Part shown: piece after piece, positions 1 to 64,000 of the stretch | Numbering within the stretch: the stretch's first letter is position 1 | How the letters are laid out: each line of letters starts with the position of its first letter | Origin: Thermoanaerobaculia bacterium | GTDB taxonomy: Bacteria > Acidobacteriota > Thermoanaerobaculia > Multivoradales > UBA5704 | NCBI GenBank assembly: GCA_035995205.1 | Contig: DASYKS010000002.1 | Coordinates: 51,026 to 115,025, forward strand | Reading direction: 5' to 3' | DNA: 64,000 nt | Notes under the pieces: model-generated | The model's input: only the letters and a program-made list of their open reading frames with translations | Told to the model about the DNA's origin: nothing | Database searches by the model: none | Program-made: the position numbers and the translations under genes

Positions 1-499
1 GATTCGGATCGGCTTCTCCAATGACCGCCAGGCCGAACTTGAGCTCCGGATCGCGCACCGAATGGCCGCCGAGCAGGGCCGCTCCCGCCTCGGCGAGCGC
101 ATCCGCCGCGCCGGCCAGAATGCCCGAGAGCGCTTCGGCCGGCACCTTCTTGGGAAAGCAGCAGAGATTGAGCGCAAACAACGGCCGGCCGCCCATCGCG
201 TAGACATCGGAAAGCGCGTTGGCCGCGGCGATGCGGCCGAAACGAAAGGGGTCGTCGCAGACCGGAGGGATGAAATCCGTCGTCGCAACCAATGCCCGGT
301 CTCCGAACAGAAAGACCCCCGCGTCGTCGGACGTCTCGGCGCCGACCAGCACGCGATCATCCGTGCCCTCTGCGCCTGGAGAGACGGATCGAAGAAGAGG
401 TCCGAGCAGGTCGGAGAGCTCGCCGGGATGCACTTTGGCCGCGCAACCGCCGGTGGTCGCGCAGCCCGTGAGGCGGAACTTTTCGAGAGCGCCGGCCAT
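1..499 (-). CDS. selD: selenide, water dikinase (selenophosphate synthetase), N-terminal part; the gene runs off the left edge
   Basis: Absent from the ORF track because there is no stop in the window. Reverse-strand translation from the ATG at 499-497 gives MAGALEKFRLTGCATTGGCAAKVHPGELSDLL...SDDAGVF...TTDFIPPVCDDPFRFGRIAAANALSDVYAMGGRP. It has the Gly-rich GGCxxK loop (Cys, not Sec) and the DVYAMGG motif typical of SelD. Confidence 0.8.
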   Translation of the reverse strand, partial: MAGALEKFRLTGCATTGGCAAKVHPGELSDLLGPLLRSVSPGAEGTDDRVLVGAETSDDAGVFLFGDRALVATTDFIPPVCDDPFRFGRIAAANALSDVYAMGGRPLFALNLCCFPKKVPAEALSGILAGAADALAEAGAALLGGHSVRDPELKFGLAVIGEADPN

Positions 500-501
500 C
501 C

Positions 502-810
502 TTACATCCGCCCGCGCTGGTCGACCAGGTCGTTCAGCTCCTGGCGGAGCGACTCCATCTTGTTGACCGCGTCGATCTTCGCCTGCTCGTCGGTCAAGTT
601 CGGCAGATCCGCGTTCAGCCGGTCGATCTCGGCCTTCTTGTCTTCGATCTTCCGATTGAGGTCGAGCTTGGCGCCGGTCGTGTCCGCCGCGCTCGCCGTT
701 TCCGGATCTCCTTTCGAGCCGGAGCCGACCGAGCTCAGCTTGTCGCAGCCGGAGAACGGAACCACGAGCAGGGCGAGAGCCGCGACGAACGGAAACGTAC
801 GCTTGAGCAT
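502..810 (-). CDS. small secreted coiled-coil lipoprotein, function unknown
   Basis: 102-aa ORF. It has a signal peptide with lipobox PFSG|C, and the rest is charged and heptad-like (KIEDKKAEIDRLNADL). Its stop lies 3 nt upstream of the selD start on the same strand. Confidence 0.6.
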   Translation of the reverse strand: MLKRTFPFVAALALLVVPFSGCDKLSSVGSGSKGDPETASAADTTGAKLDLNRKIEDKKAEIDRLNADLPNLTDEQAKIDAVNKMESLRQELNDLVDQRGRM

Positions 811-973
811 GGCGAGACCTCCGGTACGAGATTGACGGGCGAAGTGTCCAGACCGGGCGGAGAACGTGGTCGAAGACTAACATGGGGTCGCGGGGAACGT
901 TTCGCCCCGCGGCTCGGTTTAGACTGCCGATGGATTTGTCGTTTCCCGACCCTTCCCGCCGAGGAATCCCTAC

Positions 974-2305
974 ATGCGTTTGAACCGTTTTCGTCACCAC
1001 GCGATCTTTCTCGGGCTCGTCGGCTTGAGCGCGCTCCTGGTCGCGGGCGCCTGCCGGGGTCGGAGCCGCGCCTCGGCGGACACCGCGGCGCCGCCGGAGA
1101 TCGCGAAGGTCGAGACCCGCGACTTGGACGTCCGGGCCGAGGCGGCGGGGACGATCCAGCCGCTCAAGATCGTCGAGGTCAAATCGCGGGTCGCGGGCGA
1201 GCTGCAACGGCTGGCGGCCGATACGAATCAGATGGTGGCCCAGGGGGCGCTGCTCGCCGAGATCGACCCGCGCGACGTCAACAACGCGTTCGAGCAGGCC
1301 ACGGCGGATCTCGAAGTGGCGAAAGCCCGAGTACAGACCACCGCCGCGCAGGCGCGCCGGGCCGACCAGCTGTTCGCCCAGGGCGTGGTGGCGGCACAGG
1401 ATCGGGAGACCGCGGATCTCACCGCGACCAACGCCAAGGCCGACCTGCTCAAGGCGCAGACCAACCTCGATCTCGCCCGCCAGCGCTTAGGCGACGTCAA
1501 GATCCGCGCCCCGATTTCCGGCACGATCATCGAACGCACGGTCGAACAGGGGCAGATCGTGACCTCGGCGAGCGGCAATGTCTCGGGCGGCACGACCCTG
1601 GTCAAGATGGCAGATCTGTCGATCATGCAGGCGCGGGCGCTGGTCGACGAGGTCGACATCGGCCGCATGAGCCCGGGCCAGCCGGTCGAGGTCACGGTCG
1701 AGGCCTATCCCGGCCGCACCTTCCGCGGCACGGTGGAAAAGATCGAGCCGCTGGCCGTGGTCGACCAGAACATCACGATGTTTCCGGTGCTCGTCAACCT
1801 CACGAACCCCGAGGGCTTGCTCAAGCCGGGGATGAATGCGGAGGTCTCCGTCGCGATCGCCCAACGCCGCGGAGTGACCGCGGTGCCGAATTCCGCGGTT
1901 GTCGCGATCAAAGATTTGGTCTCGGTCGGCACGATGCTCGGGCTCGACGCCACGGCAATGCGCGGCAAGCTCGGTGCGATGCATGGCGGGCCGGGCGGCC
2001 GCGAAGGCGGGGATCACCGTTCGGGGCGCCGCCCGACGACGCCGACGAGCGACCGGGAAGAGGCCGGGCACCCTGGCTTCGTCTTCGTCCAGGGTATGGC
2101 GGGTCCCGAGGCGCGAGCGGTCCGGCTCGGCGTTTCGGACTGGGATTTCACCGAGGTCATCTCGGGCGTTGCCGCGGGCGATCCGGTCTATTTGATTTCA
2201 GTCGCCCGGATGCAACAGCAGCAGCAGCGGATGAGCGACCGGATGCGGCAGTCGACCGGGTTCGGCGGCGGCGCTCCCTCCGGCGGCGGTCGTCCTCCCG
2301 GGTGA
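974..2305 (+). CDS. efflux transporter periplasmic adaptor subunit (HlyD/MacA family)
   Basis: 443 aa. It has an N-terminal membrane anchor, a long coiled-coil hairpin (ADLEVAKARVQTTAAQARRADQL...ADLLKAQTNLDLARQRL), then the barrel motif IRAPISGTIIER typical of the MFP/HlyD family. Confidence 0.8.
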   Translation: MRLNRFRHHAIFLGLVGLSALLVAGACRGRSRASADTAAPPEIAKVETRDLDVRAEAAGTIQPLKIVEVKSRVAGELQRLAADTNQMVAQGALLAEIDPRDVNNAFEQATADLEVAKARVQTTAAQARRADQLFAQGVVAAQDRETADLTATNAKADLLKAQTNLDLARQRLGDVKIRAPISGTIIERTVEQGQIVTSASGNVSGGTTLVKMADLSIMQARALVDEVDIGRMSPGQPVEVTVEAYPGRTFRGTVEKIEPLAVVDQNITMFPVLVNLTNPEGLLKPGMNAEVSVAIAQRRGVTAVPNSAVVAIKDLVSVGTMLGLDATAMRGKLGAMHGGPGGREGGDHRSGRRPTTPTSDREEAGHPGFVFVQGMAGPEARAVRLGVSDWDFTEVISGVAAGDPVYLISVARMQQQQQRMSDRMRQSTGFGGGAPSGGGRPPG

Positions 2306-2315
2306 GGAGAGCGCC

Positions 2316-3524
<1,209 letters not shown>

Positions 3525-3542
3525 AGCCCTACGAGGGAAGCC

Positions 3543-4115
3543 CTACGATTGAAGCGAGGTGCGTCCGTGCTGCCCGTCGCCGCGCAGGCGGGCGAGCAGC
3601 GCCTGGCCCTCGGGCCACATGCCCAGGGCGCTCGCGGAATTGATGTGACCTAGTGGTCCCACCTCGACCAGCTCGCTGCCCCAGGCCTTGGCGAATTCGC
3701 GCGCCCGTTCGAGGGTCACGAATTCGTCGTCGCTGCTCGCGACCACGATGCTCCGAAATGGCAGCCGGCCCTTCGGCATCGGTTTGAAGCCGGTCGTGCC
3801 GGGAGGGTAGAGGTCGGACTCGACATCGCTCGGCGCGACCAAAAGGGCGCCACGAATCGGCGAGCTTCCCCCCTCCCGCTTCTGGGTGGCCCAATGGGCG
3901 ACGGTCGCGCAGCCCAGGCTGTGCGCGGCGAGCACCACACCAGTGCCGGCCTCGCGCACCGCCGCTTCGAGCGCCGCGGTCCAGGCGGAGCAGACGGGAG
4001 TGTCCCAGTCGGCTTGGATCACCCGGCGGTAGGTCGGAAACGCCGCTTCCCAATGACTCTGCCAATGATCGGGGCCGGAATTCCACAGGCCCGGAACGGT
4101 GAGTACTTCGGTCAT
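3543..4115 (-). CDS. RBBP9/YdeN-family alpha/beta serine hydrolase
   Basis: The internal ATG at 4115 gives 190 aa starting MTEVLTVPGLWNSGPDHWQSHWE, with a nucleophile elbow AHSLG. The upstream part of the 282-aa track ORF is low-complexity and overlaps another gene. Confidence 0.7.
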   Translation of the reverse strand: MTEVLTVPGLWNSGPDHWQSHWEAAFPTYRRVIQADWDTPVCSAWTAALEAAVREAGTGVVLAAHSLGCATVAHWATQKREGGSSPIRGALLVAPSDVESDLYPPGTTGFKPMPKGRLPFRSIVVASSDDEFVTLERAREFAKAWGSELVEVGPLGHINSASALGMWPEGQALLARLRGDGQHGRTSLQS

Positions 4116-4303
4116 GTCGTCACCGTCGGTCCGAGCGATCGCCAGGGGAAAAGAACCGCCGCGACCGGCAGCAGTAGGTGAACCGCGCCGCCGAACAGGA
4201 CGCCCCAAAAGAGCGCCGCGAGCCAGCCCGAGAACGCGAGCAGAGCAAGCGCCGCGCAGAGCGTCGGAGAGAGTTTGGAGAGCATCATGGAGCACCGTAT
4301 CAC
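4112..4303 (-). CDS. small two-helix membrane protein (hypothetical)
   Basis: 63-aa ORF with two hydrophobic helices (LCAALALLAFSGWLAALFWGVLFGGAVHLLLPVAAVLF). Its stop overlaps the hydrolase start in an ATGA coupling. Confidence 0.4.
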   Translation of the reverse strand: MIRCSMMLSKLSPTLCAALALLAFSGWLAALFWGVLFGGAVHLLLPVAAVLFPWRSLGPTVTT

Positions 4304-4329
4304 GGCCCGGCTTCGGGTATCGTTCGGCC

Positions 4330-5058
4330 GTGGCCGTGCTGTCGTTCCCCTCCCCTCGGGCTTCTCTGGAGGCGATCACCTTCGACGCCACCGGGACGCT
4401 CTTCCATTCTCCCCGGCTGGGCGAGATCTATTCCGAGATCCTCGGCCGCCACGGCATCGAGGTGGAGGCCGAAACCGCCCGCCGCCTGGTGCGCGAGGTC
4501 TGGCAGGAGCTCGCCTGTTTGGCCACCCCCGAGCAGGATCGATTCACTTCCCACCCGGAGGGTGCACGCGGCTGGTGGCTCCGTTTCGTCGAACGGTTCG
4601 CCGAGCGGTTGGAGGCGCCGCCCCCTTCCCGCTTTGCCGCCGCCGAGCTGTTCGCCCGGTTCGCCCGCGCGGACGCCTGGGAGGTGTATCCCGAGGTGCC
4701 GGTGGTGCTCGCCGAGCTGGGGAGCCGAGGGCTCCAGCTCGCGGTGATCTCGAATTGGGACGAGCGGCTGCCGGGGGTGCTTGCCGGGCTCGGCCTCGCC
4801 GATTCTTTCGCGGCGATCGTCACTTCCGGCGATGCCGGGGTCGAAAAGCCCGATCGGCGGATCTTCGAGCACGCCTTGGAGCTTTTGGGGACTCCGCCCG
4901 AACGGGCGCTCCACGTCGGCGACAGTCAGGTCGAAGATGTCGAAGGCGCTCAAGCCGCCGGCCTTTCTTTGGCACTCCGGCTCGACCGGACCGGGCGGAA
5001 AAGGGGAGATCTGCGCGATCTGACCGGGGTTCTCAAGAGGGTTTCGGCGGGCCGGTAA
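4330..5058 (+). CDS. HAD-superfamily hydrolase (subfamily IA); start uncertain (GTG 4330 or 4336)
   Basis: The C-terminal 240 aa of the track ORF 4099..5058 carry motif I (ITFDATGTL), motif II (AVISNWD) and motif III/IV (KPDRRIF...HVGDS). The upstream part of the track ORF is Arg/Pro junk antisense to the hydrolase. Confidence 0.7.
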   Translation: MAVLSFPSPRASLEAITFDATGTLFHSPRLGEIYSEILGRHGIEVEAETARRLVREVWQELACLATPEQDRFTSHPEGARGWWLRFVERFAERLEAPPPSRFAAAELFARFARADAWEVYPEVPVVLAELGSRGLQLAVISNWDERLPGVLAGLGLADSFAAIVTSGDAGVEKPDRRIFEHALELLGTPPERALHVGDSQVEDVEGAQAAGLSLALRLDRTGRKRGDLRDLTGVLKRVSAGR

Positions 5059-5083
5059 GGGGGAGTGCTACACTCCGGAGAAG

Positions 5084-5097
5084 CTATCTGGAGATAG
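5084..5097. promoter_or_regulatory. perfect 6+6 palindrome CTATCTggAGATAG upstream of the Rrf2 gene (candidate operator)
   Basis: Read directly from the sequence, 28 nt upstream of the Rrf2 start. Rrf2 regulators commonly autoregulate through palindromic operators. Confidence 0.25.
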
Positions 5098-5124
5098 GTG
5101 ATCGGATAGCTCATCGGACTCCGC

Positions 5125-5616
5125 ATGAAGATCTCGACCAAAGGCGAATACGGCATCCGAGCGATGCTCTACCTCGCGATGCACGCGGACGAGGGTGCCG
5201 TCACCAGCCGCGAGATCGCGGCGCACCAGGGGATTCCCGAGCCCTACCTGCGGCAGATCCTGGCGCTGCTGTCGAAAGATCGGTTGATCTACTCGAACCG
5301 CGGCCCGCAGGGCGGCCACGTCCTCGGCCGTCCGGCCAAGCAGATCTCGATCAAAGACATCATGGTCACGCTCGAAGGGCAGACCACCGCGATCGATCAG
5401 ATCTTGGCGCTCCCCTGCACGATCGAGCTGGGCACCGACCACTGCGTGATCCGCGAGGTCTTCCTGGAAGTGAAATCGGCGGTCGAACGCATCCTCGCCC
5501 GCACCACCCTCGAAGACCTGGTCGCGCGGCAGAACGAAATCCTCCGTTCGAACATCATGGTGCCGCACGACCTGGTCGCTAGAGTGCCGTCGCTGTTGCC
5601 GATTCTTTCCGATTGA
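5125..5616 (+). CDS. Rrf2-family transcriptional regulator
   Basis: 163 aa. MKISTKGEYGIRAMLYLA...REIAAHQGIPEPYLRQILALLSKDRLIYSNRGPQGG is the canonical Rrf2 winged helix-turn-helix. Confidence 0.9.
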   Translation: MKISTKGEYGIRAMLYLAMHADEGAVTSREIAAHQGIPEPYLRQILALLSKDRLIYSNRGPQGGHVLGRPAKQISIKDIMVTLEGQTTAIDQILALPCTIELGTDHCVIREVFLEVKSAVERILARTTLEDLVARQNEILRSNIMVPHDLVARVPSLLPILSD

Positions 5617-5636
5617 CAACTGGTCCGACTGAAAAG

Positions 5637-6200
5637 CTACTTCGACCAGGGCGGTACGACGCCGTTCATCCGGGCGTAGGCGATCGATTGGCCGAGGTGC
5701 TCGTGGCTGTGGCTGATCACGGCCAACACGATGGCGCGCTTGGTCATCTGGCGGCCGAAGAAATCGACTTTGGTTTCGAGATCGGCGGCTGAGAGCGCCG
5801 CGATCACTTTCTTGACGTGGACGTAGGAGGCCTTCATTGCATCGGTCGCCTTCGCCTTGTCGGTGGTCGAGGATTCGAGATTCTTGGCATCGACCTCTTT
5901 GGGAATCGGCGCGCCGAGGAAGGTTCCAAGGAAGTAGTTGCCGCCCGCCACGTGCAGGGTGACCTCGGCGTAGGAGCGCACCCCTTCGGCCGGCCGCCAA
6001 GCCCATTTTTCGGTCGGGACGGCTCCGGCGAGCTGCACCAGCTCGTCTTCGGCGTGGTCGAGGTTCGTGGCGACGTCGGCGAGGAATGCCGCGGTCGCCG
6101 GGGCATCGTCCGCCCGGGCCGGAGCGGGGGCGAGCGAAGCGGCTGCAGTGGTAAAGGCGGCGAGCGCCAGAGCGAGAAGGGGCAGGCGGGAACGGTTCAT
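5637..6200 (-). CDS. secreted DinB-family protein
   Basis: 187 aa. It has a signal peptide and a four-helix DinB pattern ending HSHEHLGQSIAYARMNG. Confidence 0.65.
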   Translation of the reverse strand: MNRSRLPLLALALAAFTTAAASLAPAPARADDAPATAAFLADVATNLDHAEDELVQLAGAVPTEKWAWRPAEGVRSYAEVTLHVAGGNYFLGTFLGAPIPKEVDAKNLESSTTDKAKATDAMKASYVHVKKVIAALSAADLETKVDFFGRQMTKRAIVLAVISHSHEHLGQSIAYARMNGVVPPWSK

Positions 6201-7642
6201 CGGGGTTCTCCTTCGGGAAACAGGTGGGCGATCGAGTTGGCGTAGTAGGCGAGCGTCGCCCGTTCGGACTCGACCGGCAGATAGAGGCCCTCGCGGGCGG
6301 CGATCAGGTGGCGCTGTTCAAGCATTCGAAGACCGAACGATATCGCGTAATCACGGTCGCTTCGCGGTACGTAGACCCGCGCCCCGACCGACTCCAGCGT
6401 GGCGATCTGTTCGTGGATCTCCGCTTTGAGATCGAATTCCGAAAGCCCCTCCGGATGCTTGAGGAGGGCGGTCGAGACCAGCGAAACCGGCAGCGCCGGA
6501 ACGACCTTGCCGATCTCGGTCATCAGCTCACGCGCCAGCTCCTCGATTCGCGGAATCCGTTCCTCGCGGGAAAGCTTTCGCGGATCGAAACCTTTCCGGG
6601 CGAGATAATCGCGGGTCGAAAACGGCGAGCCAAAGTTGACGCAGGCATAGCCGAACCGGTGCCACCGCCGAAGCGCCATCTGCCACAGGTTGCGCCCGAC
6701 GAAACCGGAGGTGGTGGAAAGGGCGCCGAAGCCCCGCGCACGCGGTTTGGCGGTTGGAGGGGCGGCCTCGGCCGGGTCACGAACGTCGAGCAGGAGGGTT
6801 CGATCTTCGAGCGTCCGGTCGTAGTTCAGGCCCACGGGCACGAACACCAGGTCGCGCTCCCCTTCCGGGTCGAAGGTGCGCAGCATGTAGTCGAGAATCC
6901 CGATCTTCGGCGGCCGAAGCTTCCCGTCGCGCGACAGACCCCCTTCGGGAAAAACCGCCTGCGGCACTCCGCCGTGGGTCGCCATCTGGATGTAGCGCTC
7001 CAGCACCCGGCGGTAGAGGGGATCGCGCGAATTGCGGCGGACGAAATAGGCGCCCATCGAGCGGATCAACTGTTGGAGCGGCCAGATCCGCGCCCACTCG
7101 CCGACCGCGTAGGAGAGCGCGATCCGCTCCGCCACCAGGTACGAGACCAAAACGTAATCCATGTTGCTGCGGTGGTTCATCAGGAAGACCACCGTCGCGT
7201 TCGGCGGAATTTGCGCCAGCCCCACCTCGTCCGAGCTGCCCAGGCGCACGCGGTAGAGCAGCCGCGCGGCACCCCGGGCGATCCAATACCCGATGCGGAA
7301 ATAGGCGTAGGCGTTGAATGACGGAACGATCTCGTGGGCGTAGCGCTCGACCTTGGCGACCGCCACCTCGCGCGGCATTCCTTCTTCCCGGGCGTAGGCT
7401 TCGATCGCCTGGACGACCGCCGGATCGTAGAGCAGACGGTCGAGCAGCACCTGGCGCTTGGTCAGCTGGAATTGCGGGATCGCGATCCGCAGTCGCTCGT
7501 TGACCTCCTCGATCGCCTGGTTGACCCGGCGCCGCAGGAACCAGCGCACGCTCGGCACCAGCAATCGTTCGAGCGCCCACCAGACGGCGAGCACGACAAG
7601 CACGACGACCTGCCAAAGCGGGAGCGTGACGCTAGAGGTCAA
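6197..7642 (-). CDS. PlsB-like glycerol-3-phosphate / lysophospholipid acyltransferase
   Basis: 481 aa. Acyltransferase motifs: block I NHRSNMDY (HX4D), block III FPEGGLSRDG, and GAYFVRR. It has an N-terminal TM helix. An ATGA overlap couples it to the downstream DinB gene. Confidence 0.75.
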   Translation of the reverse strand: MTSSVTLPLWQVVVLVVLAVWWALERLLVPSVRWFLRRRVNQAIEEVNERLRIAIPQFQLTKRQVLLDRLLYDPAVVQAIEAYAREEGMPREVAVAKVERYAHEIVPSFNAYAYFRIGYWIARGAARLLYRVRLGSSDEVGLAQIPPNATVVFLMNHRSNMDYVLVSYLVAERIALSYAVGEWARIWPLQQLIRSMGAYFVRRNSRDPLYRRVLERYIQMATHGGVPQAVFPEGGLSRDGKLRPPKIGILDYMLRTFDPEGERDLVFVPVGLNYDRTLEDRTLLLDVRDPAEAAPPTAKPRARGFGALSTTSGFVGRNLWQMALRRWHRFGYACVNFGSPFSTRDYLARKGFDPRKLSREERIPRIEELARELMTEIGKVVPALPVSLVSTALLKHPEGLSEFDLKAEIHEQIATLESVGARVYVPRSDRDYAISFGLRMLEQRHLIAAREGLYLPVESERATLAYYANSIAHLFPEGEPR

Positions 7643-7692
7643 GCGATTCCTTTCGAGGAGAACTGGAAGACGATGATAGCGCGCCGGCCCCT

Positions 7693-7747
7693 CCTGGGTG
7701 CGCGGGCCTCCGGCCCGCCTTTGCGGGCGAGACGCCCGCGTACCCAG
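7693..7747. repeat. REP-like nested palindromic element, copy 1
   Basis: CCTGGGTGCGCGGGCCTCCGGCCCGCctttGCGGGCGAGACGCCCGCGTACCCAG. The outer 14-bp stem encloses an inner GCCCGC/GCGGGC hairpin. It is nearly identical to 51433-51487 and lies just 3' of the sulfatase-like gene stop. Confidence 0.8.
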
Positions 7748-7750
7748 AGA

Positions 7751-9550
7751 TCAAAGATAACCGAGCGCTTCGAGCGCCTTCCTCTCCTCCGCGCCGAGCG
7801 GTGCCGAAGCCGTGAAGCGCCTTCTTTCGGCGAGATGCTCGGCGCGCAGCAGCGACCGCAGGTAGCCGGCCCGCACGGGGTTTTCGGCCGCGAGGTTGCG
7901 CGTCTCTTGCCCGTCCGCCGCGAGATCGAACAGCTTGGCCGCGTGGGAGAACTTGCGGCTCCAGGGCTCGATCAGGTGCCAATTCCCAAGCTCGATGCTG
8001 CCCCCCTGGCGCCCTTCATAGTCGAGGTGAGAAAACCTCGGCCCCTCTCTCGTCTCCGGCCCGAGCCGATCGACCCCGCGCAAGCCGGCTCCGGCGGGAA
8101 TGCCGAGCGCCGCGAGAACCGTGGGCATCACGTCGAGATGCGCCGCGGGCGTCGCGATCCTTCGCCCGGCCGTCGCTCCGGGAAGGCGGACGATCCAGGG
8201 CACGTCGAGCACCTCGTGATAAAGCGTCTTGCCGTGTCCGAGCCCGCCGTGCTCGCCGAATTCCTCGCCATGGTCGGAGATCACGACGACCAGCGTCTCG
8301 GCGAGCCGGCCGCGCCGCTCCAGCTCGTCGAGCAGAATGCCAAAGCTGCGATCGATGCCCGCGATCTCGGCGTCGTAAAGCGGCGACATTTGCGCCACGA
8401 GCCCGCGGGCTTCGGGGCGATGCCGGTCGAGCGCCCGATAGATTTCCTCGACCTTGGCGAGGCTGCCGGAGCCGGAGGGGACGTTTCCGGCGAACCGACC
8501 GCGAAGATCTTCCGGGGGCTCGTACGGAGCGTGGGGGTCGATCGCGTGAACGTAGAGGAAGAACGGAGCCGGGCCGCGATCCGGTGCCGAAACCGATTCG
8601 TCGAGCCAGGCGAGCGCCCTACCCCCTAGCGCATCGCCGCGCGCCAATTCATCGAGAAACTCGAAGTGGTCGAACCCCTGGGCGAAGCCGGACGCCGCCG
8701 TAATATGGGCGTTCGCGCTGAACCCCCCGGTCCGATAGCCCCCTTCTTGAAGCACCTCGGCGAGCGTTCGCGCCGCCGGAGGCAAACGGCGGTCGAGGCG
8801 ATTCGCTCCATGCACGGCAGGCGGCAACCCGGTGAGGATCGTCGCGGTCGCGGGTCGGGTCCAGGACGAGGCGGCCGTCGTCCGCTCGAACACGATGCCC
8901 TGCCCGGCGAGAGCGTCGATTCGAGGGGTGAGTCCCCGCGTCGAACCATAGGCGCCCACCCGATCGGCGCGTAGCGTGTCGATCAAGAAGAGCAGGACGT
9001 TCGGCCGCTTCGCAGAAGGCGATTTCGGGGCCGCGGGTTTCGGAGGGGAGGGGTGCAGAGGGTCGATCGAACGCACCACCGGTCGCCGCACGATTGCCCA
9101 AGCCGTCGCGTCCCCTGTGGCGCGAAACGTCCAGCGCACCAGCCGCTCGCCATCCCCGGGAATCTCCCAAGCCCCGCCCTTCGCTCCCGGTTCGAGCCGT
9201 GCGAGCACCGTCTCCGACCCGCCTTCGACCTGCACCAGAATCTCGACCCGCGGCGCGCCGCCGCGCGAGGCGACTCCCTCGATTCCGATCGCCGTCCGCC
9301 CGTGGACCTCCAGATAGCCGTCGATCCGCGCGCCGCCCGCGATCGCGATCCCTTCCGCCACCCTCATCGCAAGGTTCCGGTCGACCGGCCCCGGCGGGCG
9401 CGGTGGTCCGGCAGGCTCGGCCTCCCGCCGTGCCTCGGACAACGGCAGCTCGGCCGCCAAGTCGCGCGCCACTGGCCAATCGCGAGGGGCGGGTCCGCAG
9501 GCGGCGAGCAGGAGGGCCGCGATGAGCGGGCCGAGAGGGCGAAAATGCAC
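7751..9550 (-). CDS. alkaline-phosphatase-superfamily (sulfatase-like) lipoprotein with a roughly 180-aa N-terminal extra domain
   Basis: 599 aa. Lipobox LLAAC. Metal-site motif LFLIDTLRADR, then SSWTRPATATILTG, and further on ISDHGEEFGEHGGLGHG. Confidence 0.75.
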   Translation of the reverse strand: MHFRPLGPLIAALLLAACGPAPRDWPVARDLAAELPLSEARREAEPAGPPRPPGPVDRNLAMRVAEGIAIAGGARIDGYLEVHGRTAIGIEGVASRGGAPRVEILVQVEGGSETVLARLEPGAKGGAWEIPGDGERLVRWTFRATGDATAWAIVRRPVVRSIDPLHPSPPKPAAPKSPSAKRPNVLLFLIDTLRADRVGAYGSTRGLTPRIDALAGQGIVFERTTAASSWTRPATATILTGLPPAVHGANRLDRRLPPAARTLAEVLQEGGYRTGGFSANAHITAASGFAQGFDHFEFLDELARGDALGGRALAWLDESVSAPDRGPAPFFLYVHAIDPHAPYEPPEDLRGRFAGNVPSGSGSLAKVEEIYRALDRHRPEARGLVAQMSPLYDAEIAGIDRSFGILLDELERRGRLAETLVVVISDHGEEFGEHGGLGHGKTLYHEVLDVPWIVRLPGATAGRRIATPAAHLDVMPTVLAALGIPAGAGLRGVDRLGPETREGPRFSHLDYEGRQGGSIELGNWHLIEPWSRKFSHAAKLFDLAADGQETRNLAAENPVRAGYLRSLLRAEHLAERRRFTASAPLGAEERKALEALGYL

Positions 9551-9595
9551 GGGGGGATCTTAGTGGCAAGCCGAGGCCATACAATCCCCCCGTCC

Positions 9596-10726
9596 ATGCG
9601 CCGCATCGCCCTTCGCCTGCTCGTCGTCCTGGCGACGATCGCCCTCACCCTGCTCGCCGCCGAGGGTGCGCTACGCTTCTACTTTCGCGGCAAGGGTGGC
9701 GACTCGGGCGACGTGCGGTCGATCCTCGCCAAGTCGGCAAAGACTTCGGTCGCGGACAACGCGGAGCACGGCGGCAAGTTTTCGCTTTCCGGGCTGGTGA
9801 AGGCGAGCGCGTTTCCCGGCGTCGTTTACGAGCTGAAGCCGAACGTCTCGGGGACCTTCCGGGGCAAGAGCCTGCGGACCAACGCCCAGGGGCTGCGCGG
9901 GTCTCGCGATTACCCCACTGGCAAACCGGCCGGCACGTTCCGGATCGCCGGGCTCGGGGATTCGGTGATGTTCGGCTGGGGTGTGGGGGAGGGGGAGCCG
10001 TATCTGGAGGTCGTGGAGCGGGAGCTGGCGGCCCGCGGGCGCCCGGCGGATGCCTTGAGCTTCGCGGTGCCGGGATACAACACATCGCTCGAAGTGGCGG
10101 CGTTCGAGCACCGCGCGCTGCCGTTTTCGCCCGACTTGGTGGTTCTCCATTTCATCGGCAACGACTTCGGGCTGCCGCACTTCCTGCGCCGGCCGGACGC
10201 TCCTCTCTCCCGCGGAGCCGCCCCCTCTCGCTGGCTGCTGTGGGAGCTGCTGAAATCGCGCTTTACGCCCCCCTCGCCTGACGACGAGGTCGATCCCGAC
10301 CTGATCGGCCACGACACGACCGGTGGCGCGCCGGGCGAGCGTTACGAGGCGCGCAAGCAGTACGAGGGGATCGTCGGCGAGGGGGCGTTCGTCAAAGCGC
10401 TCGGCCGGTTGCGCGAGCTGACCCAGCCGCGCGGCATTCCGGTGATCGTCATGGCGCTCGCCGGCGACGAAGGGCGCGGCAAGCTGGCGCGCGACACCGC
10501 GGAGAAGAACGGCTTCACCTTCCTGAACGCGGCGCCGCATTTCTATGACTACCTCGTGGCCCACGACCTCCAGCATGACCGGAAGAACTGGGTCACCGTG
10601 TTCCGCATCCCCCACGACGGCCATCCGAACGCGCTCGGCCATCGGCTCTACGCCGAGGTACTGCTCGAAGAGCTGGCGCGGCGCGGCGTCGTAAGCTCCG
10701 ATAAACCGAAAGGAAACACCCCTTGA
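9596..10726 (+). CDS. SGNH/GDSL-family hydrolase, membrane-anchored
   Basis: The internal ATG at 9596 (MRRIALRLLVVLATIALTLLAAEG) gives 376 aa. Block I is IAGLGDSVMFGWG and block V is HDGHPN. The upstream part of the track ORF is antisense to the sulfatase-like gene. Confidence 0.7.
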   Translation: MRRIALRLLVVLATIALTLLAAEGALRFYFRGKGGDSGDVRSILAKSAKTSVADNAEHGGKFSLSGLVKASAFPGVVYELKPNVSGTFRGKSLRTNAQGLRGSRDYPTGKPAGTFRIAGLGDSVMFGWGVGEGEPYLEVVERELAARGRPADALSFAVPGYNTSLEVAAFEHRALPFSPDLVVLHFIGNDFGLPHFLRRPDAPLSRGAAPSRWLLWELLKSRFTPPSPDDEVDPDLIGHDTTGGAPGERYEARKQYEGIVGEGAFVKALGRLRELTQPRGIPVIVMALAGDEGRGKLARDTAEKNGFTFLNAAPHFYDYLVAHDLQHDRKNWVTVFRIPHDGHPNALGHRLYAEVLLEELARRGVVSSDKPKGNTP

Positions 10727-11229
10727 GTCGAACCGAGCGCCTCCGCCTGCTGTTTGCGGTCCTTCTGGTCGTCTTGGCACTCGATCAGGCGACCAAGCTG
10801 CTCGCCCGGAAGCACTTGGCCTACCAGCCGGGGCGAAGCTATCTCGGCGGTGTCGCCCGGCTCGAATACGCCGAGAACCGCGGTGCGTTCTTGAGCCTGG
10901 GCGCCAATCTTCCCGCCGGTTGGCGCGAGGGTTTGCTAACGGGCTTGAACATCCTGCTGGTCGTCGGCCTCACGATCTATCTGGTCCGCGGCAAGGATCT
11001 CGCCCGGTGGCCGACGCTTGCGCTCGCGTTGTTGATCTCCGGCGGGCTTGGCAATCTGATCGACCGCGTGGTCCGCGGCGGGGCGGTGGTCGATTTCATG
11101 ATTCTGGGGATCGGTCCGGTGCGCACCGGGGTGTTCAACGTCGCGGATCTTTGCCTGACCACCGGGGCGATCCTGTTCGCCTTTACCGGCGCCACTTCGG
11201 GGCGCGCCGAGCCGCCCGAGACGGATTGA
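10723..11229 (+). CDS. lspA: lipoprotein signal peptidase II
   Basis: 168 aa. Motifs: LDQATK, NRGAFLSLG, GGLGNLIDR, VVDF and FNVAD. The TTGA start/stop overlaps the upstream gene. Confidence 0.9.
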   Translation: MSRTERLRLLFAVLLVVLALDQATKLLARKHLAYQPGRSYLGGVARLEYAENRGAFLSLGANLPAGWREGLLTGLNILLVVGLTIYLVRGKDLARWPTLALALLISGGLGNLIDRVVRGGAVVDFMILGIGPVRTGVFNVADLCLTTGAILFAFTGATSGRAEPPETD

Positions 11230-11260
11230 TTCGGGCAACCTTCGAAAGCGTGGCCGCTCC

Positions 11261-12310
11261 TTGACCGAGCATCCCGACCCCGCGACGGTCGCCCGCTACC
11301 TCGCGGGAGATCTCCCCGCCGCCGAGGCGCGCGCGATCGAAGCGCATCTTTCGACCTGCGTCTTCTGCCGAGAATCGATCCGCGACGCGGTCGAAACCGC
11401 GACGGCGCCCGCGCGGCAAGCTCCCGTCCTCTGGCGCGCCGAGCGGTTCGGTCGAAGCGAGGCCGCGCAGGGAAAAGAAAAATCCGCCAAGGACGATTCC
11501 GAGGCGGCGGTCCGGCGCGAGGCGGTCCGTTTCTTTCTCGGCGATCTGGGCCACACCCTCGCGGTACGCGGTGAGCGGGCGGTCGACCAGCTGCTGGAAC
11601 TTTCGGAACACGAACGGCGGCGCGCCATCCGGCATGAACCCCGGCAGCGGGCCGACTCGAACAACGAGGACGTGGCCGCCCGCCTGCTCGCGCGCTGCCG
11701 CGCGGCGTGGAGCGTAGATCTCGACCTCGCGGTCGAAACGGCGAAGCTCGCGGTGCTGGTCTCCCAGCGGTTGACGCCGAGAGCGGGAGCCGAAGAGCGC
11801 TGCGCGGATTTGCGCTCGCTCGCCCTCCAGCACCTCGCGGCGTCGAACCACATCGCCCGCCGAGCCCAAGAGATCGACGCCGAGATCGCGCGCCGACGGC
11901 TGGTTTCGGCTCCTGAGCCCGCCACGGCGGACGATGCTTATCCGACGGGAGTTCCTTCGCGCTCTGCGGTCTCCGAAGTCGCGGAGGATGCCCTGGCGGT
12001 CGAGGTCGAGGCGGCATTCGACGATCTGCGCGACGCGAGCCTCGCCCGCGGCCGGGCTCACGACGCGGTGCTCGCGGTGCTCGATCAGGCGCGCTTTTCC
12101 CTCGATCGCGGCGGTCCGGAGGCTCTTGCCACCTTCGCTCGCACCGAGGCCGCCCGGTTCGCGGCGCTCGAACTGCCGCCGATTCCCCGCGACGCCGTCC
12201 GTTACCTCGCGGCCGAAATGGAGCGGGGAGAGGCGGCGCAGCCGCTCGATCGGCTGATCGCCCGCCTCCGGCGGATCGTGCTCGATCGACGCGACGACTT
12301 CGGGAGCTGA
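11261..12310 (+). CDS. zf-HC2 (anti-sigma-factor-like) cytoplasmic protein
   Basis: 349 aa. The N-terminal HLSTCVFC (H-x3-C-x2-C) zinc motif follows YLAGDLPAAEARAIEAH. No TM helix and no adjacent sigma gene. Confidence 0.55.
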   Translation: MTEHPDPATVARYLAGDLPAAEARAIEAHLSTCVFCRESIRDAVETATAPARQAPVLWRAERFGRSEAAQGKEKSAKDDSEAAVRREAVRFFLGDLGHTLAVRGERAVDQLLELSEHERRRAIRHEPRQRADSNNEDVAARLLARCRAAWSVDLDLAVETAKLAVLVSQRLTPRAGAEERCADLRSLALQHLAASNHIARRAQEIDAEIARRRLVSAPEPATADDAYPTGVPSRSAVSEVAEDALAVEVEAAFDDLRDASLARGRAHDAVLAVLDQARFSLDRGGPEALATFARTEAARFAALELPPIPRDAVRYLAAEMERGEAAQPLDRLIARLRRIVLDRRDDFGS

Positions 12311-12382
12311 GCCGGCTGCTATGCTTCGGAAGGACTCCGGCGCGCTCGTTGCCCGGTTCGATCCGACTCCAAAAGGAACCCC

Positions 12383-14338
12383 ATGCGCCTGATCAAGATC
12401 GCCATCGCCAGCCTCGACGCGACCGTCGGGGCGGTGCGTTCGAACACCGACCGGATGCTCAAGATGGCGCGCGAGATGGCGGCCGAGGACGTGACGCTCG
12501 GCGCGTTTACCGAGCAGTCGATCGGCGGCTATCCGGCCGAGGATCTCGTGCAGTGGCGGGCGTTCCTGGCCGCCCAGCGGACCGAGCTGGAGCGCTTCGC
12601 GCGGGAGACGGGGAAGCTGAAGACGGTGTTCGCGGTCGGGCTCGCGGTGCCGGTCGGCGGCCAGATCTTCAATTGCGCGGCGGCCGTTCATGGTGGTTCG
12701 ATCCTCGGCTTCGTGCCGAAGGAAAAGCTGCCCACCTACAATGTCTTCTATGAGGCGCGGACGCTGTCGCAAGGGGCGCGCGGCTTGGCGCTCGACGCGG
12801 ACGGCGTGCGGCTCGGCGACTACCTGTTCGACTTCGATTTCGGCACCGTGGCGCTGGAGGTGTGCGAGGACGCCTGGTCTCCGGACGGTCCGATGCGCCG
12901 GCGCTGCTACTCGGGGGCCGAGCTGGTCGTGAACCTTTCGGCCTCCCCGTTCCGGCTCGGTTTCGTCGGCACCCGGCGCGAGATGCTCGCCACCCGCTCG
13001 GCCGACAACGAGGCGACCCTGGTCTACGCCAACGCGGTCGGCTCGCAGGACGGTTTGATCTTCGACGGCGGCGGGTTCGTGTTCCAGAACGGCCGGCGGA
13101 TGCTCGATCTCCCGCGCTTTAGCGAGGGGTGGAAGGCCTGCGTGATCGACCTCGACCGGACCCGCCGCATCCGCCAGGAGAACACCACCTGGCGGGTCGA
13201 CTGCGAGGATTTCCAACGTGCGCTGCCGCGGGTTCCGTCGATCGACCGCCGTGGCCAGCCGACCGCCGATCGCTCGCGCCTCACCTATCCCGCGCCGGCC
13301 GGTGGAAGTTTCTTCCTGCCCGCCCCCTCCGATCCCTCGGCGCCGCCCGAGCCTACGGCGCGCGAGGAGGTGCTCGACGAGCTGTTCGAGGCGCTCGCGC
13401 TCGGCGTCCGCGACTATTGGGTGAAGACCGGCGCGTTCAAAGGTCTGGGCATCGCGCTTTCCGGCGGGCGCGACTCGATGCTGACGATCCTGGTCGCTTG
13501 GCGGGCGTCCCAGCTCGCGGCTCCCGGGCTCTCGGGTGAGGCGCTCCGCGCGCGGGTCGGCGAAACCGTGCAGGCGTTCTACATGCCCACCCGCTATTCG
13601 GCCGAGACCACCCAGGGTGCGGCGGCGAAGCTCGCCGAGGAGCTGGGGATTCCGCTCCGCACGGTCGCGATCGAGGAGGCGTTCGAGCGCGAGGTGGAGG
13701 CGACCCGCGCGATGCTTGGAAAAGGGGAGAGCGGGGTCGGCGACGAGGCCGCCGAGCCTTCCGAGATCACCAAACAGAACGTTCAGGCTCGCCTGCGCGC
13801 CGGGCGGATGTGGAACTGGGCGAACACCTCCGGCTTCCTGTTCCTCCAGACCGGCGACATGAGCGAGAAGGCAGTGGGTTACACGACCATCGGCGGCGAT
13901 CTCGAAGGGGCGCTCTCGGTGATCGCGAACGTGCCGAAGACCGTGGTGGTCGCCCTGCTCGAACGGTTGCATGCGCGGTTCGGATTCGAAGGGGTCGCGA
14001 TGACGCTCGCCACCGAGCCCGGGCCGGAGCTGGCCACGGCGCAGACCGCCGAGAAAGAGCTGATGCCGTTTCCGGTGCTCGACGCCTGCCTTCACCTCTA
14101 CGCGGGAGAAAAGCTCGCGCCCGATGAGGTGGCCGCCGCCCTCCCCTCGCTCTTCCCCGAGATCCCTCCCGAACGCCTCGCGGCCTGGGCGGAACGGTTC
14201 GCGACGCTTTTTACCCGCTCGATCTACAAGTGGGTCCAGGCGCCGCTCGCCCTCCACGTCGGCTCGCTCGACCTCGACCGCGAACGGGCGCTCCAGCTCC
14301 CCGTGGTCCAGAAGAACGAATGGAGCGGCCAGGGGTAA
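12383..14338 (+). CDS. nadE: glutamine-dependent NAD+ synthetase (long form: nitrilase domain plus synthetase domain)
   Basis: 651 aa. The N-terminal CN-hydrolase domain carries LEVCEDAW (catalytic Cys). The C-terminal PP-loop is GIALSGGRDS. Confidence 0.85.
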   Translation: MRLIKIAIASLDATVGAVRSNTDRMLKMAREMAAEDVTLGAFTEQSIGGYPAEDLVQWRAFLAAQRTELERFARETGKLKTVFAVGLAVPVGGQIFNCAAAVHGGSILGFVPKEKLPTYNVFYEARTLSQGARGLALDADGVRLGDYLFDFDFGTVALEVCEDAWSPDGPMRRRCYSGAELVVNLSASPFRLGFVGTRREMLATRSADNEATLVYANAVGSQDGLIFDGGGFVFQNGRRMLDLPRFSEGWKACVIDLDRTRRIRQENTTWRVDCEDFQRALPRVPSIDRRGQPTADRSRLTYPAPAGGSFFLPAPSDPSAPPEPTAREEVLDELFEALALGVRDYWVKTGAFKGLGIALSGGRDSMLTILVAWRASQLAAPGLSGEALRARVGETVQAFYMPTRYSAETTQGAAAKLAEELGIPLRTVAIEEAFEREVEATRAMLGKGESGVGDEAAEPSEITKQNVQARLRAGRMWNWANTSGFLFLQTGDMSEKAVGYTTIGGDLEGALSVIANVPKTVVVALLERLHARFGFEGVAMTLATEPGPELATAQTAEKELMPFPVLDACLHLYAGEKLAPDEVAAALPSLFPEIPPERLAAWAERFATLFTRSIYKWVQAPLALHVGSLDLDRERALQLPVVQKNEWSGQG

Positions 14339-14525
14339 GCGGGCGGTGGCTCAGGTAAGCCTCCTCGCTCCTTCGGGCGCCTTCGGCAGCGGCCAGTCGC
14401 TGCGGGGCTTCCCTGAGCCGCTGCCGCGATTTGAAATTTCTTTGGCCGAAGTATCGAGATGAACGAGGTCCATTACGTCTTCTCTGTTCCGTGAGCATTT
14501 TCGCTCGCGGAAATGGAGATGACCG

Positions 14526-15068
14526 ATGGATTCCGCCACCCATCCCGCCAACGCCCCTCTCGCGCCGCCGCTCTCCCCGCCCCTTCCGCCGCCCCCTCCT
14601 CCTCCGCCACCGCCGCCTCTTTCCGCGGCCGACCGGCTGGTCCTAGCGATCCACGACGCCACGCGGCCGCAGGGTCCGAAAGCGCGGAGAGATCCGCACG
14701 GCATCGGCGACCGTCTGCGCCGTGCCTCGGTCGATGCCGCCGATCTCCTTTCCCGCCTCGACCCCGATCGCCCGGAGGGGCGGCCGCGAACCCTCCGTCT
14801 CGGCGAGCTGGCCGAGGCGCGCAGCCGTCTGGCCGAGGTGGCCTACTACGTCGATCTCGGCGAACGGCTCGGCACGCTCGACCCCTGCGAAGCGCTGGAG
14901 TTGTTCGAGCTCGGCCTCGCCGCGAGCGTCGATCTCGCGGGCCGGCTCGACCGGTTGATCTATGCCCGGGCCGACGAGAGGCCGGGTCGAGCGGGCGATT
15001 CGTTTGCTCCGGCGGTGACGATGCGGGTCGAAATTCCGAGCGTCGTACGGGAGGCGCTCCCATGTTGA
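14526..15068 (+). CDS. hypothetical protein, possibly four-helix-bundle (23S rRNA IVS-type) family, with an N-terminal poly-Pro tract
   Basis: 180 aa. PPLPPPPPPPPPPPL is followed by helical segments (IGDRLRRASVDAADLLS...LAEARSRLAEVAYYVDLGERLG) that resemble the four-helix-bundle family. Assignment is by eye only. Confidence 0.35.
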   Translation: MDSATHPANAPLAPPLSPPLPPPPPPPPPPPLSAADRLVLAIHDATRPQGPKARRDPHGIGDRLRRASVDAADLLSRLDPDRPEGRPRTLRLGELAEARSRLAEVAYYVDLGERLGTLDPCEALELFELGLAASVDLAGRLDRLIYARADERPGRAGDSFAPAVTMRVEIPSVVREALPC

Positions 15069-15100
15069 CAGATTTCTGCATTCTGTCAGAAGATATCTGC

Positions 15101-15340
15101 ATGAGAACGACTCTGGATTTCGAAGACAACCTCTTCCGCGAAGCCAAAGCCCGCGCCGCCGAGCTGGGCGAGCCTCTCACCCGCCTGCTGGAGCGTTCGC
15201 TCCGGCTCTATCTGCACGGTGGCCAGCCGGCGGAGACCTCCTTCCGCTTTGCCCCGCTGATCAAGAGCGGCCGCAGCGCCCCGGGAGTCGACTGGGATGA
15301 TCGAGACGCGCTGTACGAGCGAATGGAGGAGCGCGGATGA
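15101..15340 (+). CDS. type II antitoxin (VapB-like)
   Basis: 79 aa from the internal ATG at 15101: MRTTLDFEDNLFREAKARAAELGEPLTRLLERSLRLYL. An ATGA overlap couples it to the PIN gene. Confidence 0.7.
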   Translation: MRTTLDFEDNLFREAKARAAELGEPLTRLLERSLRLYLHGGQPAETSFRFAPLIKSGRSAPGVDWDDRDALYERMEERG

Positions 15341-15771
15341 TCGCGGTGGATACCAACATCCTGGTCTACGCCCATCGCGCCGAGTTGCCGAAGCACGCGG
15401 CGGCCCTCGCTCAGCTGGCGGCGCTCGCCGAGTCGGCGGAAACCTGGGCGATTCCCGCCTTTTGCCTGGGGGAATTCGCGCGGGTGATCACCCATCCGAA
15501 GCTGTTCAATCCGCCGCATTCGCCGAGCGAAGCGGCCGGTGCGATCGAGCGCCTGACGGCGTCGCCCTCGCTTCGCATCTTGAATCCCGGGCCGCGCTTT
15601 CCGGCGTTGTTCGGCGAGGCGATCCGCGCGGCGGAAGCGAAGGGGAACCTGGTCTACGACGCCCAGATCGTTGCCGTCTGCCGCGAGCTGGGCGCGCGGA
15701 AGCTGCTCACCGAAGATCGCGATTTCGATCGCTTTCCGGGCTTTGCGACGACGCGCCTCGCGCCGATTTGA
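15337..15771 (+). CDS. vapC: PIN-domain toxin (VapC family)
   Basis: 144 aa. MIAVDTNILVYA carries the first acidic residue, DAQIVAVCRE follows, and LLTEDRDF is the distal acidic motif. Confidence 0.85.
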   Translation: MIAVDTNILVYAHRAELPKHAAALAQLAALAESAETWAIPAFCLGEFARVITHPKLFNPPHSPSEAAGAIERLTASPSLRILNPGPRFPALFGEAIRAAEAKGNLVYDAQIVAVCRELGARKLLTEDRDFDRFPGFATTRLAPI

Positions 15772-15951
15772 TCCACCACGCCGCGCGCGGATTGAGCGGG
15801 GTCCGCGCGTCTCGCTTTTTTCGTTGCGGGCACTCTCAAGGTTCAGAGGGATGCGCGCTTATCTCTTTGCGCATCATAGGGTGACCGCTCGCGCGTGGCG
15901 GGCGGTCCCTTCTCCTCTGAGGTTCCCCACCTTCCGTCCAAGGAGACCGTC

Positions 15952-16413
15952 ATGAAGAGCCCGCTTCGCATTGCCTTCACCGCCCTCGCCCTCCTCGGTG
16001 CCGCCTCTATCGCCGAGGCCAAATGGGTCCCGGTTCACAGCGTCTGGTCGGACAATTCGCCGTTGGCCGTGAGAGACGGCGCCACCGGCGTCTGGTCCAC
16101 CCCGACTCTCGGCTATTCCTCCTCCAACTGGCAGGAGGGGACCTCGCAGGCGTTCTCCCACGCCGTGGCGCTCAGCGACGGCCACCTGTACGAGTTCCGC
16201 CTGGTGACGGTCTCGACTTCCGACAACGATCAGATCGGCAAGCTCTGGGACGTTTACAAGGACGGCGTTCTCGCCTGCAATGATTGCGTCGGCAAGGTCT
16301 ATGGTCTGAGCGGCCCGATCGGCGCCTACTTCAAGATCTACGTCGGAACGCCGTTCGCCTACGCCGAGCTCTGGCACTTCTCGGGCTACATCACGAACCG
16401 GTTCGACTACTAA
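15952..16413 (+). CDS. small secreted protein, function unknown
   Basis: 153 aa from the ATG at 15952, preceded by AAGGAG. It has a signal peptide MKSPLRIAFTALALLGAASIAEA, and the mature part is beta-rich with 2 Cys. Confidence 0.55.
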   Translation: MKSPLRIAFTALALLGAASIAEAKWVPVHSVWSDNSPLAVRDGATGVWSTPTLGYSSSNWQEGTSQAFSHAVALSDGHLYEFRLVTVSTSDNDQIGKLWDVYKDGVLACNDCVGKVYGLSGPIGAYFKIYVGTPFAYAELWHFSGYITNRFDY

Positions 16414-16501
16414 GTCTCACTCGCTTGATCTCACGACGGAGAGGGCGCCGCGCCCTCTCCGTCGCCGTGTTACAGTTACTGTGTCACAGGAGGGGGCTTC
16501 G

Positions 16502-16762
16502 ATGGCCACCGTGCGACTAGACGTCACGACCGAGGCGGCACTGAATCAATTGTCGGCGCGCCGGGGACAGACCCGTTCCGAAGTGATCCGCGATGCAATT
16601 ACCCGCCTTGCCGATGAAGGAGGCCAGACTCGGTCGGCCTACGAGAGGCTGCGAGCCTTCGAAGGCATAGTAGACAGCGGTGGTCTTCAGCTTTCGACGC
16701 AAACAGGGAAGAGGTTCCGCGAGATTCTGGAGAAGAAGCGGGATGCGCGCCGTCCTGGTTGA
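16502..16762 (+). CDS. ribbon-helix-helix (CopG/VapB-type) antitoxin
   Basis: 86 aa. MATVRLDVTTEAALNQLSARRGQTRSEVIRDAITRL is an RHH signature. It overlaps the downstream PIN gene by 20 nt. Confidence 0.7.
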   Translation: MATVRLDVTTEAALNQLSARRGQTRSEVIRDAITRLADEGGQTRSAYERLRAFEGIVDSGGLQLSTQTGKRFREILEKKRDARRPG

Positions 16763-17153
16763 CGCCGGTCCTCTCGTCGCCTTCCTGGACCGAGGCGATG
16801 AGCATCATGAAGTTGTCGCAAGGACGCTGCGGAAGATTACGGACCCGCTGGTTACTGTCTGGCCGGTCTTGGTAGAGGCCATGTACCTCCTCTCGTTCTC
16901 TTGGCGGGCACAGAAAGCCCTCTGGGAAATTCTCGAGACCGGCACGGTTCAGCTCCTGCCTCTCGACGATACCGACTTCTCCAAGATCAAGAGCCTGATG
17001 GAGAAGTACCAGGATCTGCCGATGGATCTCGCCGATGCCGCGCTCGTGTGGGTGGCGGAGCGAGAGGGCCTACGTCGAGTACTGACTCTGGATCAGCGAG
17101 ACTTTGCGGTCTATCGCCTGCCCCGGAAGGGTGTGTTCACGCTTCTGCTCTGA
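16743..17153 (+). CDS. vapC: PIN-domain toxin (VapC family)
   Basis: 136 aa from the ATG at 16743. Motifs: MRAVLVDAGPLVAFLDRGDEHH, MDLADAALVWVAE and TLDQRDF. Confidence 0.8.
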   Translation: MRAVLVDAGPLVAFLDRGDEHHEVVARTLRKITDPLVTVWPVLVEAMYLLSFSWRAQKALWEILETGTVQLLPLDDTDFSKIKSLMEKYQDLPMDLADAALVWVAEREGLRRVLTLDQRDFAVYRLPRKGVFTLLL

Positions 17154-18084
17154 CCCGACGCCTGGCTCCGAGAATCCAGCCTTCTTCTTTGACACAAATG
17201 TCTTGCTGGTGTTGGTCGAGACCTTGTGGAACATCGAACCAGGTGCCGAGTTCCTCTTCTTCATCGAGCCTGGCGAGTAGTTCGGCGAGTAGGATCACTT
17301 GGGCTTCGTCGCGGCAGGACTTCCCGTGATTTTCCAGTAGCCGTTTGTCGAGAATACCGGGCCAAATCTCTGCGTGGATCACAAGGGCGCCGGAATCTCG
17401 TGTGGGATTCGGCGAGAAGCCGGTCTCGAATGGCCAAACGCGACTGTGGTTTTGAAGACCCTGGTCATCGCGAAGGCCACGTACGACCGGAATCCCAAGA
17501 AGCGACTGGCTACCCACGGAGCCTGCGGTAAAGAGCTTCCAAACTTCTTGGGCTCCGGGAATGTCTGTAAACCTACGGCTTTCGAGGTGCTCGTCATCTG
17601 CGACGGGATAGGGGAAGGTTGATCGAGTCGGTAAAAGCCCAGGCAATAGGGTCTTGCTGACCGGACGAGCCCAGAACGGCCCCGGAGCGGTGGGGTCACC
17701 AATTCTTCTATTGAGGCTGGCCGCCGCGCTAAATCGATCGTTGGTATTTCGCGGCTGTGCCGCGTTGCCGACGGCGACGGAGATTTCATTCCAGACGTAG
17801 CGCCAGGGGGCCAGCTTCTCCTCCGATGTCCAGCCCAGTGCGCGAGCGAGACCCTTTGGGTAGGCATAGGCGAAATCGAAACCGACGAGCGTCCGGATGC
17901 CCTCGCGATATGCCGGACGAAGGCACTCGAACGCAAACTCGAGTGCCTCTGCGCGAGTCGGAAGATTGCGAACCTCAAGTTTTCGGCCGTGTTGAAGCCA
18001 TGCAGCCCAGATGCTGTCCTTCTTGGTTTTGGGCTTCGAATTCGCACTCCAATCGACCATCAGGTAGGCGTCGAAAATAGGCAT
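17137..18084 (-). CDS. conserved-looking hypothetical protein (315 aa), lower G+C than its flanks
   Basis: Clean ORF with non-biased composition: MPIFDAYLMVDWSANSKPKTKKDSIWAAW...VGFDFAYAYPKG. I cannot assign a family. Confidence 0.55.
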   Translation of the reverse strand: MPIFDAYLMVDWSANSKPKTKKDSIWAAWLQHGRKLEVRNLPTRAEALEFAFECLRPAYREGIRTLVGFDFAYAYPKGLARALGWTSEEKLAPWRYVWNEISVAVGNAAQPRNTNDRFSAAASLNRRIGDPTAPGPFWARPVSKTLLPGLLPTRSTFPYPVADDEHLESRRFTDIPGAQEVWKLFTAGSVGSQSLLGIPVVRGLRDDQGLQNHSRVWPFETGFSPNPTRDSGALVIHAEIWPGILDKRLLENHGKSCRDEAQVILLAELLARLDEEEELGTWFDVPQGLDQHQQDICVKEEGWILGARRRVRAEA

Positions 18085-18142
18085 ATATTTCTCCCGAGTG
18101 TGGACGAACTAAGATCTCCTTTTTTAACGGGAGACGCAAGCG

Positions 18143-18427
18143 ATGGCAAAAGCGGTGTGGAAAGGCGCCACGATCGCCGAGAGCGATACGTTCGAGGTCG
18201 TGGAAGGCAACGTGTATTTCCCGCCCGAGGCGGTGAAGAAGGAGCGACTCGCTCCGAGCGAAACGACCACGGTGTGCGGTTGGAAGGGAACTGCGAACTA
18301 CTACAACGTGATCGTAAACGGCGAAGAGAACCGCGATGCCGCTTGGTATTACGACGATCCGAAGCCGGCTGCGGCGAACATCCGCGGCCATGTGGCGTTC
18401 TGGCGTGGGGTGACGGTCGAGCGGTAA
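18143..18427 (+). CDS. DUF427-domain protein
   Basis: 94 aa. MAKAVWKGATIAESDTFEVVEGNVYFPPEAV...TTVCGWKGTANYYNV...AAWYYDDP...GHVAFW matches the DUF427 pattern from memory. Confidence 0.75.
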   Translation: MAKAVWKGATIAESDTFEVVEGNVYFPPEAVKKERLAPSETTTVCGWKGTANYYNVIVNGEENRDAAWYYDDPKPAAANIRGHVAFWRGVTVER

Positions 18428-18469
18428 CCGAGAACGGCGAGGCGGCGCAGTTCCCACCAGGAGGTCCGA

Positions 18470-18882
18470 ATGGAAGACCGAAAGATGATGGCTCTCGGCG
18501 GCGTGACGAACGAAGACCTGATCGACGCGCGCCGTACCCTGCATTGGGCGATCGCCGCCGCCTCGGCTCCGGGCAAGCAGTTGATTCCGGCGCGCCCCGA
18601 CGCCTCGGAGCAAAGTCTGGTTTGGGACGGCGCGCGCTCCGCGTTTCTGCAAGGCGTGATCGCGGGCGTCCACGAGAGCTTCCGCTCTGCTCCCCGAAAG
18701 ACCCGGCGTTGCCTGCGCTTCCTTCCGGCGGTGTCTGGAACACCGAAGGATGGTTCGGCGCGGTGCTCGACGCCGCGCCGCTCCTCGCGCTTGCGACGGC
18801 GGACCAGCAAATTGCCGCGGCGCGGGATTTCTTGGCGGTCGCGATCGAAGCCTGCCGGCGCTTAGTGCGCGCGGCCTCCTGA
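18470..18882 (+). pseudogene. possible frameshifted gene (protein-like sequence switches frame near 18670-18690)
   Basis: The frame starting at 18470 is protein-like up to ...SAFLQGVIAGVHE and then turns into Arg/Ser junk. A second frame becomes protein-like (LPLCSPKDPALPALPSGGVWNTEGWFGAVLDAAPLLALATADQQIAAARDFLAVAIEACRRLV) and stops at 18882. Confidence 0.3.
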
Positions 18883-18893
18883 GAAGCGAGCGT

Positions 18894-18921
18894 GCCCGCC
18901 GCGAGGGATCTCACGGCGGGC
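18894..18921. terminator. GC-rich hairpin between convergent genes (candidate bidirectional terminator)
   Basis: GCCCGCCG-12 nt-CGGCGGGC, lying between the + gene ending at 18882 and the - gene ending at 18969. Confidence 0.4.
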
Positions 18922-18968
18922 GGGTAAGGTCTGCCGGTTCGGCTGGAAAGACCGGTCGGTTCACGCCG

Positions 18969-21900
18969 TCAGGGCGTCACGTTCACCGAGACCACCGCGC
19001 CGGGATCGTCGATGAATTCCACGCACTCGTGGACCATCTGAAGCCGGAAATTGTAAGGCCCCGGTGTGGTCGGCGCTATGCCGTTGATCTGCAAGGTCGC
19101 CTGCTGCCCGGAGATGAGACTCGAAGCGAGATCGACTCGAACCGGATTCCAAGCCGGGCTTCCGATCTGCGCGAGGCGGTACGCATCGCACTGTGGCCCG
19201 ATCGGGCTCCAGGTGAGGTTGCCGTCATTTTTGACCGTTACGGACGCCGAATAGGGCTGCCCGGCCGCCATGGTAGCCGGTACGTTCTGAGCCACGATCT
19301 GCGCATGCTTCCCACCGACTCGGACCGTGACAGCCGGGCTTGAGGAGCCGAAGAATTCGACGCATTCGTGGACCATTCGCAATTGGAAGATGTAGGTCCC
19401 GGGCGTCGAAGGCGCGATCACCGCAAAGGTCAGGGTCGCCTGAGCGCCGGGTGCGACAGAGGCGGGGAGCTCGGCGCGGATCGGGTTCCAAGCCGCATTG
19501 CCGACTTGGGCGAGCCGATAGGCGTTGCATTGCGGTCCGATCGGATTCCAGGTGATTGTGCCGGTGTTCTTGACCGTCACGTTCGCGAAGTACTGCCGGC
19601 TGGGGGCCATGCTCGTGGGGACGAACAGACTCAGGAATTGCGCGTTCTTCGTAGCAGCCTGGACGTCGACGATGACGCTCGGGCTTGAGGAGCCGAAGAA
19701 CTCGACGCATTCGTGGACCATTTGCAGTTGGAAGGTATGGGGCCCGGTGGTCGAAGGCGCGATCACCACGAAGCTCAGGGTCGCCTGCCCGCCGGAGTCG
19801 ACGGGGGCGGAGAAATCGACGCGAATCGGACTCCAGGCCGCATCGCCGACCTGGGCGAGCCGATAGGCGTTGCATTGCTGTCCGATTGGATTCCAGGCGA
19901 TGCCCCCGGTGTTCTTGACCGTCACGCTCACGGTGTACGGCTGGCCGGAGACCATGCTTGTGGGCACGCTCAGGTTGAGGAACTGCACGTTCTTCGTGGT
20001 GTCGAGGCAGGTGCTGGGCGCGGCGTGGCAGGCTTCGTTGCCGTTCGGATGGGCGACGACCTGGTAAAAGTAGGTCGAGCTCTCGGCGACCGAGCTGTCG
20101 GTGAACGACGATGTCGCAACGTTGTCCGCGATCTTTGCGAAGCCCGCGTTGCAACCAACCTCGTTGCGGAAGACGTCGTAGACCGTTCCAGCCCCCGAGG
20201 GGGTCCAGGACAGGCCGACCTGGTTCGTGCCGTCGGCCAGCGTCAGCGCAGGCACCGCCGGCTGGGAACAACCCCGGAAACAGGTGTTGGCCTCCGGGTC
20301 GGTCGTGCAGGCGATGCCGTGGCGACTGAACGCCGCGAACAGGTTGCATGAATGAGGCGTGCCGTTTGCCAGGTTGCCATCGTCGTCGTCGACCGCCCGC
20401 ATCGTCTTCCACCAGGAGCCGACGTTGCAGCCATTCGAAGTGTAGGTCGGGCCGGTGACGCAAGTGAACGCGCTCGCCGAGGTCGGCCGAGACAGGTACC
20501 AGAGCCGTTCGAGCACGTTCCAGGCGGCCGCTCCGCCCGGGCTGGGCAGGTCGCGGTTGGCGAAATCCCAGACCGCCTCGGTGGGCACGTGGCCCTCGCA
20601 GTGGGCCTCGCCGGCACAGGGGCCGTTGTGGGTGGTGCTGGACAGGCAGAACTGCTGGGTGAAGTTGGCGACCGTATGCGGCGCACCCGAGACGTGCTTG
20701 CCCCAGTCGATGTCGCGCAGCCCCGTGCAGGCGGTGCAGGGGTCGCCGTAGGCGTTGCAGTTGCCGAGCCGGAACCCGGGTCCGACGCAGGAGTTGTGAA
20801 GCGTGAGAGCGGCGACCACGTCGGCGTAGGCCTCGCTGCTCGAGTTGTTCAATCCGTTGCCGTCGTTCTGGTCGAGCCCGTGGCCGTATTCGTGAAGAAT
20901 GAAGCCCGGCTCCTCGCCGCTCGCGCCGCAGTTGCCCCCGACCGCGCGATAGAGCGTAATCCCGTCGCCGTTCCAAAAGCCGTTGCAGGTACCTGTGTTG
21001 TTGACCGAGACGGTAAACTGGCCGTTGAGCCAGGCATTGCCCGGCAACCAGCCGAGGGCGATTTCCTTGCCGCGGTTGACATTGTAGAAGCTGGTGCGCG
21101 AAGAGCGCGTGTTGCCCGCGCCGCCGACTCCCGGCGTGGTGCAATTGTTGCCCGCCGCCGAACCGAACGGCAAGTTGCCCGATGGGTTGGTGGTGAGCGA
21201 GATCGGGCCGCAGGTGTCGGTGATTCGGACGCGCTGCCCATTCAGCGTCGAGGTGAGCGGCGTGCCGCCGTACGTGTAGAGGCCGGCCGAATTCGTGAAC
21301 AGCCCGCCCCCGAGGTCGGCGAAGGGCATGGGGCGGAGTGTCTCGGTGCCCGCCGCCAAGTCCGCCGCCACTCCGCCCGTCGCTTGGGCGTCGAGGTCGG
21401 TGTCGATGAATTCCACGACTTCGCCGGTCGTGGCATCGATGCGCCCGCGCCAGGTGCCGAGGACTCCCTCCCGGCGAAAGGCGATCTCCCAAACCGTCGA
21501 CAGACCGTAGCCCTTGGCGAAATCGAATCCCTCGGGCAGGGCCACCGGCAGCAGGTGGAGCGAGCCGCGATCCAGAATCGTGTCGGCGAGCGGATCGAAG
21601 CCACCAACGTAGGAAGCGAGCGCGGCGTAGGCGGACTCACGGCTGACCTTGACCTCCGGGGCCGCGGCGTCGGACGGTGGCAGTAGCTCGCTGCCCATCT
21701 GGATCAAGTTGCCATGGCCGACGCGGAAGACGATGCGGGCGCCTTCGACGGTCAAGCCGCCGCGCACCAAGTCGAAATCGACCAGCCAGAGCGAGTCGGA
21801 GGCTTTTCCCGAGCGCCCCGGAGAGAGCCGCAGCTCCCGTGCCTTGACCCCGAAGAGCGCCGTATGGTCGGCGACGAACCTGCGCGCGATGGATTCGAGC

Positions 21901-22292
21901 ACGGCCAGGTTGGGCTCCTGGTGGGCGTCGAGCGGTACCGCAAGATCTTCTGTCGTCAGCCGGTTGCCCGCACCGGGAATCCAGGGAATACCGGTGCCCT
22001 CGGCCGCTTCGATGCGGCTGTTTCGGGCGTCGACGTAGGCGGTCCAGTCGTCATGGTCAAGCAGGAGCTTTGCCCAGTCGTCTTCGACCCCGGGGGTGAG
22101 GTTGGCGCGGACGTCATCGAGCGGCTCGAGCGCCTCCCGCGGCTGGAGCCGTTCGTCGGTCCGCACCAGCGCCGCGAACGGACCTCCGAGATCGCGCGGC
22201 AACTGGGCGACGGCGGCGCTCAAGGGAACGAGCCCGGTCCATCCGATCAGCAGCAAGGGGAGGGTAAAAGAGGAACGATGTCGAGCTCTCAT
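18969..22292 (-). CDS. secreted multidomain zinc metalloprotease (gluzincin; FTP/PepSY-like propeptide, Cys-rich catalytic domain, FN3, 3 x NBR1-like Ig repeats)
   Basis: 1107 aa. It has a signal peptide. HEYGH lies at 20880-20894, followed 16 residues later by SEAYAD (HExxH...ExxxD). The FN3-like segment is LSWTPSGAGTVYDVFR...YFYQVVA. There are three C-terminal repeats of about 113 aa. Confidence 0.75.
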   Translation of the reverse strand: MRARHRSSFTLPLLLIGWTGLVPLSAAVAQLPRDLGGPFAALVRTDERLQPREALEPLDDVRANLTPGVEDDWAKLLLDHDDWTAYVDARNSRIEAAEGTGIPWIPGAGNRLTTEDLAVPLDAHQEPNLAVLESIARRFVADHTALFGVKARELRLSPGRSGKASDSLWLVDFDLVRGGLTVEGARIVFRVGHGNLIQMGSELLPPSDAAAPEVKVSRESAYAALASYVGGFDPLADTILDRGSLHLLPVALPEGFDFAKGYGLSTVWEIAFRREGVLGTWRGRIDATTGEVVEFIDTDLDAQATGGVAADLAAGTETLRPMPFADLGGGLFTNSAGLYTYGGTPLTSTLNGQRVRITDTCGPISLTTNPSGNLPFGSAAGNNCTTPGVGGAGNTRSSRTSFYNVNRGKEIALGWLPGNAWLNGQFTVSVNNTGTCNGFWNGDGITLYRAVGGNCGASGEEPGFILHEYGHGLDQNDGNGLNNSSSEAYADVVAALTLHNSCVGPGFRLGNCNAYGDPCTACTGLRDIDWGKHVSGAPHTVANFTQQFCLSSTTHNGPCAGEAHCEGHVPTEAVWDFANRDLPSPGGAAAWNVLERLWYLSRPTSASAFTCVTGPTYTSNGCNVGSWWKTMRAVDDDDGNLANGTPHSCNLFAAFSRHGIACTTDPEANTCFRGCSQPAVPALTLADGTNQVGLSWTPSGAGTVYDVFRNEVGCNAGFAKIADNVATSSFTDSSVAESSTYFYQVVAHPNGNEACHAAPSTCLDTTKNVQFLNLSVPTSMVSGQPYTVSVTVKNTGGIAWNPIGQQCNAYRLAQVGDAAWSPIRVDFSAPVDSGGQATLSFVVIAPSTTGPHTFQLQMVHECVEFFGSSSPSVIVDVQAATKNAQFLSLFVPTSMAPSRQYFANVTVKNTGTITWNPIGPQCNAYRLAQVGNAAWNPIRAELPASVAPGAQATLTFAVIAPSTPGTYIFQLRMVHECVEFFGSSSPAVTVRVGGKHAQIVAQNVPATMAAGQPYSASVTVKNDGNLTWSPIGPQCDAYRLAQIGSPAWNPVRVDLASSLISGQQATLQINGIAPTTPGPYNFRLQMVHECVEFIDDPGAVVSVNVTP
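18972..19994 (-). repeat. three tandem intragenic repeats of 339-345 bp, each encoding an NBR1-like Ig domain
   Basis: Units are 18972-19310, 19311-19649 and 19650-19994. Each ends in ...FQLxMVHECVEF and begins K(N/H)xQ(F/I). The DNA-level similarity is obvious, for example the recurring GACGCATTCGTGGACCAT. Confidence 0.85.
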
Positions 22293-22425
22293 GGAAATCC
22301 TCCGTCGTGGTCCAGCGCGCCGCCCCGGCGCTCGGCATAGAACAATAGCGTTTCCCGACCTTGACGGAAGAGACTCAATTTCTTGGAGAAGGTGTGGGTC
22401 TCAAGGTCGGGCTACGATGGGGAAA

Positions 22426-22453
22426 CGCCCGCCGCGAAGCTTTTCGGCGGGCG
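22426..22453 (-). terminator. 9-bp GC stem hairpin downstream of protease paralog 2
   Basis: CGCCCGCCG-cgaagctttt-CGGCGGGCG. On the minus strand it is followed by TTTCCCC, which is only a short U-tract. Confidence 0.45.
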
Positions 22454-22520
22454 TCGATCGAACCAGTCGATCGAACCGTTTGGGCCGGACGCGCCCGGCA
22501 AGCCGGGTCGGTTCGCCCCC

Positions 22521-25500
22521 TCAGGGCGACACGTTGACCGCGACGACCGGTCCGGATTCGCCGAAGTACTCCACGCACTCGTGGACCATCTGGACCTGGA
22601 AGTTGTAGGTCCCCGGCGTTGCCGGCGCGATGCCGTTGATCGCGATCGTCGCCTGCTGGCCGGCGGCGAGCGCCGAGGGGAGCTCGGCCCGGACGGGAGC
22701 CCAGGCCGAGGCGCCGATCTGGGCGAGGCGATAGGCGTTGCACTGCGGCCCGATCGGGCTCCAGGCGAGGGTGCCGACGTTCTTGACCGTCACGGTCGCC
22801 GAATAGGGTTGCCCGGCCGTCATGCTCGCCGGCACGCTTTGGGACACGATCTGCGCCTGCTTCGAAGCGCCTGCGACGGTGATCGAAATGCTCGGGCTCG
22901 CGGCGCCGAAGAACTCGACGCATTCGTGGACCATCCGCAATTGAAAGGTGTAGGTCCCGGCGGCGGTCGGCGCGGTCACCGTGAAACTCAACGTCGCCTC
23001 CTCGCCGGAGAGAACCGCGGCGGAAAAATCGACGCGCGACGGGCTCCAGCCCGCGTTGCCGATCTGCGCCAGCCGAAAGGCGTTGCACTGTGCTCCGATC
23101 GGATTCCAGGCGACGCCGCCTATGTTCTTGACCGTCACGGTCACGGAGTATTGCTGGCCGCCGGCCATGCTCTTGGGGATGCTCTGCCGGATGAATTGCG
23201 CGTTCTTCGTGTTGCCCACGCAGACGCTCGGCGCGGAGTGGCAAGCCTCGTTGCCGTTCGGATGGGCGACCACCTGGTAGTAATAGGATGTGCCGTCGGC
23301 GACCGCTCCGTCGGCGAACGAGGTGGTCGCCAGGTCGTCCGCGATCTTGGCGAAGCCCGCGTTGCAGCCGGTCTCGTTGCGGAACACCTCGTAGACCACG
23401 CCGGCGCCCGAGTTGGGCCATGAGACCGTGGTAGTGCTGTCGCCGTCGGTGAGATTGATCGAGGGCGGCGCGGGCTGGGTGCAGCCGCGGAAACAGGTGT
23501 TGGCTCCCGGGTCGGAAGCGCAGGCGATGCCGTGGCGATCGAAGGCCGCGAACAGTTGGCAGGAATGGGGGGTGCCGTTGGCCAGATTGCCGTCGTCGTC
23601 GTCCATCGCGCGCATCGTCTTCCACCAGGAGCCGACGTTGCAGCCGTTCGAGGTGTAGGTCGGGCCGGTGGTGTTGCAGGTGAAGGCGGCGGTCGAGGTC
23701 GGGCGCGACAGGTACCAGAGCCGTTCGAGCACGTTCCAAGCGGCGCTGCCGCCGGGGGCGGGCAGATCGCGGTTGGCGAAATCCCAGACCGCCTCGGTCG
23801 GCACGTGGGATTCGCAGTGGGGCTCGCCGCCGCAGGGGCCGCTGCCGCCGGTTCCGCAGTGGGTCTGCGTGTAGTTGGCGACGGTGTGCGGAGCCGCCGA
23901 AGTGTGGCGCGCCCAGTCGATGTCGCGCAGGCCCGTGCAGGCCGTGCAGGGGTCGCCGTAGGAGTCGCAATTGGCGGCGCGGAATCCCGGGGCGACGCAC
24001 GAGTTGTGGAGGGTGAGCGCGGCGGTCACGTCGGCATAGGCCTCGGTGGTCGAAGCGTCGAGGCCGTTGCCGTCGTTTTGGTCCACGCCATGGCCGAATT
24101 CATGAAGGATGAACCCCGGCTCTTCGCCGCTCGCGCCGCAGGCGCCCTGGACCGCGCCGTAGAGCAGGATGCGGCTGCCATTCCAGTATCCGTTGCAAGC
24201 GCCGACGTTGTTGACCGAGACGACCAGCTGGCTGTTGAGCCAGGTGTTGCCCGGCAGCCAGCCGCGGACCATGTCCTTGCCGCGGTTGACATGGTAGAAG
24301 CTGGTGCGCGCGGCGCGGGTGTTGCCGCCCCCTCCGAAGCCGGGCGTCTCGCAGTTGCCCGCCGAGGTGGAGCCGAACGGCAGGTCGCCCGCGGTGTTGG
24401 AAGTGAGCGAGATCCCGCCGCAGAAATCGCCGACGCCGACGAACAGTCCGTTGAACGTCGAGGTGACCGGCGTGCCGCTGTAGCTGTACATGCCGGCCGA
24501 ATTCGTGCTCTGGCCCCCGCCGAGATCGGTGAAAGGCATCGGACGGAGGATTTCCGCCCCGGAGTCCGAATCGGCGGCGACCCCGCCGGTCGCTCCCGCA
24601 TCGAGGTTGGTGTCGAGGAACTCGACGATTTCGCCGGTCGTGGCGTCCACCCGCCCCCGCCAGGTGCCGGAAACCCCCTTGCGGCGAAACGAAAGCTCCC
24701 AGACGGTTTCCAGGCCGTAGCCCTGGGCGAAGTCGAAGCCCTCGGCGAACCTCGCGTCGGCGGCGGCGACCGGCAGCAGGCGGAGCGTGCCGCGATCGAC
24801 CAGCCGGTCGACGGCCGGATCGAACCCGCCGACGTAGTCGGAGAGCTTGGCGTAGGCCTCCTTGCGGGTCACCTTGACCTGCGGTGCCGGGAGGCCGGGC
24901 GACGGCAGCCGCTCGCTGCCCATCTGGATCAGGTTGCCGTGGCCGACGCGGAAGACGATTCGCGCGCCTTCGACCGCGAGGTCGCCGCGAACGACGTCGA
25001 AATCGACCAGCCAGAGCGCATCGGAGGCCGGACCCGAACGCCCCGAGGCGAGCCGAAGGTCTTTGCCGTCGGTGCCGAAAAGGGCCGGATGAGCGGCGAG
25101 GAATTTCCGCGCGATGCGTTCGAGAACGGACAGGTCGGGAGCGGCTTTTCCTTCGAGAAGGCCTACCAGGTCGGCGCTGCGCAGGCGGTTTCCCGCGCCG
25201 GGAATCCACGGAATTCCCGCTCCTTCGGCCGACTCGACGCGGCCGTTTCGCGCATCGAGGTGGGCGTTCCAATCCTCGTGATCGAGCTGAAAAGCGTTCC
25301 AGGCGCCATCGAGATTGCCGACCAGCTGAGAACGGTGATTTTCGAGCGGTACGAGCGCTTCTCGGGGCTGGAATCGATCGTCGGAACGTACGAGCGCCGA
25401 GAAGGGGTTTTCGGAAATACGCGGCGGTGTTTGGGAGAGCGCTACGCCTGAAGGTACGAGCCCGATCAGTCCGATCACGACCGGGCGAGCCATGGAAAGA

Positions 25501-25526
25501 GGGTGGGAACCGAGCCGGAATCGCAT
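22521..25526 (-). CDS. secreted multidomain zinc metalloprotease, paralog of 18969..22292 (2 NBR1-like repeats)
   Basis: Start chosen at MRFRLGSHPLSMARPVVIGLIGLVPSGVALSQ (ATG at 25526) by alignment with the paralog N-terminus. It has HEFGHGVDQNDG...TEAYADV and is collinear with the paralog throughout. The C-terminal repeats are 22524-22862 and 22863-23207. Confidence 0.75.
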   Translation of the reverse strand: MRFRLGSHPLSMARPVVIGLIGLVPSGVALSQTPPRISENPFSALVRSDDRFQPREALVPLENHRSQLVGNLDGAWNAFQLDHEDWNAHLDARNGRVESAEGAGIPWIPGAGNRLRSADLVGLLEGKAAPDLSVLERIARKFLAAHPALFGTDGKDLRLASGRSGPASDALWLVDFDVVRGDLAVEGARIVFRVGHGNLIQMGSERLPSPGLPAPQVKVTRKEAYAKLSDYVGGFDPAVDRLVDRGTLRLLPVAAADARFAEGFDFAQGYGLETVWELSFRRKGVSGTWRGRVDATTGEIVEFLDTNLDAGATGGVAADSDSGAEILRPMPFTDLGGGQSTNSAGMYSYSGTPVTSTFNGLFVGVGDFCGGISLTSNTAGDLPFGSTSAGNCETPGFGGGGNTRAARTSFYHVNRGKDMVRGWLPGNTWLNSQLVVSVNNVGACNGYWNGSRILLYGAVQGACGASGEEPGFILHEFGHGVDQNDGNGLDASTTEAYADVTAALTLHNSCVAPGFRAANCDSYGDPCTACTGLRDIDWARHTSAAPHTVANYTQTHCGTGGSGPCGGEPHCESHVPTEAVWDFANRDLPAPGGSAAWNVLERLWYLSRPTSTAAFTCNTTGPTYTSNGCNVGSWWKTMRAMDDDDGNLANGTPHSCQLFAAFDRHGIACASDPGANTCFRGCTQPAPPSINLTDGDSTTTVSWPNSGAGVVYEVFRNETGCNAGFAKIADDLATTSFADGAVADGTSYYYQVVAHPNGNEACHSAPSVCVGNTKNAQFIRQSIPKSMAGGQQYSVTVTVKNIGGVAWNPIGAQCNAFRLAQIGNAGWSPSRVDFSAAVLSGEEATLSFTVTAPTAAGTYTFQLRMVHECVEFFGAASPSISITVAGASKQAQIVSQSVPASMTAGQPYSATVTVKNVGTLAWSPIGPQCNAYRLAQIGASAWAPVRAELPSALAAGQQATIAINGIAPATPGTYNFQVQMVHECVEYFGESGPVVAVNVSP

Positions 25527-25733
25527 GAGTCTCTCCAGTGGTGTCCGGTGTGCTTGACCGGAGGGCCGGTCGTGACAAGGGACCCCAAGTGCAAGAGAAA
25601 GACCAATCTCGAGATCGGCTTTGCGCCCGGAAAGGCGTCTCCGGAATAGAGGCGTCGGCAAAAAATGCCGCCGCAGCATGAGAGGCGGGCGAGCTTCTGC
25701 CGCGGTAGTGTGCGAGCGATCGACGGGAGGGTT

Positions 25734-27368
25734 TTAGCCCGATCCCGAATGCGGAGTGGCCACTCCATCCGCCACGACCACCCGGTCTCGCCCTTCCTGC
25801 TTCGCCCGGTAGAGCGCGCGGTCGGCGGTGGCCACGAGATGCGCGGGCGAGGGCTCGCCCGACGGAATCACGCTAGCCACACCCACCGAGAGGGTCACCA
25901 CCGGCTTGACCGTCGAGCTCGGATGGTCGATCGCGAGCCCGGCGAGCCGTTCCCGGGCCTGCTCGGCGAGCCGCGCCGCGCTCGCGGTATCGGTGCCGCT
26001 CAAGATCACCAGGAACTCCTCGCCGCCGTAGCGGGCGACCAGGTCGCCCGCGCGCTGCACCGAGTCGCGCAGGACGCCGGCGATCCGTTGCAGGCAGCGG
26101 TCGCCCGCGATGTGGCCGAGGCTGTCGTTGTAGGCCTTGAAGCAGTCGACGTCGCACAGGAGCAGCGACAGCGGCTGCCCGGCCCGCGCGAGCCGGCGCC
26201 ATTCGAGGTCGAGCGCCTCTTCCAGACGGCGGCGGTTCGCGACCCCGGTGAGCGGATCGATTTGCGACATCTGCTGGAGCGTGCGGTTCGCGCTCTGGAG
26301 GTGCCGGTTGGCCTCTTCGAGCTGGCTCTTGGTGACCGAGATCTGCTCGTTCAAAAGCGCCATCTCGATCGCCCCGGCCACCTGGTCCGCGACCAGATCG
26401 AGCAGGCGCAGGTTCTCGACCGAGAAGACCTCCAGGTCGTCGTTCTCCAGGTTGAAGGCGCCGAGGGTGCGGTCGCCGAAGCGGATCGGTGAGACGTACT
26501 CGGCCTTGACGTCGGGCGAGACCGCCCGATAGTCGGGATCCGCCGCGACGTCGCGCACCAGTTGGGGCCGGCCGAGGCGGGTCGCGCGCCCGACGATGCC
26601 GGCGTCGATCGCCCAGGTCTCGCGGTCCGAGACGTCGATCGGCGTTCGCGTCGCCACCGCGTGGTACGACCACTCGACCTCGGACACCGCGGCGACCACG
26701 ATGTCGACCAGCAGGATATCGAAGCGGCGCTGGATGTAGGTCGCGATGCGGTGAAGGATGGTGCGCAGGTCGGCGCCGCCGAGGGCGGCGCGCGAGACTT
26801 CGGTCAGCACCTCGAAATGGAGCGCGCGCTGGCGGGTCGCCTCGTAGAGCCGCGCGCTCGCGATCGCGCCGGAAATCTGGTCGGCGATCGCCTCGACGGT
26901 CGGCCGATGGTGGGAAAACGCGGCTCGCCGCGGGCTCTCCAGGTTGAGCACGGCGACCACTTCGCCGCGGTGGCGGATGGGGGCGCACAGCTCCGAGCGG
27001 GTCCCCGGGAAGACCTCGATGAAGTCGGGGTGATCCTGGGAATCGTCGATCACCAGGGTGCGGCCGGTTGCCGCGACCTCGCCGACCACCCCGCTGCCGT
27101 ACGGCCGGCCGTAGCCTGGCCGGACGTCGGTTTGAACCGAGGTGGTGAGCGCCTCGCAAACGAAGCGTCGGCGCTCGACGTCGAGGCTGATCAGGGCGAC
27201 CAGCTCCCAGCCGAACGCCGCAGCGAGCGCGTCGGTAATCCGTTGGAGCATCGGCCGCAGCTCCAAGTCCTCGGTCGCGATCCGGGCGATCTCGGCGAGC
27301 GCCACCCGCTCGCGGTCACTCGCCGCGGGAGGAGGAACGCCCCGCCGTCTGGCCCGTTTTTCCGGCAT
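25734..27368 (-). CDS. GAF-domain sensor diguanylate cyclase (GGDEF)
   Basis: The C-terminus carries DPLTGVANRRRLEE...LLLCDVDCFKAYNDSLGHIAGD...ARYGGEEFLVIL, with two GAF-like domains upstream. The start is either 27368 (MPEKRARRRG) or 27494. Confidence 0.85.
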   Translation of the reverse strand: MPEKRARRRGVPPPAASDRERVALAEIARIATEDLELRPMLQRITDALAAAFGWELVALISLDVERRRFVCEALTTSVQTDVRPGYGRPYGSGVVGEVAATGRTLVIDDSQDHPDFIEVFPGTRSELCAPIRHRGEVVAVLNLESPRRAAFSHHRPTVEAIADQISGAIASARLYEATRQRALHFEVLTEVSRAALGGADLRTILHRIATYIQRRFDILLVDIVVAAVSEVEWSYHAVATRTPIDVSDRETWAIDAGIVGRATRLGRPQLVRDVAADPDYRAVSPDVKAEYVSPIRFGDRTLGAFNLENDDLEVFSVENLRLLDLVADQVAGAIEMALLNEQISVTKSQLEEANRHLQSANRTLQQMSQIDPLTGVANRRRLEEALDLEWRRLARAGQPLSLLLCDVDCFKAYNDSLGHIAGDRCLQRIAGVLRDSVQRAGDLVARYGGEEFLVILSGTDTASAARLAEQARERLAGLAIDHPSSTVKPVVTLSVGVASVIPSGEPSPAHLVATADRALYRAKQEGRDRVVVADGVATPHSGSG

Positions 27369-27554
27369 GCGGGCGATCTTACCCGGGGCGGAAGCCGAAG
27401 AGGAGCGTTCTTTGCCGGCACCGAAACGAAACGCCCGTCGCGAGCGGCTAAGGCGGCGCGCTGCATGGGAACGCCTTACCCAGACCTCTGCCATACTTTC
27501 GACACTCGTTCGTTTCGGCCCGATACCCTGAGATTCCGCCCCGAAAGGACCGCC

Positions 27555-28721
27555 ATGAGCCCCACCGAACCCGCAACCTCTCCCGGCTCCGCCGGATCAG
27601 AACGTTGGTACGACCTTGGGCCGGTCGAAGAATTGCGCGCCAAGCCGCTGCAGCAGATCGTGATCGGCCGGACCAAGATCGCTCTGTCGTTCGTTGGCGG
27701 CGCCTTCGGAGCGGTTTCCGGGGCCTGCAATCACGTCGGCGGACCGCTCGGCGAAGGGCACCTGGATGGCGAGTACGTCGTCTGCCCATGGCACCACTGG
27801 AAGTTCCACCGCACGACCGGCGAGGGGGAACCTGGCTTCGAGGAGGACCGCGTGCCGCGCTTCTCGTTGCGCGAAGAGGACGGTCACCTGTGGGTCGATC
27901 TGCAACCCGCGACGCGACGGCAGAAGGCGCCGCACGAGCCGCACCGCCTAGCCCGCAAGGTCGAGCGAGAGATGGGGCCGATCCGCGTGCTCGGGATCGC
28001 CACGACCGTGATGGACAACGCGTTTCCGCGTTATTCGACCTCGGACGAGCTGCTCGAGACCGCGTTGGCGCACGCCGGAGCGCATGGCGCTGTCACCCGG
28101 CTGATCCGCCTGCGCGAGTTGGAATTCCGCGCCTGCGAGGGGTACTACTCGAAGAGCTCCCACGCCTGCACCTGGCCCTGCTCGATCACCCAGATGGACC
28201 CTGAAGACCAACTCGACCAGGTCTACGAGGGGCTCGTCCATTGGGCCGACGTGGTGCTGGTCTCGACCCCGATCCGCTGGGGCTCGGCCAGCTCGCTCTA
28301 TTACAAAATGGTCGAGCGGATGAACTGCGTTCAAAACCAGGTCACCCTGTCGAACCGGGTCCTGCTGCGCAACAAGGTCGCGGGGTTCATCATCACCGGC
28401 GGCCAGGACAACATCCAGGCGGTCGCCGGCCAGATGCTCGGTTTCTTCGCCGAGATCGGCTGCGTCTTCCCCCAGTTTCCCTACATCGCCCACTCGCGCG
28501 GCTGGACCGCCGAGGACATGGAAAAGAACGTCGCGTTCGTCAAAAAAAGCACAGAGCTGCACGACGCCGCCCGCGAGCTGGCCGAGCGTTCGCTCGCGAT
28601 GGCCGAAGCCCTGGTCACCCACACGATCGAAGGGGAGCACCTCGTGCGCGCCGGACGCAAAGGATTCTCCCGCGAGGGAATCGAAGCCCCCGCGGCGATC
28701 GCGGCGGAGGCGGAGAGCTGA
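27555..28721 (+). CDS. Rieske [2Fe-2S] domain fused to a flavodoxin-like NADPH-dependent FMN reductase / iron-sulfur flavoprotein domain
   Basis: 388 aa from the ATG at 27555. The Rieske motifs are CNHVGGPL and CPWHHWKF. The second half reads RVLGIATTVMDNAFPRYSTSDEL...VLVSTPIRWGSASSLYYKMVERM...GFIITGGQDN, which is the FMN_red pattern. Confidence 0.7.
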   Translation: MSPTEPATSPGSAGSERWYDLGPVEELRAKPLQQIVIGRTKIALSFVGGAFGAVSGACNHVGGPLGEGHLDGEYVVCPWHHWKFHRTTGEGEPGFEEDRVPRFSLREEDGHLWVDLQPATRRQKAPHEPHRLARKVEREMGPIRVLGIATTVMDNAFPRYSTSDELLETALAHAGAHGAVTRLIRLRELEFRACEGYYSKSSHACTWPCSITQMDPEDQLDQVYEGLVHWADVVLVSTPIRWGSASSLYYKMVERMNCVQNQVTLSNRVLLRNKVAGFIITGGQDNIQAVAGQMLGFFAEIGCVFPQFPYIAHSRGWTAEDMEKNVAFVKKSTELHDAARELAERSLAMAEALVTHTIEGEHLVRAGRKGFSREGIEAPAAIAAEAES

Positions 28722-28723
28722 CG

Positions 28724-29980
28724 ATGAAGCGTTTCGCCCTCCTCGCCGTCAGCGTGGCGCTCGCGGGCTCCATGGCGACCGCCGATCTCGCCGCCCAGGC
28801 GCCGCGGCGGCCGTTTCCGCGGCATACGGCGTACGCCGCCGGCTCGATCCTCCCCGGTCATCGGTCCCGGCCGCAGCTCGATGCGGCGGCCTTGGCGTTC
28901 TATCGCCAGTGGCGAGCGCGCTATCTGGTCGCCGGCTGCGGCCCGGGGCGCTATTACGTCTCGGTCAACGCGGACGGCAAGTTTCCGGACCCGGAAGTCC
29001 TCTCGATCTCCGAAGGGCACGGCTACGGCATGCTGCTCACCGCCTACTTTGCCGGCGCCGATCCGGACGCGAAAACCGCCTTCGACGGTCTCTATCGCTA
29101 CTTCCGCGACCATCCGAGCGACCGATATCCGAACGTGATGGCCTGGAAACAGCTCGCCGATTGCGCCGACGCGCCGGACGGCCAAGACACGGCGACCGAC
29201 GGAGATCTCGACATCGGTTACGCCCTCTTGCTCGCCGACCGGCAGTGGGGAAGCGCCGGGGCGATCAACTACCTGGCGGAGGCACGAAAGGTGATCCGGG
29301 CGATCCGCGCGGTTGAGCTCCATCCGGTCGATGCGACAATCCAGCTCGGCAGTTGGGTCTCGACCGATCAACCGCGGCATTTCAACTCGACCCGCACGTC
29401 GGACTTCATGCCCGGTCATTTCAAGGCGTTCCGTCTCGCCACCGGCGACGCGCGCTGGGCGACCGCGGCGAATCGCGTCTATGTCCTGGTCAAGCGCATG
29501 CAGACGGTCTATTCCCCCGCGACCGGTCTGCTCCCCGATTTCATCGAAAGGACGAACGCGGTAGCCCGCCCGGCGAGCCCCGGCTTCCTCGAAGGTCCGG
29601 CCGACGGCGCCTACTTCTACAACGCCTGCCGAACCCCGTGGCGCCTCGGTCTCGACGCTCTGCTCTCGGGCGATGTCCGCGGTCGGACCGCGGTGCGAAA
29701 GATCTCCACCTTCCTCCGAACGGCGGCGGCGGGCGACCCCGAACGGCTGCGCGCCGGTTTTCGGCTCGACGGCCGAAACCTTCCCGGCAACGACTACACC
29801 GACCTCTCCTTCTTGGCCCCGGCCACCGTCGGCGCCCTGCTCGACCCCGAGCATCCCGAATGGGTCGAGGGCCTCTGGGACGAGATCGTCAGCGCCCCGA
29901 TCCAAGAGGCGGACTACTACGGCAACACCCTCAAGGCGCTCGCCCTGCTCGCCGCCTCGGGCAATGCTTGGCAGCCGTAG
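28724..29980 (+). CDS. glycoside hydrolase family 8 (endoglucanase/chitosanase-like), secreted
   Basis: 418 aa. It has a signal peptide. Motifs: ISEGHGYGML (the GH8 catalytic Glu motif), DGDLDIGYALLLAD and YNACRTPWR. Confidence 0.75.
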   Translation: MKRFALLAVSVALAGSMATADLAAQAPRRPFPRHTAYAAGSILPGHRSRPQLDAAALAFYRQWRARYLVAGCGPGRYYVSVNADGKFPDPEVLSISEGHGYGMLLTAYFAGADPDAKTAFDGLYRYFRDHPSDRYPNVMAWKQLADCADAPDGQDTATDGDLDIGYALLLADRQWGSAGAINYLAEARKVIRAIRAVELHPVDATIQLGSWVSTDQPRHFNSTRTSDFMPGHFKAFRLATGDARWATAANRVYVLVKRMQTVYSPATGLLPDFIERTNAVARPASPGFLEGPADGAYFYNACRTPWRLGLDALLSGDVRGRTAVRKISTFLRTAAAGDPERLRAGFRLDGRNLPGNDYTDLSFLAPATVGALLDPEHPEWVEGLWDEIVSAPIQEADYYGNTLKALALLAASGNAWQP

Positions 29981-29995
29981 AACGGAGATAGGCCG

Positions 29996-30247
29996 GAAGC
30001 CACCCAGAAATTCGCTGAAGCGACCCGGATGATCGCCGAGGCCATCCGGCCGAACGGTGAAGTCACCGAGGCGAACCCTGAAGCCACAGACTGGGACGGT
30101 GAAGCCACCGAGAAATTCACTGAAGCCACCGAGAAATTCGCTGAAGCCACTGAGAAAACCCCCGAAGCCACCGAGAAATTCACTGAAGCCACGCAGAAAA
30201 CCTCTGAAGTCCCCCAGAAATTCGCTGAAGCCACACAAAGTGCCTAA
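29996..30247 (+). repeat. array 1, forward arm: 12 exactly phased 21-bp tandem units (core GAAGCCACC plus a variable 12-mer)
   Basis: Units start at 29996, 30017, 30038, 30059, 30080, 30101, 30122, 30143, 30164, 30185, 30206 and 30227. The best copies read GAAGCCACCGAGAAATTC(A/G)CT. Confidence 0.9.
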
Positions 30248-30249
30248 TT

Positions 30250-30560
30250 CTTCGGTGGCTCGACCGATTGATCGGTCCAATTCGTTGAATTTCTCGGTGA
30301 CTTCACCCTTGGGTTGGGTGGTTTCAGCCGTTCGATGGGTGGTTGGAGGGAACTTTTGCGCTACTTGGGCGGCCGTTTGTGTGGCTTCAGGGGTTTTCTC
30401 GGTGGCTTCAGCGAATTTCTCGGTGGCTTCGCACGGTCCGTCTGTTGCTTCGGGGCGTTTTGCGGTGCTTCACCCCCGTTTTGCGTGGCTTGGACGCCCA
30501 AACTGCGTGACTTCACGGAAAATTCTGTGTGGCTTCGCGTGAAGCCCCGCGAGGCTTGGA
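30250..30560 (-). repeat. array 1, reverse arm: about 14-15 units of the same family in inverted orientation (period 20-22 bp, more degenerate)
   Basis: GGTGGCTTC-type cores end at 30261, 30304, 30325, 30346, 30367, 30388, 30409, 30430, 30451, 30471, 30492, 30514 and 30536. The segment 30381-30430 is the reverse complement of 30122-30171 (48/50). Confidence 0.85.
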
Positions 30561-30641
30561 CCTTCGGTCGCGGGTTTTGAGAGGTTCCCGAGAGTTGCCC
30601 TCTCCCGGAGACCTCGTTTTAAGATTGGGCCTTCAGCCAAA

Positions 30642-31535
30642 ATGGAGAGCTACCCCATGACCATCGCCGCATCTCCGACCGAACCGAACGCCCCGACAAC
30701 GATCACCGAGCACGAGATGCAGCAGGTCGAGCGCGCGAACGCCACGGGGCGGCAACCGGTCGTGTTCGTCCACGGCCTTTGGCTGCTGCCGAGCAGCTGG
30801 GATCGCTGGGCGACCGTCTTCGAGGAGGCGGGTTACACCGCGCTCACGCCCGGCTGGCCGGACGATCCGGAGACTGTGGAAGAGGCGAACGCGCACCCGG
30901 AGGTCTTCGCCCACAAGACCGTGGCACAAGTCGCGGACCACTTCGACCAGATCGTTCGCGCGCTACACAAGAAACCGGCGATCGTCGGCCATTCGTTCGG
31001 CGGCCTGCTCGCGCAGATCCTCGCCGGCCGCGGCTGCTCCTCGGCCACGGTGGCGATCGATCCCGCTCCCTTCCGCGGAGTCCTGCCGCTCCCTTTGTCC
31101 GCGCTCAAATCCGCCTGGCCGGTGCTCGGCAATCCGGCCAACCGAAACCGCGCGATCCCGCTCACCTATGACCAATTCCGCTACGCCTTCGCCAACGCCG
31201 TGAGCGAAGAAGAGGCCAAGGAGCTGTACGCCACCTTCGCCGTTCCGGCCGCCGGCGCGCCGCTCTTCCAGGCCGCGGCCGCCAACCTCAACCCGTGGAC
31301 CGAGGTGAAAGTCGACACCGAAAACCCGGAGCGCGGCCCCCTCCTGATCATCTCCGGCCAAAAGGACCACACCGTCCCCTGGGCGATCGCCAACGCGTCC
31401 TTCGAGCGAGAGAAGAGAAACGAAGGCGTGACCGAGATCGTCGAGATCCCCAACCGGGGCCATGCCTTGACGATCGACAGCGACTGGCGCGAAGTCGCGG
31501 ACACGGCGCTCGCCTTCGTCCGGCGCTTCGTCTAG
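30642..31535 (+). CDS. alpha/beta-fold hydrolase
   Basis: 297 aa. VVFVHGLWLLPSSW is followed by the nucleophile elbow VGHSFGG. Confidence 0.75.
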   Translation: MESYPMTIAASPTEPNAPTTITEHEMQQVERANATGRQPVVFVHGLWLLPSSWDRWATVFEEAGYTALTPGWPDDPETVEEANAHPEVFAHKTVAQVADHFDQIVRALHKKPAIVGHSFGGLLAQILAGRGCSSATVAIDPAPFRGVLPLPLSALKSAWPVLGNPANRNRAIPLTYDQFRYAFANAVSEEEAKELYATFAVPAAGAPLFQAAAANLNPWTEVKVDTENPERGPLLIISGQKDHTVPWAIANASFEREKRNEGVTEIVEIPNRGHALTIDSDWREVADTALAFVRRFV

Positions 31536-31539
31536 AGGC

Positions 31540-32532
31540 TTACAGATCCTCTTCCGTCGGAGGAACGTCGTAGATTTCGATCAGGTCCTGGAACCGGGCG
31601 GCGAGCTTCTTCCCCGCGGCGGCGGAGAGAGGGCCGTCGGGCCAAGCGCTCCGGATCTCGTCGATCGCCTTCTCCGCCCCCGCCCGGTCCGGAGGCGGGA
31701 TCCGATCGAAAAATCGCTCGTTGGCTCCCTCGGAGAAGAACGCGTCTCGCGGCCCGAGAGCGGCCAGACGGCCGGCCTCCCCGCGGGCTCCGAGCTCGAA
31801 GATGTGAAGGTCTGGTTCGTGGTCGTTGTCTCGCCGGAAGGCGCCTTCGAGGGTGCGGAGCGCGGTCAGGCGCTCGGGCTTCGGGACGCTCGCCTGCTGC
31901 AGTCGGTCCCTGGCCTTTTCCACCGCCGCCTGATCTTCCGGCGAGGGGAAGTTGGCATAGGTGAACAGAACTCCGAGGCACTGGGCGAAGTCCGAGATCT
32001 GCTGCTCGTCGCCGCCTTCGATCGCGACGCTCAGGTTGACCAGCGTCGCCCCCGCCTGGAACGCGACCACGTCGTGCAGAACGATCGCCTCTTGCTCCAC
32101 CCCGCGTTGCGCGTCGAAAGGCTCCAGCTCGCGGGCGAGCGGTCCGGGATTCGCCAGAGGCGCGGTCAGGCTCGCAAAATCCACCGGCGGTAGCGGTCGA
32201 AGGTGCCACCAGACCGATAACCCCACCCCGACCACCAGCACCGCGGCGAGTGCCTGCCACGCGGGCCGCATGACCGACCACCCCGCCTTGCGGCCGAACG
32301 GCAGCACCTTGCCCTTCTCCTCGGCTTCCTCCCGCGCCCGTTCGTCGCTCTGGAACCGCACCGATTCGGTGTAGATCTCGTAACACTCCGCGCAGTGATC
32401 GAGGTGACCGGCCACCTCCTCCCGCTCGGGAGGGCCGAGGCGGCTCTCGATAAACGCTGCGATCGCTTCAAGTTGCGGATGTGGGCTCAACAGCGGTTCT
32501 CCCCCGGGCCGGCCTGTGATTCTGGGTGACAC
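31540..32532 (-). CDS. membrane-spanning zf-HC2 anti-sigma-factor-like protein
   Basis: 330 aa with a GTG start. It has HLDHCAEC (H-x3-C-x2-C), one TM helix (WQALAAVLVVGVGLSVWW) and a periplasmic C-terminal domain. No sigma gene lies upstream. Confidence 0.6.
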   Translation of the reverse strand: MSPRITGRPGGEPLLSPHPQLEAIAAFIESRLGPPEREEVAGHLDHCAECYEIYTESVRFQSDERAREEAEEKGKVLPFGRKAGWSVMRPAWQALAAVLVVGVGLSVWWHLRPLPPVDFASLTAPLANPGPLARELEPFDAQRGVEQEAIVLHDVVAFQAGATLVNLSVAIEGGDEQQISDFAQCLGVLFTYANFPSPEDQAAVEKARDRLQQASVPKPERLTALRTLEGAFRRDNDHEPDLHIFELGARGEAGRLAALGPRDAFFSEGANERFFDRIPPPDRAGAEKAIDEIRSAWPDGPLSAAAGKKLAARFQDLIEIYDVPPTEEDL

Positions 32533-32843
32533 GCGGTGCTCGATCCCATTGGACGGACAAGACTACGTCCGTTACCGCCTGGATCGCGACGAATAGTTAC
32601 AAATCGCTCCGGCGGGCGCCACGGCTAGCCCTTTTTTCTGCTTGCGCGGTGAAAACCCGGTCTTGCGTCCGTCTCCTCCTGCAAGATGTCGCCAGGCTCG
32701 TTGAAAACTGGGGCCAAGCCTACGTGCCAATCCTGCCAGGTTAGCGTAAACTCTTGGCATCAGGCTTCAAAACAACTTTTCGGTCGAAAGGGCAACCCGC
32801 GGGCAATCCTTCTCTTGACCGCTGCCCGCACCCTCCATGAGCT

Positions 32844-35800
32844 ATGCGAACCGATCTCGCCCTGATTTCATTAGACCGTCCCGCAAGGCGCTGGGGTTGG
32901 ACTTCGAGGGCTGGAGCCTGTGCGCTCCACACGCAAAATCGGCTACCGCTCGCGATCGAACTCTGCATAGCCATCATGAGTCTCGTGTTCATATCTGGAG
33001 GATGCCCCTCGAAGGCGCAGAAGTGCGATGCAGAGCTCAGTGTTCTACGGCAGGTTTCAAGGGGCAAATTGATCTTCCTGGGGCGTTTCACCGGAGATCC
33101 TTCTTTTCTGCGGTCCAGAGAAGATCAGAGTGGCGAAAGGCCCTTGTCCCGAGTCGTGGCTGGCCTCCGACAATGTTTGGAGCAGGAAGGTTCACCCAGA
33201 GCGATCCACGACATCGGACTTCTTGACTTCTTTCAAGGACGGTTTCGTCAAGCGGCTCTCTCCTTCGAAGCGGCAGCGGTCGCAGAGCCTTTAAATGCCC
33301 TATTCCTAAATGACCTGGCGGTTGCTCGTCTTGCATTCTCGAAGCTGCACCCCGAGAATCTTCCCGCTGCTCTGGCTGCGGTCGACGAGGCACTTAAGGT
33401 TAAGCCAGCACTGGAAGAGGCGTGGTTTAACCGAGGCGAGATTCTTTCACTTCTTGGTTTGAAGTACCAAGCGGCCTCCGCTTGGGAAACTTATCTTCTA
33501 CTCGACGGATCTTCTTCCTGGAGCGCTGTCGCACGAGCTCGTGAAGCGAACCTCGCCCTGCCTTCAATCGAGGAAACATGGAGCCGTCAGCTGCGCGAGA
33601 TCAAGCAACTAGGCGTGAGCCCCTCAGCCGCGCAAGCGGTTGTAAACAGGTTCCCACACGCAGCAAGGCTCTACGTGGAGGAGGAAGTGCTCTCCGGTTG
33701 GGCCGACGCGACGCTTCAAAATAATCCAGGTCGGGCAGAAACCCAACTGGCAACCGCACGGGCGATCGGGCACGCGGTCTTTAATCGGACCGCGGATCCT
33801 ATGACGCGCGATGCCGTGAATATTATCGATCAAGCGCGGGAGGTAGGGAATTCCGGCCTTCTCAATCAACTAGCCTTGGCCCATGCAGCATTCGGTCGCG
33901 CTATAAAGCTCTACAAGGAGCAGGATCTGGAGGAGGCCCATTCTTTGTTTGTCCGAGCCGCGAGTGGACTTGGAGCTTCGGGTAGCCCTTTTGTAGGTTG
34001 GGCTGAGTTCTACTCCTCTCTCTGCGACCATTACTCTGATTCCGAGGGAGCCCTGCAAGCGTACGAACATCTTAAAGAGACATTCGGTTCGACGCCATAT
34101 TCGACTCTTGCTGCTCGCATCGAGTGGATGCTCGGAACTGTCGAGAGCAACCGTAATCAGCCCGAGGTCGGTCTAAACCATTTCCACGCCGCCTTGAGTC
34201 GCCTCGACTCAAGCATTGGTTTTCAAGCCTCGGCCTTCGTTCACGTTCTCCTTGCAGAAGCATACAAAACGCTAGGTGACCAGGATAACGCCTGGCGGGC
34301 GCGGCTAGCGGCTCTTCCAATGCTCGCTCATTTAGGTGATCGCCGCCGACTGCATGCCGCCCTCTGGGAGGCGTCCGACGCACTTCTTCGGCAGAAGGCT
34401 ACTCGACCGGCCCTCGACGTGATCGAGGAAATGCTGGCTAATGACGAGTTGTGGGCGAATCCGGGCGCATTGGCCGAAGCACTGCAAATCAAGACAGAAG
34501 CGCTTCAGGCTTTAGGTAGATCTCACGAAGCTCTGGAAACTGCGCGGAGGGGCCTCAATTTAGTACGTATGATGCCCCCAAGTGCGCAAAGGGAACGAAT
34601 CGAAGTGGCACTTCAGCTTGCTGAAGGAGAGTCTCTTTCAGCAGATCAACCTCGGCGCGCGATCGAAATCTTAAGCGAAGCTCTTGAGAGCGATCTCAAT
34701 CGCGGGTTCTTCTTTCGAGAGGTGCGCCTCCGAATCGCTCGGGCGCAAGCGGCCGCAGCAATGGGACGGGTGGCGCTCGCCAAGTCAGATCTTCTTCAAG
34801 TAATCGCCGAACAGGAACAAATTCGCCGAAAAGTCGCGGATCGACAGCTGCGACTGAGTTACTTCTCGGGTGTTCAGGCTGCGTTCGACTTAATGGTTAG
34901 CATTCAACTTGCAGGCAGGGATAGTGCCGCTGAGATCCTAGAAATTGCAGAACGAGCCCGCGCCCGCCAGTTTCTTGACTCACTCCTCCTGCTAGATGGA
35001 AGCAGGATCCGCGGTAACGTGGGTATGCAGCCTCAGCGGCTTGCCGAGATCATTAAACACTTACCTCTTCGTACGACGCTTGTAGAATTCTTCGTCTTGC
35101 CAGATCAGTTGGTTGTTTGGACTATACATGCTGGAGTTCTGAGCGAATCTAAACAAAGAGTCGATCGAGAGACACTTAAGGGAGAGGTTCATACATTTCG
35201 CCTTGCTCTCGCAAGGCACGGTACAATTCACGAGATCCAGGCCGCGGGCGCCCGTGTCTTTAACCGGCTTCTGCGGCCTTCTCTGGCGGGACTTCCAAAT
35301 GAATCCCTTGTCCTCGTCCCCGACCGCTTCCTTCTTGATGTGCCATTTGCCGCACTCTACGATTCCCAGAGGCGCCGGTTTTTGCTCGAGGACCGGGAGA
35401 TCATGCTGGCGCCTAGCGCATCGTTTTTTCTCTCGACCGCTGAGAGAGAGCCCGCACCCGAATATAAGGATGGCATAGATGCTCTCGTCTTCGGCAATCC
35501 AGCATTTGATTCGAAGCGTTCAAGAGACCTTTCTCGCCTGCCGGCTGCCGCTGCGGAAGCCGCCGGTGTCGCAGCCCAATATTCGTCATCGCGGCTATTG
35601 CTAGATGCTTTCGCGACACGAGAGGTATTCACTCGCGAAGCGGGGAACTGGAAGGTCGTACATTTCGCTGGCCATGCCCTCGACGATGCCGATACGCCCG
35701 ATCGCTCGCGGCTGGTATTCGCTCCAGATAGAAGAGGTGATCCCGGGTTCCTTTACGCCTCGGATATCGTTGGCTTGCCATTTAGAAAGACTCAGCTCAT

Positions 35801-36101
35801 AGTACTGTCGGCCTGTCAATCCGTTAGTGAGGATAAGGGCCGAGAGGGCTTTTCTGGCCTTGTAGCAAGTTTCCTTTCGGCAGGAGTGCCAGCAGTTATT
35901 GCAAGTTTATCCGACGTCAGAGATCGTGCGGCCCGAGATCTGATGCTTGATTTTCATCGACAGCTTGCGGCAGGAATGCCCGCGGTTGCGGCACTGAGGT
36001 TTGCTCAGTTGAGCATGATGCGTAGGCCCGCTAGTCGATCTCCCGCAGATTGGGCAAGTTTTGAAATTTTTGGCCGTAATCAGGCCAGGAGGGCGCAATG
36101 A
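32844..36101 (+). CDS. TPR-repeat / CHAT-domain (caspase-like) protease; start uncertain (32844 or ATG at 32976)
   Basis: 1085 aa. The long helical-repeat region contains, for example, AWFNRGEILSLLGLKYQAASAWETYL. The C-terminal CHAT domain has the catalytic His in VVHFAGHA and the Cys in IVLSACQS. No signal peptide. G+C is visibly lower than the flanks. Confidence 0.85.
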   Translation: MRTDLALISLDRPARRWGWTSRAGACALHTQNRLPLAIELCIAIMSLVFISGGCPSKAQKCDAELSVLRQVSRGKLIFLGRFTGDPSFLRSREDQSGERPLSRVVAGLRQCLEQEGSPRAIHDIGLLDFFQGRFRQAALSFEAAAVAEPLNALFLNDLAVARLAFSKLHPENLPAALAAVDEALKVKPALEEAWFNRGEILSLLGLKYQAASAWETYLLLDGSSSWSAVARAREANLALPSIEETWSRQLREIKQLGVSPSAAQAVVNRFPHAARLYVEEEVLSGWADATLQNNPGRAETQLATARAIGHAVFNRTADPMTRDAVNIIDQAREVGNSGLLNQLALAHAAFGRAIKLYKEQDLEEAHSLFVRAASGLGASGSPFVGWAEFYSSLCDHYSDSEGALQAYEHLKETFGSTPYSTLAARIEWMLGTVESNRNQPEVGLNHFHAALSRLDSSIGFQASAFVHVLLAEAYKTLGDQDNAWRARLAALPMLAHLGDRRRLHAALWEASDALLRQKATRPALDVIEEMLANDELWANPGALAEALQIKTEALQALGRSHEALETARRGLNLVRMMPPSAQRERIEVALQLAEGESLSADQPRRAIEILSEALESDLNRGFFFREVRLRIARAQAAAAMGRVALAKSDLLQVIAEQEQIRRKVADRQLRLSYFSGVQAAFDLMVSIQLAGRDSAAEILEIAERARARQFLDSLLLLDGSRIRGNVGMQPQRLAEIIKHLPLRTTLVEFFVLPDQLVVWTIHAGVLSESKQRVDRETLKGEVHTFRLALARHGTIHEIQAAGARVFNRLLRPSLAGLPNESLVLVPDRFLLDVPFAALYDSQRRRFLLEDREIMLAPSASFFLSTAEREPAPEYKDGIDALVFGNPAFDSKRSRDLSRLPAAAAEAAGVAAQYSSSRLLLDAFATREVFTREAGNWKVVHFAGHALDDADTPDRSRLVFAPDRRGDPGFLYASDIVGLPFRKTQLIVLSACQSVSEDKGREGFSGLVASFLSAGVPAVIASLSDVRDRAARDLMLDFHRQLAAGMPAVAALRFAQLSMMRRPASRSPADWASFEIFGRNQARRAQ

Positions 36102-37036
36102 ACGAGTATACGCTTGAGTTATCCTTCTCAGGTCTCTGCCTTTTCACGTTTCACGGAGACCGCAAGAAACCAGACGAAGTGAATGTGCTCTTCCTCGCAT
36201 CAGAAGGATGTCACGAAGGACACCAGAATCAGAGCGCTAGTGATCTGCACACCCCACGCTTGACCTTTAGTCCTCAAGACCTTGAGGAAGCAAGCGTTCC
36301 TTATGACCTATTTCCAGATCTTGACGGGCGACAGTTAGCTATTCTGCGTCTGCCGGATCTTCCGATGGAGATCGTTGCCCCATCTAGAAGTGAATTACTC
36401 GCTTGCTGGCGAGATGAAGACAGGTACAATGATCTCCCGAAATCGCCGCCGACTGACTCCGATGAAACTTGGCTTGACTGGATCCCTTCTCTTAGACTGG
36501 TAAACCCTGAGACCCCAATTCCCACGGAGGAGGTTCCTTGGCTCGGACTCCGACCGGTTGTAATACCGCGGTTACGCCTGACAAAAGGGGATCTGAGTGC
36601 CGCATTCTTTTTGCGCGACAGAAACAACGATTACGTTTTTTGGGAATTTAAGGCGAGCGAGTCGGACGAGGCAATCGATTACCAGGCTATGGCCGGGATC
36701 ATCCGTTTAGAAATCCATGGTATTCCCGTGGAGGAGTCGGTTGAGATCGTCGCGGACGACGGGAAGTTTGAAGTCTCACTTCGGCCTCGACGATATCCGG
36801 ACGGGACGGTAGCTGACCGTGTGCGCGCGAGTTTCACGAATCTAGTCTCGGTCGACCCGAGGTTTCCTCCAAACGTTCTCGAACATTTTATACATTTTTA
36901 CGACCTCGTTGAATTCGGGGGGCGTCGGCCTAAGCTGCGAGTTCCCTACGCTCGCAGTGCGCCGATCACATCTGGGACAACTTACTGCCCAGTGAGCACT
37001 CACGGTGGGACTTCCACAGGGAGATGTAAAGAGTGA
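36098..37036 (+). CDS. orphan hypothetical protein (312 aa) in the CHAT-S8 operon
   Basis: Strong SD (AGGAGGG) 7 nt upstream. ATGA overlap with the CHAT gene stop and GTGA overlap with the S8 gene start. No motif that I recognise, and no signal peptide or TM helix. Confidence 0.75.
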   Translation: MNEYTLELSFSGLCLFTFHGDRKKPDEVNVLFLASEGCHEGHQNQSASDLHTPRLTFSPQDLEEASVPYDLFPDLDGRQLAILRLPDLPMEIVAPSRSELLACWRDEDRYNDLPKSPPTDSDETWLDWIPSLRLVNPETPIPTEEVPWLGLRPVVIPRLRLTKGDLSAAFFLRDRNNDYVFWEFKASESDEAIDYQAMAGIIRLEIHGIPVEESVEIVADDGKFEVSLRPRRYPDGTVADRVRASFTNLVSVDPRFPPNVLEHFIHFYDLVEFGGRRPKLRVPYARSAPITSGTTYCPVSTHGGTSTGRCKE

Positions 37037-38397
37037 TAGCGCCTATTCCACGATGCCTTTTGGGCAGTAATCAGCGTCACGCTGTTGACCACTTCGACGT
37101 TGATGGAGACGGGTTTGTGGAGAATGTTGACTTGGTGCGAGCAGTCGGTGCCTATGCCGGGCGGCCGCTGCTAGCACGCTGGACAAAGGAAAGGGAGAAG
37201 ATATTCGGTGCTGTTGCTAACCAGCTAATCGTGAGATTGACTAAGGGCGTCCCGAAAAAAGATGCGGTGTCAATGTTACAGGCTGCGTTGTGTGACAGGC
37301 CACATTTGCGCGATAGAATCATGATTCGTGGGAACACAAAGGATCTGCTTCTCGTCGAGCTTCGATCTACTCCAGGGGATCTTGAGAAATCGACAGATGA
37401 GGTCCCGTATCTGCTTACGGCGCTTCCGCGTCTAAAAGGTAATGCCTATTTCGAAGCTAGCCCCAACTATTTGGTTTTCGCACCTGAAGATATTGTCGGA
37501 AGTGCGACTAGCATAGCGGCAGGGCCGAAGCAGGATGACATTTTGCGAATTGGAGGTAAAGCGGCTTGGGGAGAGGGCGGAAGTACTGACATTCGAGTCG
37601 CCATTCTCGACTCTGGAATTGAAGCGACGCATCCTGACCTGGCAGGGAATATCTACTCGGATTCGTCGGGCGCAATTATTGGAGCGAACTTTTCTCAGAG
37701 CGGATCGCTTAATGACGACAGCTATCACGGTACTTTCTGTGCTGGCATTATTGGTGGCACCGGCGTCAAGCATGTAAATGGTGTTTGCCTACAGGTTTCG
37801 CTGATGCCAATCAAATTCTTGGGCCCAGATAGCTGCGGGTCGATTTATGATGCGATGAGAGGTATCGACTACGCGGTCGCTAACGATGCGCATGTTATCT
37901 GTGCCTCATGGGGGGGCATGCCTTTTGACAAAAACATGCGAGACAAAATCTCTCAAGCTAAGAACAGTTTATTCGTGACTGGCTCAGGGAATTTCACCCA
38001 CAACCTCGACACAGATCCTCCTTACTATCCTGCGAGCTTCGGCCTCCCCAATATGATCACAGTTGGTGGCACAGACAATCATGGTAACCCGATTACATGT
38101 TGGGGTGTGGGAGAGAAGAGTGTCCATCTGCTTGCACCTGGAGAGTCAGTCTATTCTACATTGCCACCTCCATTGCTTTGGGGAAGAGATAAAGGAACGT
38201 CGCTCTCTGCGGCCTTTGTTGCCGGGGCTTGCGCGCTCCTTGGGGCGGTTGCACTTAAGGGCGGTCGCCAATGGGACCCTGCGTGGGTCAAGTCAACCCT
38301 GCTACAACGGGTTTTACCGTTAGGTAGCGCGAAGTTGCTCTGCGTTTCGGGTGGCGAACTCAACCTTGCAGAACTGATAAAATTGCCCTTGCCATGA
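37033..38397 (+). CDS. S8-family subtilisin-like serine protease without signal peptide (N-terminal roughly 170-aa propeptide-like region)
   Basis: 454 aa. Catalytic triad: D in VAILDSGIEATHPDL, H in SYHGTFCAGIIGG, S in GTSLSAAFVAGACA. Oxyanion Asn is in GSGNF. Confidence 0.85.
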   Translation: MIAPIPRCLLGSNQRHAVDHFDVDGDGFVENVDLVRAVGAYAGRPLLARWTKEREKIFGAVANQLIVRLTKGVPKKDAVSMLQAALCDRPHLRDRIMIRGNTKDLLLVELRSTPGDLEKSTDEVPYLLTALPRLKGNAYFEASPNYLVFAPEDIVGSATSIAAGPKQDDILRIGGKAAWGEGGSTDIRVAILDSGIEATHPDLAGNIYSDSSGAIIGANFSQSGSLNDDSYHGTFCAGIIGGTGVKHVNGVCLQVSLMPIKFLGPDSCGSIYDAMRGIDYAVANDAHVICASWGGMPFDKNMRDKISQAKNSLFVTGSGNFTHNLDTDPPYYPASFGLPNMITVGGTDNHGNPITCWGVGEKSVHLLAPGESVYSTLPPPLLWGRDKGTSLSAAFVAGACALLGAVALKGGRQWDPAWVKSTLLQRVLPLGSAKLLCVSGGELNLAELIKLPLP

Positions 38398-38674
38398 GGT
38401 TGCTGCTTCGGGATTGCGACGTGAGATCAAGCTCATTGTGTCTTTCACGGAGTTCCTGAAGTGACATCCGTTGGTCCGTGAGTGAAAGATGGTTCTAGGT
38501 CATCTGGCCTGAGGGAACGACGTCAGTAGGCGAGTCCGCCGGTTGCCTGCCCAGTCTCGCCGGCCGAGCGATGTTAGGGGGCGATTTTCCCACTCGCCCT
38601 CCACCCCTGACACCTAGCTCTTCGTATAGTCTCGACAAGAACCAAGAGGGACGTAGAGAAGGGACCCCCCGAGG

Positions 38675-39373
38675 ATGAGGATTCTGGTCGTCGAGGACGA
38701 ACCTGCGCTTTCCTCGGCGCTTGCCGAGTTGTTGCGGCGTGAGTTCTATGCCGTGGACGTGGCCGAGGATGGGGCGACGGCGGAGGAATTGGCTTCGGTC
38801 AACACCTATGACTTGATCGTTCTGGACTGGACGATTCCCGCTCCGAGCGGGATCGAGCTTTTACGCGGGTGGCGGGAGAACGGGGATCAGACCCCTGTTT
38901 TGATGCTCACGGCGCGGAGCGGGGTGGACGATCGGGTGGACGGTCTGGACACCGGGGCGGACGATTTTCTGGCGAAGCCATTCTCGCTCGCGGAGTTTTT
39001 GGCCCGGGTGAGGAGCCTTTTGCGGCGGCGGGCGCGGACGTTGCAGAGCGAGCTTTCCGCGGCGGATCTGGCGATGGACCGGGCGGCGCGGCGGGTGACG
39101 GTCGGCGGCCGGCCTCTGGATTTGTCGCCCAAGGAGTTTGCGTTGCTGGAGTTTCTGCTCACTCGGCGCGACCAGGTGGTCACTCGCACCGAGATCTCGG
39201 AGCACGTCTGGGACGACTCGTTCGATTCGTTCGCCAACGTGGTCGACGTGACGATCCACCGTCTGCGGAAGAAGATCGACGGCGACCGGACGGATCGCTT
39301 GCTGCAGACGGTCAAGGGGGTCGGTTACGTGCTGCGTGGCGCGCGCGCGGTCCCGCCCGAGCCGGAGGGCTGA
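38675..39373 (+). CDS. OmpR-family response regulator
   Basis: 232 aa. MRILVVEDEP...DLIVLDWTIP...LTAR...GADDFLAKPF, plus a winged-helix C-terminus (GVGYVL). Confidence 0.9.
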   Translation: MRILVVEDEPALSSALAELLRREFYAVDVAEDGATAEELASVNTYDLIVLDWTIPAPSGIELLRGWRENGDQTPVLMLTARSGVDDRVDGLDTGADDFLAKPFSLAEFLARVRSLLRRRARTLQSELSAADLAMDRAARRVTVGGRPLDLSPKEFALLEFLLTRRDQVVTRTEISEHVWDDSFDSFANVVDVTIHRLRKKIDGDRTDRLLQTVKGVGYVLRGARAVPPEPEG

Positions 39374-41229
39374 TGCCTTTTTCGGATCTTCCGGCGCTTG
39401 AGTCGCCGCCGCCTCCTGCCGGGTCGAGACGGGGTTTGCGCCTGCCGGTCTTGATTTTGGTGCTCGGCGGCGCCGCGTCGTTTCTGTGGGGTACGTCCTA
39501 CAAGGTGTCCGAGCAGCAGCGGCTGCGGGACCGGGCGCTGATCCGCGCCACGCGGGAAATCAGCCTGGCGATGGCCACGTCCCATCTCTGGCTCGAAGAG
39601 GTGCTGACCGGGGACCACATCGATCGGCGGCAGATCTGGGGGCGGCTCGACCATGCGCACGATCTCGCGCTCCGGCTTCTCGACGGCGGCCGGTTGCCCG
39701 CGGACGGGATTGCACTGCCTCCAATCGAAGATCGGGATCAGCGTCGGCGGGTCGAAAACCTGCTGGCCGACATCGATCGGCTCCGTAACCTGGCGAGCGA
39801 ACGGTTGCACGGGTTGGACACCGGCGTCGCGACGGGAGTGGGAACGGAGATCGATGCCCTGTACGACCTCCTGTTCGAGCATGCCCTCAAAGAGGCGGCG
39901 GTGCTCGAAAAGGAGCTCGAGGGACGGATCCTGCACGACGACGATCGGACCCGCCGGACCTTTCTCGGTTTCCTCCTTCTCTGGCTGGCCATCGTGATCG
40001 TCTCTGCGATCGGTCTTTGGCGGCGGGAGGTGCGGCGCCTGGCCGCCGAGGAATCGCTGCGCAAGAGCGAGGCCCAGCTGCTCCAGGCGCAGAAGATGGA
40101 GGCGGTCGGCCGGCTCGCGGGCGGCCTTGCCCACGACGTAAACAACTTCGTCACCGCAATCACCAGCCAATGCGAGTTGGTCCAGCTCGATGCGGAACCG
40201 GGGGGTCCGCTCGACGTCCGAATGGACCTGGTGATCGGGACCGCGCAGAAAATCTCGGGCCTCATCCGGCGGCTTCTGGCCTTCAGCCGGCGCCAGGCGA
40301 TCCAGCCGCAGGTGGTGCGATTGAACCGGGTCGTCGCCGGTCTGGAGGCAATGATGCGTGGATTGATCGGCGAGGACATCCAGCTCGAAACCGTGCTCGG
40401 CGACGAGGTCTGGCCGGTGAAGATCGATCTTTCCCAAGTCGAGCAAATCGTCCTCAACCTGGTCGTCAACGCCCGAGAAGCGAGCCCGCGCGGCGGCCGG
40501 ATCATGATCGAGACGGTGAATTTTTCGATCGATCGCGGCCTGTTCGAGGGACCGACGGTGGTGGCGCCGGGCGACTACGTGCTGCTCGCGGTGTCCGACA
40601 CCGGCATCGGGATCCCGCCGGAGCTGAAGGATCAGATCTTCGAGCCGTTCTTCACCACCAAGACCGGCACGGGCAACGGGCTTGGGCTCGCCACGGTGTA
40701 TGGCATCGTCAAACAGGCGGGCGGCCACATCTCGGTTTACAGCGAGGTGGGCCGCGGCACGACGTTCAAGATCTATCTGCCGCGGACGATGGAGGCCGAG
40801 CCGCAGCCCGCCGTTCTGGCGGCGCCGAGCCTCGGCCGGCGCGGGTCGAGCGGCCGCGAACGGATCTTGCTGGTCGAGGACAACGGCGAGCTACGCGAGG
40901 CGACCGGCGGCATTCTTGCGGCCTACGGCTACCGGGTCACGGCGGTCGAGAGCGGCGAGGCGGCGCTCGAAGCGATCGACCGAGGGGTCGCGCTCGACTT
41001 GGTGGTCTCCGACGTCGTGATGCCCGGGCTGTCGGGCAAGGACGTGCTCGATCGCATTCGCGAGCGGCGCCCGGACCTGCCGGTGCTGTTCATGTCCGGT
41101 TATACCGACAACGTGATCTTCCGACACGGCCTGCTCACGGGAGAGCTGGATTTCTTGGAAAAGCCATTCGCCGCGGCGCGCCTGACCGCCAAAGTGCGCG
41201 AGATCCTCGATCGGAAGGTTGTGGCTTAA
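39373..41229 (+). CDS. hybrid sensor histidine kinase / response regulator
   Basis: 618 aa from the ATG at 39373, with a 1-nt TGATG overlap. It has two TM helices. H-box is GGLAHDVNNFV and the G-boxes include GNGLGLATVYGIVKQAGG. The C-terminal receiver reads ILLVEDNGELRE...VVSDVVMPGLSG. Confidence 0.85.
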   Translation: MPFSDLPALESPPPPAGSRRGLRLPVLILVLGGAASFLWGTSYKVSEQQRLRDRALIRATREISLAMATSHLWLEEVLTGDHIDRRQIWGRLDHAHDLALRLLDGGRLPADGIALPPIEDRDQRRRVENLLADIDRLRNLASERLHGLDTGVATGVGTEIDALYDLLFEHALKEAAVLEKELEGRILHDDDRTRRTFLGFLLLWLAIVIVSAIGLWRREVRRLAAEESLRKSEAQLLQAQKMEAVGRLAGGLAHDVNNFVTAITSQCELVQLDAEPGGPLDVRMDLVIGTAQKISGLIRRLLAFSRRQAIQPQVVRLNRVVAGLEAMMRGLIGEDIQLETVLGDEVWPVKIDLSQVEQIVLNLVVNAREASPRGGRIMIETVNFSIDRGLFEGPTVVAPGDYVLLAVSDTGIGIPPELKDQIFEPFFTTKTGTGNGLGLATVYGIVKQAGGHISVYSEVGRGTTFKIYLPRTMEAEPQPAVLAAPSLGRRGSSGRERILLVEDNGELREATGGILAAYGYRVTAVESGEAALEAIDRGVALDLVVSDVVMPGLSGKDVLDRIRERRPDLPVLFMSGYTDNVIFRHGLLTGELDFLEKPFAAARLTAKVREILDRKVVA

Positions 41230-42839
41230 TCCAGATCGATCCAATCGCCCTCGGGCACGAAACCTTTCGTCACCACGTCGAGCTTCACCAGATAAGCGCC
41301 GCGGGCGCCCATCCGTTTGCCGGGCCGGAAGCGGAGCGGGGGAGAGACCCCGGTGTCGTAACGCTCGAAGGTTTCGAGCGTCGCGATCAGGTGGTCGCGG
41401 GTGAGATCGCGGCCGATTTTTTCGAGCGCCGCGACCATGAGCTTGATCGCCGCGAGCGCCGCTCCTTGAGTGCCGAGATCTCCGGAGGTGAGCCGGTGCG
41501 CCGTGGCGAGCGCCCGCCATTCGGCCGCCTCCTCGGATTTCAGATCGAGCGGGCGGACCGGAAACGCGAGACGGACCCCTTCCGCGAGCGCGGTCGGCAG
41601 GTCCAGCAGAGCCCGGTCCGCGTACGCGCCGAGCGCCAGGAGGCGCGGTCGCGAGCCGAGCCGGTCGAGCGCGAGCAGCAGGGCCGAGGCGTCGCGGGCG
41701 GGGCCCAGGTGGATGATCGCGGTAACGTTTTTTGCGGCGAAATCGCGGGCGGCGACTTCGACCCAGGGGTCATTCGGGCCGCCGGCGGCGGAGTAGCGTC
41801 GAATTACGGTGGGGGCATATCCGCGGCGTTCGGCCTCGGCGACCACCGCGTCGGCGAGCGGCGAGATCTCGGCGGCGTCCGAAGCGACCAGGGCGAACGC
41901 CGGCCGCACGGTTTCCTTAGCCAGTGTTTCGACCAAGGCGCGCGCCTGATCGGCGGGCGAAGCGAGGAGATAGAACGTCTCGCGGTCGAGGTCGGCGTCG
42001 GCCGGTGGAAACAGGCTGATCGCGCCGACCGCCGGAACCTCGCGCTCTTCGAGCAGGTCGGCCAGGGCCCGGTCCGAGCCCGGCGCGCCGGAGAGGTCCG
42101 GAGCCACCAGGGCGAGCACGGGGATACGATCTAGAAAGTCCGCGGCGATCCGGGCGCGATCCGCCGCGTTGCCCGTGAGCGTTTCGGCCGCCAGCTCCAG
42201 CTTCCGGCCGTAGAGGCCGCCGCGCTGGTTGACCTCGGCGACCGAGGCGTCGAGGAGAGCTCGCGTGACCCCACCCGGTTCGCCCGGGGCGAGCAGCGCG
42301 CCGAGCCGCACGGTGGTGGCCGAAACGCCGGGGATTGGCTCGTTGCCCACCCGCTTCAAATAGGCGACCAGATTGGCGATGTCCGCCTGGCTCATCCGGT
42401 AGCGCGGCATCGTCGGATTGAGCGGATTGCCCGCCGGATCGAACCCGAGCGTGACCGCGCGCTTGACGCTCTTTTCGTCGTACGGCGGATGGGTGCGGCC
42501 GAGCAGCGCGCCCGAGCCGTACGGCTTGGTGAGAGAGTCCCAGGTGATGTTCGAGGGGGCGATCCCTCCCTCGGGCCGGCCCCGGCCGTCGCGGCCGTGG
42601 CAGCTGCCGCACGGCAGGGTGACGCCGGGGACCGCGCTTTCGGGTCCGCCCGATCCCATCACCGCCGTGATCTCGCCGCCCGTGCCGCTTTCGCCGGCCA
42701 GGAACAGCCGCTTGCCGCGCGACTCCTCGGGGGAAAGCGGCGCCGGCTCCCCGGCCGCGGCGGCGAACCGGGGAATCGCGAGACCCGCGGCGAGCAGCAG
42801 GGCGAGCGCAAACGGGAGACGCCGGGTCTGGGTGTTCAT
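41226..42839 (-). CDS. fusion of a mono-haem cytochrome c domain to a type-1 periplasmic (Leu/Ile/Val-type) solute-binding domain
   Basis: 537 aa from the ATG at 42839 (MNTQTRRLPFALALLLAAG). The haem motif is CGSCH and PMPRY lies downstream. VRLGALLAPGEPGG...GLYGRKLEL is typical of the Peripla_BP_6 fold. An ATGA overlap couples it to the upstream SCO gene. Confidence 0.65.
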   Translation of the reverse strand: MNTQTRRLPFALALLLAAGLAIPRFAAAAGEPAPLSPEESRGKRLFLAGESGTGGEITAVMGSGGPESAVPGVTLPCGSCHGRDGRGRPEGGIAPSNITWDSLTKPYGSGALLGRTHPPYDEKSVKRAVTLGFDPAGNPLNPTMPRYRMSQADIANLVAYLKRVGNEPIPGVSATTVRLGALLAPGEPGGVTRALLDASVAEVNQRGGLYGRKLELAAETLTGNAADRARIAADFLDRIPVLALVAPDLSGAPGSDRALADLLEEREVPAVGAISLFPPADADLDRETFYLLASPADQARALVETLAKETVRPAFALVASDAAEISPLADAVVAEAERRGYAPTVIRRYSAAGGPNDPWVEVAARDFAAKNVTAIIHLGPARDASALLLALDRLGSRPRLLALGAYADRALLDLPTALAEGVRLAFPVRPLDLKSEEAAEWRALATAHRLTSGDLGTQGAALAAIKLMVAALEKIGRDLTRDHLIATLETFERYDTGVSPPLRFRPGKRMGARGAYLVKLDVVTKGFVPEGDWIDLD

Positions 42840-43459
42840 CCCTGATCCTTTGCGACGCTTTCGACGATCTCCACGATCTCTTTCGGCTTGGCGACGCCGA
42901 GCGCCTTCTTCCACAGGCCGGTCTGATCGTTGCCGATCGTGAAGACGGCGGAGTGGGCCTCGCGGTTTTCGGAATAGAGGCCGAGCTTTTTGAGCGCGGT
43001 CTCCCAGTTGGCTTGCGTGCCGGTGAGGAAGTACCAGCCCGGCTTGGCGTGGAAGCGTTCGGAGAAAGCTTTCATCTTCGCCGGGGTATCTTTCGGATCG
43101 ACCGAGAACGACAGGATGATGACGTCTTTACCCATCCGGTCGCCCGCCCATTCCTGGACCCGTTCGAGGGTGCCCGCCATCACCGGACAGACCCCGGCGC
43201 ATTCGGTGAACATGGCCTGGATGATCACGATTTTGCCCTGGAGCAGGTCGGCGTAGAAGCGGTGCTCCGTGCCGTTTTGGTCGACCAGGGGCGCGTTCGT
43301 GAAGTAGCGCTCGGCGGGGCTGCCGGGGCCGGTTTTTGCGGCGACCACGGGCGTTTCCGGCGACTGTGGCGGATCCTCTGCACGGAGGGCGCCCGCGAAG
43401 CCGGCGCAGAAGAGTAGCGCGAGCGGAAGAGAGAGAGCTTGAGCGAGGCGCATGGTCAT
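42836..43459 (-). CDS. SCO1/SenC-family copper chaperone (thioredoxin fold)
   Basis: 207 aa. It has a signal/anchor, a Cu-binding motif CAGVCP in FTEC-AGVCP, and ...SVDP. AAGGAAGG SD. Confidence 0.8.
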   Translation of the reverse strand: MTMRLAQALSLPLALLFCAGFAGALRAEDPPQSPETPVVAAKTGPGSPAERYFTNAPLVDQNGTEHRFYADLLQGKIVIIQAMFTECAGVCPVMAGTLERVQEWAGDRMGKDVIILSFSVDPKDTPAKMKAFSERFHAKPGWYFLTGTQANWETALKKLGLYSENREAHSAVFTIGNDQTGLWKKALGVAKPKEIVEIVESVAKDQG

Positions 43460-44064
43460 TTTCCTTCCTTCATTTTGGTGGTTGCACCCCCGAGGCCGTC
43501 GAGCAGCTCGGCGAGCTGGGCCGCCGGAGCGAGCGAGTAGGCCCGGGTCCAGCGCTTGTCGCGGTCGTTGCCGAGCAGCAGCGACGGGGTATGCCGCTTG
43601 ATATCGACGTCGAAGGCGCCGAGCGATTTGAGCAGGCGGACGATCTCGTCCTTCTCTCCCGTCACCAGCGTCCAACCGGGACCGGCGCCGAGCTTTTCGG
43701 ACCATGCCTTGAGCTTGGCGGGAGTGTCGGATTGCGGATCGATCGACACCGAGATCAGATGGACGTCTTTGCCGGCTTTGGCGCCGAGCAGCTTGCGGAG
43801 CTCGGCGAAGCGCGCACCCTGCGGCGTGCAGATCGTGCTGCACGTGGTGAAGACGAAGTTGACCGCGACGACTTTGCCTTGGATCAGGTCGCGGTAGAAA
43901 TGGATCTTCTTGCCGTCCTGATCGACCAGGGAGACGTCCGGAATCGTCATGGGAGCCAGCTCGGTCGTCGCTCCGGGGCCGGCACCGGCCGGGGCTCCCG
44001 AGAGCGCGAGCGAGAGGACGATGCCGGCCAGAGGAGCGAGCGAAAACCAAGTGCGGAGAGTCAT
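43456..44064 (-). CDS. SCO1/SenC-family copper chaperone, second paralog
   Basis: 202 aa. FVFTTCSTICT (CxxxC) and ISVSIDP. ATGA overlaps on both sides. Confidence 0.8.
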   Translation of the reverse strand: MTLRTWFSLAPLAGIVLSLALSGAPAGAGPGATTELAPMTIPDVSLVDQDGKKIHFYRDLIQGKVVAVNFVFTTCSTICTPQGARFAELRKLLGAKAGKDVHLISVSIDPQSDTPAKLKAWSEKLGAGPGWTLVTGEKDEIVRLLKSLGAFDVDIKRHTPSLLLGNDRDKRWTRAYSLAPAAQLAELLDGLGGATTKMKEGK

Positions 44065-46073
44065 GACTGCGGCGCTCCTTCGTTCGGCGGTTGGACTGTA
44101 GAGGGGGCGGATGCGGCGACCGGTGCGGATGCGGCAGGCACCTCGGTCGTATCGATTACCGTGGCCGGCGATTTTTCGACCTTCAGCCCCGCCGAGGTGG
44201 ATTCGACGAAGACGAAGTAGATCCCCTCCTCGGAAGGAGTGAAGCGGGTCTGGTAGACGCCGGGCTCGACCTCGGTGGCGGGCAGGGCGCGGCGATTGAC
44301 GCCCGGCGAGAGGAACGTGACGATGCGGACGTCCGAGAGCCCGGTCAACAGGGACTCGTCGGCCGTGCGGGAGAGGCGGAAGCGAAGGTTCACCTCGTGC
44401 CCCGGAGCGATCTTGGAATTCGGCTGAAGGGCGGTCGCGACAACCGGGGAGCGGGTATCGGGTTTGTCCGGATTCGCTTCGATCGTGAAGGGGAAGCATT
44501 CGACCATCCGCGGCGAGTTGACCAACAGGGTCAGGTCGCGCCGGCCGGCAGGGCCGAGCAGAAACGTGGTCGAGTAGCGGCCCGGTCCGGCGGGGCGTAA
44601 AGAGCGATCGACGGCGAGCACGGCGCGCGGCTGTCGCGAGTAGTTCTGGAAACTGCCCATCGGCGCCGCCATGCCCTCCTTGTAGTAGTAGATCATCCGG
44701 TCTTCCGGGTTCGCGAGCAGGATGGCGTCTTCACCCGGAGCCTGCACGATGCCGGCCGCGGGGGTCGGCAGATCCATCCTTCCGGGCGGGTTCTGACCGC
44801 CGGGAAAGTCGACCACCGGAACCGCCGCTCCTTCGTGTCCGACCTGCGAGAGCGGAATCATCAGAATGGTTTCGCTGCCGCGATGACGGACGTAGGCGAT
44901 GTCCTGGCTGAACGAGACCTGATCGGGCTCGCTTTCGACTCCGGGGCTCTGGACGATCCGCGGTCCGGCGGCGTCGACGATCGAGACGACGTTCTTCTTC
45001 GGGTTCGGCACGAAGCCGAGCCGGCCGTCGGGCGAAAAGCGGATCTGCGCGAGACCGGGTTCGGCCTGAAGCCGGACCAGCGGCCGTTCGGGGTCGGACG
45101 AGACGGAGACGATCGCGCCGTCGCCTTGGCAGGCCACGAACGCCGAGGCCGCCGGCTCGGACCAGGCGATCGAGACCGGCTGCTTGCAGGTCTCCACCCG
45201 GCGGATCTCGGCCAGGGTACGCACGTCGATCACCGAGACGCCGCCCGATTCGCGATTGGAGACGAAGACGTAACGGTCGTCGCCCGAGATCGCTAGATCG
45301 TGCGGCCCGGCGCCGAGGGGGATCGCCGCCGCCTGTTCGAGCTTGACGGTGTCGATCGCCACGACTCCCGGATCGTTCTTGCCGCCGTCGATCGCCACCC
45401 AGAGATAGCGCTCGTCGGGTTGGAGCATCAGGCGTCCCGCCCCTTTGCCCGCGGGGACGTTGGCGATCACTTTCCAGCTTTCGGTGTCGATCACCGCGAT
45501 CTCGCCCGCCTCGGCCATCGAAACGTAAAGGCGAAGCTGGTCTTTGGACAGCGTCCAATCGGTGCCGGCGCTCTTCAAGAAAACCATGTCGAGCAGTTTG
45601 CTGCCGCCGAAGGTGAACAACGGATCGACCACCGTGATCGTCGCGTCGTCGTTCAGGCCCAGGACGAAGTACGCGTTCAGGTCGTGCTCCGGTGGATTGA
45701 GCAGCGAGCCGCCGACGAAGCCCTGCAATTTCTTTTTGCACTCCTCCGGGTCGCTCGACTTGGCGGCCGGGGTGAGCGCGTCGATCCAGGCGCCTGGGAA
45801 CAGTCCGTCGAGCGGGGCCTTGGTGTTGGCGTCTTTGAACTCCAAACGGACGCGGGCCTCTTCGCCTTCCCGCAGCGGAGCGCCCGCACGAACGGCTTCC
45901 AGGTAGACCTCGACCGCGATACCGCCGACTTCGGCGTGGCCGATGGGGGAAGAACGGGAGAGGGCGGGAAGGGCGGGAGCCCCACCGGCCAACGCCCTCC
46001 CCGCGAACGGGGAGAGCAGAAGGCCGAGCAGGGCACCCGCGACCCGCCGAAGGGCGGGGGCGTTATTTGACAC
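44061..46073 (-). CDS. secreted beta-propeller (YVTN/lactonase-type repeat) protein with a C-terminal Ig-like region
   Basis: About 670 aa from the GTG at 46073, with signal peptide SNNAPALRRVAGALLGLLLSPFAGRALA. Repeats of the type LYVSMAEAGEIAVIDTESWKV and RYVFVSNRESGGVSVIDVRT. It overlaps the MCO stop by 11 nt. Confidence 0.65.
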   Translation of the reverse strand: MSNNAPALRRVAGALLGLLLSPFAGRALAGGAPALPALSRSSPIGHAEVGGIAVEVYLEAVRAGAPLREGEEARVRLEFKDANTKAPLDGLFPGAWIDALTPAAKSSDPEECKKKLQGFVGGSLLNPPEHDLNAYFVLGLNDDATITVVDPLFTFGGSKLLDMVFLKSAGTDWTLSKDQLRLYVSMAEAGEIAVIDTESWKVIANVPAGKGAGRLMLQPDERYLWVAIDGGKNDPGVVAIDTVKLEQAAAIPLGAGPHDLAISGDDRYVFVSNRESGGVSVIDVRTLAEIRRVETCKQPVSIAWSEPAASAFVACQGDGAIVSVSSDPERPLVRLQAEPGLAQIRFSPDGRLGFVPNPKKNVVSIVDAAGPRIVQSPGVESEPDQVSFSQDIAYVRHRGSETILMIPLSQVGHEGAAVPVVDFPGGQNPPGRMDLPTPAAGIVQAPGEDAILLANPEDRMIYYYKEGMAAPMGSFQNYSRQPRAVLAVDRSLRPAGPGRYSTTFLLGPAGRRDLTLLVNSPRMVECFPFTIEANPDKPDTRSPVVATALQPNSKIAPGHEVNLRFRLSRTADESLLTGLSDVRIVTFLSPGVNRRALPATEVEPGVYQTRFTPSEEGIYFVFVESTSAGLKVEKSPATVIDTTEVPAASAPVAASAPSTVQPPNEGAPQS

Positions 46074-49000
46074 GGAAGAGTCCCCAGAGTCCGTCGTCGA
46101 GGTGAACCGGACCGTAATCGCGGTACAGGTAGTCGCCGGAGACGCTGACCATGCCGCCGGCCCCTCCCTTGAGCAGCGCGTCGAAGTGGTCGGAAGCTCC
46201 CATGCCGTCGCGGGTTCCCTTCCACTCGCACACCGGGTTGGAGCCCTGCCGGGTCGATCCGGAGCCGGCCAGGACCGGGTACTCCTCCCAGATGTGGCCG
46301 TGCAGGTCGAAGACGATCGGCGCTTGGTGGCCGCCCGGGTGCACGACCCGCATGCGAACCTGATCTCCCTTGGCGGCCGAAAACACCGGAGTTTCCGGAT
46401 CTTGATGGACCCAGGCATTCTCCATCAGGAGGTTGAACTGGGTGAAGTTGCGGGTGTCGTTGGTCGAGGTTTCGGGCGCCCAACCGGCCCGGTACCAGAG
46501 CGGTTCGGTCCGGTAGTTGACCGCTTTTTGCCCCGAGCTTTCCGGATCGTCGGCGACCATCAGGTTCTGGATCGCCGGTCCGAACGCGGGGTTCGAGTAG
46601 TCGTAACCGTCGCCCTTGGCGAAGCGCAGGTTCAGGTCGTCTTGGAACATGACCACGAACTCCTTGAACTTCCGGACGTCCGTGGGGGTGATGGTCGCCG
46701 AGGCCCGCGACTTGCGGACCGACAGGTCGGTCTCCGCCACCAGATCCTCCGTCCAGGTGGATCCCGGCGGCTCGATGACCAGAGCGCCGATCGCCCCCTT
46801 GCTGGAGTGCTTGATCGGGTCGGAGGAGGTGAGACCCGAGCCGCCGAATTCGACCGCGAGAGGCGTCGAGCCGGTGATCGTTCCGGCGAACCAGTAGTAG
46901 ACGACGCCTTCGCCGGGCGCCACCGTCTGCTTGCCCAACTGGAACGGGTTCAAGCCGACGTTCGTCCCGTCGCTGGTCATGACGTCGAACGCGACCAACT
47001 GGGGATGGAGACCGACGTCGAGCGAAGTCTTGAGCTGGTCGGTGTTGAAGTTCTCGACGATCATCGGAACGCTGTTCCAGCCGTCCAGAAGGTCGGTGTA
47101 ACCGGGCGGGATGTCGTTGTTCAGCTTGACCTCGATGCACTCGCCGGACCGGGCCCGCAGGACCAGCGGCTCGCGCCGGACGCTCGGAATCAGCAGCGGT
47201 CGGCCTTGCGTGTAGTCGAGATCGCTCGTGTAGACGAACATGATGGCGTCGGGCTGGCGCAGCGGACCTTTGCTGATGCCGCCGTGGCCCTCGGGCGGAG
47301 CGGGGTGATTCACGATGTCCGGGCGCCGGTTGTAGATCAGGCCGGCGTTCGGTCCGAAGCCGTCGTTCCTGAGAACTTCGGCCGCGGAGACCGCGGTGAC
47401 GTCGAAGTGCCGCAGCTTCGCGGCCGAGGGGCAGTTGGTCGGGATGGCCGCCGCCGCGCCGTTCGATTGAAACGGACGCTCGCTGGGGTCGCCGGTCTCG
47501 AAATCCTTGATTCCGACCGCGGAGGGTTGCTCGCTGACCCGATAGCCGCCGTCGACATCGGGAGCTCTCGCGTCGGGGTTCGCGACTTCGAGCACTTTCA
47601 AGTCGGGCCGCGCGCCGCGGTAGGTGCGGATCAACCCCCAGAGCCCATCCCACTGCGATTCGCTCGCCGCACCCGGCTTGTAGAGGAAGTCGGCGAACTT
47701 GCCGTCGACGTTGAGCGCCGGGATGCGGCCGATTTCCAGGTCGAACCATTCGGAGATGCCCATACCCTGCGAGTTGCGCCAGCCGGAATCGGCGACTTCC
47801 GCTTCGCGAAGCCACTTCATGCCGTGAACCGTCATGTTGTGCGACTCTTCATGCGCGCCGACGAGGACCCGGATCTTCACCGTGTCGCCCTCGTAGGAAC
47901 GCAGCAGCGGCGTATACGGATCTCCTTTGAACAGGCCCGCGGGATCGGTCAACGGGCCGTACGGCGCCTTGGTCAGGTACGGCGCGTAGGGGTAGGTGTT
48001 GAACTCCGGATCCCACCGGTCGGTGCGGGTCTCGTAGGCGAACGACAGATCGCCGCCCCGGCCGAGGAAGCCGCCGGTGTACTGCTGCGGGGCTGAGCCC
48101 GACTGGTCGAGCACGCGCAGCGCGATCGGCTCGTTCCGGTAGTTGACCGTATTGGTTCCCGGATCGTCGGCCGACACCGCTTCCGGACAGGGAGCCGGCG
48201 GGCCGGGCGTTCCATCCGGGGCGTTGACCGGGCAATCGATCGGCTTCGAGAAGAGGATCGGCGGCGCCTCTTCCTTGCGGCCCGGCGGGTTGATCGCCCG
48301 CTTCGGATCGGCAAAGCCGAGCGCGTTGGACGGGCACTTCGGGCTGCCCTTCTCATAGGCGAGGAAGAAATCGCCGTACTCCAGCATGAACTCGCGGTAG
48401 TTTTCGGTCGAGCTGCTGATCACGGCCTGCCAGCTGGTCGGGCCGCCGTCCTGGGAGAGGCCAAGACCCATGTTGGTGCCGAGCGGAGTGCCGCTTTCGT
48501 TGTGCGCCCAAGAGGAGCCCGGGGGCTCGACGATCAGGCCGGCGTACAGCCCCACCTGCTGGTGGGTGGACGGCCCGAAGTGATCGTGGGTGAAGACGGT
48601 GCGCAGGGTGCGCTGGCCGCCCTGGAGGGTGGTCATCGGGTCCGCATACCAGCGTTGCACGGTGGTCTGGGCGCCCAGCCATTCGTTTTCGTCCGAGGAC
48701 GCGCATTCCGAGGAGTGCGAGCCGAAGAACGGATGCACCTGCGCCACCGGGCAGGAGGTCGGATTGAACGCGCCCGCGGCGCAGTGGTTGGCGACCCGGA
48801 TCGCCTGGATCCGCTCGCGCACCTCGGCGGGGGAAAACGTGCCGTCCTCGTAGTTCCAGCCGTTGCCGCCGCCGTCGGAAGCCAGGACGTCGAACTTCAC
48901 CAGGTGGATGTGCTGGCCGAGGATGTCGGTCGGGGTCTTGACCTGGAAATCGTCGAGCTCATAGGTGTTGGGCACCAGGTTGGTGCTCCAGAACTCGATG

Positions 49001-51315
49001 CACTCGCCCGAATTGGCGCGGAAGAAGAACGGCTCCGGCGGCCGGGTTCCGGCGAGCGTCGGGGCGACGTCGTTCCACAGAGTGATCATGCGCGCCTGCG
49101 GGAAGTGCCAGCCGGCCTTGTTGATCACCATGTCGAGCTGGATGTCGGCCGCCTTGTAATACCGCATCTTCGAGCCCGTGGGGCAGGGGTCGGCGATCGG
49201 CGCGCCGCGCACCTGGCCATGGGTGTTGACCTTGAACGTCTTGGTCGCGGGAAGGTTGTCGGCGCGCGGGGTGGTGTAGCCGGCCGGGTTGTTGTGGAAA
49301 TTCATCGCGGTCAGCTCGACCGGTTCGCCGGTCTCCGCCAGGAACTTCGGGGTCAGAGAGGTGATGAACTTGTCGAAGCTGAGCCGGGTCTCGACGTGCG
49401 TCGCGGCGCCCTTGACCACCACGTGGCGTTGCAAACCGCCGTCGTGAATCGTGTCGAGAGGAGGATGCGGCGCGCGCCGGCCGGCGATGCCGGGGACGAA
49501 GAACGGATAGCCGGGGTTGATCGCGGTGGTGAAGACCGGCTGGCCGGTCGCGGGATTGATCGAGGCGGCGCCGGGGATCGGCGCCATCGGCAGGACCGGA
49601 ATCGGCACCAGGCCGGGGATCGGCGTGCCGGCGAGGATTTCGTTGTCCGGCAGGGCGCGCGAGCCCGGCGCGGGCTTGCCCTTGTCGGTCAGCTTGGTGC
49701 CCAGCTCCAGCACGTCGTGAACGCGCCAGAGCGACCACATGCCCTGCGCGAAGTGCGGATAGAAATGGCAGTGGAAGATCGAGTCGCCCGGCGTCTTGTT
49801 CAGGTTGCCGCTGCCGCCGTTGGTGATCTCGTAGGTGAAGCTCCCACCCTGGCCGATCGCCTGAGAGTCGCTGTAGTTCGACTTGTCTTCTTTCGGCGTG
49901 TGCAGCCACTGGTGGGCGTGAAGGTGGAAGATGTGATGGTCGTCCGAGCCCGCGTGCAGGTTGCGAAACTTGACGTGGTCGTTCAGGTAGCTGTGGTAGA
50001 CGTTCGACGGATCGTCGGGATAGAGCGCGCGGGTCGCTTTCGGTCCCGGCGTCGGGGTGCAAGGATAGGGCGGAAGGTTGTTGTACAGCGGCTCGCCCAT
50101 CTGGTCGAGGTCGCTCTCGGTGCAAGGCGAGTTGGCCGGCACGTTGACCACCATCGCCGGGTCGCCGATCGCCCAAGAGGAAAGGAAAAACTCTTCGTAC
50201 ATGCACTCCGGGCAGTCGTGCGCGGGGCCGACACCCAGGCGGTTCGCGATGATCTCTGCCCCCGCTCCTCCGGCGCCATAATTGATCGCAAAGGCGTCGC
50301 GGACGCTGTGGAGCGTGTGCTGCAGCTCCCGGTCTTCGAACTGGGGAAACGCCTGCACCGCGCCGATCTCGTCGTGGAAGATGATCGTGAACTCGCGGAA
50401 CGGTTCGTTGCGCTCAGGGTAAATCTTGGTGCTGGGGTTGGCCGACGACAGCATGCCCGCGTTCGGACCGGTGATCAGCGCGGTCAGGTCCGAATGGACC
50501 AGCGTACGGGCGGTCGACGAACCGGTATACATCTTGAGGATCGGCTTGCCTTCGTAGCGATGGCCGACGGGATAGGTCGCGGCGTAATTCAAACGCGGGA
50601 AGCCGTTGACGTCGGTCGTGGTCGTCGCCTTCGTCATGTCGTCTTCGGTCACCTGGCTGCGGTACCACTCGGACCCCGCCGGCTCGACGTCCACCGCGCC
50701 GAACAGGCCCGCGGAGATCGAGCCCGCGTCCGCTTCGCCGCCGATCGGAGCGCCCATGCTGTGGAAGACGTACGTGCCTTCCTGCGGGGCATAGAGGAGA
50801 TAGTCGATCGAGCCGCCGGGAGGAATGATGCCGGAGGTGGGATTCTGACCGACGGAAGAGCCGTCGCTCTTGATCGTGTCGACCAGCTGCAGGCCGACGG
50901 CATGGATCGAGGCGTCGCGCGTGGCCGGCTGTTCCTCGTCGCGCTGGACGCCGTCCAGAAGGTTGGTGAAATGGATGCGCAGGCAGTCGCCGACGTTGAC
51001 CCGCAGCACCAGAGGCCGCGGCCGCTTGTCGCGCCGCAATTGGACCTGGCCGGCGGAAAGCGTGTAGGCCGTGGGCGGCGGATCGGGCAATCCGTCGGCG
51101 TCGGAAAGGGGCAGGACGTCGCTCCTGAGCGCGTACATCATGCCTTGGGGTTCGAGCGCGCCGTAGCGATTCCAGGTCCAGGCCTGGTCGAGCGCCACGA
51201 CGTCGGCGTCGACATAGCCCGCGCAGCTCACCTGCGCGGAGGCAGGTAAGGCGGCGAGACCTGTCAGTAGGGCGAGGGCGCACAGCCATCGCGAGGGACG
51301 GGGTGAAGCGTTCAT
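46063..51315 (-). CDS. giant (about 1750 aa) multidomain multicopper oxidase, MnxG/MofA-like
   Basis: Start chosen at MNASPRPSRWLCALALLTGLAALPASA (ATG at 51315). Cu motifs: HIFHLHAHQW, HCHFYPHFAQGMW (49765-49773 encodes HCH), HIHLVKFD, HDHFGPSTHQQVGL and LHGHIW. Confidence 0.8.
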   Translation of the reverse strand: MNASPRPSRWLCALALLTGLAALPASAQVSCAGYVDADVVALDQAWTWNRYGALEPQGMMYALRSDVLPLSDADGLPDPPPTAYTLSAGQVQLRRDKRPRPLVLRVNVGDCLRIHFTNLLDGVQRDEEQPATRDASIHAVGLQLVDTIKSDGSSVGQNPTSGIIPPGGSIDYLLYAPQEGTYVFHSMGAPIGGEADAGSISAGLFGAVDVEPAGSEWYRSQVTEDDMTKATTTTDVNGFPRLNYAATYPVGHRYEGKPILKMYTGSSTARTLVHSDLTALITGPNAGMLSSANPSTKIYPERNEPFREFTIIFHDEIGAVQAFPQFEDRELQHTLHSVRDAFAINYGAGGAGAEIIANRLGVGPAHDCPECMYEEFFLSSWAIGDPAMVVNVPANSPCTESDLDQMGEPLYNNLPPYPCTPTPGPKATRALYPDDPSNVYHSYLNDHVKFRNLHAGSDDHHIFHLHAHQWLHTPKEDKSNYSDSQAIGQGGSFTYEITNGGSGNLNKTPGDSIFHCHFYPHFAQGMWSLWRVHDVLELGTKLTDKGKPAPGSRALPDNEILAGTPIPGLVPIPVLPMAPIPGAASINPATGQPVFTTAINPGYPFFVPGIAGRRAPHPPLDTIHDGGLQRHVVVKGAATHVETRLSFDKFITSLTPKFLAETGEPVELTAMNFHNNPAGYTTPRADNLPATKTFKVNTHGQVRGAPIADPCPTGSKMRYYKAADIQLDMVINKAGWHFPQARMITLWNDVAPTLAGTRPPEPFFFRANSGECIEFWSTNLVPNTYELDDFQVKTPTDILGQHIHLVKFDVLASDGGGNGWNYEDGTFSPAEVRERIQAIRVANHCAAGAFNPTSCPVAQVHPFFGSHSSECASSDENEWLGAQTTVQRWYADPMTTLQGGQRTLRTVFTHDHFGPSTHQQVGLYAGLIVEPPGSSWAHNESGTPLGTNMGLGLSQDGGPTSWQAVISSSTENYREFMLEYGDFFLAYEKGSPKCPSNALGFADPKRAINPPGRKEEAPPILFSKPIDCPVNAPDGTPGPPAPCPEAVSADDPGTNTVNYRNEPIALRVLDQSGSAPQQYTGGFLGRGGDLSFAYETRTDRWDPEFNTYPYAPYLTKAPYGPLTDPAGLFKGDPYTPLLRSYEGDTVKIRVLVGAHEESHNMTVHGMKWLREAEVADSGWRNSQGMGISEWFDLEIGRIPALNVDGKFADFLYKPGAASESQWDGLWGLIRTYRGARPDLKVLEVANPDARAPDVDGGYRVSEQPSAVGIKDFETGDPSERPFQSNGAAAAIPTNCPSAAKLRHFDVTAVSAAEVLRNDGFGPNAGLIYNRRPDIVNHPAPPEGHGGISKGPLRQPDAIMFVYTSDLDYTQGRPLLIPSVRREPLVLRARSGECIEVKLNNDIPPGYTDLLDGWNSVPMIVENFNTDQLKTSLDVGLHPQLVAFDVMTSDGTNVGLNPFQLGKQTVAPGEGVVYYWFAGTITGSTPLAVEFGGSGLTSSDPIKHSSKGAIGALVIEPPGSTWTEDLVAETDLSVRKSRASATITPTDVRKFKEFVVMFQDDLNLRFAKGDGYDYSNPAFGPAIQNLMVADDPESSGQKAVNYRTEPLWYRAGWAPETSTNDTRNFTQFNLLMENAWVHQDPETPVFSAAKGDQVRMRVVHPGGHQAPIVFDLHGHIWEEYPVLAGSGSTRQGSNPVCEWKGTRDGMGASDHFDALLKGGAGGMVSVSGDYLYRDYGPVHLDDGLWGLFRVK

Positions 51316-51432
51316 TCCAGATCTCCTTAAGGCGCTATTCGGCGCCGCTGTCGGTTGAATCTGGGCGAACCCTAGGCCCCCGTCTCTTACACCGGCATTA
51401 CAGAAGGGTGAAAATGCCCGCCCTCTTCCCTT

Positions 51433-51487
51433 CCTGGGTGCGCGGGCCTCCGGCCCGCAATGGCGGGCGAGACGCCCGCGCACCCAG
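51433..51487. repeat. REP-like nested palindromic element, copy 2
   Basis: It matches 7693-7747 except for the 4-nt loop and one stem base. Here the stem extends outward (CCCTCTTCC...GGAAGAGGGG, about 51421-51496). Confidence 0.8.
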
Positions 51488-51544
51488 GAAGAGGGGCCGG
51501 GGTCCGCTTGACGCTCCGGCTGGGCCGGGTACAGACTTCGCGGC

Positions 51545-52519
51545 CTGAGCATTCTTTCCTCCATCCCGCGGGGCCGGTACGCCCCGACCCCCTCAGGCTG
51601 GCTCCATCTCGGCAACGCCCGAACCGCTCTGGCGGCTTGGTTGTCGATTCGTAGCCAGGGTGGCGCGTTCGTCTGGCGTCTGGAGGATCTCGACGGCCCA
51701 CGGACGGTCCCCGGCATGGCGGAAGCGGCCGAAGAAGACCTCCGCTGGCTCGGCCTCGATTGGGACGAAGGGCCGGAACCGGTCGGCGGGCCGTTCGCGC
51801 CTTACGTTCAATCCCAACGCGCGGAGCTTTACGAGGCGGCGCTCGAACGACTTGCGCAAGCGGGCCGGCTCTTCCCCTGCCGCATCTCCCGTGCCGATCT
51901 CGCGAACCTTGCGACCGCGCCCCATGGTCGCGAGGGCATGCCGCCCTACCCGGCCGGCCTGCGCCCGAAGGATCTGGAAACCGGCTGGTTCGAAGCGATG
52001 CGCGCGAATCCCAATCCCGACGCCGCGCTCCGCTTTCGTGTCGACCCAGAGCCCGTTTCCTTCGTCGATCGAGTCTGCGGTCCGGTCGTCGAACAGGTCG
52101 ACCAAGAAGTCGGAGATTTCGTCCTCAAGCGCCGCGACGGCGTCTACGCCTACCAACTGGCCGTGGTGGTGGACGATCTCGCGATGGGCATCACCGAGGT
52201 CGTCCGAGGCCGCGATCTGCTCGATTCGACCGCCCGCCAGATCCAGCTGATCCAGGCTCTCGGGGGCACCGTGCCGAGCTATGCCCACCTGCCCCTAGTG
52301 GTGAACGCAGAGGGCGAGAAGCTTTCGAAGAGGGACGATGCCCTGAGGATTCGTACCCTCCGTGAAAGTGGCGTCGCGCCCGAGGAGGTGGTAGGCCGAC
52401 TGGGGGCGTCGCTGGGGTTGCTCGACCGCCCGGAGTCGTGCAGGGCGGAGGAGCTGGTGCCGCTGTTTCGGTGGGAGAAGGTGCCGCGGGCCCTCGACGC
52501 GCTTCAAATCAGGCTCTGA
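51545..52519 (+). CDS. gluQ: glutamyl-Q tRNA(Asp) synthetase; start codon unresolved
   Basis: The track ORF starts at the TTG at 51641, but the same frame upstream encodes RYAPTPSGWLHLGNARTALAAW (class I HIGH motif, 51575-51640). Downstream motifs include YAYQLAVVVDD and KLSKR (KMSKS-like). Confidence 0.8.
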   Translation: MSILSSIPRGRYAPTPSGWLHLGNARTALAAWLSIRSQGGAFVWRLEDLDGPRTVPGMAEAAEEDLRWLGLDWDEGPEPVGGPFAPYVQSQRAELYEAALERLAQAGRLFPCRISRADLANLATAPHGREGMPPYPAGLRPKDLETGWFEAMRANPNPDAALRFRVDPEPVSFVDRVCGPVVEQVDQEVGDFVLKRRDGVYAYQLAVVVDDLAMGITEVVRGRDLLDSTARQIQLIQALGGTVPSYAHLPLVVNAEGEKLSKRDDALRIRTLRESGVAPEEVVGRLGASLGLLDRPESCRAEELVPLFRWEKVPRALDALQIRL

Positions 52520-52567
52520 GCTCGGAAGTCTACTCGGAAGCTCGGAAGTTTTTGGACTTCCGAGTAG
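52519..52567. repeat. 49-bp hairpin-forming repeat, copy A
   Basis: AGCTCGGAAGTCTACTCGGAAGCTCGGAAGTTTTTGGACTTCCGAGTAG, identical to 53938-53986. It begins at the last base of the gluQ stop codon. Confidence 0.9.
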
Positions 52568-52584
52568 GTTTCCGAGTCGCGTGT

Positions 52585-53937
52585 TTATCGGGTGCGGTAA
52601 TAGCGTCGTTTGGGATCCTGAGGTCCGGTTCCGATCTCCCGCACCAGTCCATGACCGATAAGCCGGACCAACCGCGTTCGCGTCGCGCGAGGAGAGAGGC
52701 CGATCGCGTTGGCGATTTCGGCCGTCGTAAAGCCGTCGTCCGACGACAGGGCATTGAGAATAGCGGCGTCGGTCGCGTGCAGTTTGCCTTTCCCGATTCG
52801 GGTCGTAAACAGGGTGACGCGGAAACGAGAGCCGATTTCCTCCAGAGTGGGAGGGGCGAGGCCCGCATCAACGCAAGCCGCGCTCATACGTTGGATGCCG
52901 CTGCCCCAGTTCTCGATCAGCCCAAGCTCGTGAAAAACCCGCCCGATCACCCGGTTGCGGAGCTTCGAAATGCCGCGACGGAGATCTTCGATGGCCAAGC
53001 CGAACGGCAGGATGCCTGGATTCTCAACTTCTAGCCGGTCCGCGAAGATCGAGATCCGGATGGGTGCGCCCCGCTGCGAGTAGTCCGCGTGCGCCACGGC
53101 GTTCACGACCGCTTCACGAACCGCGACCGGCGGTAGGTTCCACCGATCCGTGCGGCGAACAGGACCGATTTCGGCTCCGTTGAGAGAGTGCTTGGCGACA
53201 AAAGCGATGGCCGCTTCGACAACCTCCGGCAAGTGCAGGCGAATCTCCGCGCGATCGACGAAAACCGACTTGTCGGCCCCCTGGAACCGTCCGGCCTGAA
53301 TCCATGCATCGGGGAATAGGCGCGATCTCTCATGACCGAACAGCAATACGCCTCCCACTGTGGGTGTGAGGCGCCCCTGATGGCGGGTCACCAGCCGGAG
53401 GGTCTCCAGGTCGTTTCGCTTCAGCTTGCGCCACGGTGCAAAGTGCTTTGTCGCAGCTCGGAAGTCGATCGCTTCCGAGCTCAACTCCGGAATGGCCTGT
53501 TCGTCGTAGGACTCGCCACGTGCCAGGCGTCGAAGCTCCTCGATCAACTCCCGATCGGCTCGGCGATTCGTCGAACCGATTCGAACGTAGACCCCGGCTT
53601 CAGGACCCTCGCGCTGGAGGAAGTGAGGCCGCGTGCCGCTGGGAAAAACGCGCACCGCCATGACGTAGGTATCCCGCCAGGGAAGGATCTCAAGGTCGGG
53701 CATTAGGCGAGGGAAAATGCTGTCCGTGATCAAGCTCGCCAGTCGCTCTTCAAGGTCGAGAGGGTTCTGGACGCCTCGGATGTGGCCGGTCCCGTTTTCG
53801 ATGCCGATCAGCAGGACGCCGCCCGCGCTGTTGGCGAACGCCACGATGGTTCGCAGCACGCCATCCGGTTTGACAAGCTCGCGCTTGAATTCGAGAGTCT
53901 TACTCTCGGGACGCTTGAGTAGGTCCATCAAATCCAT
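52585..53937 (-). CDS. AlbA_2/Schlafen-like DNA-binding domain - HATPase_c_4-like - wHTH protein (often annotated as RecG-like or putative transcriptional regulator)
   Basis: 450 aa from the ATG at 53937. MDLMDLLKRPESKTLEFKRELVKPDGVLRTIVAFANSAGGVLLIGI is the AlbA_2 signature. The central region is LPPVAVREAVVNAVAHADY...NPG. The C-terminal wHTH is FTTAEIANAIGLSPRATRTRLVRLIGHGLV. Confidence 0.75.
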   Translation of the reverse strand: MDLMDLLKRPESKTLEFKRELVKPDGVLRTIVAFANSAGGVLLIGIENGTGHIRGVQNPLDLEERLASLITDSIFPRLMPDLEILPWRDTYVMAVRVFPSGTRPHFLQREGPEAGVYVRIGSTNRRADRELIEELRRLARGESYDEQAIPELSSEAIDFRAATKHFAPWRKLKRNDLETLRLVTRHQGRLTPTVGGVLLFGHERSRLFPDAWIQAGRFQGADKSVFVDRAEIRLHLPEVVEAAIAFVAKHSLNGAEIGPVRRTDRWNLPPVAVREAVVNAVAHADYSQRGAPIRISIFADRLEVENPGILPFGLAIEDLRRGISKLRNRVIGRVFHELGLIENWGSGIQRMSAACVDAGLAPPTLEEIGSRFRVTLFTTRIGKGKLHATDAAILNALSSDDGFTTAEIANAIGLSPRATRTRLVRLIGHGLVREIGTGPQDPKRRYYRTR

Positions 53938-53999
53938 AGCTCGGAAGTCTACTCGGAAGCTCGGAAGTTTTTGGACTTCCGAGTAGACTTCCGAGTAGA
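53938..53999. repeat. 49-bp hairpin-forming repeat, copy B, plus a 13-bp extension of the palindrome
   Basis: 53938-53986 is identical to copy A, and the following ACTTCCGAGTAGA lengthens the stem. It begins 1 nt from the AlbA_2 gene start codon. Confidence 0.9.
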
Positions 54000-54101
54000 T
54001 GCCCGACGACGCGGTTGGGACGACCGTAGACCCTTCCGGGTTCCACGCCTTTGACATCGACGTCCTCCCCGGGTAGCGTTGCCGCCTGGAGGGTTTTGCC
54101 G

Positions 54102-55487
54102 ATGCTGCGACGAATTTCACTCCTCGCCCTCTCTCTGGTTCTGGCCGCCGCAGTGGCGGGTTTTGCTCCGCTTCCGGTCTCCGCGGGCGAAGCGTCCCAT
54201 TTTGGGGTCAATATCCACGCTCCTCTGGGGTCCGAGGTGGCGGCGCGGTTGGACAAGGTGCGCGATGCCGGGATCGGTTGGGTGCGGATCGATTTCATCT
54301 GGCCGTGGATCGAGACGGCGCAGGATCAGTTCGATTGGCACGTTTATGACGATCTGGTCGCCGCGGCGCATGCGCGCGGCCTGTCGGTCTACGCGACGAT
54401 CGCCGATACCCCCGCCTGGGCGACGGACGGACCTCCGATCACCGGGGTGCCGCGGAGCGTTGACGATTGGACGGACATCTGCGTGCGCGCCGCCGATCGC
54501 TATCAGGGGCGGATCCAGGTCTGGGGGCTGTGGAACGAGCCGAACCAGGACCGTTTCTGGGCGGGCAGCCGGAACGACTACATCGAGAAGATCTTGAAGC
54601 CGGGCTCGACCGCGATCCGCTCGGCCGATTCAGGCGCGAAGATCGCCGGGCCGGAGCTTGCGCATTTGACCTCCGGCGACAGCGATTGGTACGTCTGGCT
54701 GCGCGACATCTTGCAAAAGGCGAGCGATCGGATCGACATCGTGGCCCACCACCTCTACGACCGGGACAGCTCGCGCGACGTGACCAAGAAGCTCGACGAC
54801 GACACGCAGTTCGGCGGCAGCCCCTCGCTCTGGCCGCTGGTCAATCCCTCTCTGCGCGAAGTGCTGCGCAATACCGGCTGGTTCGGCCGTCCGGTCTGGC
54901 TCACCGAGACCGGCTGGGCGAGCGACCAGGCGGGAACCACCGGCCAGGCGTCGCAGCTTTCCGGTCTGCTCAGCGACTGGTTCACCGAGCAGCCGGGGCG
55001 CGAGTGGATCGACAAGATCTTCATCTACGAGCTGATCGACGATCCGAACCCGAACGTGCCGCGCTGGGGCCTGTTGAACGCCGACGGCTCGGAAAAGACC
55101 GCCTATGCCGCGGTCAAGGGGTTCATCAATCTGGAGCAAGGGCCGGCCGATGCGGCGGAGATCGTGTCCAGCACGTTCCCGACCACGATGCGCAAGGGGA
55201 GCACGTTCACAGCGAAGATCACGGTGAGAAACACCGGCACCACGGTCTGGACCCGGGCCGCCAACTACAAGCTGGGCGCCGGGGACGACAGCGATCCGTT
55301 CACGCCGCCGCGCAAGCTGCTCGGACGTTTCGCGCAGATCCAACCAGGGAAGACCGCGACGTTCTCGTTCAAGCTGACGGCGCCCTCGCGGACCGGCACC
55401 TACACCACCGACTGGCAGATGCTGCGCGAAGGGGTCCAGCGTTTCGGGCCGGCCCTGGTGCGCGAGATCCGCGTCACCGCGCATTAG
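54102..55487 (+). CDS. secreted clan GH-A TIM-barrel glycoside hydrolase (GH5/GH39-like) with a C-terminal NBR1-like Ig domain
   Basis: 461 aa from the ATG at 54102. It has a signal peptide. WGLWNEPN carries the acid/base Glu and VWLTETGW the nucleophile Glu. The last roughly 115 aa (TFTAKITVRNTGTTVW...YTTDWQMLREGVQRFG) resemble the protease C-terminal repeats. Confidence 0.7.
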   Translation: MLRRISLLALSLVLAAAVAGFAPLPVSAGEASHFGVNIHAPLGSEVAARLDKVRDAGIGWVRIDFIWPWIETAQDQFDWHVYDDLVAAAHARGLSVYATIADTPAWATDGPPITGVPRSVDDWTDICVRAADRYQGRIQVWGLWNEPNQDRFWAGSRNDYIEKILKPGSTAIRSADSGAKIAGPELAHLTSGDSDWYVWLRDILQKASDRIDIVAHHLYDRDSSRDVTKKLDDDTQFGGSPSLWPLVNPSLREVLRNTGWFGRPVWLTETGWASDQAGTTGQASQLSGLLSDWFTEQPGREWIDKIFIYELIDDPNPNVPRWGLLNADGSEKTAYAAVKGFINLEQGPADAAEIVSSTFPTTMRKGSTFTAKITVRNTGTTVWTRAANYKLGAGDDSDPFTPPRKLLGRFAQIQPGKTATFSFKLTAPSRTGTYTTDWQMLREGVQRFGPALVREIRVTAH

Positions 55488-55705
55488 AGGCCAAGCTGGG
55501 GCTTGACACCGGTCCTAATCTAGATCATCTTACTTACAAATGAGTCGTACACGCCCCTCCTCCGCCGAGCCTCTGCCGTTCTCCCTCTGTAGTTAGCGGC
55601 TCGGGGGCATTCTCGTCGCCCCCATGTCCGCGTCTCTCCTGATCTGATTTTCCCCCCGCGAAACACGCGTAGCGGCTCCATCGAGCCGGGAAGGAGAGGT
55701 CTACC

Positions 55706-57376
55706 TTGCGGGCCCCGAATAGCCCTGAGCCCCCGACCTGGGAGCTGATCTACAAGCGGAACTCGATCGAACGGCTGAAGCGCGACAAGCCGGGGCTCGA
55801 CGTGCTCGCGGAGATCCCGGCGATGATCGAGACCGGCTACGAGGCGGTGCCGGAAGAGGATCTCGTGCGTCTCCAGTGGTACGGGCTCTACCACGACAAG
55901 CCGAAGACCGGCCGCTTCATGCTGCGGGTGAAGACCCCGGGAGGATTCCTGACCCCCGCAAAGCTGCGCGCGATTGGCCGGATCTCACGCGATCTGGGTG
56001 GCGATTACGCCGAGCTGACCACGCGCCAGAACATCCAGCTCCACGATCTCGAGCTGGCTCGCCTTCCCCAGGTTCTTGCGGACCTTTCGGCCCTCGGGCT
56101 CGACACCGCGGGGGCCTGCGGCGACAACGTGCGGAACGTCACCGGCTGCCCGCTCGCCGGGCTCGACGCCGAGGAGCTGTTCGACGTCCGGCCGATCCTC
56201 GAAGAGACCGCCGCGTTCTTCCGTTCCCGGCCGGAGTACTCGAATCTGCCGAGGAAGCACAAGATCACGATCTCCGCCTGCCCCCACCAGTGCAACGCGC
56301 CGGAGATCCACTGCATCGCCCTCCTTGGCACGATCCGCGGCGGGCGCGAGGGCTTCTCGGTCCGCGTGGGCGGGGGACTGTCCACCTTTCCCCGCCTCGC
56401 CTCCGACCTTGGCGTGTTCGTGCCGAAAGGGCAGGCCGTTACCGTGCTCGCGGGAATCGTCGACACCTGGCGCCTCGATCTGCGCTACCGGATGTCGCGC
56501 GCCCGGGCGCGGCTCAAGTTCCTGATCGAAGACGTCGGGGCCGAGACGTTCCGCGCGCGGGTGGAGGAGCGGCTCGGCTACGCGCTCGAAGACGGTCCGG
56601 GCGCCGAGCCGATCGACCCGGCGGACCCTCTCCATTCCGGCCTTCACCCCCAGCGCCAAGACGGCCTTTGGTACGCGGGTTTTCCGGTTCCTGCCGGGTT
56701 GATCTCGGGCACGCAGCTGCTCGCCCTTGCCGACCTCGTAGCGAGCTTCGACGGCGAGATCCGGCTCACGCGCCAGCAGAACTTCCTGCTCGCGAACATT
56801 CCCGCAGCGCGGACGGCGGAGGTCGTGGCCGCGGTCTCCCGGCTCGGCTTTCCGCTCGACGCCTCCGCGCTTCATGGCCGGTCGATCGCCTGCACCGGCG
56901 ATCCCTATTGCAACTTCGCGGTCGCCGAGACCAAGCGCCGGCTCGGTACGATTACCGGCCACCTCGCCGCCCGTTTCGGCCCGGCCGTGGCCGATCTCGC
57001 GATCCACCTCGACGGCTGCCCGCACGCCTGCGCCCACCATTGGACCGGCGACTTGGGTCTTCAGGGGACGACTTTGCGCGAGCGCGGTCCGAACGGCGAG
57101 CGGCGGCAAGGGTTCGACGTTTTCCTGCGCGGCGCACAAGGAAAAGAAGCCGCGATCGGCCGCCCGGTCCTCAAGCGCGTGCCGGCCGACCAGATCCATC
57201 TCGTCCTCGAACGCCTGGTCGGCGCCTACCTCGAAAAGCGCGTGAGCGGCGAGAGGATCCAACAATGGCTCGCGAGGAGCGACGACGCGGATCTCATCGC
57301 CCTCTCGATTCCTCCCGAAGTCCCAGGTCTTGCCGTTCCTCCGTCCGTCGTCGCAGCACAAAACTTGGAGGCTTGA
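55706..57376 (+). CDS. ferredoxin-dependent sulfite (or nitrite) reductase, sirohaem/4Fe-4S
   Basis: 556 aa, TTG start with a GGAAGGAGAGG SD. Motifs: LQWYGLYHDKPKTGRFMLRVKTPGG, TTRQNIQLH, GACGDNVRNVTGCP and CTGDPYCNFA...LDGCPHACA (cluster cysteines). Confidence 0.85.
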   Translation: MRAPNSPEPPTWELIYKRNSIERLKRDKPGLDVLAEIPAMIETGYEAVPEEDLVRLQWYGLYHDKPKTGRFMLRVKTPGGFLTPAKLRAIGRISRDLGGDYAELTTRQNIQLHDLELARLPQVLADLSALGLDTAGACGDNVRNVTGCPLAGLDAEELFDVRPILEETAAFFRSRPEYSNLPRKHKITISACPHQCNAPEIHCIALLGTIRGGREGFSVRVGGGLSTFPRLASDLGVFVPKGQAVTVLAGIVDTWRLDLRYRMSRARARLKFLIEDVGAETFRARVEERLGYALEDGPGAEPIDPADPLHSGLHPQRQDGLWYAGFPVPAGLISGTQLLALADLVASFDGEIRLTRQQNFLLANIPAARTAEVVAAVSRLGFPLDASALHGRSIACTGDPYCNFAVAETKRRLGTITGHLAARFGPAVADLAIHLDGCPHACAHHWTGDLGLQGTTLRERGPNGERRQGFDVFLRGAQGKEAAIGRPVLKRVPADQIHLVLERLVGAYLEKRVSGERIQQWLARSDDADLIALSIPPEVPGLAVPPSVVAAQNLEA

Positions 57377-57378
57377 AG

Positions 57379-58290
57379 ATGCTCAGCTCCCTCACCGGCC
57401 ACGACTCCCGCACCGTCCTCGATCCGGCGGTCGCCTCCGCGCTCGTCACGGTGCCCGCTCCGCGGGCCGGATTCACCTCCGCGCTCGTCACGCCCAAACA
57501 CGTCGCCAACACCGAGCGCGATTTCCTCGACGAATACGAGGCCGGCCGCCTGGCCGCCGATCTCGACGGCGCGGAGCCGCAGGAGATCTTGGGATGGGCG
57601 CTCGACCGTTGGGGCGCTCAGCTCGGGATCTGCACCAGCTTCCAGGCCGAAGGAATGGCGCTGCTCGACATGGCGTGGCGGATTCGGCCCGACGTCCGGG
57701 TCTTCACCGTCGATACGGGTCGGATGCCGGAAGAGACCTACGAGGTGATGGAGCAGGTCCGCGCCCGCTACGGGGTGGCGATCGAGGTGCTGTTCCCGGA
57801 CGCCCACCAGCTCGAAACCTTGGTTCGCCGCCACGGCCCGAACGGTTTTCGCGGCTCGGTGCCGCAGCGGCTCCTCTGCTGCCACGTGCGCAAGGTGGAG
57901 CCGATCCGCAAAGCGCTCCAGGGTCTCGACGCCTGGGTGACCGGTCTTCGCCGCGACCAATGGGCGAGCCGCGCGAACCTGCGCAAGCTGGAGATCGATC
58001 ACGACCACGGCGGCCTGGCGAAGCTCTCTCCCCTCGCCGACTGGAGCGCGGAGGAGGTGCTGGACTACGTGCGCGAGTACGACGTGCCGGTCCATCCGCT
58101 CTATGCCAAGGGATTCACCAGCATCGGCTGCACCCCCTGCACCCGGGCGACCCGTGCGGGCGAAGATCCGCGCGCCGGCCGCTGGTGGTGGGAGACGAAC
58201 GCGCCGAAGGAGTGCGGCATTCACTGCCCGATCGAGACCGGCGGTCTGGAGCACGAGATCGAAGCGCTGGTCGCCGAGGAGGCGCGATGA
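57379..58290 (+). CDS. cysH: adenylyl-sulfate / phosphoadenylyl-sulfate reductase (Fe-S type)
   Basis: 303 aa. FTVDTGRMPEETY, then CCHVRKVEP together with GCTPCT (Cys-Cys...CxxC cluster typical of APS reductases), and ECGIH. Confidence 0.85.
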   Translation: MLSSLTGHDSRTVLDPAVASALVTVPAPRAGFTSALVTPKHVANTERDFLDEYEAGRLAADLDGAEPQEILGWALDRWGAQLGICTSFQAEGMALLDMAWRIRPDVRVFTVDTGRMPEETYEVMEQVRARYGVAIEVLFPDAHQLETLVRRHGPNGFRGSVPQRLLCCHVRKVEPIRKALQGLDAWVTGLRRDQWASRANLRKLEIDHDHGGLAKLSPLADWSAEEVLDYVREYDVPVHPLYAKGFTSIGCTPCTRATRAGEDPRAGRWWWETNAPKECGIHCPIETGGLEHEIEALVAEEAR

Positions 58291-58823
58291 GCGCGGCGGC
58301 GAGCCCCACGGCAACGATCAAGGCGCCGCCCGCCGCACCGGTTTCGCGCGAGCCGCGTAACCTCGAGCGGTTGGCTATTCCAGCCCTCCACCGCGGCGAT
58401 CTGCTGGAAGAGCTGGCCGCCTACACGGCGAGCGTTCATGCGTCGTCCGAGCGGTCGGACCTGGCGCGACTCGCGGGTTCGATTGCCACGGGTGAGGTGC
58501 CCGGTACCCTTCAAGCGCCGCTCGCGCGTCTGCTCGATCTTTCGCTTTCGACCGGCCGCGCGCGCCGGCTCCATGGGCCGGAGGCGGAGGGGGCGTTCCT
58601 CGATCTTTACAGGAAGACGCCCGCCGGCCTCGATCTCGCCCGCCGCGCCCGCGAAGCGGAAACCGCCCTTGGCGCCCTCGTGGGCACGACACTCACGGGC
58701 ATCTCGATCGCGGGAGGTAAACCCGGCCGGGTGCGGATCGAGCTGTCGACCTCCGTCGCGCGCCTGACGCTCGACGTCGATCGCTCCGGCGTCTCGGTCG
58801 AAAGCGTGGCGGTCGAGCTCTAA
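58287..58823 (+). CDS. hypothetical protein embedded in the sulfate-assimilation operon
   Basis: 178 aa. It has an ATGA overlap with cysH. The composition is Ala/Leu-rich but not obviously junk. No motif recognised. Confidence 0.45.
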   Translation: MSAAASPTATIKAPPAAPVSREPRNLERLAIPALHRGDLLEELAAYTASVHASSERSDLARLAGSIATGEVPGTLQAPLARLLDLSLSTGRARRLHGPEAEGAFLDLYRKTPAGLDLARRAREAETALGALVGTTLTGISIAGGKPGRVRIELSTSVARLTLDVDRSGVSVESVAVEL

Positions 58824-58844
58824 GGCCGGGACGGAAAGATCCCT

Positions 58845-59498
58845 ATGTCGTCCTATCCGATCACGCTCGATCTCGCTGGCCGCCTCGCCATAGTGCTCGG
58901 CGCCGGCCGCCCCGCGCCGGAAAAGATCGACGGGCTGCTCGCCGCGGGAGCGCGAGTCCGCCTGATCGCCCTGGAGCCGTGCGAGCGGCTGCTCGCCCTG
59001 GCTGAGACCGGCGCGATCCAGCTGCTCGCCCGAACCTACCGGGAGGGCGATCTTTCGGGCGCCTGGCTCGCGATCGCGATCCCGGAGGAGCTGGAAACGT
59101 CGCTCCCGGCGATCGCCCGCGAAGCCGATGCGCGGCGGATCTTCTTGAACGTCGTCGACCGTCCCGCGCTGTGCAGTTTCGCCGCTCCCGCGATCGCCCG
59201 CCGTGGTGATCTGACAGTCGCGATCTCGACCGCCGGCCGCGCGCCCGCGCTGGCCGCAAGGATTCGCGATCGGATCGCCCGCCGCCTGGGGCCGGAGCTC
59301 GAACGTTTCCTGGAGATCGCCGGCCGCGCCCGGGCGCCGCTCGCCGAAAGGCGTCCCGATTTCGGCGAACGGCGGGAGCGCTGGTACGCCCTGGTCGATT
59401 CCGACGCCCTGCGCCTGCTCCGTTCCGGAAGAGAGATCGAAGCGCATCGCCGTTTCGAAGAGATCCTAGGCATCGAGCTACCCGAGGTCTCGCCGTGA
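58845..59498 (+). CDS. precorrin-2 dehydrogenase / sirohydrochlorin ferrochelatase (SirC / CysG N-terminal-type)
   Basis: 217 aa. LAGRLAIVLGAGRPAPEKI is a Rossmann motif, and NVVDRPALCSFAAPAIARRGDLTVAISTAGRAPALA is the CysG-N signature. Confidence 0.75.
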   Translation: MSSYPITLDLAGRLAIVLGAGRPAPEKIDGLLAAGARVRLIALEPCERLLALAETGAIQLLARTYREGDLSGAWLAIAIPEELETSLPAIAREADARRIFLNVVDRPALCSFAAPAIARRGDLTVAISTAGRAPALAARIRDRIARRLGPELERFLEIAGRARAPLAERRPDFGERRERWYALVDSDALRLLRSGREIEAHRRFEEILGIELPEVSP

Positions 59499-60307
59499 AC
59501 CATCCGTTGGAATTCGGAGGGCGCGGTCGCGTCTGGCTGGTAGGCGCCGGCCCGGGCGATCCGGAGCTGATCACCGTCCGCGGCCTTCGTTGCCTGCGCC
59601 GGGCCGAGGTGGTCCTCTACGATCGTCTGGTAAGCCCGGAGCTGGTCGACGAGGCACCCCGTGCCGCGCTCCGCATCGACGTCGGCAAAGCGCCCGGCCG
59701 TCACGCGAGAAAGCAGGAGGAGATCTGCGGTCTGCTCATCCGTCACGCCCGGGCCGGCCGCCGAGTCGTGCGCTTGAAAGGAGGCGATCCGTTCGTCTTC
59801 GGCCGCGGCGGGGAAGAGGCGCTCGCCTGCGCTCAGGCGCAGGTGCCGTGCGAGATCGTCCCCGGCATTTCGAGCGCCGTCGCCGCCCCGTCCGCGGCGG
59901 GAATCCCGATCACCCATCGCGGCGTCGCGGGAAGCGTTGCGATCGTCGCCGGTCATTGCTCTCCGGGGCTCCCCGAGCCCGGTGATTGCACCGACCGCAT
60001 CGACTGGCCCGCGGTCGCCAGGCTCGACACGATCGTAATCTTGATGGGCCTCTCCCGCCTGCCCGAAATCTCCGCCGCCTTGATCGCCGCCGGCCGCTCG
60101 CCCCAAACCCCGGCTGCCGCGATCGCGAGCGCCACCCTCTCCAACCAGCAAACGGTCGTTGGAACCCTCGGCACATTGGGCCGATGGGTCGCAGAGGCCG
60201 GCCTCGAAGCGCCCGCAACGTTGATCATTGGAGAGGTTGTGCGGGTGGGGGAGAGGATCGCGGAAGCGAGCCTTACCTGGGAGGAGGATGTGCTCGCGGT
60301 GGCGTGA
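59495..60307 (+). CDS. cobA: uroporphyrinogen-III C-methyltransferase
   Basis: 270 aa. VWLVGAGPGDPELITVRGLRCLRRAEVVLYDRLV and VVRLKGGDPFVFGRGGEE. It overlaps the upstream gene by 4 nt. Confidence 0.9.
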   Translation: MNHPLEFGGRGRVWLVGAGPGDPELITVRGLRCLRRAEVVLYDRLVSPELVDEAPRAALRIDVGKAPGRHARKQEEICGLLIRHARAGRRVVRLKGGDPFVFGRGGEEALACAQAQVPCEIVPGISSAVAAPSAAGIPITHRGVAGSVAIVAGHCSPGLPEPGDCTDRIDWPAVARLDTIVILMGLSRLPEISAALIAAGRSPQTPAAAIASATLSNQQTVVGTLGTLGRWVAEAGLEAPATLIIGEVVRVGERIAEASLTWEEDVLAVA

Positions 60308-60385
60308 CAGTCCCGACCCACAGTCCGTGAAAGAATGCCATAGCGTCCGTCCAACGGTAGAGTCTCGTGACCCGAAGGGGCGACC

Positions 60386-61855
60386 ATGGCAAAGGCGAAG
60401 AAGAAGACCGGACAACAAACTTCGGCGGGCTTCATGAACTCGGCGGTCGCTCCGGGTAAGGCGCCTGATTATGTTGTCGTGGAGCTGCTCTACGAGGCGC
60501 CGGTGGGATTCACCGCCACGAAGTTCGTGGCGCCCGCCGCTGGCGATACACAGGCCGGTAAGCTCAACGACGTGCTCGACAGGTACGAAATTCAGACGCT
60601 CCGCTCGCATTTCCGGCTGCCGTCCGAGGCGATCCGGTCTCGGGTCGAGGTGGCCAGCGCGCTGCCGAAGGCTCCTTTTGCGGAGACGTTTCCCGACCGT
60701 ACGAAAAAAAAGTTCATCCAGAGCGGATTCGTGCAGGTCGTGCCGAAGCGCGATCAGGACGCCGGGAAAATCGCCGAGGAGCTCAACCGGCAGAGCGCCG
60801 TCTGGAAGGCGTTCGTCGCGCCTCGCCCGGTGCCCGCGGTCGCCGGTTCTGCCGCGGGCAGCCGAAACTTCGAGCCCTCCCAGGGTTACCTCTATTCCGC
60901 GCCCGATGGCATCGGGGCCGCCGAGGTCTGGGATCTCCCAGGGGGCAAAGGCGCCGGCATCACGATCTGCGACATCGAAGGAGCATGGAATCGGCGTCAT
61001 GAGGATTTGCCTACCGGCATCAAGCTTCTCGGCGGCAACATGCTCGATGACCTCGGCTGGCGAGATCACGGCACGGCCGTCCTGGGCGAGATGGTTTCGG
61101 TGCCGAGCTCCAAAGGTACGGTAGGAATCAGCCATGCCGCGACCGCCGTCGTGCAATCGGCCTACTTCAACGGGGTTTACAACTTGGCCGGTGCGCTCGA
61201 CAACGCGGCCGGCTCTCTGAAGGCCGGCGACGTGATCCTGATCGAGCTGCAAGCGGAAGGCCCCAACAAGAAGTATGTCGCGATGCAGTATTGGAACGAC
61301 GTTTTTTCCGCCATCAAGTCCGCGACCGAGAAGGGGATCACGGTCGTCGAGGCCGCCGGGAACGGCGATGAGAACTTCGATCTGGCGATCTTCAAGAATA
61401 CGGGCTTGCAGAAGGATAGCGGCGCGATCGTGGTCGGTGCGGGTGTGCCGCCTGCCAATCACCTGGACTTCGAAGGTTTCGGTGGTATGGCCCCGTATGC
61501 TTCGCTGGGCGCGCCGCGATCCCGGATTTGGTTCTCGAATTACGGCAAGATCGTCAACGTTCAGGCTTGGGGCTGGAATGTCGCGACTCTGGGATATGGC
61601 GACGCGCAGGGCGGCGATTCCGAGAACCGCTGGTACACCTTGCGCTTCTCCGGTACCTCCAGCGCATCGCCGATCGTCACCGGAGCCGTCGCCTGTCTCC
61701 AGGGAAGGGCCAAGGCGAAAAACGGCAGGCCATTGACGCCGGAGAGGGTCAGGGAAATACTGGTGAGGACGGGGACGCCCCAGGAAAAAGGTTCTGGCGC
61801 TCTCCAGAAGATCGGGCCTCAACCGAATCTGGTCAAGGCGATGAAGGAGGTCTGA
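60386..61855 (+). CDS. S8-family serine protease lacking a signal peptide, with a propeptide-like N-terminal region
   Basis: 489 aa. Catalytic triad: D in ITICDIEGAW, H in RDHGTAVLGEM, S in FSGTSSASPIVTGAVA. The N-terminus (MAKAKKKTGQQ) is hydrophilic. Confidence 0.8.
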   Translation: MAKAKKKTGQQTSAGFMNSAVAPGKAPDYVVVELLYEAPVGFTATKFVAPAAGDTQAGKLNDVLDRYEIQTLRSHFRLPSEAIRSRVEVASALPKAPFAETFPDRTKKKFIQSGFVQVVPKRDQDAGKIAEELNRQSAVWKAFVAPRPVPAVAGSAAGSRNFEPSQGYLYSAPDGIGAAEVWDLPGGKGAGITICDIEGAWNRRHEDLPTGIKLLGGNMLDDLGWRDHGTAVLGEMVSVPSSKGTVGISHAATAVVQSAYFNGVYNLAGALDNAAGSLKAGDVILIELQAEGPNKKYVAMQYWNDVFSAIKSATEKGITVVEAAGNGDENFDLAIFKNTGLQKDSGAIVVGAGVPPANHLDFEGFGGMAPYASLGAPRSRIWFSNYGKIVNVQAWGWNVATLGYGDAQGGDSENRWYTLRFSGTSSASPIVTGAVACLQGRAKAKNGRPLTPERVREILVRTGTPQEKGSGALQKIGPQPNLVKAMKEV

Positions 61856-61868
61856 TCAGGGAGGTGGT

Positions 61869-62228
61869 TTGACCCAACCAGCAGTTCCCGCACCGTCGTC
61901 GCCCAAGAGTCTTGAGCTTCAACTCGGGCCGGGATGGCGCTTCGATTCCCGCCGGCGCCGCTTCGAGCAGGAATCGGGAGAAACCTTCTCGCCCTACGGC
62001 GACCTGCCGGAAGGCGCCAGAATCGTCTACAAGGTGCCGCGGCTTGCCAAGGCCGATCCCGCACGGCTTTCCGGTGCGGAGAGAGACTTGCAACGCTATG
62101 TGCAGGTGATTCTGCCCGTCGATGCCCCGGTGCATACCTACCTTGCGCAGGTTCGGGCTTGGCCCTCCGTGGCCGAAGCACAAGGTGGACCTGTGGTCAG
62201 CCTGCCCCGTCTGGGTAAAAGCTCCTAA
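61869..62228 (+). CDS. small protein resembling a subtilase propeptide (I9-like) C-terminal half
   Basis: 119 aa, TTG start 6 nt after a GGGAGG SD. YVQVILPVDAPVHTYLAQVRAWPSVAEAQGGPVV parallels FVQVVPKRDQDAGKIAEELNRQSAVWKAFVAPRPV in the upstream S8 N-terminus. Confidence 0.5.
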   Translation: MTQPAVPAPSSPKSLELQLGPGWRFDSRRRRFEQESGETFSPYGDLPEGARIVYKVPRLAKADPARLSGAERDLQRYVQVILPVDAPVHTYLAQVRAWPSVAEAQGGPVVSLPRLGKSS

Positions 62229-62266
62229 TCGCGCTTGCATGAGCGCCGAGTCGTTTGTCGCCCGTC

Positions 62267-62836
62267 GTTGCGGCCCCTGCCACCGGCCTGTTGACGCGGC
62301 ACCCCGGAGTTGCGACCCAAAGTGCCTCTGTTGCGGCGCGCGCCCCTGCTACTGCAACACAAACCTCCGGTTTCTCGAATACGGGGACCGGTCACACAAC
62401 ACAAATCTGTGTTGCTGCAACACGAGGCGCCACTCCCACAACACAAGTCATCCCGGTCGTGCGCGCCGAAATCACTGTTGCAACACAATGGAGTGGTGTT
62501 GCAACACGAAGCACCGGTGCGCGGACGCAAGAAAGTGGTGCGCGGACGCTACAATCCGGTGGGTAGCGTCCGCGCACCAGTTTCTTGTGTCACAACACCA
62601 CTCCGTAGCGTCCGCCCACCGGTGGGTAGCGTGCGAAAAGTAGTTCGTAGCGTCCGCTCACCACTCGATAGCGTCCGCTCACGGATGGGTAGCGTCCGCC
62701 AAGTGGTGAATAGCGTCCGCTCACCGGTGGGTAGTGTGCGGAAAGCGGTGTCTAGCGTCCGCTCACCGGTGCGTAGCGTGCGCGACGGGGTGGGTAGCGT
62801 GCACGACGGAGTTTGTCGTGTCGTTCAGCCCTTGCG
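62267..62836. repeat. array 2: 27 exactly phased 21-bp tandem units in two mirror-image arms
   Basis: Left-arm cores (GTTGCAACAC / GCGCGGACGC type) start at 62267, 62309, 62330, 62351, 62393, 62414, 62435, 62477, 62498, 62519 and 62540. Right-arm TAGCGTCCGC cores start at 62564, 62606, 62627, 62648, 62669, 62690, 62711, 62732, 62753, 62774 and 62795. The centre is the inverted repeat 62529-62551 / 62564-62586 (22/23). Confidence 0.9.
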
Positions 62837-63495
62837 CCGTTCTCGCCTCACCGTTTCCCTCGTCGGCGAACCGGTGCCGCGCGTCGCGAACGCGGCGAGC
62901 CGCGTCCCGAAACTCCATTCTCGTGTTCGCTCGATCTTCCTTTGAGTTCACGAACCGGTTCTTCGCTTCGCTGAAACACCGGGCCGTTGCGGGACATTCC
63001 TAGCGCGCTTCCCGCGACGGTCAGCTGAAATCCCGAGCACCGCACGGCGGCTTCCGACGTTGCTGCCGGGCCGAAGATCAGCCTTTCCCAAACCGATAGT
63101 GGGCGAACCTGCCACTCGCCTCCGTGGGCGTAGCCCTCGTCGTTGCGGCCCCGTGAAATCTGGTTTAGAGTCCCAACAACGGTCGAGAGAGGATGCCCCC
63201 TCTCGCGGCCGGGGTGATCACCGAATTAGACCTCGGCGCTCACGGACAACCCTTCACTCCCCTTGGCGTCGGTCAAAGCCTTCGCTTTGGCCCTCGCCGA
63301 GGGAGCCTTCCTCCGCAAATCCTGAGGCCGAATGCCGAGCTTCAACAGCTCGGGGTTCTGGAGCCCAGGTGGACCTGAAGGTGGGTCTTCAGACGGATTG
63401 CGCCCTCCGAGACCTTACGGATCAGATCCCTCCGCAGCCCGGAATAGACTGGCACGAGTGAAACCGCTCCTCGCCAAAAATCCGACCTCCCTGCG

Positions 63496-63651
63496 GCAGG
63501 ATCGCCGCTTCTCCGCCAGAATCACTGCTTCTGGCTCCCAATCACCGTTTCTGTCCCAGAATTACTTCGCTTCTTGCAAAATAGCTACTGCACCAGAATC
63601 ACCGCTTCTGTACCAGAATCCCTACTCCTGTACCAGAATCCCCGAAGTGCG
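63496..63651. repeat. array 3: about 8 tandem units of about 20 bp, consensus CCAGAATCACCGCTTCTGTA
   Basis: AATC cores occur at 63500, 63520, 63540, 63560, 63580, 63597, 63617 and 63637. The best units contain the internal dyad CAGAA-n7-TTCTG. Confidence 0.8.
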
Positions 63652-63832
63652 ACGAGGGGAGGGACGGCCTTCAACCACTCTCCGGAAAGCGGAGGAGGCG
63701 GTGCACAGATAAGGGCAGAAAGAGATTTCCCTGGTAGCATGGTGGATGAACCCAGCAGGGGGTTAAACGTAGCCGCGAGACGCTCGGTCGTCTGAAGGAG
63801 AGAGTCCACGGTCAACATAAAGGATAGCTATC

Positions 63833-64000
63833 ATGGCTATATCCGATGACGACAGGCATGCGGCTGCCTTAGATGCACTTGCGCTCCACATAAGGACCGT
63901 TCACTTTCTGTTGATCGCAACTTGCTTTACTCTTGCTGCGCTAGCTATCGCCAGTGAACCGCAACGCCAGTTCATGCGAGCTCAGAACGACCTTGAATCA
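63833..64000 (+). CDS. 5' end of an unidentified lower-GC gene running off the right edge
   Basis: ATG at 63833, preceded by AAGGAT. The frame is open to the window end (MAISDDDRHAAALDALALHIRTVHFLLIATCFTLAALAIAS...) and includes a hydrophobic helix. Confidence 0.3.
   Translation, partial: MAISDDDRHAAALDALALHIRTVHFLLIATCFTLAALAIASEPQRQFMRAQNDLES

Follow-up and report, generated by a model that had tools for sequence, protein, structure and literature searches.

Convergent arrays of 21-bp units form a dispersed, non-coding element family in Thermoanaerobaculia and Holophagales with a candidate winged-helix partner

The intergenic array at positions 29996-30585 of the stretch analysed here (64,000 nucleotides of Thermoanaerobaculia DNA, hereafter the window) belongs to a family of dispersed Thermoanaerobaculia/Holophagales elements that had not been described before, of which it is one copy; these elements are non-coding and share a conserved architecture of two opposed arms of 21-bp units. 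A search of the literature on Acidobacteria repeat elements and on inverted iteron arrays returned nothing relevant. In the genomes that carry such arrays, certain copies adjoin the gene for an uncharacterised protein of about 165 aa, here called Y. The reading that we prefer, with slightly better than even confidence, is that the window array is a Y-less copy of a lineage-specific element whose units would be phased binding sites for Y, and whose copies would have spread truncated on the Y side.

The flanking GH8 and alpha/beta hydrolase genes were those named in the original prediction, which had been made from the sequence of the window, and both were supported by Pfam matches (Table 1). 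The 12 head-to-tail units of exactly 21 bp that it had described at 29996-30247 were borne out by the sequence and by TRF, which reported periods of 21 and 42 at 30100-30234 (scores 165 and 186), and the strand pattern of the core supported the opposite-strand units that follow as far as about 30536. The 64-kb window contains 14 exact copies of the 8-mer core GAAGCCAC where 2.4 would be expected, and none of the 100 shuffles had as many as 14; 12 of these copies lay inside 29996-30536, eight on the plus strand and then four on the minus strand. When one mismatch was allowed the order was 10 plus, 9 minus and one further plus at 30541. Successive cores lay 21, 42 or 63 bp apart within the arms; the interval over the centre was 70 bp, and the intervals at the reverse arm's outer end were 22/22/41 bp. 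The conserved 5' core attributed to every unit was exact in eight of the 12 forward units, whereas the other four differed from it at 1-3 positions, and the 12-mer described as variable was not free, as it came from a small set of recurring variants (e.g., CGAGAAATTCRCT and YGAGAAAACCCCY).

Table 1. Coordinates of the array and its neighbouring features in the window.
Feature	Positions	Strand	Basis and remarks
GH8 gene	28724..29980	+	Pfam; stop codon 16 bp before the first unit
A arm	29996..30247	+	12 units of exactly 21 bp, consensus GAAGCCACCGAGAAATTCRCT; arm type common to L001, L002, L029, L033 and others
72-aa "(EATEKFx)n" ORF	30029..30247	+	JGI pipeline gene call; judged not a real CDS
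Centre, where unit orientation switches	30248..30296		Read from the sequence; kept in L001, L002 and L033
B arm	30297..30536	-	Same unit family as the A arm, on the minus strand
B-terminal module GCGTGAAGCCCCGCGAGGCTTGGACCTTCGGTCGCGGGTTTT	30537..30585		Sharply conserved element end in alignments
Alpha/beta hydrolase gene	30642..31535	+	Pfam; first gene of the 8-kb variable island

Each unit holds two conserved blocks, CT-GAAGCCAC and AGAAA, about one helical turn apart; the consensus unit is not self-complementary, and its sole palindrome, TTCAnTGAA (4+1+4), crosses the unit junctions. The outer units of the A arm (A1-A5) were conserved variants that recurred in A arms at other loci. A short palindrome was present in the array centre, where GACCGAT (30262-30268) pairs with ATCGGTC (30271-30277). 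Clean cores of the B arm began at 30381, 30402, 30423 and 30529; its inner units were degenerate, and its outer units corresponded to the ACGCAAAAC variant with spacings of 20-22 bp, the 22-bp spacing being found also in L020, L025 and L033. The arms had been described as mirror images, and inverted repeats of up to 141 nt (71% complementarity) do join them, including the pair 29996-30012 and 30520-30536 given as the example (inverted repeat I20, 88%), but they belong to two distinct types, each conserved across loci. The element does not end at 30560, as first proposed; it extends about 25-50 bp further through a conserved terminal module (...GCGAGGCTTGGACCTTCGGTCGCGG), where the homology of the window element with L002, L029 and L033 also ends. 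The array region had a GC content of 55-60%, and no AT-rich region or unwinding element was found in it. Its neighbours encode GH8, Rieske/FMN-reductase, hydrolase, CHAT and S8 peptidase proteins, and the variable island (30585-38597) was missing from L002 and L003. The 64-kb window as a whole holds arrays of two unit types.

The same element of about 0.5 kb was detected at about 30 loci from five Thermoanaerobaculia/Holophagales MAGs, a distribution at odds with the random local duplication that the original prediction had kept as its alternative. Core and period were shared at these loci, with plus-strand matches followed by minus-strand matches, and the arms were never divergent. Each element consisted of two convergent arms of the conserved types A and B, with a total length of about 0.45-0.65 kb; the arms were contiguous at every locus examined, and cargo between them was seen at none. 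Most of the arrays began 0-70 bp after a stop codon, both sides often faced gene 3' ends, and about 11 of 21 arrays lay between convergent genes according to a crude GC3-based gene call. A three-core DNA pattern was unusable as a copy-number census: in other phyla it recovered, among the matches listed, essentially only single-orientation arrays, mostly 21-bp repeats that are probably coding.

Three measures were grouped as sequence constraint. The window copy aligned end to end with L001, L002, L029 and L033 at 76-83% identity, with L033 at 83% and the syntenic ortholog L001 at 76%, and the order of its units in both the A and the B arm is common to other family members. Between L001 and the window, four-fold degenerate sites were 68% identical in the GH8 gene and 74% identical in the Rieske/FMN-reductase gene. 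All the indels larger than 4 nt that separate the window element from these four loci were exactly 21 nt long, in agreement with the gain and loss of units that had been predicted.

Wherever adjacency was tested, Y and array were found side by side, and the period and the convergent arms persisted as the units diverged along with Y. Each genome with arrays had a Y gene ending exactly at the start of an A arm: the 3' end of Y abutted the A arm in six loci spanning all five MAGs, and the same arrangement was present in L119-L122 and in L118, which was recovered from the window's own metagenome. No Y gene was found in the 64-kb window, whose copy begins inside the A arm. Contig Ga0395523_00000386, which comes from the metagenome of the window (3300041409) and likely belongs to the same genome, carries the Y gene P0002 with a canonical GAAGCCAC array after it. 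No Y-like gene was seen near Arrays 2 and 3 of the window or in the metagenome contigs with Array 2 units, a weak result given that these contigs were short.

For 28 loci of Y relatives, taken from genome contigs, the top autocorrelation period downstream of Y was 21 or 42 in every case (28/28), in comparison with 4/28 of the upstream controls, and a run of plus-strand k-mers followed by a run of minus-strand k-mers was observed downstream of Y in most of them. The 21-bp period and the convergent arms were kept beside Y homologs of only about 30% identity, with entirely different units, and a 21-bp convergent array also followed P0060, a still more distant Y protein. Unit sequences were wholly different in different Y clades, examples being GAGATCAC, GAAGTCCCC, TGCGTCAYTGAATC, GGAATGTTCC and CGGACGC. 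Among the Y proteins retrieved by the first homology search, P0024, P0025 and P0026 were the three that accompany arrays with a non-canonical core, and in them C or V replaces the otherwise invariant N of the "DLNR" motif in helix 2. Since Y and the adjacent array are physically linked, part of this co-divergence is expected without any interaction. About half to two-thirds of the arrays had no adjacent Y gene, and the position of the arrays 3' of Y is a point against the binding of Y to them, as operators are usually placed elsewhere.

The AlphaFold2 model of Y comprises a helix at positions 4-42 (pLDDT above 90) and a winged helix at 89-155 (pLDDT of about 85), with residues 45-85 disordered between them; the overall pTM was only 0.39 because of the disordered linker. 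A Foldseek search with this model retrieved only winged-helix DNA binders, including Sso10a-2, PadR, SlyA/MarR and the DNA-binding domain of CodY, all of them as weak matches (E about 1e-2), and the invariant basic residues of Y were located in helix 3 and the wing. Y is predicted from this model to be a DNA-binding protein, and its long N-terminal helix probably mediates dimerisation. Family searches gave no match for Y in Pfam, PADLOC or PDB sequences and only sub-threshold matches in NCBIfam and PHROGs. At 50% identity the Y superfamily comprised 326 clusters. About 10 nt before the Y ATG there is a conserved promoter made up of a -35 element and an extended -10 element; Y is its own transcription unit, and no conserved operon partner was identified, the neighbours varying by locus.

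Most likely, the founding copies of the element are those located directly 3' of the promoter-bearing Y gene, while the other copies have lost more or less of their Y side. L249 retains 64 C-terminal residues of Y, L242 retains 59 and L079 retains 8; L035 and L085 retained only the leader after the Y stop codon, and the window copy is among those that begin within the A arm. The copies have a common conserved B end and variable A-side ends. With regard to the terminal inverted repeats that characterise MITEs, the arms are inverted overall, and the A and B termini differ in sequence.

Several other explanations were weighed against the preferred reading. It is extremely improbable that the arms encode small (EATEKFx)n heptad proteins, or C-terminal extensions of the upstream genes reached by stop-codon read-through, even though many arms have an E frame (GAA GCC ACC, Glu-Ala-Thr) free of stops over 70-140 codons and the 72-aa ORF was called as a gene by JGI. 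Unit position 9, which is four-fold degenerate in this frame, does vary freely, but substitutions were concentrated at codon positions 1 and 2, the third codon positions 3, 6, 12, 15, 18 and 21 being better conserved than the first two positions of the variable codons, and GAA, AAA and ACT codons were retained despite a genome GC3 of about 80%. In-frame stops interrupted about one-third of the arms, with three of them in the ortholog L001, the heptad frame had no conserved start codon, and the outer units of the B arm showed conserved 20- and 22-nt spacings. Pfam matches of the heptad ORF were sub-threshold and mostly to coiled-coil families, with one marginal match to Sec10_N (32.3 bits, cutoff 27.4). 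The in-frame stops, the distribution of substitutions over codon positions and the atypical codon choice all spoke against a coding heptad ORF, which was rejected, and the non-coding role favoured in the original prediction stands. Read-through or in-frame fusion was striking at first, as the stop codons of Y and of several other upstream genes are in the E frame; once upstream genes had been identified in all frames, no more than about 7 of 13 independent Y-less loci kept this relation, a proportion without significance. Calls of small "hypothetical proteins" made by gene callers on these arrays, the 72-aa ORF being the case here, should be masked. An action at the RNA level is unlikely rather than extremely so: the array, as the 3' UTR of an upstream gene (Y, GH8 or others), would fold into a long imperfect hairpin that ends transcription or shields the mRNA from 3' exonucleases in a REP/BIME-like manner, with Y as only a source gene. 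The element folded far better than shuffled sequences (z = -15.8 for the plus strand and -11.8 for the minus strand), its usual start shortly after a stop codon and the frequent gene 3' ends on both sides suit a 3' UTR, Y is transcribed from its own promoter straight into the A arm and the convergence of the arms would give the units the same sense in transcripts from both sides. However, a maintained hairpin received no specific support. Complementarity between A and B arms was judged no higher within elements than between them (mean alignment score of 75.5 on the diagonal and 71.3 off it), and RNAalifold applied to five related elements returned a penalty for covariation (a term of +8.95), with a double change in only 16 of 206 pairs; these results likewise give no specific support to the cruciform or hairpin of the original prediction as a form that the arms are kept in. 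Strand stability was inconsistent, 13 of 19 elements favouring one strand and six the other, no Rfam family matched the element, and it contained no canonical intrinsic terminator, promoters and terminators inside it being no more frequent than by chance. A hairpin role leaves the strict 21-nt period and the two different arm types unexplained. A conserved RNA hairpin was not supported, given the lack of any sign of arm co-evolution, the covariation penalty and the lack of a consistent strand asymmetry in folding.

The truncation series and the common B end would also be produced by a purely selfish, non-autonomous mobile DNA with no cell function, spread in a MITE-like way or by one-ended or reverse-transcription-like copying of the Y transcript or locus, with Y as a passenger or mobility helper. 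We regard this as quite unlikely in its pure form. It agrees with a multicopy element dispersed in "safe" intergenic positions, with variable islands alongside, and with paralogous copies as similar across genomes as orthologs, given the values of L033 and L001 reported above. In contrast, none of the copies examined was linked to a transposase, integrase or reverse transcriptase, neither a target-site duplication nor a precise empty site came to light, and no direct repeat flanked the window copy; in L003, where the element is missing, the locus is rearranged. The persistence of the architecture beside Y homologs of about 30% identity, after unit identity has been lost, argues for selection on the architecture and not just for copying. 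Selfish spread is compatible with binding by Y, and a selfish or an RNA-level role could explain the spread of the Y-less arrays equally well. Very improbable, finally, is the plasmid-type iteron origin or parC/sopC-type partition centromere put forward in the original prediction. Direct repeats that recur about every 21 bp, in phase with two turns of the helix, are typical of iterons and centromere arrays and are also seen here, and a gene for a small protein predicted to bind DNA adjoins the founding copies. Nevertheless, many array copies are present per chromosome, the region is about 60% GC with no AT-rich unwinding element, Y matched no Rep, ParB, ParR or TubR family, and no ParA, ParM, TubZ or Rep gene was found beside any Y gene or array examined, including the window array and the Y genes in L117-L121.

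The phased protein-binding array, which the original prediction had also offered, is now the best reading, with a candidate winged-helix protein adjoining the founding copies and the 21-bp period kept beside distant Y homologs. We infer that Y binds the units, and that it does so on DNA rather than RNA. The 21-bp units would be phased sites for a protein made of a helix, a flexible linker and a C-terminal winged helix. As 21 bp corresponds to two helical turns, all the sites would face one side of the DNA, and these one-sided sites, together with the two unit blocks about one turn apart, would lead Y to coat each arm head-to-tail. The result would be two protein-DNA filaments of opposite polarity, which would show the same face to an RNA polymerase or a replication fork coming from either side, an arrangement that fits the usual position of the arrays just after gene 3' ends. 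From this geometry and the crude survey of gene context, we speculate that the complex of Y and array might serve as a barrier, insulator or organiser.

A broader proposal is doubtful, albeit worth stating: pairs of Y and array could constitute a new class of chromosomal system in Acidobacteriota, in which the small winged-helix proteins of a large and rapidly diversifying family own private 21-bp "addresses" laid out as opposed arrays and seeded as Y-side-truncated copies from the B end (with the Y transcript or locus copied in a one-ended manner or by retro-copying), acting as polar barriers or organisers at gene ends, with several orthogonal specificities per genome. If Y binds the arrays, they would provide a natural library of hundreds of small orthogonal pairs of protein and DNA address with one 21-bp grammar, useful for the winged-helix recognition code and as synthetic-biology parts. 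They would also represent a chromosome-wide system of protein-coated repeats in a major, little-studied soil phylum, with transcription or replication barrier, insulator and nucleoid organiser as candidate roles. The one-sided truncation series hints at an unrecognised mode of spread for bacterial non-coding elements.

Comparison with known systems showed partial likenesses. CRISPR arrays have identical direct repeats of about 23-55 bp, unique spacers of similar length, a single orientation and adjacent cas genes. Here a complete unit measures 21 bp, its variable part is drawn from a few variants that keep recurring and the arms are inverted, so the original exclusion of CRISPR was right; no cas genes were found among the neighbours of the window array. 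Plasmid iterons (P1 incC/incA-RepA, F incB/incC-RepE and R6K-pi) are closer, with direct repeats of 17-22 bp at about two-turn phasing (about 21-22 bp), a winged-helix protein encoded alongside (predicted in the case of Y, whose binding would be the counterpart), an additional array downstream of the protein gene and, in P1 incA, repeats in both orientations. Rep initiators, however, have two winged-helix domains, whereas Y has one plus a long helix in only 165 aa and no Rep Pfam match. Besides the adjacent Rep initiator, an iteron origin includes an AT-rich region for unwinding and occurs once per replicon; the arrays described here lack an AT-rich origin region and are chromosomal, at least five per genome, mostly without the gene.

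Partition centromeres of the parC/sopC/tubC type sit beside an operon for a ParA, ParM or TubZ motor and the protein that binds the centromere. In pBtoxis tubC/TubR, the small adaptor TubR, a winged-helix protein, coats the iterons cooperatively. The short iterons of the R1 parC/ParR partition centromere are arranged in two blocks bound by a small protein (PMC2241845). Both systems share with ours two blocks of short iterons and an adjacent gene for a small DNA-binding protein (predicted for Y), but their unit is 11-12 bp instead of 21 bp, and here no NTPase motor gene accompanies the arrays, the copies per replicon are many and the blocks are inverted.

Ter site polarity matters in the RTP/Ter system of Bacillus subtilis, where the winged-helix protein is small and dimerises through a long helix, as predicted for Y, and is encoded next to an inverted pair of its own sites, and more sites are scattered on the chromosome in opposed orientations. 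It has no sequence similarity to the Y system, and Ter sites are single and about 30 bp long, whereas the elements here consist of arrays of 10-12 units, and every element has both orientations. The REP/BIME (REPIN)-RAYT "REPtrons" are likewise dispersed intergenic families of short units, inverted and preferring gene 3' ends, in which one or few copies flank a dedicated single-family protein gene and most copies are orphans; REP units, though, are palindromic hairpins, while ours are 21-mers that are not palindromic and follow one another in long tandem runs, and the RAYT protein belongs to the Y1 (HUH) transposases, while Y is a predicted winged-helix protein with no recognisable catalytic domain.

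MITEs and the in-frame palindromic elements of Rickettsia (RPEs) resemble the family as non-autonomous dispersed elements of about 0.5 kb with inverted halves. No transposase-bearing parent with the same ends was found among the loci examined, nor a target-site duplication, and MITEs have neither the internal tandem 21-bp structure nor the one-sided truncation series that are present here. As in RPEs, a few copies (L079 and L242) continue the reading frame of a host gene at its 3' end.

Direct reading of positions 29700-30900 bore out the head-to-tail units of exactly 21 bp described in the original prediction, as well as the units on the opposite strand that follow them; of the predicted extent (29996-30560) the start stood, whereas the end did not, as a conserved terminal module carries the element further (see table). 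The flanking genes were also as originally stated, GH8 on one side and an alpha/beta hydrolase on the other. A repeat search recovered the 21-bp spacings as a register-perfect repeat family, together with inverted repeats of up to 141 nt with 71% complementarity. With 2.4 copies expected, the window contained 14 copies of the core GAAGCCAC, a number reached in none of 100 shuffles, and 12 of the 14 fell inside the element, eight on the plus strand followed by four on the minus strand. When one mismatch was allowed, 10 plus-strand and 9 minus-strand matches were found, followed by one extra plus-strand match. Core spacing was 70 bp over the centre, and spacings of 22 bp were present in the outer reverse arm.

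Positions of the window features (strand where stated), the segments of the Y protein model and a linker-less Y paralog
Feature	Position	Strand	Description
Tandem duplication	19335-19997		345 bp, 1.9 copies, 83% identity (TRF)
599-aa ORF	28481-30280	-	Runs antisense to GH8 and A arm; no gene but a spurious long ORF of the kind typical of high-GC genomes
GH8 gene	28724-29980		Flank of the element
Element	29996 to about 30585		A arm, centre, B arm, conserved B-terminal module
A arm	29996-30247	+	12 units
Periods 21 and 42	30100-30234		TRF
Island between array and gene X	30585-38597		8 kb
Alpha/beta hydrolase gene	30642-31535		Flank of the element
Low-GC part of island	33-38 kb		GC down to 51-57%
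Array 2	62300-62810		About 24 units, each exactly 21 bp
Array 2, forward units	62515-62560	+	Two GCGGACGC units
Array 2, reverse units	62563-62810	-	About 12 TAGCGTCCGC/TAGCGTGCGC units
Array 3	63497-63644		About seven 20-21-bp units CAGAATCACCGCTTCTGTAC, single orientation
Y, confident helix	residues 4-42		AlphaFold2
Y, disordered linker	residues 45-85		AlphaFold2
Y, winged helix	residues 89-155		AlphaFold2
Y paralog of locus L241	JBBSBW010000028, 2900-3192		No disordered linker

A pattern scan of species-representative genomes detected the core with its 21-bp period at many loci, with five MAGs among the matches listed (four Thermoanaerobaculia or unclassified Acidobacteriota and one Holophagales), and the family comprised at least about 30 loci, with duplicates counted once. 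The array is not the random local duplication that had been considered at the outset, since window-type arrays are present in relatives and at other loci. Plus-strand cores preceded minus-strand cores at every locus listed, the reverse order never being observed, with spacings of 21, 42 or 63 bp within arms and of 70 or 91 bp over the centre; seemingly one-armed loci carried a second, degenerate arm. Among the matches listed for a three-core pattern, other phyla showed essentially single-orientation arrays alone, indicating that the convergent layout is specific to the clade. Alignment revealed two distinct arm types, each conserved between loci: A, recognisable by the order in which its outer unit variants occur, and B, with ACGCAAAAC-type outer units, 20-22 bp spacing and the terminus ...GCGAGGCTTGGACYTTCGGTCGCGG.

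The window element was 76-83% identical to those of four related loci (L001, L002, L029 and L033), and four-fold degenerate sites were 68-74% identical between the window and L001. All indels longer than 4 nt between related elements measured exactly 21 nt. Each unit contained two conserved blocks, CT-GAAGCCAC and AGAAA, about one helical turn apart, nAA..CAC being retained even by degenerate units, while mismatches between related elements clustered at unit positions 7, 9, 10, 16, 17 and 19.

In six loci, which together represent all five MAGs, an uncharacterised gene for a protein of about 165 aa, named Y, had its 3' end precisely where the A arm begins. No family match for Y was found in Pfam, PADLOC, NCBIfam, PHROGs or PDB sequences; a first homology search returned 26 relatives, each annotated as a hypothetical protein, and searching 1.84 billion cluster representatives with a profile yielded 326 clusters at E <= 1e-3, the members listed being nearly all of about 120-200 aa. 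AlphaFold2, run with the family alignment, predicted a winged helix joined by a disordered linker to an N-terminal helix, and Foldseek matched this model to winged-helix DNA binders only, with weak E-values (among them Sso10a-2, PadR, SlyA/MarR and the CodY DNA-binding domain). A conserved promoter (-35 CTTGCC and extended -10 TGTGCTGCAAT, about 10 nt before the ATG) preceded every Y gene, indicating that Y is its own transcription unit, reading into the array; no conserved neighbour gene was found among the Y loci examined. In the linker-less paralog of L241 the N-terminal helix is joined straight to the winged helix, and a 21-bp array of GATCTCAG type follows.

On another contig of the window's metagenome, a canonical GAAGCCAC array lies just downstream of a Y gene (P0002). 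Arrays of other units follow Y paralogs and distant homologs, all with a 21-bp period and a pair of inverted arms, with units or cores GAGATCAC for P0024, GAAGTCCCC for P0025 and TGCGTCAYTGAATCGGAGAGT for P0026, which is 31% identical to the Y protein of locus L100. These three proteins with non-canonical cores, all from the first homology set, carry C or V where the 'DLNR' motif of helix 2 otherwise has an invariant N. A systematic fetch gathered 29 loci of Y relatives from at least 15 MAGs, frequently several per genome. Autocorrelation over the 800 bp downstream of the Y gene was strongest at a period of 21 or 42 in all the loci with downstream sequence (n = 28/28), but in only 4/28 of the upstream control regions, and the dominant k-mer ran plus then minus in most loci. 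A 21-bp convergent array likewise lies downstream of P0060, a yet more distant member.

Array 2 has TGTTGCAACAC-type units in its left part and a convergent layout, as in the window element, and its core is nearly that of the P0060 array (CGGACGC forward, GCGTCCGG reverse; locus L300). Array 2 probably belongs, as an orphan, to a different Y specificity class; no Y gene was found near it. The units of Array 3 each contain an internal CAGAA/TTCTG inverted repeat, and zero matches to them were obtained among the fetched loci.

If the arms were coding, they would be translated in the frame of the 72-aa (EATEKFx)n ORF (E frame; GAA GCC ACC = Glu-Ala-Thr), which is open in many arms; however, about one third of the arms contain in-frame stops (three in the ortholog L001), and a conserved start codon is absent. 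In the unit logo, the codon-third positions 3, 6, 12, 15, 18 and 21 were better conserved than the first and second positions of variable codons, and GAA, AAA and ACT were retained although genome GC3 is about 80%; Pfam gave sub-threshold matches, mainly to coiled-coil families, plus one marginal hit. The stops, the lack of a conserved start and the codon-position pattern indicate that the array is non-coding, as favoured in the original prediction. Upstream stop codons at first seemed to favour the E frame, but the idea was dropped when real genes in all frames were taken into account, as about 7/13 independent loci then fitted it. A hairpin or cruciform formed by the inverted arms had also been proposed, and folding was indeed far stronger than in shuffled sequences (z = -15.8 and -11.8), which is expected of any inverted tandem array. 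The tests of complementarity, strand and covariation argue against a specific fold: A-to-B complementarity inside one element was not above that between elements, neither strand was consistently preferred, and RNAalifold of five related elements gave a covariation penalty of +8.95, with double changes in 16 of 206 pairs. No Rfam family matched the element.

The best-supported reading of the window element is a phased array of putative binding sites for a cognate Y protein, present as an orphan copy, that is, lacking an adjacent Y gene; the rival readings are an RNA hairpin, a selfish element, a plasmid centromere and a coding sequence. The element is like iteron arrays in its phasing and winged-helix partner, like REP/RAYT 'REPtrons' in having orphan copies beside gene-linked ones, and like RTP/Ter in that a small winged-helix protein (here a putative dimer) is encoded beside an inverted pair of its own putative sites, but in each case a defining feature is missing. 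No prior description of Y-linked 21-bp convergent arrays was found in the searchable literature; they are filed here as a new variety of protein-bound repeat arrays, with Y as the presumed binder, and there is a real chance that they are a new kind of system. Given the convergent polarity, RNA polymerases or replication forks coming from either side would encounter identically oriented units; this polarity and the usual site just past gene 3' ends suggest a bidirectional barrier, insulator or organiser as a candidate role.

The conserved B end was common to the Y-less copies, and the A side was variable. In L242/L115 it keeps the 59 C-terminal residues of Y, joined to a different ORF; L249 keeps the last 64 aa and L079 the last 8 codons, whereas in L035 and L085 just the leader downstream of the Y stop codon is left; the window copy and most others start inside the A arm. 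Such a series, cut back on one side and constant at the other, suggests that the copies arose either by copying that begins at the B end or by recurrent deletions on the Y side; no enzyme accompanying their formation was found. In L094 (DATMZU010000497), L077 and L107 (JANNIH), the B end is followed, after about 30-100 bp, by a same-strand gene whose product starts with the conserved N-terminal motif RPILNSPYDYPARYWELDESGQPT. The full-length gene in L094 is presumably a type III restriction/helicase (res-like), and in L107 the motif alone is shared, the remaining ORF being different. A promoter of these genes, if any, would need to be in or just after the array.

The window matched contig Ga0395523_00000132 of JGI metagenome 3300041409, and its GH8 protein was 81-88% identical to those of three Thermoanaerobaculia/Acidobacteriota MAGs (loci L001, L002 and L003). 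GH8 is followed in the window by the element, an island of partly low GC and the conserved gene X; besides the hydrolase, the island encodes an S8 peptidase and a protein of about 1000 aa with a CHAT domain. L001 has the array in the same place, with 6.5 kb of different DNA before X; L002 has a small membrane-protein gene and 2 kb between GH8 and the element, which is followed by X; and L003 has the membrane-protein gene between GH8 and X, the array being absent. These gene orders indicate that the element is kept in one intergenic region, with variable DNA changing on both sides. The island is absent in L002 and L003, and of the hydrolase L001 has the last codons only, about 35 bp from the array end. 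The tandem duplication at 19335-19997 sits in a region matching several paralogous segments of L001-L003.

Follow-up and report, generated by a model that had tools for sequence, protein, structure and literature searches.

Three overlapping genes within a 64,000-nucleotide stretch of Thermoanaerobaculia DNA (GCA_035995205.1, DASYKS010000002.1:51026-115025; hereafter, the window) encode a TPR-CHAT cysteine protease, a partner protein from a rare family, and a subtilase, and the available evidence supports their forming a genuine cassette that is conserved and moves horizontally. The best explanation for this block is a self-contained three-gene unit with its own, predicted promoter, and we further predict from sequence, structural models, and analogy that it serves as a mobile, ECF-linked cell-envelope protease module that has not been described previously. 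We place the probability of this reading at roughly 0.45.

A conserved three-gene cassette on a horizontally acquired island

As originally predicted, the three open reading frames all lie on the + strand and overlap one another: gene 1 (32844..36101, 1085 aa) encodes the TPR-CHAT cysteine protease, gene 2 (36098..37036, 312 aa) the CHAT partner, and gene 3 (37033..38397, 454 aa) the subtilase of family S8. The ATGA overlap between genes 1 and 2 (36098-36101) has the Shine-Dalgarno sequence AGGAGG 7 nt upstream, and the GTGA overlap between genes 2 and 3 (37033-37036) is preceded by GGGAG. For gene 3, the GTG start is favored over the JGI call (TTG at 37060) because conservation among homologs extends to residues encoded 5' of this TTG, with Pro6 being invariant.

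The base composition of the block sets it apart from its surroundings. The G+C profile falls to 0.51-0.59 from ~32500 to ~38500, with a G+C content of 54.6% over 32600-38600 compared to 66-67% in the flanks, and GC3 is 0.51-0.53 in genes 1-3 compared to 0.82-0.88 in eleven flanking genes; the AT-richness that had been estimated by eye is real and strong. At the nucleotide level, the window becomes syntenic with L026, the closest Thermoanaerobaculia relative, at 38619, and the cassette is absent from seven of seven closest relatives, the same seven of which carry an RR-HK pair. Based on the G+C profile, GC3, and synteny, a low-G+C island was delimited at 32550..38620 (no strand; borders approximate). 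Its GC3 and its absence from the closest relatives identify it as foreign to the host, which supports the suggestion that the block was acquired horizontally. In one related locus (L025), an integrase is found near the cassette.

Members of the gene 2 family adjoin this CHAT family in 24 independent loci, wherever the contig allows, and all of these loci that could be assigned to a genome belong to Acidobacteriota. The order CHAT, gene 2 family, protease is kept in L004, L005, and L006, which have 25-29% gene 2 identity and unrelated flanks, and is also present in L003, L007-L011, L013-L023, L025, L106, and L107; overall, ~24 loci display the same arrangement at 25-40% identity with different flanks. 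This conserved neighborhood effectively refutes the idea that the three genes are chance neighbors or a decaying operon without joint function, which we regard as extremely unlikely. Mismatched signals in the window (present in gene 1, lacking in genes 2 and 3) and the frameshifts that break one related locus (L022) would be in line with decay, but every catalytic residue is intact, Shine-Dalgarno sequences accompany the gene overlaps, and an S8 protease lacking a signal is common to L004-L006, where the genes are likewise intact.

The anticipated co-occurrence of gene 2 homologs with CHAT and protease genes was therefore borne out, although the protease is not always S8, the assigned genomes are all Acidobacteriota, and the flanks are mostly housekeeping genes. 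The latter, surveyed in ~20 loci, include RF-2, Lnt, DnaB, a glycogen debranching enzyme, and transporters, which does not match the defense-island setting that had been envisaged, while one locus (L107) adjoins a TIR/Mrr-type gene. No viral homologs were found. The evidence does not support a conflict or defense role, although such a role is possible.

A predicted lipid-anchored TPR-CHAT protease and its dedicated partner

The CHAT protease domain of gene 1 (35241..36074, + strand, aa 800-1077) matches Pfam PF12770 with an E-value of 5.7e-61 (206.9 bits, cut-off 24), and its HFAGHA (His940/His944, 35661-35675) and LSAC (Cys991, 35814-35816) motifs are invariant in 12 homologs, in agreement with the intact dyad noted originally. 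The upstream TPR-like helical region (33141..34988, + strand, aa 100-715) is supported by a profile match to consensus TPR proteins (E 1e-37) and by an AlphaFold model (pLDDT 81.6) with helical repeats across aa 100-715, although every TPR Pfam match in gene 1 is under its cut-off. When this model was searched with Foldseek, the top match was DdvA (8rw5/8rot; E 1e-16, TM 0.46-0.54, ~1040 columns), followed by human separase (E 4e-14) and Csx29 (8eey_B, E 1.4e-12). The gene 1 family profile also matches the DdvA sequence (E 2.8e-11), which is its best natural sequence match among solved structures. By domain, dyad, and solenoid, gene 1 belongs with the TPR-CHAT proteases of the DdvA/separase/craspase type, and protease activity is predicted for it on the strength of its sequence and model.

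Gene 1 begins with a signal peptide and lipobox (32844..33005, + strand, aa 1-54, FISGG-C54). Its N-terminus, running through LPLAIELCIAIMSLVFISGG-C54, aligns with the lipoprotein signals LLAG-C, LLTG-C, and LVAG-C of homologs; Gly53-Cys54 is invariant in a four-sequence alignment (A3: the window, L004, L005, and L006); and there is no alternative start codon from Met1 to Met45. A lipobox or signal anchor was present in all 16 of the CHAT homologs inspected. These features predict an exported, lipid-anchored lipoprotein with an extracytoplasmic TPR-CHAT region. The original prediction held that signal peptides are missing from all three proteins, which is correct for genes 2 and 3, where no signal is recognizable, but not for gene 1. 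The corollary that both proteases are cytoplasmic fails, since the TPR-CHAT protein is a predicted exported lipoprotein whose homolog and nearest structural relative is the periplasmic domain of DdvA; the periplasmic location of the DdvA TPR-CHAT domain was determined experimentally (PMC11506125).

Gene 2 was described as an orphan without a recognizable motif. It indeed lacks a match in Pfam, NCBIfam, and PADLOC, but it belongs to a rare family rather than being an orphan: an exhaustive HMMER search gave 71 matches at E <= 1e-3, two of them spurious, and the family amounts to ~70 clusters at 50% identity. Its structural model (pLDDT 90.3, pTM 0.90) is beta-rich and has no structural relative in PDB or BFVD by Foldseek (best PDB match E 0.017, TM ~0.1), and the gene 2 profile found no match among PDB sequences, and it represents a new beta-rich family with, as modeled, a new fold. 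Across 41 sequences, His51 (36248-36250), Gly164, and Cys297 (36986-36988) are invariant, and the family also has a His/Asp position. The loop at aa 33-50 is variable, His-rich, and disordered, and the C-terminal tail following a conserved Cys-Pro is modeled with low confidence. The invariant His and Cys may indicate that gene 2 is more than a substrate, namely an enzyme or a metalloprotein. Translational coupling to gene 1, together with pairing wherever the contig allows, shows that gene 2 is a dedicated partner of the CHAT protein.

The third gene encodes a protease in every locus, with a family that varies: S8 in 13 loci, trypsin-like S1/Nal1-like in L009, L023, and L106, papain-like C39/C70 in L008 and L012, and caspase C14 in L010 and L013. 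Two mechanistically different proteases accompanied by a third protein of unfamiliar type, as first seen in the window, are the rule across the gene 2 family, and a second protease that can be swapped between classes fits a relay-type logic, as judged from sequence. In the window, the S8 domain of gene 3 matches Pfam PF00082 (E 2.7e-36, 125.8 bits, cut-off 21.8), and its triad is intact as claimed, with Asp193 (37609-37611), His232 (37726-37728), and Ser390 (38200-38202), as well as Asn320, invariant in alignment A4. Among solved structures, the nearest in sequence are subtilisin BPN', furin, kexin, and intracellular subtilisins. In the ~185 aa at the N-terminus, where an I9-type propeptide might be expected, Pfam gave nothing at E <= 0.1; this region carries a DxDGDG motif and is conserved among the cassette S8 proteases.

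In the window and in about half of the loci, the CHAT protein has a signal, and the gene 2 protein and third protease have no signal peptide. Gene 2 almost never has one, the exceptions being L024 and L025, in which a genuine lipoprotein or signal peptide lies behind a strong Shine-Dalgarno sequence. Where only the CHAT protein has a signal, the components would, on face value, be separated by compartment, a situation that is hard to reconcile with a simple relay. An alternative reading is that the CHAT protease, in some loci along with the second protease, is secreted and that gene 2 acts as an intracellular inhibitor or chaperone, leaving CHAT silent until export. Such an arrangement is known from sspABC of Staphylococcus aureus, which comprises a serine protease, a cysteine protease, and the cytoplasmic inhibitor staphostatin, staphostatins being ~110 aa in length. 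The two systems share three genes, two mechanistically different proteases, and a signal-less protein encoded right after an exported cysteine protease, but there is no sequence or fold relationship between them, and sspABC has other protease families, a much smaller partner, no TPR sensor, and no sigma link.

A staphostatin- or securin-like role for gene 2 would account for several observations: an export signal is always found on CHAT and hardly ever on gene 2, the two genes are paired strictly 1:1 with a 4-bp start/stop overlap, and gene 2 does not depend on which class of protease occupies the third position. Additionally, separase, a structural relative of gene 1, is controlled by the pseudosubstrate inhibitor securin (PMC11506125). 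However, a 300 aa protein with invariant His and Cys and a His/Asp position is unusual for a simple inhibitor, gene 2 resembled none of the known inhibitors in the sequence and fold searches, the signals on gene 2 of L024 and L025 run counter to an intracellular role, and the TPR-CHAT proteases characterized to date are specific signaling enzymes, not bulk secreted proteases. We therefore view secretion with self-protection as unlikely.

A probable link to ECF sigma and anti-sigma factors

Divergent from the cassette is a gene for a zf-HC2 transmembrane anti-sigma factor (31540..32532, - strand; Pfam zf-HC2 E 5.6e-5) whose sequence contains HxxxCxxC as well as a TM helix. As it lies outside the island and has a host-like composition (GC3 0.82), its adjacency could be coincidental. 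A homolog of this gene occupies the same position in L012, and sigma/anti-sigma-like genes are found there in L010 and L011, so that ECF sigma or anti-sigma genes are directly upstream and divergent in four loci, including the window. In most cassette loci, however, the neighboring genes include neither a sigma nor an anti-sigma factor. The anti-sigma gene in the window is possibly a functional neighbor of the cassette.

An ECF-sigma-type promoter-like motif, GAAAAC-N10-GTCCGTCTC (32651..32675, + strand), is located ~170 nt before the ATG start codon of gene 1 and occurs once in the window, compared to 0.01 copies expected by chance. GAAAAC-N10-11-GTCCGTCTC also precedes the cassette genes in L009, L012, L016, L022, L106, and L107 and, with one mismatch, in L018 and L023, giving at least eight loci, versus zero copies in 80 control loci (~500 kb). 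Like the cassette motif, ECF promoters carry AAC and CGT elements (PMC6061681), although the AAC-CGT spacing of only 13-14 nt in the cassette motif equals or falls short of the smallest spacings known for ECF promoters. Two full-length gene 1 homologs (P0085 and P0087) have an N-terminal zf-HC2 anti-sigma domain fused to them, and an ECF sigma gene precedes P0087. With sigma/anti-sigma genes in four loci, these fused forms, and the promoter-like motif that accompanies the cassette, a reading in which the genes have no partner of any kind does not hold.

Relation to known systems and a proposed mechanism

The best structural match to gene 1, DdvA, is a periplasmic TPR-CHAT anti-sigma factor that is reported to control a phage-defense island (PMC11506125). 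Both proteins consist overall of a TPR solenoid and a CHAT domain, and both have a protease domain that lies outside the cytoplasm (by prediction for gene 1) behind an N-terminal membrane anchor and flexible linker; the zf-HC2-fused homologs and the sigma/anti-sigma genes beside several cassettes add to this likeness. However, DdvA has a TM helix and, on the cytoplasmic side, a zinc-binding anti-sigma domain, whereas gene 1 instead has a lipoprotein signal and no Pfam match to zf-HC2. The DdvA type would also have a cognate ECF sigma gene directly upstream, and no ECF sigma-like ORF was found in the 64-kb window. In the cassette, gene 1 is accompanied by its obligate partner, gene 2, and by a second protease, companions that the passages on DdvA considered here do not mention, and the sole DdvA-type locus with DNA (L108) has an unrelated Tat-signal protein downstream. 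Finally, the gene 1 cassette family is found in Acidobacteriota and DdvA in Myxococcota.

CHAT proteases of CRISPR systems offer further parallels. In the type III-E craspase, the gene for a TPR-CHAT protease, Csx29, which is a significant structural match to gene 1, stands beside that of its dedicated protein substrate, Csx30, a role that gene 2 would share by analogy; SAVED-CHAT/PCaspase is a two-protease cascade, as the cassette may be; and a sigma/anti-sigma link is recurrent in both CHAT CRISPR systems and the cassette. In contrast to the predicted export of gene 1, the craspase and SAVED-CHAT systems operate in the cytoplasm, with CRISPR RNA or cyclic nucleotides as their triggers. The selected adjacent genes scanned in the window and ~20 related loci included no cas, CARF, or SAVED gene, and gene 2 has no PDB sequence match in a set that presumably includes Csx30 from 8eey, leading us to reject a type III-E craspase module. 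The analogy with IetAS was rejected as well, as the IetS HMM covers only 53 residues of gene 3 (E 3.5e-4) and the cassette contains no ATPase gene as a counterpart of IetA.

Bacterial gasdermins are constant partners around which the protease class is variable, their operons encoding caspase-like, CHAT, S8, or trypsin-like proteases. The cassette resembles gasdermin operons in its constant ~300 aa non-protease partner, its mobility, and its adjacent protease of varying family (S8, S1, C39/C70, or C14 in third position), and differs in that CHAT is exported and two proteases are the norm. The Foldseek search of gene 2 listed no gasdermin among its PDB matches, in a library that we take to contain bacterial gasdermin structures; with neither a gasdermin fold nor a PADLOC match, membership in these systems was rejected. 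The analogies to gasdermins, type III-E CRISPR, and IetAS made in the original prediction consequently do not extend to membership in any of them.

A related alternative, which comes near the original prediction, is a proteolytically armed toxin or cell-death system, in which gene 2 would be a pro-effector (a pore-former, or an enzyme or metalloprotein acting through His51/Cys297) activated by a cut in its His-rich loop or C-terminal tail, much as in gasdermin-type and other conflict systems, with TPR-CHAT as the sensor and the swappable protease as a second activator. The gasdermin-like combination of partner and proteases, the disordered loop and low-confidence tail, the invariant His51 and Cys297, the mobility of the cassette, the TIR/Mrr-type gene beside L107, and the reported control of a phage-defense island by DdvA are all consistent with this possibility. 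Nevertheless, the fold of gene 2 is not that of a gasdermin or any other pore-former, PADLOC matches neither gene 1 nor gene 2, the flanks in ~20 loci are mostly housekeeping, viral homologs were not found, and a sensor protease outside the cytoplasm is a poor fit to cytoplasmic phage sensing, making a toxin system improbable in our estimation.

Under the preferred reading of an envelope protease module, the cassette would be transcribed from the ECF-sigma-type promoter and belong to the same circuit as a membrane ECF sigma/anti-sigma pair. At the envelope, a partner or protein cue would be bound by the TPR solenoid, upon which the CHAT domain would cut a specific target. This target would most likely be the gene 2 protein, based on analogy with Csx29-Csx30, SAVED-CHAT-PCaspase, and separase-securin, in which the product of a neighboring gene is the substrate or pseudosubstrate, and an anti-sigma factor could be cut instead or as well. 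As a replaceable relay or effector step, the second protease would act upstream or downstream. A bolder version, which we consider quite unlikely, is a hitherto unrecognized periplasmic immune or cell-fate switch: the lipid-anchored, DdvA-like TPR-CHAT protein would sense a protein cue at the envelope (for example, a competitor protein or an incoming phage), cleave both gene 2, as a His/Cys metalloprotein of new fold, and an anti-sigma factor, arm the interchangeable second protease, and feed back through the ECF sigma promoter. If true, such a switch would do at the envelope what the CHAT cascades of type III CRISPR systems do in the cytoplasm.

Gene layout, composition and recurrence of the cassette

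Three consecutive ORFs on the plus strand, found exactly where the original prediction placed them, encode a TPR-CHAT protein (gene 1, 32844-36101, 1085 aa), its partner (gene 2, 36098-37036, 312 aa) and an S8 subtilase (gene 3, 37033-38397, 454 aa). The start/stop overlaps and Shine-Dalgarno sequences described for them are likewise present: gene 2 begins in an ATGA overlap with AGGAGG 7 nt upstream, and gene 3 in a GTGA overlap following GGGAG. The public gene call starts gene 1 at TTG 33177 and gene 3 at TTG 37060; because residues conserved among homologues precede both of these starts, the longer ORFs are favored. The TTG 33177 start in the metagenome's own call deletes the signal peptide of gene 1 together with ~110 conserved residues, and automated annotation would therefore overlook its export signal.

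The block had been judged by eye to be AT-richer than its surroundings, and computation bore this out, with a G+C content of 54.6% compared to 66-67% on both sides and a third-position G+C of 0.51-0.53 in the three cassette genes compared to 0.82-0.88 in eleven flanking genes. In other hosts the G+C of the cassette equals that of its flanks, and the contrast in the window therefore marks recent arrival rather than a family trait. The Thermoanaerobaculia MAG L026 encodes a counterpart of the flanking response regulator with 90% identity, identifying the host as a member of the Acidobacteriota. Nucleotide synteny with this MAG starts where the G+C dip ends on the right, at 38619, and none of the seven closest relatives carries the cassette beside the conserved response regulator-histidine kinase pair. 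No clean empty site was found among these relatives, which share only the right flank with the window, and the island borders in the window lack tRNA genes, integrases and flanking direct repeats. At L025, a related locus, a phage-type tyrosine integrase is located at 4854-5975, 1.2 kb downstream of the S8 gene. Some 2.5 kb left of the island, at 30000-30499, lies a second, small G+C dip (0.568) that contains an ORF of 72 aa (30029-30247, GC3 0.60); it may be another foreign fragment. The right flank (38675-51717) looks like a copper or nitrogen-oxide respiration cluster. Among its products are SCO1, a redoxin, a cytochrome cd1-like protein and a periplasmic-binding/cytochrome c protein, besides an OmpR-type regulator and a hybrid kinase; the Pfam match of a 1884-aa ORF to multicopper oxidases is faint and of low confidence.

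That the three genes form a unit was supported by their neighborhoods in other genomes, where the order of CHAT (~1060 aa), gene 2 family and S8 is kept with gene 2 homologues at 25-29% identity, on contigs whose flanks have nothing in common. Absence of such co-occurrence had been named as grounds for rejecting the original prediction, and the cassette withstands this check. Scans with CHAT and gene 2 alignments, followed by local HMM annotation, yielded ~24 independent loci (L-numbers below), in which gene 2 adjoins the gene 1-type CHAT family wherever the contig extends far enough; chance juxtaposition of the three genes is excluded. The 12 loci from named genomes all come from MAGs of the Acidobacteriota (Thermoanaerobaculia, Holophagales or unclassified), a phylum in which experimental genetics is scarce. 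In one Holophagales MAG (L022, 4776-10510), CHAT, gene 2 and S8 are each broken across several reading frames, reflecting either a pseudogenized copy or indel errors of a long-read assembly.

The TPR-CHAT protein, its fixed partner and the second protease

Gene 1 belongs to the TPR-CHAT proteases, among which it most resembles DdvA. Its CHAT domain spans aa 800-1077 (Pfam, E 5.7e-61), and the catalytic residues previously read as intact, here and in the S8 protein, proved invariant across homologues. In the AlphaFold model (pLDDT 81.6), the N-terminal signal and linker are disordered, aa 100-715 form an alpha-solenoid, and the CHAT domain is alpha/beta. The closest structures to this model are the DdvA entries 8rw5 and 8rot (E 1e-16, TM 0.46-0.54, ~1040 aligned columns), with separases and Csx29 ranking after them, and DdvA was also the best natural match of the gene 1 family profile among the sequences of solved structures (E 2.8e-11). 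DdvA is a Myxococcus transmembrane anti-sigma factor whose ~900-residue C-terminal TPR-CHAT domain is periplasmic, a proposed signal-induced site-1 protease (PMC11506125). P0085 and P0087, both full-length gene 1 homologues, have the architecture of DdvA, with a zf-HC2 anti-sigma domain at the N-terminus, and an ECF sigma gene precedes P0087. Gene 1 itself, in contrast, has neither a zinc-finger domain nor an adjacent sigma gene and is thus not a DdvA-type anti-sigma factor. To our knowledge, DdvA is the only periplasmic TPR-CHAT protein to have been studied.

Gene 2 has no match in Pfam, NCBIfam or PADLOC, and a word-indexed homologue search returned only the gene 2 protein itself. It is nevertheless not the orphan it was taken for, as exhaustive HMMER gave 71 matches at E <= 1e-3, two of them spurious; nearly all are ~300 aa in length and align end to end. 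The spurious pair, P0020 (E 1e-24) and P0045 (E 1e-6), are giant Ser/Pro-rich eukaryotic repeat proteins whose scores come from many repeated short matches to aa 113-151, and were rejected as compositional artefacts. In a very confident model built from a 33-sequence alignment (pLDDT 90.3, pTM 0.90), beta structure predominates in gene 2, and the His-rich loop at aa 33-50, which varies in length, is disordered. The fold has no significant relative in PDB or BFVD (best E ~0.01, TM ~0.1), its profile has none among PDB sequences, and a viral contig scan found no relatives. Gene 2 defines a protein family without a Pfam entry, with a fold that has no relative among solved structures or predicted viral ones. 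Invariance over 41 sequences, the divergent clade included, is confined to His51, Gly164 and Cys297, and position 263 is His in 34 and Asp in seven, a pattern that points to a metal site or catalytic centre. The conserved N-terminus was considered as a type IV pilin-like or lipobox signal and rejected: the Glu is out of register and lacks a Gly before it, the Cys is not fully conserved, and the segment is modeled as a confident beta-hairpin. At a comparison locus, L108, the gene that follows a DdvA-type fused anti-sigma-CHAT gene shows no detectable relationship to gene 2, scoring at or below 0 bits; its product (4460-4942) has a canonical twin-arginine signal (MQRRDFLK), and a 285-aa gene occupies the equivalent position beside P0087.

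The third cassette gene encodes a protease in all loci, and its family varies. In the window, Peptidase_S8 was matched at aa 186-426 (Pfam, E 2.7e-36); the catalytic domain is ordinary, and the preceding ~185 aa have no Pfam match and are conserved among cassette S8 proteins. S8 subtilases occupy this place at 13 loci, including the window, trypsin-like S1 or Nal1-like proteases at L009, L023 and L106, papain-like C39/C70 proteases at L008 and L012, and C14 caspases at L013 (adjacent) and L010 (two genes away). As the family differs between loci, CHAT and gene 2 form the constant core, and the second protease is replaceable.

Possible sigma-factor link and promoter-like motif

At four loci, the immediate upstream neighbors of the CHAT gene are divergently oriented ECF sigma or anti-sigma genes. 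In the window this is a zf-HC2 transmembrane anti-sigma gene of host-like composition (31540-32532, minus strand), and no ECF sigma gene was found anywhere in the 64 kb. L012 has a zf-HC2 homologue of this anti-sigma gene in the same position together with a possible sigma-like protein without a Pfam match, and L010 and L011 have a sigma gene together with an anti-sigma-like protein common to both.

A bipartite motif, GGAAAAC-N10-11-GGTCCGTCTC, was found on the coding strand near cassette genes. It precedes the CHAT gene in the window (32651-32675), L009, L012 and L107, and with one mismatch in L018; in L106 it stands before the protease that precedes the CHAT gene; and in L016 and L022, and with one mismatch in L023, it lies between the CHAT gene and gene 2. 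The strict motif is expected 0.01 times per 64-kb window and does not occur in 80 control loci (~500 kb) originally gathered for another purpose. AAC and CGT elements are typical of ECF promoters, and those of the motif are spaced 13-14 nt apart, which equals or falls slightly short of the smallest known ECF spacings (PMC6061681). From these sequence features, the motif is probably an ECF-dependent promoter that travels with the cassette. Scans of the window for sigma-70 promoters and terminators performed no better than on shuffled sequence, and Rfam gave no family matches. L107 contains a second copy in the opposite orientation (GAAAAC-N10-GTCCGTCTC, 6738-6761, minus strand), facing an operon of four unannotated proteins (57, 398, 332 and 1173 aa; 468-6692) with a TIR/Mrr-type gene beyond; the operon and this gene may belong to the same regulon as the cassette.

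Compartments and competing models

The original prediction held that none of the products has a signal peptide, which was upheld for genes 2 and 3 in the window and overturned for gene 1, which carries a lipobox (FISGG/C54). Gene 1 homologues from three related cassettes start with textbook lipoprotein signals (LLAG/C, LLTG/C and LVAG/C) that share alignment columns with FISGG/C54, Gly53-Cys54 being invariant in the full-length alignment, and all 16 CHAT homologues examined have a lipobox or an N-terminal hydrophobic signal or anchor. The CHAT protein is accordingly predicted to be exported in every case. Third proteases with a signal or lipobox occur in L010, L013, L018, L019, L024, L025 and L107; those of the window, L004-L006, L008, L009, L012, L023 and L106 have none. 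The window's three products thus appear to be made for different compartments, and this mismatch is the main reason that three models are kept.

We tentatively favor an envelope protease relay tied to ECF signaling, in which gene 2 would be the dedicated substrate or regulator of CHAT (probability roughly 0.45). Gene 2 almost never has a signal, and a secreted protease paired with a cytoplasmic inhibitor or chaperone, by analogy with sspABC or separase-securin, is an unlikely arrangement; the exceptions are L024 and L025, where a strong Shine-Dalgarno sequence precedes genuine lipoprotein or signal-anchor N-termini, with signal peptides on both gene 2 and the S8 protein at L025. We consider equally unlikely an effector or cell-death system armed by proteolysis, which resembles the original prediction. 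In this sample of loci, a siting in defence islands was not borne out: most flanking genes have housekeeping or metabolic roles (RF-2, Lnt, DnaB, glycogen debranching enzyme, glyoxalase, amidohydrolases, ABC/MacB permeases and TonB-related proteins), and a TIR/Mrr-type neighbor occurs only at L107. On the cassette, PADLOC reported only its generic subtilase model, in gene 3. The cassette also differs from craspase in having no cas genes among the neighboring genes examined and no Csx30-like partner, from gasdermin systems in having no gasdermin fold, and from IetAS in having no ATPase and only a marginal HMM match.

A literature search found no paper on the cassette or the gene 2 family, and we rate the cassette, as read from its sequence, as a candidate CHAT-protease signaling module with a new protein family. 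It shows that a DdvA-like sensor-protease also exists as a free, predicted lipoprotein that is transferred among genomes alongside a constant partner and an exchangeable second protease, thereby offering concrete candidate substrates or regulators. Should the sigma link hold, the cassette would carry the recurrent connection of CHAT proteases with sigma/anti-sigma factors beyond the cytoplasm and into the envelope of Acidobacteriota. The divergent cassettes of L010, L011 and L013 lie amid extra C14 caspase genes (for example L013 4-3441, L011 2652-5078 and L010 11430-12410), some fused to FG-GAP or DUF4384 domains; the cassette-adjacent C14 genes of L010 and L013 encode signal peptides, L013 additionally holds an M6 metalloprotease, and these surroundings look like local envelope-protease clusters.

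Follow-up and report, generated by a model that had tools for sequence, protein, structure and literature searches.

Arrays of 11-22-bp protein-binding sites in which the helical phase is kept are a feature of iterons, parC-type centromeres, and the ends of the transposons Tn7, Mu, and Tn402; in these transposon ends, the binding sites lie in two blocks of opposite orientation. Arrays of this kind comprise 3-10 sites, lie beside the gene for their binder, and occupy one locus per replicon. Among interspersed repeats, the BrickBuilt MITE of Porphyromonas gingivalis is a multi-copy, strictly intergenic minisatellite of 23-nt units (PMC4596501), and BOX elements have extensive secondary structure and transpose slowly (PMC3049150). 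Here, we compare these systems with an array of 21-bp units (array 2) in a 64,000-nucleotide stretch of Thermoanaerobaculia DNA (the window), which is probably one copy of a set of lineage-restricted, non-coding, interspersed fold-back repeats of Acidobacteriota (Thermoanaerobaculia and Holophagales).

An earlier note, made from the letters of the sequence, had described array 2 as a 21-bp phased tract, free of indels, at 62267-62836. Lag autocorrelation of this interval was 0.519, 0.538, 0.519, and 0.51 at lags 21, 42, 63, and 84 and 0.20-0.33 at the remaining lags; shuffled versions of the interval (n = 2000) gave a lag-21 value of 0.265 ± 0.018 with a maximum of 0.326 (z = 14.1 for the observed value), and the top 570-bp window elsewhere in the 64 kb, with arrays 1 and 2 excluded, reached 0.381. 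TRF split the tract into pieces with periods of 21, 42, and 63. The eight plus-strand GCGTCCGC cores (62566 to 62776) all have an identical position modulo 21, the two minus-strand GCGTCCGC cores (62521 and 62542) share one common phase, and a listing of the units in a 21-bp register revealed no indel. The phased tract therefore withstood every one of these analyses, but its extent had been set too narrowly: periodicity continues over ∼62246-62945 (∼700 bases), and at the right end five extra degenerate units (62837..62945, plus strand), a continuation of the right arm, maintain a CG(Y)GT(Y)C register. These data confirm that array 2 is a genuine tract of ∼700 bases, built from a 21-base unit in two opposed runs. 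The exact number of units in array 2 rests on one assembly, because the sequence was assembled from a metagenome and the contig of a second assembly (L029) is interrupted within the array (window position 62357). The flanks of the window on the source contig (15.5 kb) contained no further arrays.

The array begins 18 bp past the stop codon (62226-62228) of an upstream 119-aa ORF. Its outer left arm (62246..62350) consists of degenerate GTTGCGRC-type units and includes the GTTGCGACGC-type unit that also makes up the left arm of the one homologue, L030. There follow eight left-arm units (62351..62518), five with CTGCAACAC, ACAACAC, or GTTGCAACAC cores and three degenerate, with TTGCAACAC (at most one mismatch) at 62352, 62415, 62478, and 62499, and then the two innermost left-arm units (62519..62560, minus strand), which carry the right-arm core reversed (GCGCGGACGC) and contain the minus-strand GCGTCCGC cores. 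The right arm (62561..62836, plus strand) has 13 units of GTAGCGTCCGCYCACCGGTGG, with cores all in one phase modulo 21, and these alternate with a GTAGCGTGCGAAAAG-type unit, giving a 42-bp super-period. The earlier note had correctly named GTTGCAACAC and GCGCGGACGC as left-arm cores and TAGCGTCCGC as the right-arm core, but the left arm is not simply the complement of the right, being mostly a self-palindromic variant; compared with L030, this self-palindromic core apparently derives from GTTGCGACGC via CG-to-CA changes.

The arms switch at a central inverted repeat (62524..62591), which is also the best-conserved stretch between array 2 and L030. A repeat search placed its arms at 62524-62552 and 62563-62591 (29 nt, 93% complementary, 10-nt spacer), making it slightly bigger than the 23 nt first noted. 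The embedded palindromes GTGTTGCAACAC (62496-62507, left arm) and CCCACCGGTGGG (62615-62626, right arm) were found where they had been noted, and the right arm also contains the palindrome CACCGGTG. Mirror similarity does extend outward from the center, as had been claimed (62483-62528 against 62566-62611, 46 nt, 78%), but there is no unique mirror axis: one symmetry center follows another at 10.5-bp intervals, and complementarity over ±280 nt amounts to 42-46%, so that the arms of array 2 are opposed arrays and not a true long palindrome. The ends form a weak inverted pair of 24 nt (75%) at 62293-62316 and 62883-62906. Within the degenerate right-arm continuation, there is a tail-like unit/inverted unit/unit motif, GCGCGTCGCG-AAC-GCGGCGAG-CCGCGTCC, at ∼62876-62910; judged by eye, this motif resembles the tail of the family-1 elements described below.

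Array 1 (29993..30580, plus strand) is a sister element with the same build as array 2 (21-bp period, opposed arms), as had been reported for it. It has ∼12 + 12 units of TGAAGCCACCGAGAAATTCAC in opposed arms with the center at 30246-30286, followed by a conserved asymmetric tail (30530-30580), and it sits between a GH8 gene (ending at 29980) and an alpha/beta-hydrolase gene (starting at 30642). Its outermost units are 88% complementary to each other over 17 nt (29996-30012 and 30520-30536), and the ends pair in the fold. The idea of a family of elements was also upheld, with 12 relatives of array 1 in other Acidobacteriota assemblies and one relative of array 2. We assigned 13 copies to family 1, 12 loci through a pattern search plus nhmmer and one through an ORF look-up; when the 72-aa ORF that is called on array 1 served as the query, only two weak matches appeared, one of which gave this extra copy. 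The copies come from Thermoanaerobaculia, Holophagales, and other Acidobacteriota (at least six assemblies from two classes), with at least four in the MAG SMAG_U11143 and three in La3_concoct.109.

Complete family-1 copies are ∼550-600 bp long. All copies are intergenic, their neighbors differ, and their orientation relative to neighboring genes is not fixed. Arm order is constant, with GAAGCCAC units first and GTGGCTTC units second in every copy, and a recognizable tail (…GTGGCTTCGCGTGAAGCCCCGCGAGGCTTGG…) is present in seven of the eight uncut aligned copies (the exception is L075); the left boundary is diffuse, not sharp. Copies within one genome are 62-70% identical to each other, and they are old. 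One copy has been vertically inherited at a syntenic locus: L092 is syntenic with the window (78-91% amino-acid identity) and carries an array at the corresponding site which is 76% identical to array 1, while the GH8 gene is missing there. No gene for a DNA-binding protein, transposase, or recombinase was found beside any copy, and there was no autonomous relative with a transposase gene among the loci fetched, which were 8-kb tiles of fragmented MAGs.

Array 2 represents a second family (family 2), known from one copy per assembly. Its single homologue (L030/L168, where L168 is one mismatch from L030) lies in a different genomic context; by eye, the neighbors of the L030 array look like a TIR-like ORF and a toxin-antitoxin-like pair. 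A metagenome scan for family 2 returned only the L168 contig again and an unrelated direct array from Bacteroidota. With a single known homologue of array 2, family-level claims rest mainly on the family of array 1. A third family occurs in L092, with the core GGAAGCCGTCCGC; this array has no counterpart in the window, in a comparison made with a complex local alignment of a locus that is truncated by the end of its tile. Half of GGAAGCCGTCCGC is shared with the family-1 core and half with the family-2 core, and although this is resemblance only, describing the cores of arrays 1 and 2 as unrelated, as the earlier note did, may be too strong. Direct arrays with the TAGCGTCCGC core were also found in Flavobacterium, Polluticaenibacter, and L169; by a rough estimate, this cross-phylum occurrence could be explained by chance, since arrays with a 21-bp period seem to be common and the core was part of the pattern searched for.

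We rejected a link between array 2 and the neighboring S8 peptidase pair, which has a patchy distribution: no array adjoins the gene in any of 27 homologue loci (0/27), and the L030 array has other neighbors. The sole periodic signal among the 27 loci was a weak lag-42 signal in L025, ∼6 kb upstream of the S8 peptidase gene.

A logo of 153 family-1 units was information-rich at positions 2-9, 11-16, 19, and 21 and information-poor at positions 10, 17, 18, and 20. Between orthologues, differences amounted to 0.42 at the free positions and 0.15 at the other positions, a comparison that is partly circular because the family in which it was made had also served to define the free positions; at four-fold sites of the genes adjoining the orthologous arrays, ∼0.24 differ. 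Overall divergence of the orthologous pair (array 1 and L092) was 24%, equal to synonymous-site divergence, indicating that much of each element evolves neutrally and giving no support to recent mobility. Single-strand folding gave z-scores of −8.9 and −11.0. Nevertheless, hairpin pairing is not the conserved feature, because the covariation term in RNAalifold on nine copies was +2.44 (no support), the two arms of L089 are homogenized to different unit variants, and the phase between the arms varies among family-1 copies. The arms of family 1 do not co-vary.

We were concerned that array 2 might be a real gene, because a 207-aa gene is called over it in the source assembly (L028; 62322..62945, plus strand; 211 aa from a TTG at 62310), and this would encode a heptad-repeat protein, (x-S-V-R-x-x-V)n, of 207 or 211 aa. 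The frame is open across the entire tract and in the right arm of L030, and real (E-V-G-S-V-R-E)n repeat proteins exist (e.g., P0073). Second codon positions are also the most conserved in the family-2 right arm (mean information 1.06 versus 0.66 and 0.80), a weak three-base pattern for which a weakly constrained coding region could be an alternative source, and pN/pS of the ORF frame between array 2 and L030 is 0.71-0.73 in this arm. Set against this, pN/pS is 0.92 in the left arm and is similar in the other frames when all six are compared. Counted by codon phase, array 2 and L030 differ at 100/85/88 sites, which is no phase bias, whereas flanking real genes in the same genomes differ by 0.148/0.097/0.319, a three-fold third-position excess. 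There is a stop in this frame within the L030 left arm, Ser (AGC) and Cys (TGT) swap freely between the two arrays, and the ORF ends where the array ends, which leaves no non-repeat domain. The 207-aa ORF contains no Pfam family and has no full-length homologue in word-index and phmmer searches of 5.8 and 1.84 billion sequences; the word index gave no match, and the 181 phmmer matches were heterogeneous, unrelated heptad-repeat proteins aligned over approximately residues 60-190, the right-arm part only. Family 1, with its identical architecture, shows no codon-phase bias either (e.g., 57/57/53 for one pair), and its longest open frames lack start codons and have no consistent start. Consistent with the earlier note, which had judged the ORF to be poor evidence for coding, homologues conserved in length and biased toward synonymous change were thus absent by word index, phmmer, codon phase, and pN/pS (near 1). 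We conclude that array 2 is very probably not a gene and that the ORF is a by-product of a stop-free 21-bp unit; we give a heptad-repeat protein hardly any credence.

Three non-coding alternatives were weighed with the same data. Array 2 could be one of a set of hairpin-prone minisatellites that are neutral or selfish and lack a trans-acting partner; in these, a 21-bp unit is amplified by slippage and inverted by duplication through template switching, intergenic DNA tolerates the arrays, and core conservation reflects homogenization within each array. The equality of orthologous-copy and synonymous-site divergence fits this, as do the decay of outer units, the swap of the array 2 left arm for a variant unit, the differently homogenized arms of L089, and the fact that no partner gene was found. 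Yet 13 unrelated loci in at least six assemblies and two classes keep an 8+6-nt core and the arm arrangement, the conserved non-repetitive tail of most uncut copies is left unexplained, and core positions differ less between orthologues than four-fold sites do (0.15 versus 0.24), and so we consider this explanation unlikely. The strong fold-back potential (z −8.9 and −11) could instead reflect a transcribed RNA forming a long imperfect hairpin, acting as an antisense or double-stranded RNA, an RNase III substrate, or a repeated-motif sponge. The comparable bacterial repeats BOX and BrickBuilt are transcribed (PMC3049150, PMC4596501), and in the family-1 tail a small stem (TCGCG…CGCGA) shows one compensatory change and is followed, in the window copy, by a T run. 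This reading sits poorly with the positive covariation term, the drifting apart of unit variants between arms, and the variable orientation of the element relative to neighboring genes; promoter- and terminator-like sites were not above chance, and Rfam 15 gave no match at gathering score in the whole window and, at E<1, only plant miRNA hairpins (35 bits versus a gathering score of 168). We therefore regard an RNA as quite unlikely, and known structured RNAs were rejected on the Rfam result.

Spacings of 21-22 bp and grouped opposed repeats also recall plasmid iterons and parC-type centromeres, and array 2 might accordingly be a local regulatory or maintenance site, either an operator array for the adjacent genes or the iterons or centromere of an integrated plasmid or island. 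Variable DNA adjoins both window arrays, namely the patchy S8 pair and the GH8 gene that is absent in L092. Such a site is nonetheless very improbable: every copy has different neighbors with no rep, par, integrase, or regulator gene adjacent, none of the 27 S8 homologue loci has an adjoining array, a single MAG can hold several copies of the same family, and the contig is chromosomal, with housekeeping genes (LptD, RuvX, YceG). Searches for phage or plasmid relatives, comprising two pattern scans of viral sequences and BLAST against phages (once) and plasmids (twice), detected nothing, or chance two-copy matches only.

We thus return to an apparently undescribed group of non-coding fold-back repeats of uncultured Acidobacteria. 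Each element is intergenic and 550-750 bp long, with two opposed arms (10-18 21-bp modules each) and a short asymmetric end. The arrays presumably grow and homogenize by replication slippage or unequal exchange, and this would account for several of their traits: identical units in runs, super-periods of 42 bp and 63 bp, and degeneration of the outer units. A family-specific DNA-binding protein most likely recognizes the 21-bp modules, with the module core as the predicted site; since 21 bp is two helical turns, the sites would all be on one face of the helix. The binder could be a recombinase or transposase that spreads the element, making it a foldback-type MITE, or a host protein. This agrees with the earlier proposal of binding-site arrays for different dimeric proteins, which remains the best mechanistic reading, supported indirectly by the position-specific conservation of the units and the slower change of the core, although no protein was identified and, within the family-2 unit, only CACCGGTG suggests a dimeric protein. 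Since a variant unit has largely taken over the left arm of array 2, this copy may be partly decayed. More tentatively, and with doubt outweighing conviction, these could be the first prokaryotic foldback-type elements, each family being the cis platform of its own dedicated transposase, recombinase, or chromosome-organizing protein that polymerizes along one face of 10-18 phased sites per opposed arm, the families having co-diversified with paralogues in Thermoanaerobaculia and Holophagae.

If array 2 is indeed a fold-back repeat, uncultured Acidobacteria carry a type of interspersed repeat whose architecture, a 21-bp module in two opposed and phase-locked arrays, has until now been reported only for eukaryotic Foldback-type transposons, and the families offer a testable case of recognition-site arrays and their binding proteins diversifying together; if the elements are neutral, this is merely one further repeat family. 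The arrays have practical consequences as well. They get annotated as hypothetical protein genes in metagenomes, and they disrupt short-read assemblies (contigs L029, L030, and L168 end within or just past an array). Their use as lineage markers is conceivable, and they may mark the boundaries of variable regions, as the GH8 indel, the S8 pair, and a loss of synteny all adjoin arrays.

As to known classes, CRISPR arrays were rejected because the units abut without spacers at a 21-bp period. Plasmid or chromid iterons were rejected with neighbors that are peptidase, GH8, and hydrolase genes, a chromosomal contig, and several arrays per MAG, and partition centromeres (parC, sopC, or tubC type) with no parA, parM, or tubZ-adaptor operon flanking the copies examined. 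The elements have the size and multi-copy, non-coding character of MITEs (550-750 bp, no coding signature, several family-1 copies per MAG) and terminal inverted repeats (17 nt, 88% in array 1; weak at the ends of array 2), and no target-site duplication was seen when the boundaries of eight family-1 copies (W, L099, L132, L087, L089, L092, L075, and L101) were compared by eye for direct repeats. Like BrickBuilt (PMC4596501), they are multi-copy, intergenic, lineage-restricted arrays of spacer-less units (21 bp here, 23 nt there), with the array body between distinct leader and tail parts and small inverted ends. Unlike BrickBuilt, whose array is single and in one orientation, they have two opposed arms joined at a center, their copies are far more diverged, and there is no sign of promoter activity above chance. 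Pneumococcal BOX (boxA-(boxB)n-boxC; PMC3049150) is likewise an interspersed repeat of modular build in which the count of internal tandem modules varies, and its large copies give spurious ORFs on both strands as they do here, but the BOX module is 45 bp and in a single orientation, only the ends are complementary, and the sequences are unrelated.

REP, BIME, and REPIN sequences (PMC2817692, PMC3116915, PMC3733652) are similarly dispersed and extragenic, with coexisting families and inverted doublets that form hairpins, and the family-2 unit starts with GTAG and then CGTC, which are the two tags of REP super-families. REPs, however, are individually palindromic, 20-40 bp long, and alternate in orientation rather than forming two blocks of head-to-tail arrays. 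Membership was rejected because the units here are head-to-tail, the GTAG and CGTC tags and the CACCGGTG palindrome occur in family 2 only, with neither tag in family 1, and no RAYT gene was seen at the loci examined. Iterons, centromeres, and transposon ends differ as well: the elements described here have 10-18 sites per arm and many loci per chromosome with no adjacent partner gene; by analogy, iteron and transposon-end arrays show how the 21-bp modules could work. Eukaryotic Foldback, Galileo, and Tetris transposons (PMC3573991, PMC4079207) are far larger, make target-site duplications, and have transposases that are either known or suspected (P-superfamily for Galileo), and in this they are unlike our elements, for which we found neither a transposase nor a target-site duplication. 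By analogy of build, they are still the nearest architectural match, with long inverted arms made of short tandem sub-repeats and a whole element that folds back.

The observation of array 2, a 21-bp repeat tract reported at 62267-62836 from sequence alone, is confirmed, and its periodicity withstood formal analysis. Across 62267-62836 the fraction of identical bases was 0.51-0.54 at lags 21, 42, 63, and 84 and 0.20-0.33 at all other lags; shuffles of the array gave a lag-21 value of 0.265 ± 0.018 (z = 14.1), and the best 570-bp window elsewhere in the 64 kb, excepting the sister element array 1 (29993-30580), did not exceed 0.381. TRF also detected the repeat, splitting it into overlapping pieces with periods of 21, 42, and 63. 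Both 12-bp palindromes were found where the earlier note had placed them, but the limits it gave for the tract were too short: periodicity started on the left a few bases past the stop codon of a 119-aa ORF, and on the right five degenerate units stayed in register to about 62945. The formal scan identified exactly two 21-bp arrays in the window, and none was found in the 15.5 kb of contig flanking it.

Eight plus-strand GCGTCCGC cores in array 2 shared one position modulo 21, and two reversed cores, at 62521 and 62542, were in one phase. A central inverted repeat with 29-nt arms (62524-62552 and 62563-62591; 93% complementary, 10-nt gap) was flanked by a weaker 46-nt mirror. Because symmetry centers recurred every 10.5 bp (42-46% complementarity) and no single mirror axis was found, we regard array 2 as two opposed arrays rather than one long palindrome. 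As single-stranded DNA it folded to -166.5 kcal/mol, compared with -127.1 ± 4.5 kcal/mol in shuffles (z = -8.9), and array 1 likewise outscored its shuffles (z = -11.0).

In the source annotation, array 2 is covered by a called 207-aa product (62322-62945), which would make the array a real gene. The sole hint in that direction comes from the right arm, where conservation is highest at second codon positions. No Pfam family matched the ORF, the only match being a subthreshold coiled-coil (18 bits against a cutoff of 40), and a word-indexed search of 5.8 billion proteins returned nothing. An exhaustive phmmer search of 1.84 billion representatives yielded 181 matches, all confined to residues about 60-190 (right arm), to unrelated proteins of 118-2716 aa with heptad repeats of their own, such as (GTVNTSV)n, (DGVQSLR)n, (GSVRFNL)n, and (EVGSVRE)n; we interpret these as resemblance between repeats rather than homology. 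The ORF stops at the end of the array, and its frame is broken in the left arm of the only homologous array (L030, described below). Differences between the window and L030 fell on the three codon positions at 100/85/88, whereas a comparison of the window with the syntenic contig L092 gave 0.148/0.097/0.319 per codon position for real flanking genes. Among units, pN/pS was 0.73 in the window right arm, 0.71 in the L030 right arm, and 0.92 in the window left arm, similar to the 0.65-0.79 reached in other frames, and Ser (AGC) and Cys (TGT) codons interchanged freely at the first heptad position. With no full-length homologue, no codon-position bias, and such pN/pS values, we rejected the 207-aa ORF as a gene and consider it highly improbable that array 2 is coding, in keeping with the earlier view that an open frame here is poor evidence.

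The suggestion that array 2 belongs to a family of elements was supported by copies elsewhere. When the array-1 core was sought as three copies in phase, many loci matched; among these, a plus-strand core followed by a minus-strand core within about 300 bp occurred in Acidobacteriota assemblies only. This pattern scan, an nhmmer profile search of all fetched sequence, and one copy reached via a called ORF yielded 13 copies of family 1: array 1 itself; L087, L088, L099, and L132 on four contigs of SMAG_U11143; L089, L113, and L121 in La3_concoct.109; L092 in La6_metabat2.203; L075 and L101 in a Holophagales MAG; L117 in an Acidobacteriota MAG; and L228 in Logan runs SRR13076523-5. Complete copies were about 550-600 bp (L088, L113, and L117 are truncated by the end of a tile or contig), and full-length alignments were 62-76% identical with position-specific unit variants. 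The arm arrangement was identical in all 13 and reversed in none, and a nonrepetitive tail (…GTGGCTTCGCGTGAAGCCCCGCGAGGCTTGGACC…) stood at one end of seven of the eight uncut aligned copies, the exception being L075. Copies were intergenic, many beginning within a few bases of a stop codon, and neither their neighbors nor their orientation to them was fixed.

The sole truly homologous array to array 2 was L030, from the Thermoanaerobaculia MAG SMAG_U11143, the same sequence, 1 mismatch apart, as metagenome contig L168. Array 2 and L030 constitute a second family with the design of family 1, best conserved at the centers. The left arm of array 2 is mostly GTTGCAACAC and its L030 counterpart GTTGCGACGC; comparison with L030 and with the outer units of the window suggests that GTTGCAACAC is a derived CG-to-CA variant without the GCGTC core, and array 2 may be half-decayed. 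L092 also carries a third kind of 21/42-bp array (…GGGAAGCCGTCCGC…; 7650-8000 of contig JBBSBW010000004.1, cut at the tile end), in which CGGTCGCGGGAAGCCGTCCGC alternates with CAACTGGAGGATGCCATCCGC; its core has GAAGCC in common with family 1 and CGTCCGC with family 2, and it has no counterpart at the syntenic window site. Direct arrays of 14-16 21-bp units, with no inverted arm, were found in Bacteroidota: L035 1118-1470 (Polluticaenibacter), L052 227-560 (Flavobacterium terrigena), and L169 744-1037 (a metagenome contig, flanked by ORFs that by eye resemble murE and mraY). Their units share a GC-rich 10-mer, TAGCGTCCGC, within AT-rich DNA, which may be coincidental, as the 10-mer was imposed by the search pattern; these loci may represent minisatellite elements of the BrickBuilt type. 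A third array in the window (63497-63644) repeats a 20-bp unit (CCAGAATCACCGCTTCTGTA) about 7.6 times in direct orientation, includes some indels, and lacks an inverted arm. A 493-aa ORF with no Pfam match lies about 190 bp downstream of it; this array could serve in regulation or represent a different type of repeat.

Array 1 occupies corresponding places beside orthologous genes in the window and L092, so this copy was inherited vertically. The two differ by 24%, the level of four-fold sites in the adjacent genes (identity 0.76), indicating that drift affects much of the element. A logo built from 153 family-1 units showed information at positions 2-9 (GAAGCCAC), 11-16 (GAGAAA), 19, and 21 and left positions 10, 17, 18, and 20 nearly free. 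Between the window and L092, free positions differed at 0.42 and the others at 0.15; for the window and L099 the values were 0.33 and 0.12. The contrast is partly circular, since the family used to measure it also supplied the definition of the free positions; it agrees with retention of the core, across two bacterial classes, in copies otherwise diverged by 35%. Slippage or unequal exchange within arms is probably ongoing, as indicated by runs of identical units (for example, eight in L089), super-periods of 42 and 63 bp, and decay of the outer units. Complementarity between arms does not seem to be a maintained feature: RNAalifold gave no covariation support (positive term, +2.44), the L089 arms are homogenized to different variants (AAATTC versus AAAATC), and the phase between arms is not constant across family-1 copies. 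Short-read contigs tend to end in or just after arrays (L029, a second assembly covering part of array 2, at window 62357; L030 and L168 right after theirs), so unit counts from assemblies should be treated with caution.

The window belongs to a 143.6-kb JGI metagenome contig with housekeeping genes (LptD, RuvX, YceG, and a thiolase) and is syntenic, at 78-91% amino-acid identity, with L092, a contig of a Thermoanaerobaculia MAG (La6_metabat2.203); the locus is therefore chromosomal and its host an uncultured member of the Thermoanaerobaculia (Acidobacteriota). A tie between array 2 and its neighboring genes was not supported. Homologues of the adjoining S8 peptidase, 57-78% identical, were found in 27 genomes from many phyla, and none of these loci had an array beside the gene (L025 alone had a weak lag-42 signal about 6 kb upstream). 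The L030 array adjoins an ORF and a gene pair that, judged by eye, are TIR-like and antitoxin/toxin-like, respectively; array 2 is therefore not tied to its neighbors. Within the region 60386-62228, homologues of the S8 peptidase are scattered over Acidobacteriota, Verrucomicrobiota, Proteobacteria, Planctomycetota, and others in a patchy, transfer-like distribution. The 119-aa ORF downstream is also conserved in locus L001 and matched no Pfam family, which leaves its "I9-like" label unconfirmed. A GH8 glycoside hydrolase gene (28724-29980) sits between a conserved Rieske/FMN-reductase gene and array 1; it is missing at the syntenic place in L092, and synteny stops on the tail side of array 1, so the arrays may lie at the edges of variable regions. 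Elsewhere in the window, a low-GC island (32844-38397; GC 0.51-0.57 against 0.65 overall) encodes a TPR+CHAT-domain protein, a 312-aa unknown protein, and a second S8 peptidase, and looks like a horizontally acquired conflict or defense-type module; a 345-bp tandem duplication (19335-19997; 1.9 copies, 83% identical) lies within a large minus-strand ORF (18969-22400).

The group to which array 2 belongs is noncoding, multicopy, lineage-restricted, and intergenic, with a fixed architecture and conserved unit cores, and these features place it among bacterial interspersed repeats. We found no partner gene beside the copies examined, no target-site duplication or autonomous relative, no transcript signal or Rfam match, and no phage or plasmid relative; the literature searched gave no account of elements like these in this bacterial group. 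A binding-site mechanism is plausible, in which each 21-bp module would be a recognition site for a family-specific DNA-binding protein, either a transposase spreading the element or a host protein, and the two-helical-turn spacing would place all sites on one helix face. The principle of phased multiple sites is used by plasmid iterons, parC-type centromeres, and the multisite ends of Tn7 and Mu. In design, its nearest counterparts include the BrickBuilt MITE of P. gingivalis (PMC4596501), in which a 23-nt minisatellite is combined with a leader and a tail, and the pneumococcal BOX elements (PMC3049150), which contain internal modules in tandem and have spurious ORFs on both strands. The opposed arms are best matched by the eukaryotic Foldback, Galileo, and Tetris transposons, which have inverted arms of tandem sub-repeats (PMC3573991, PMC4079207).
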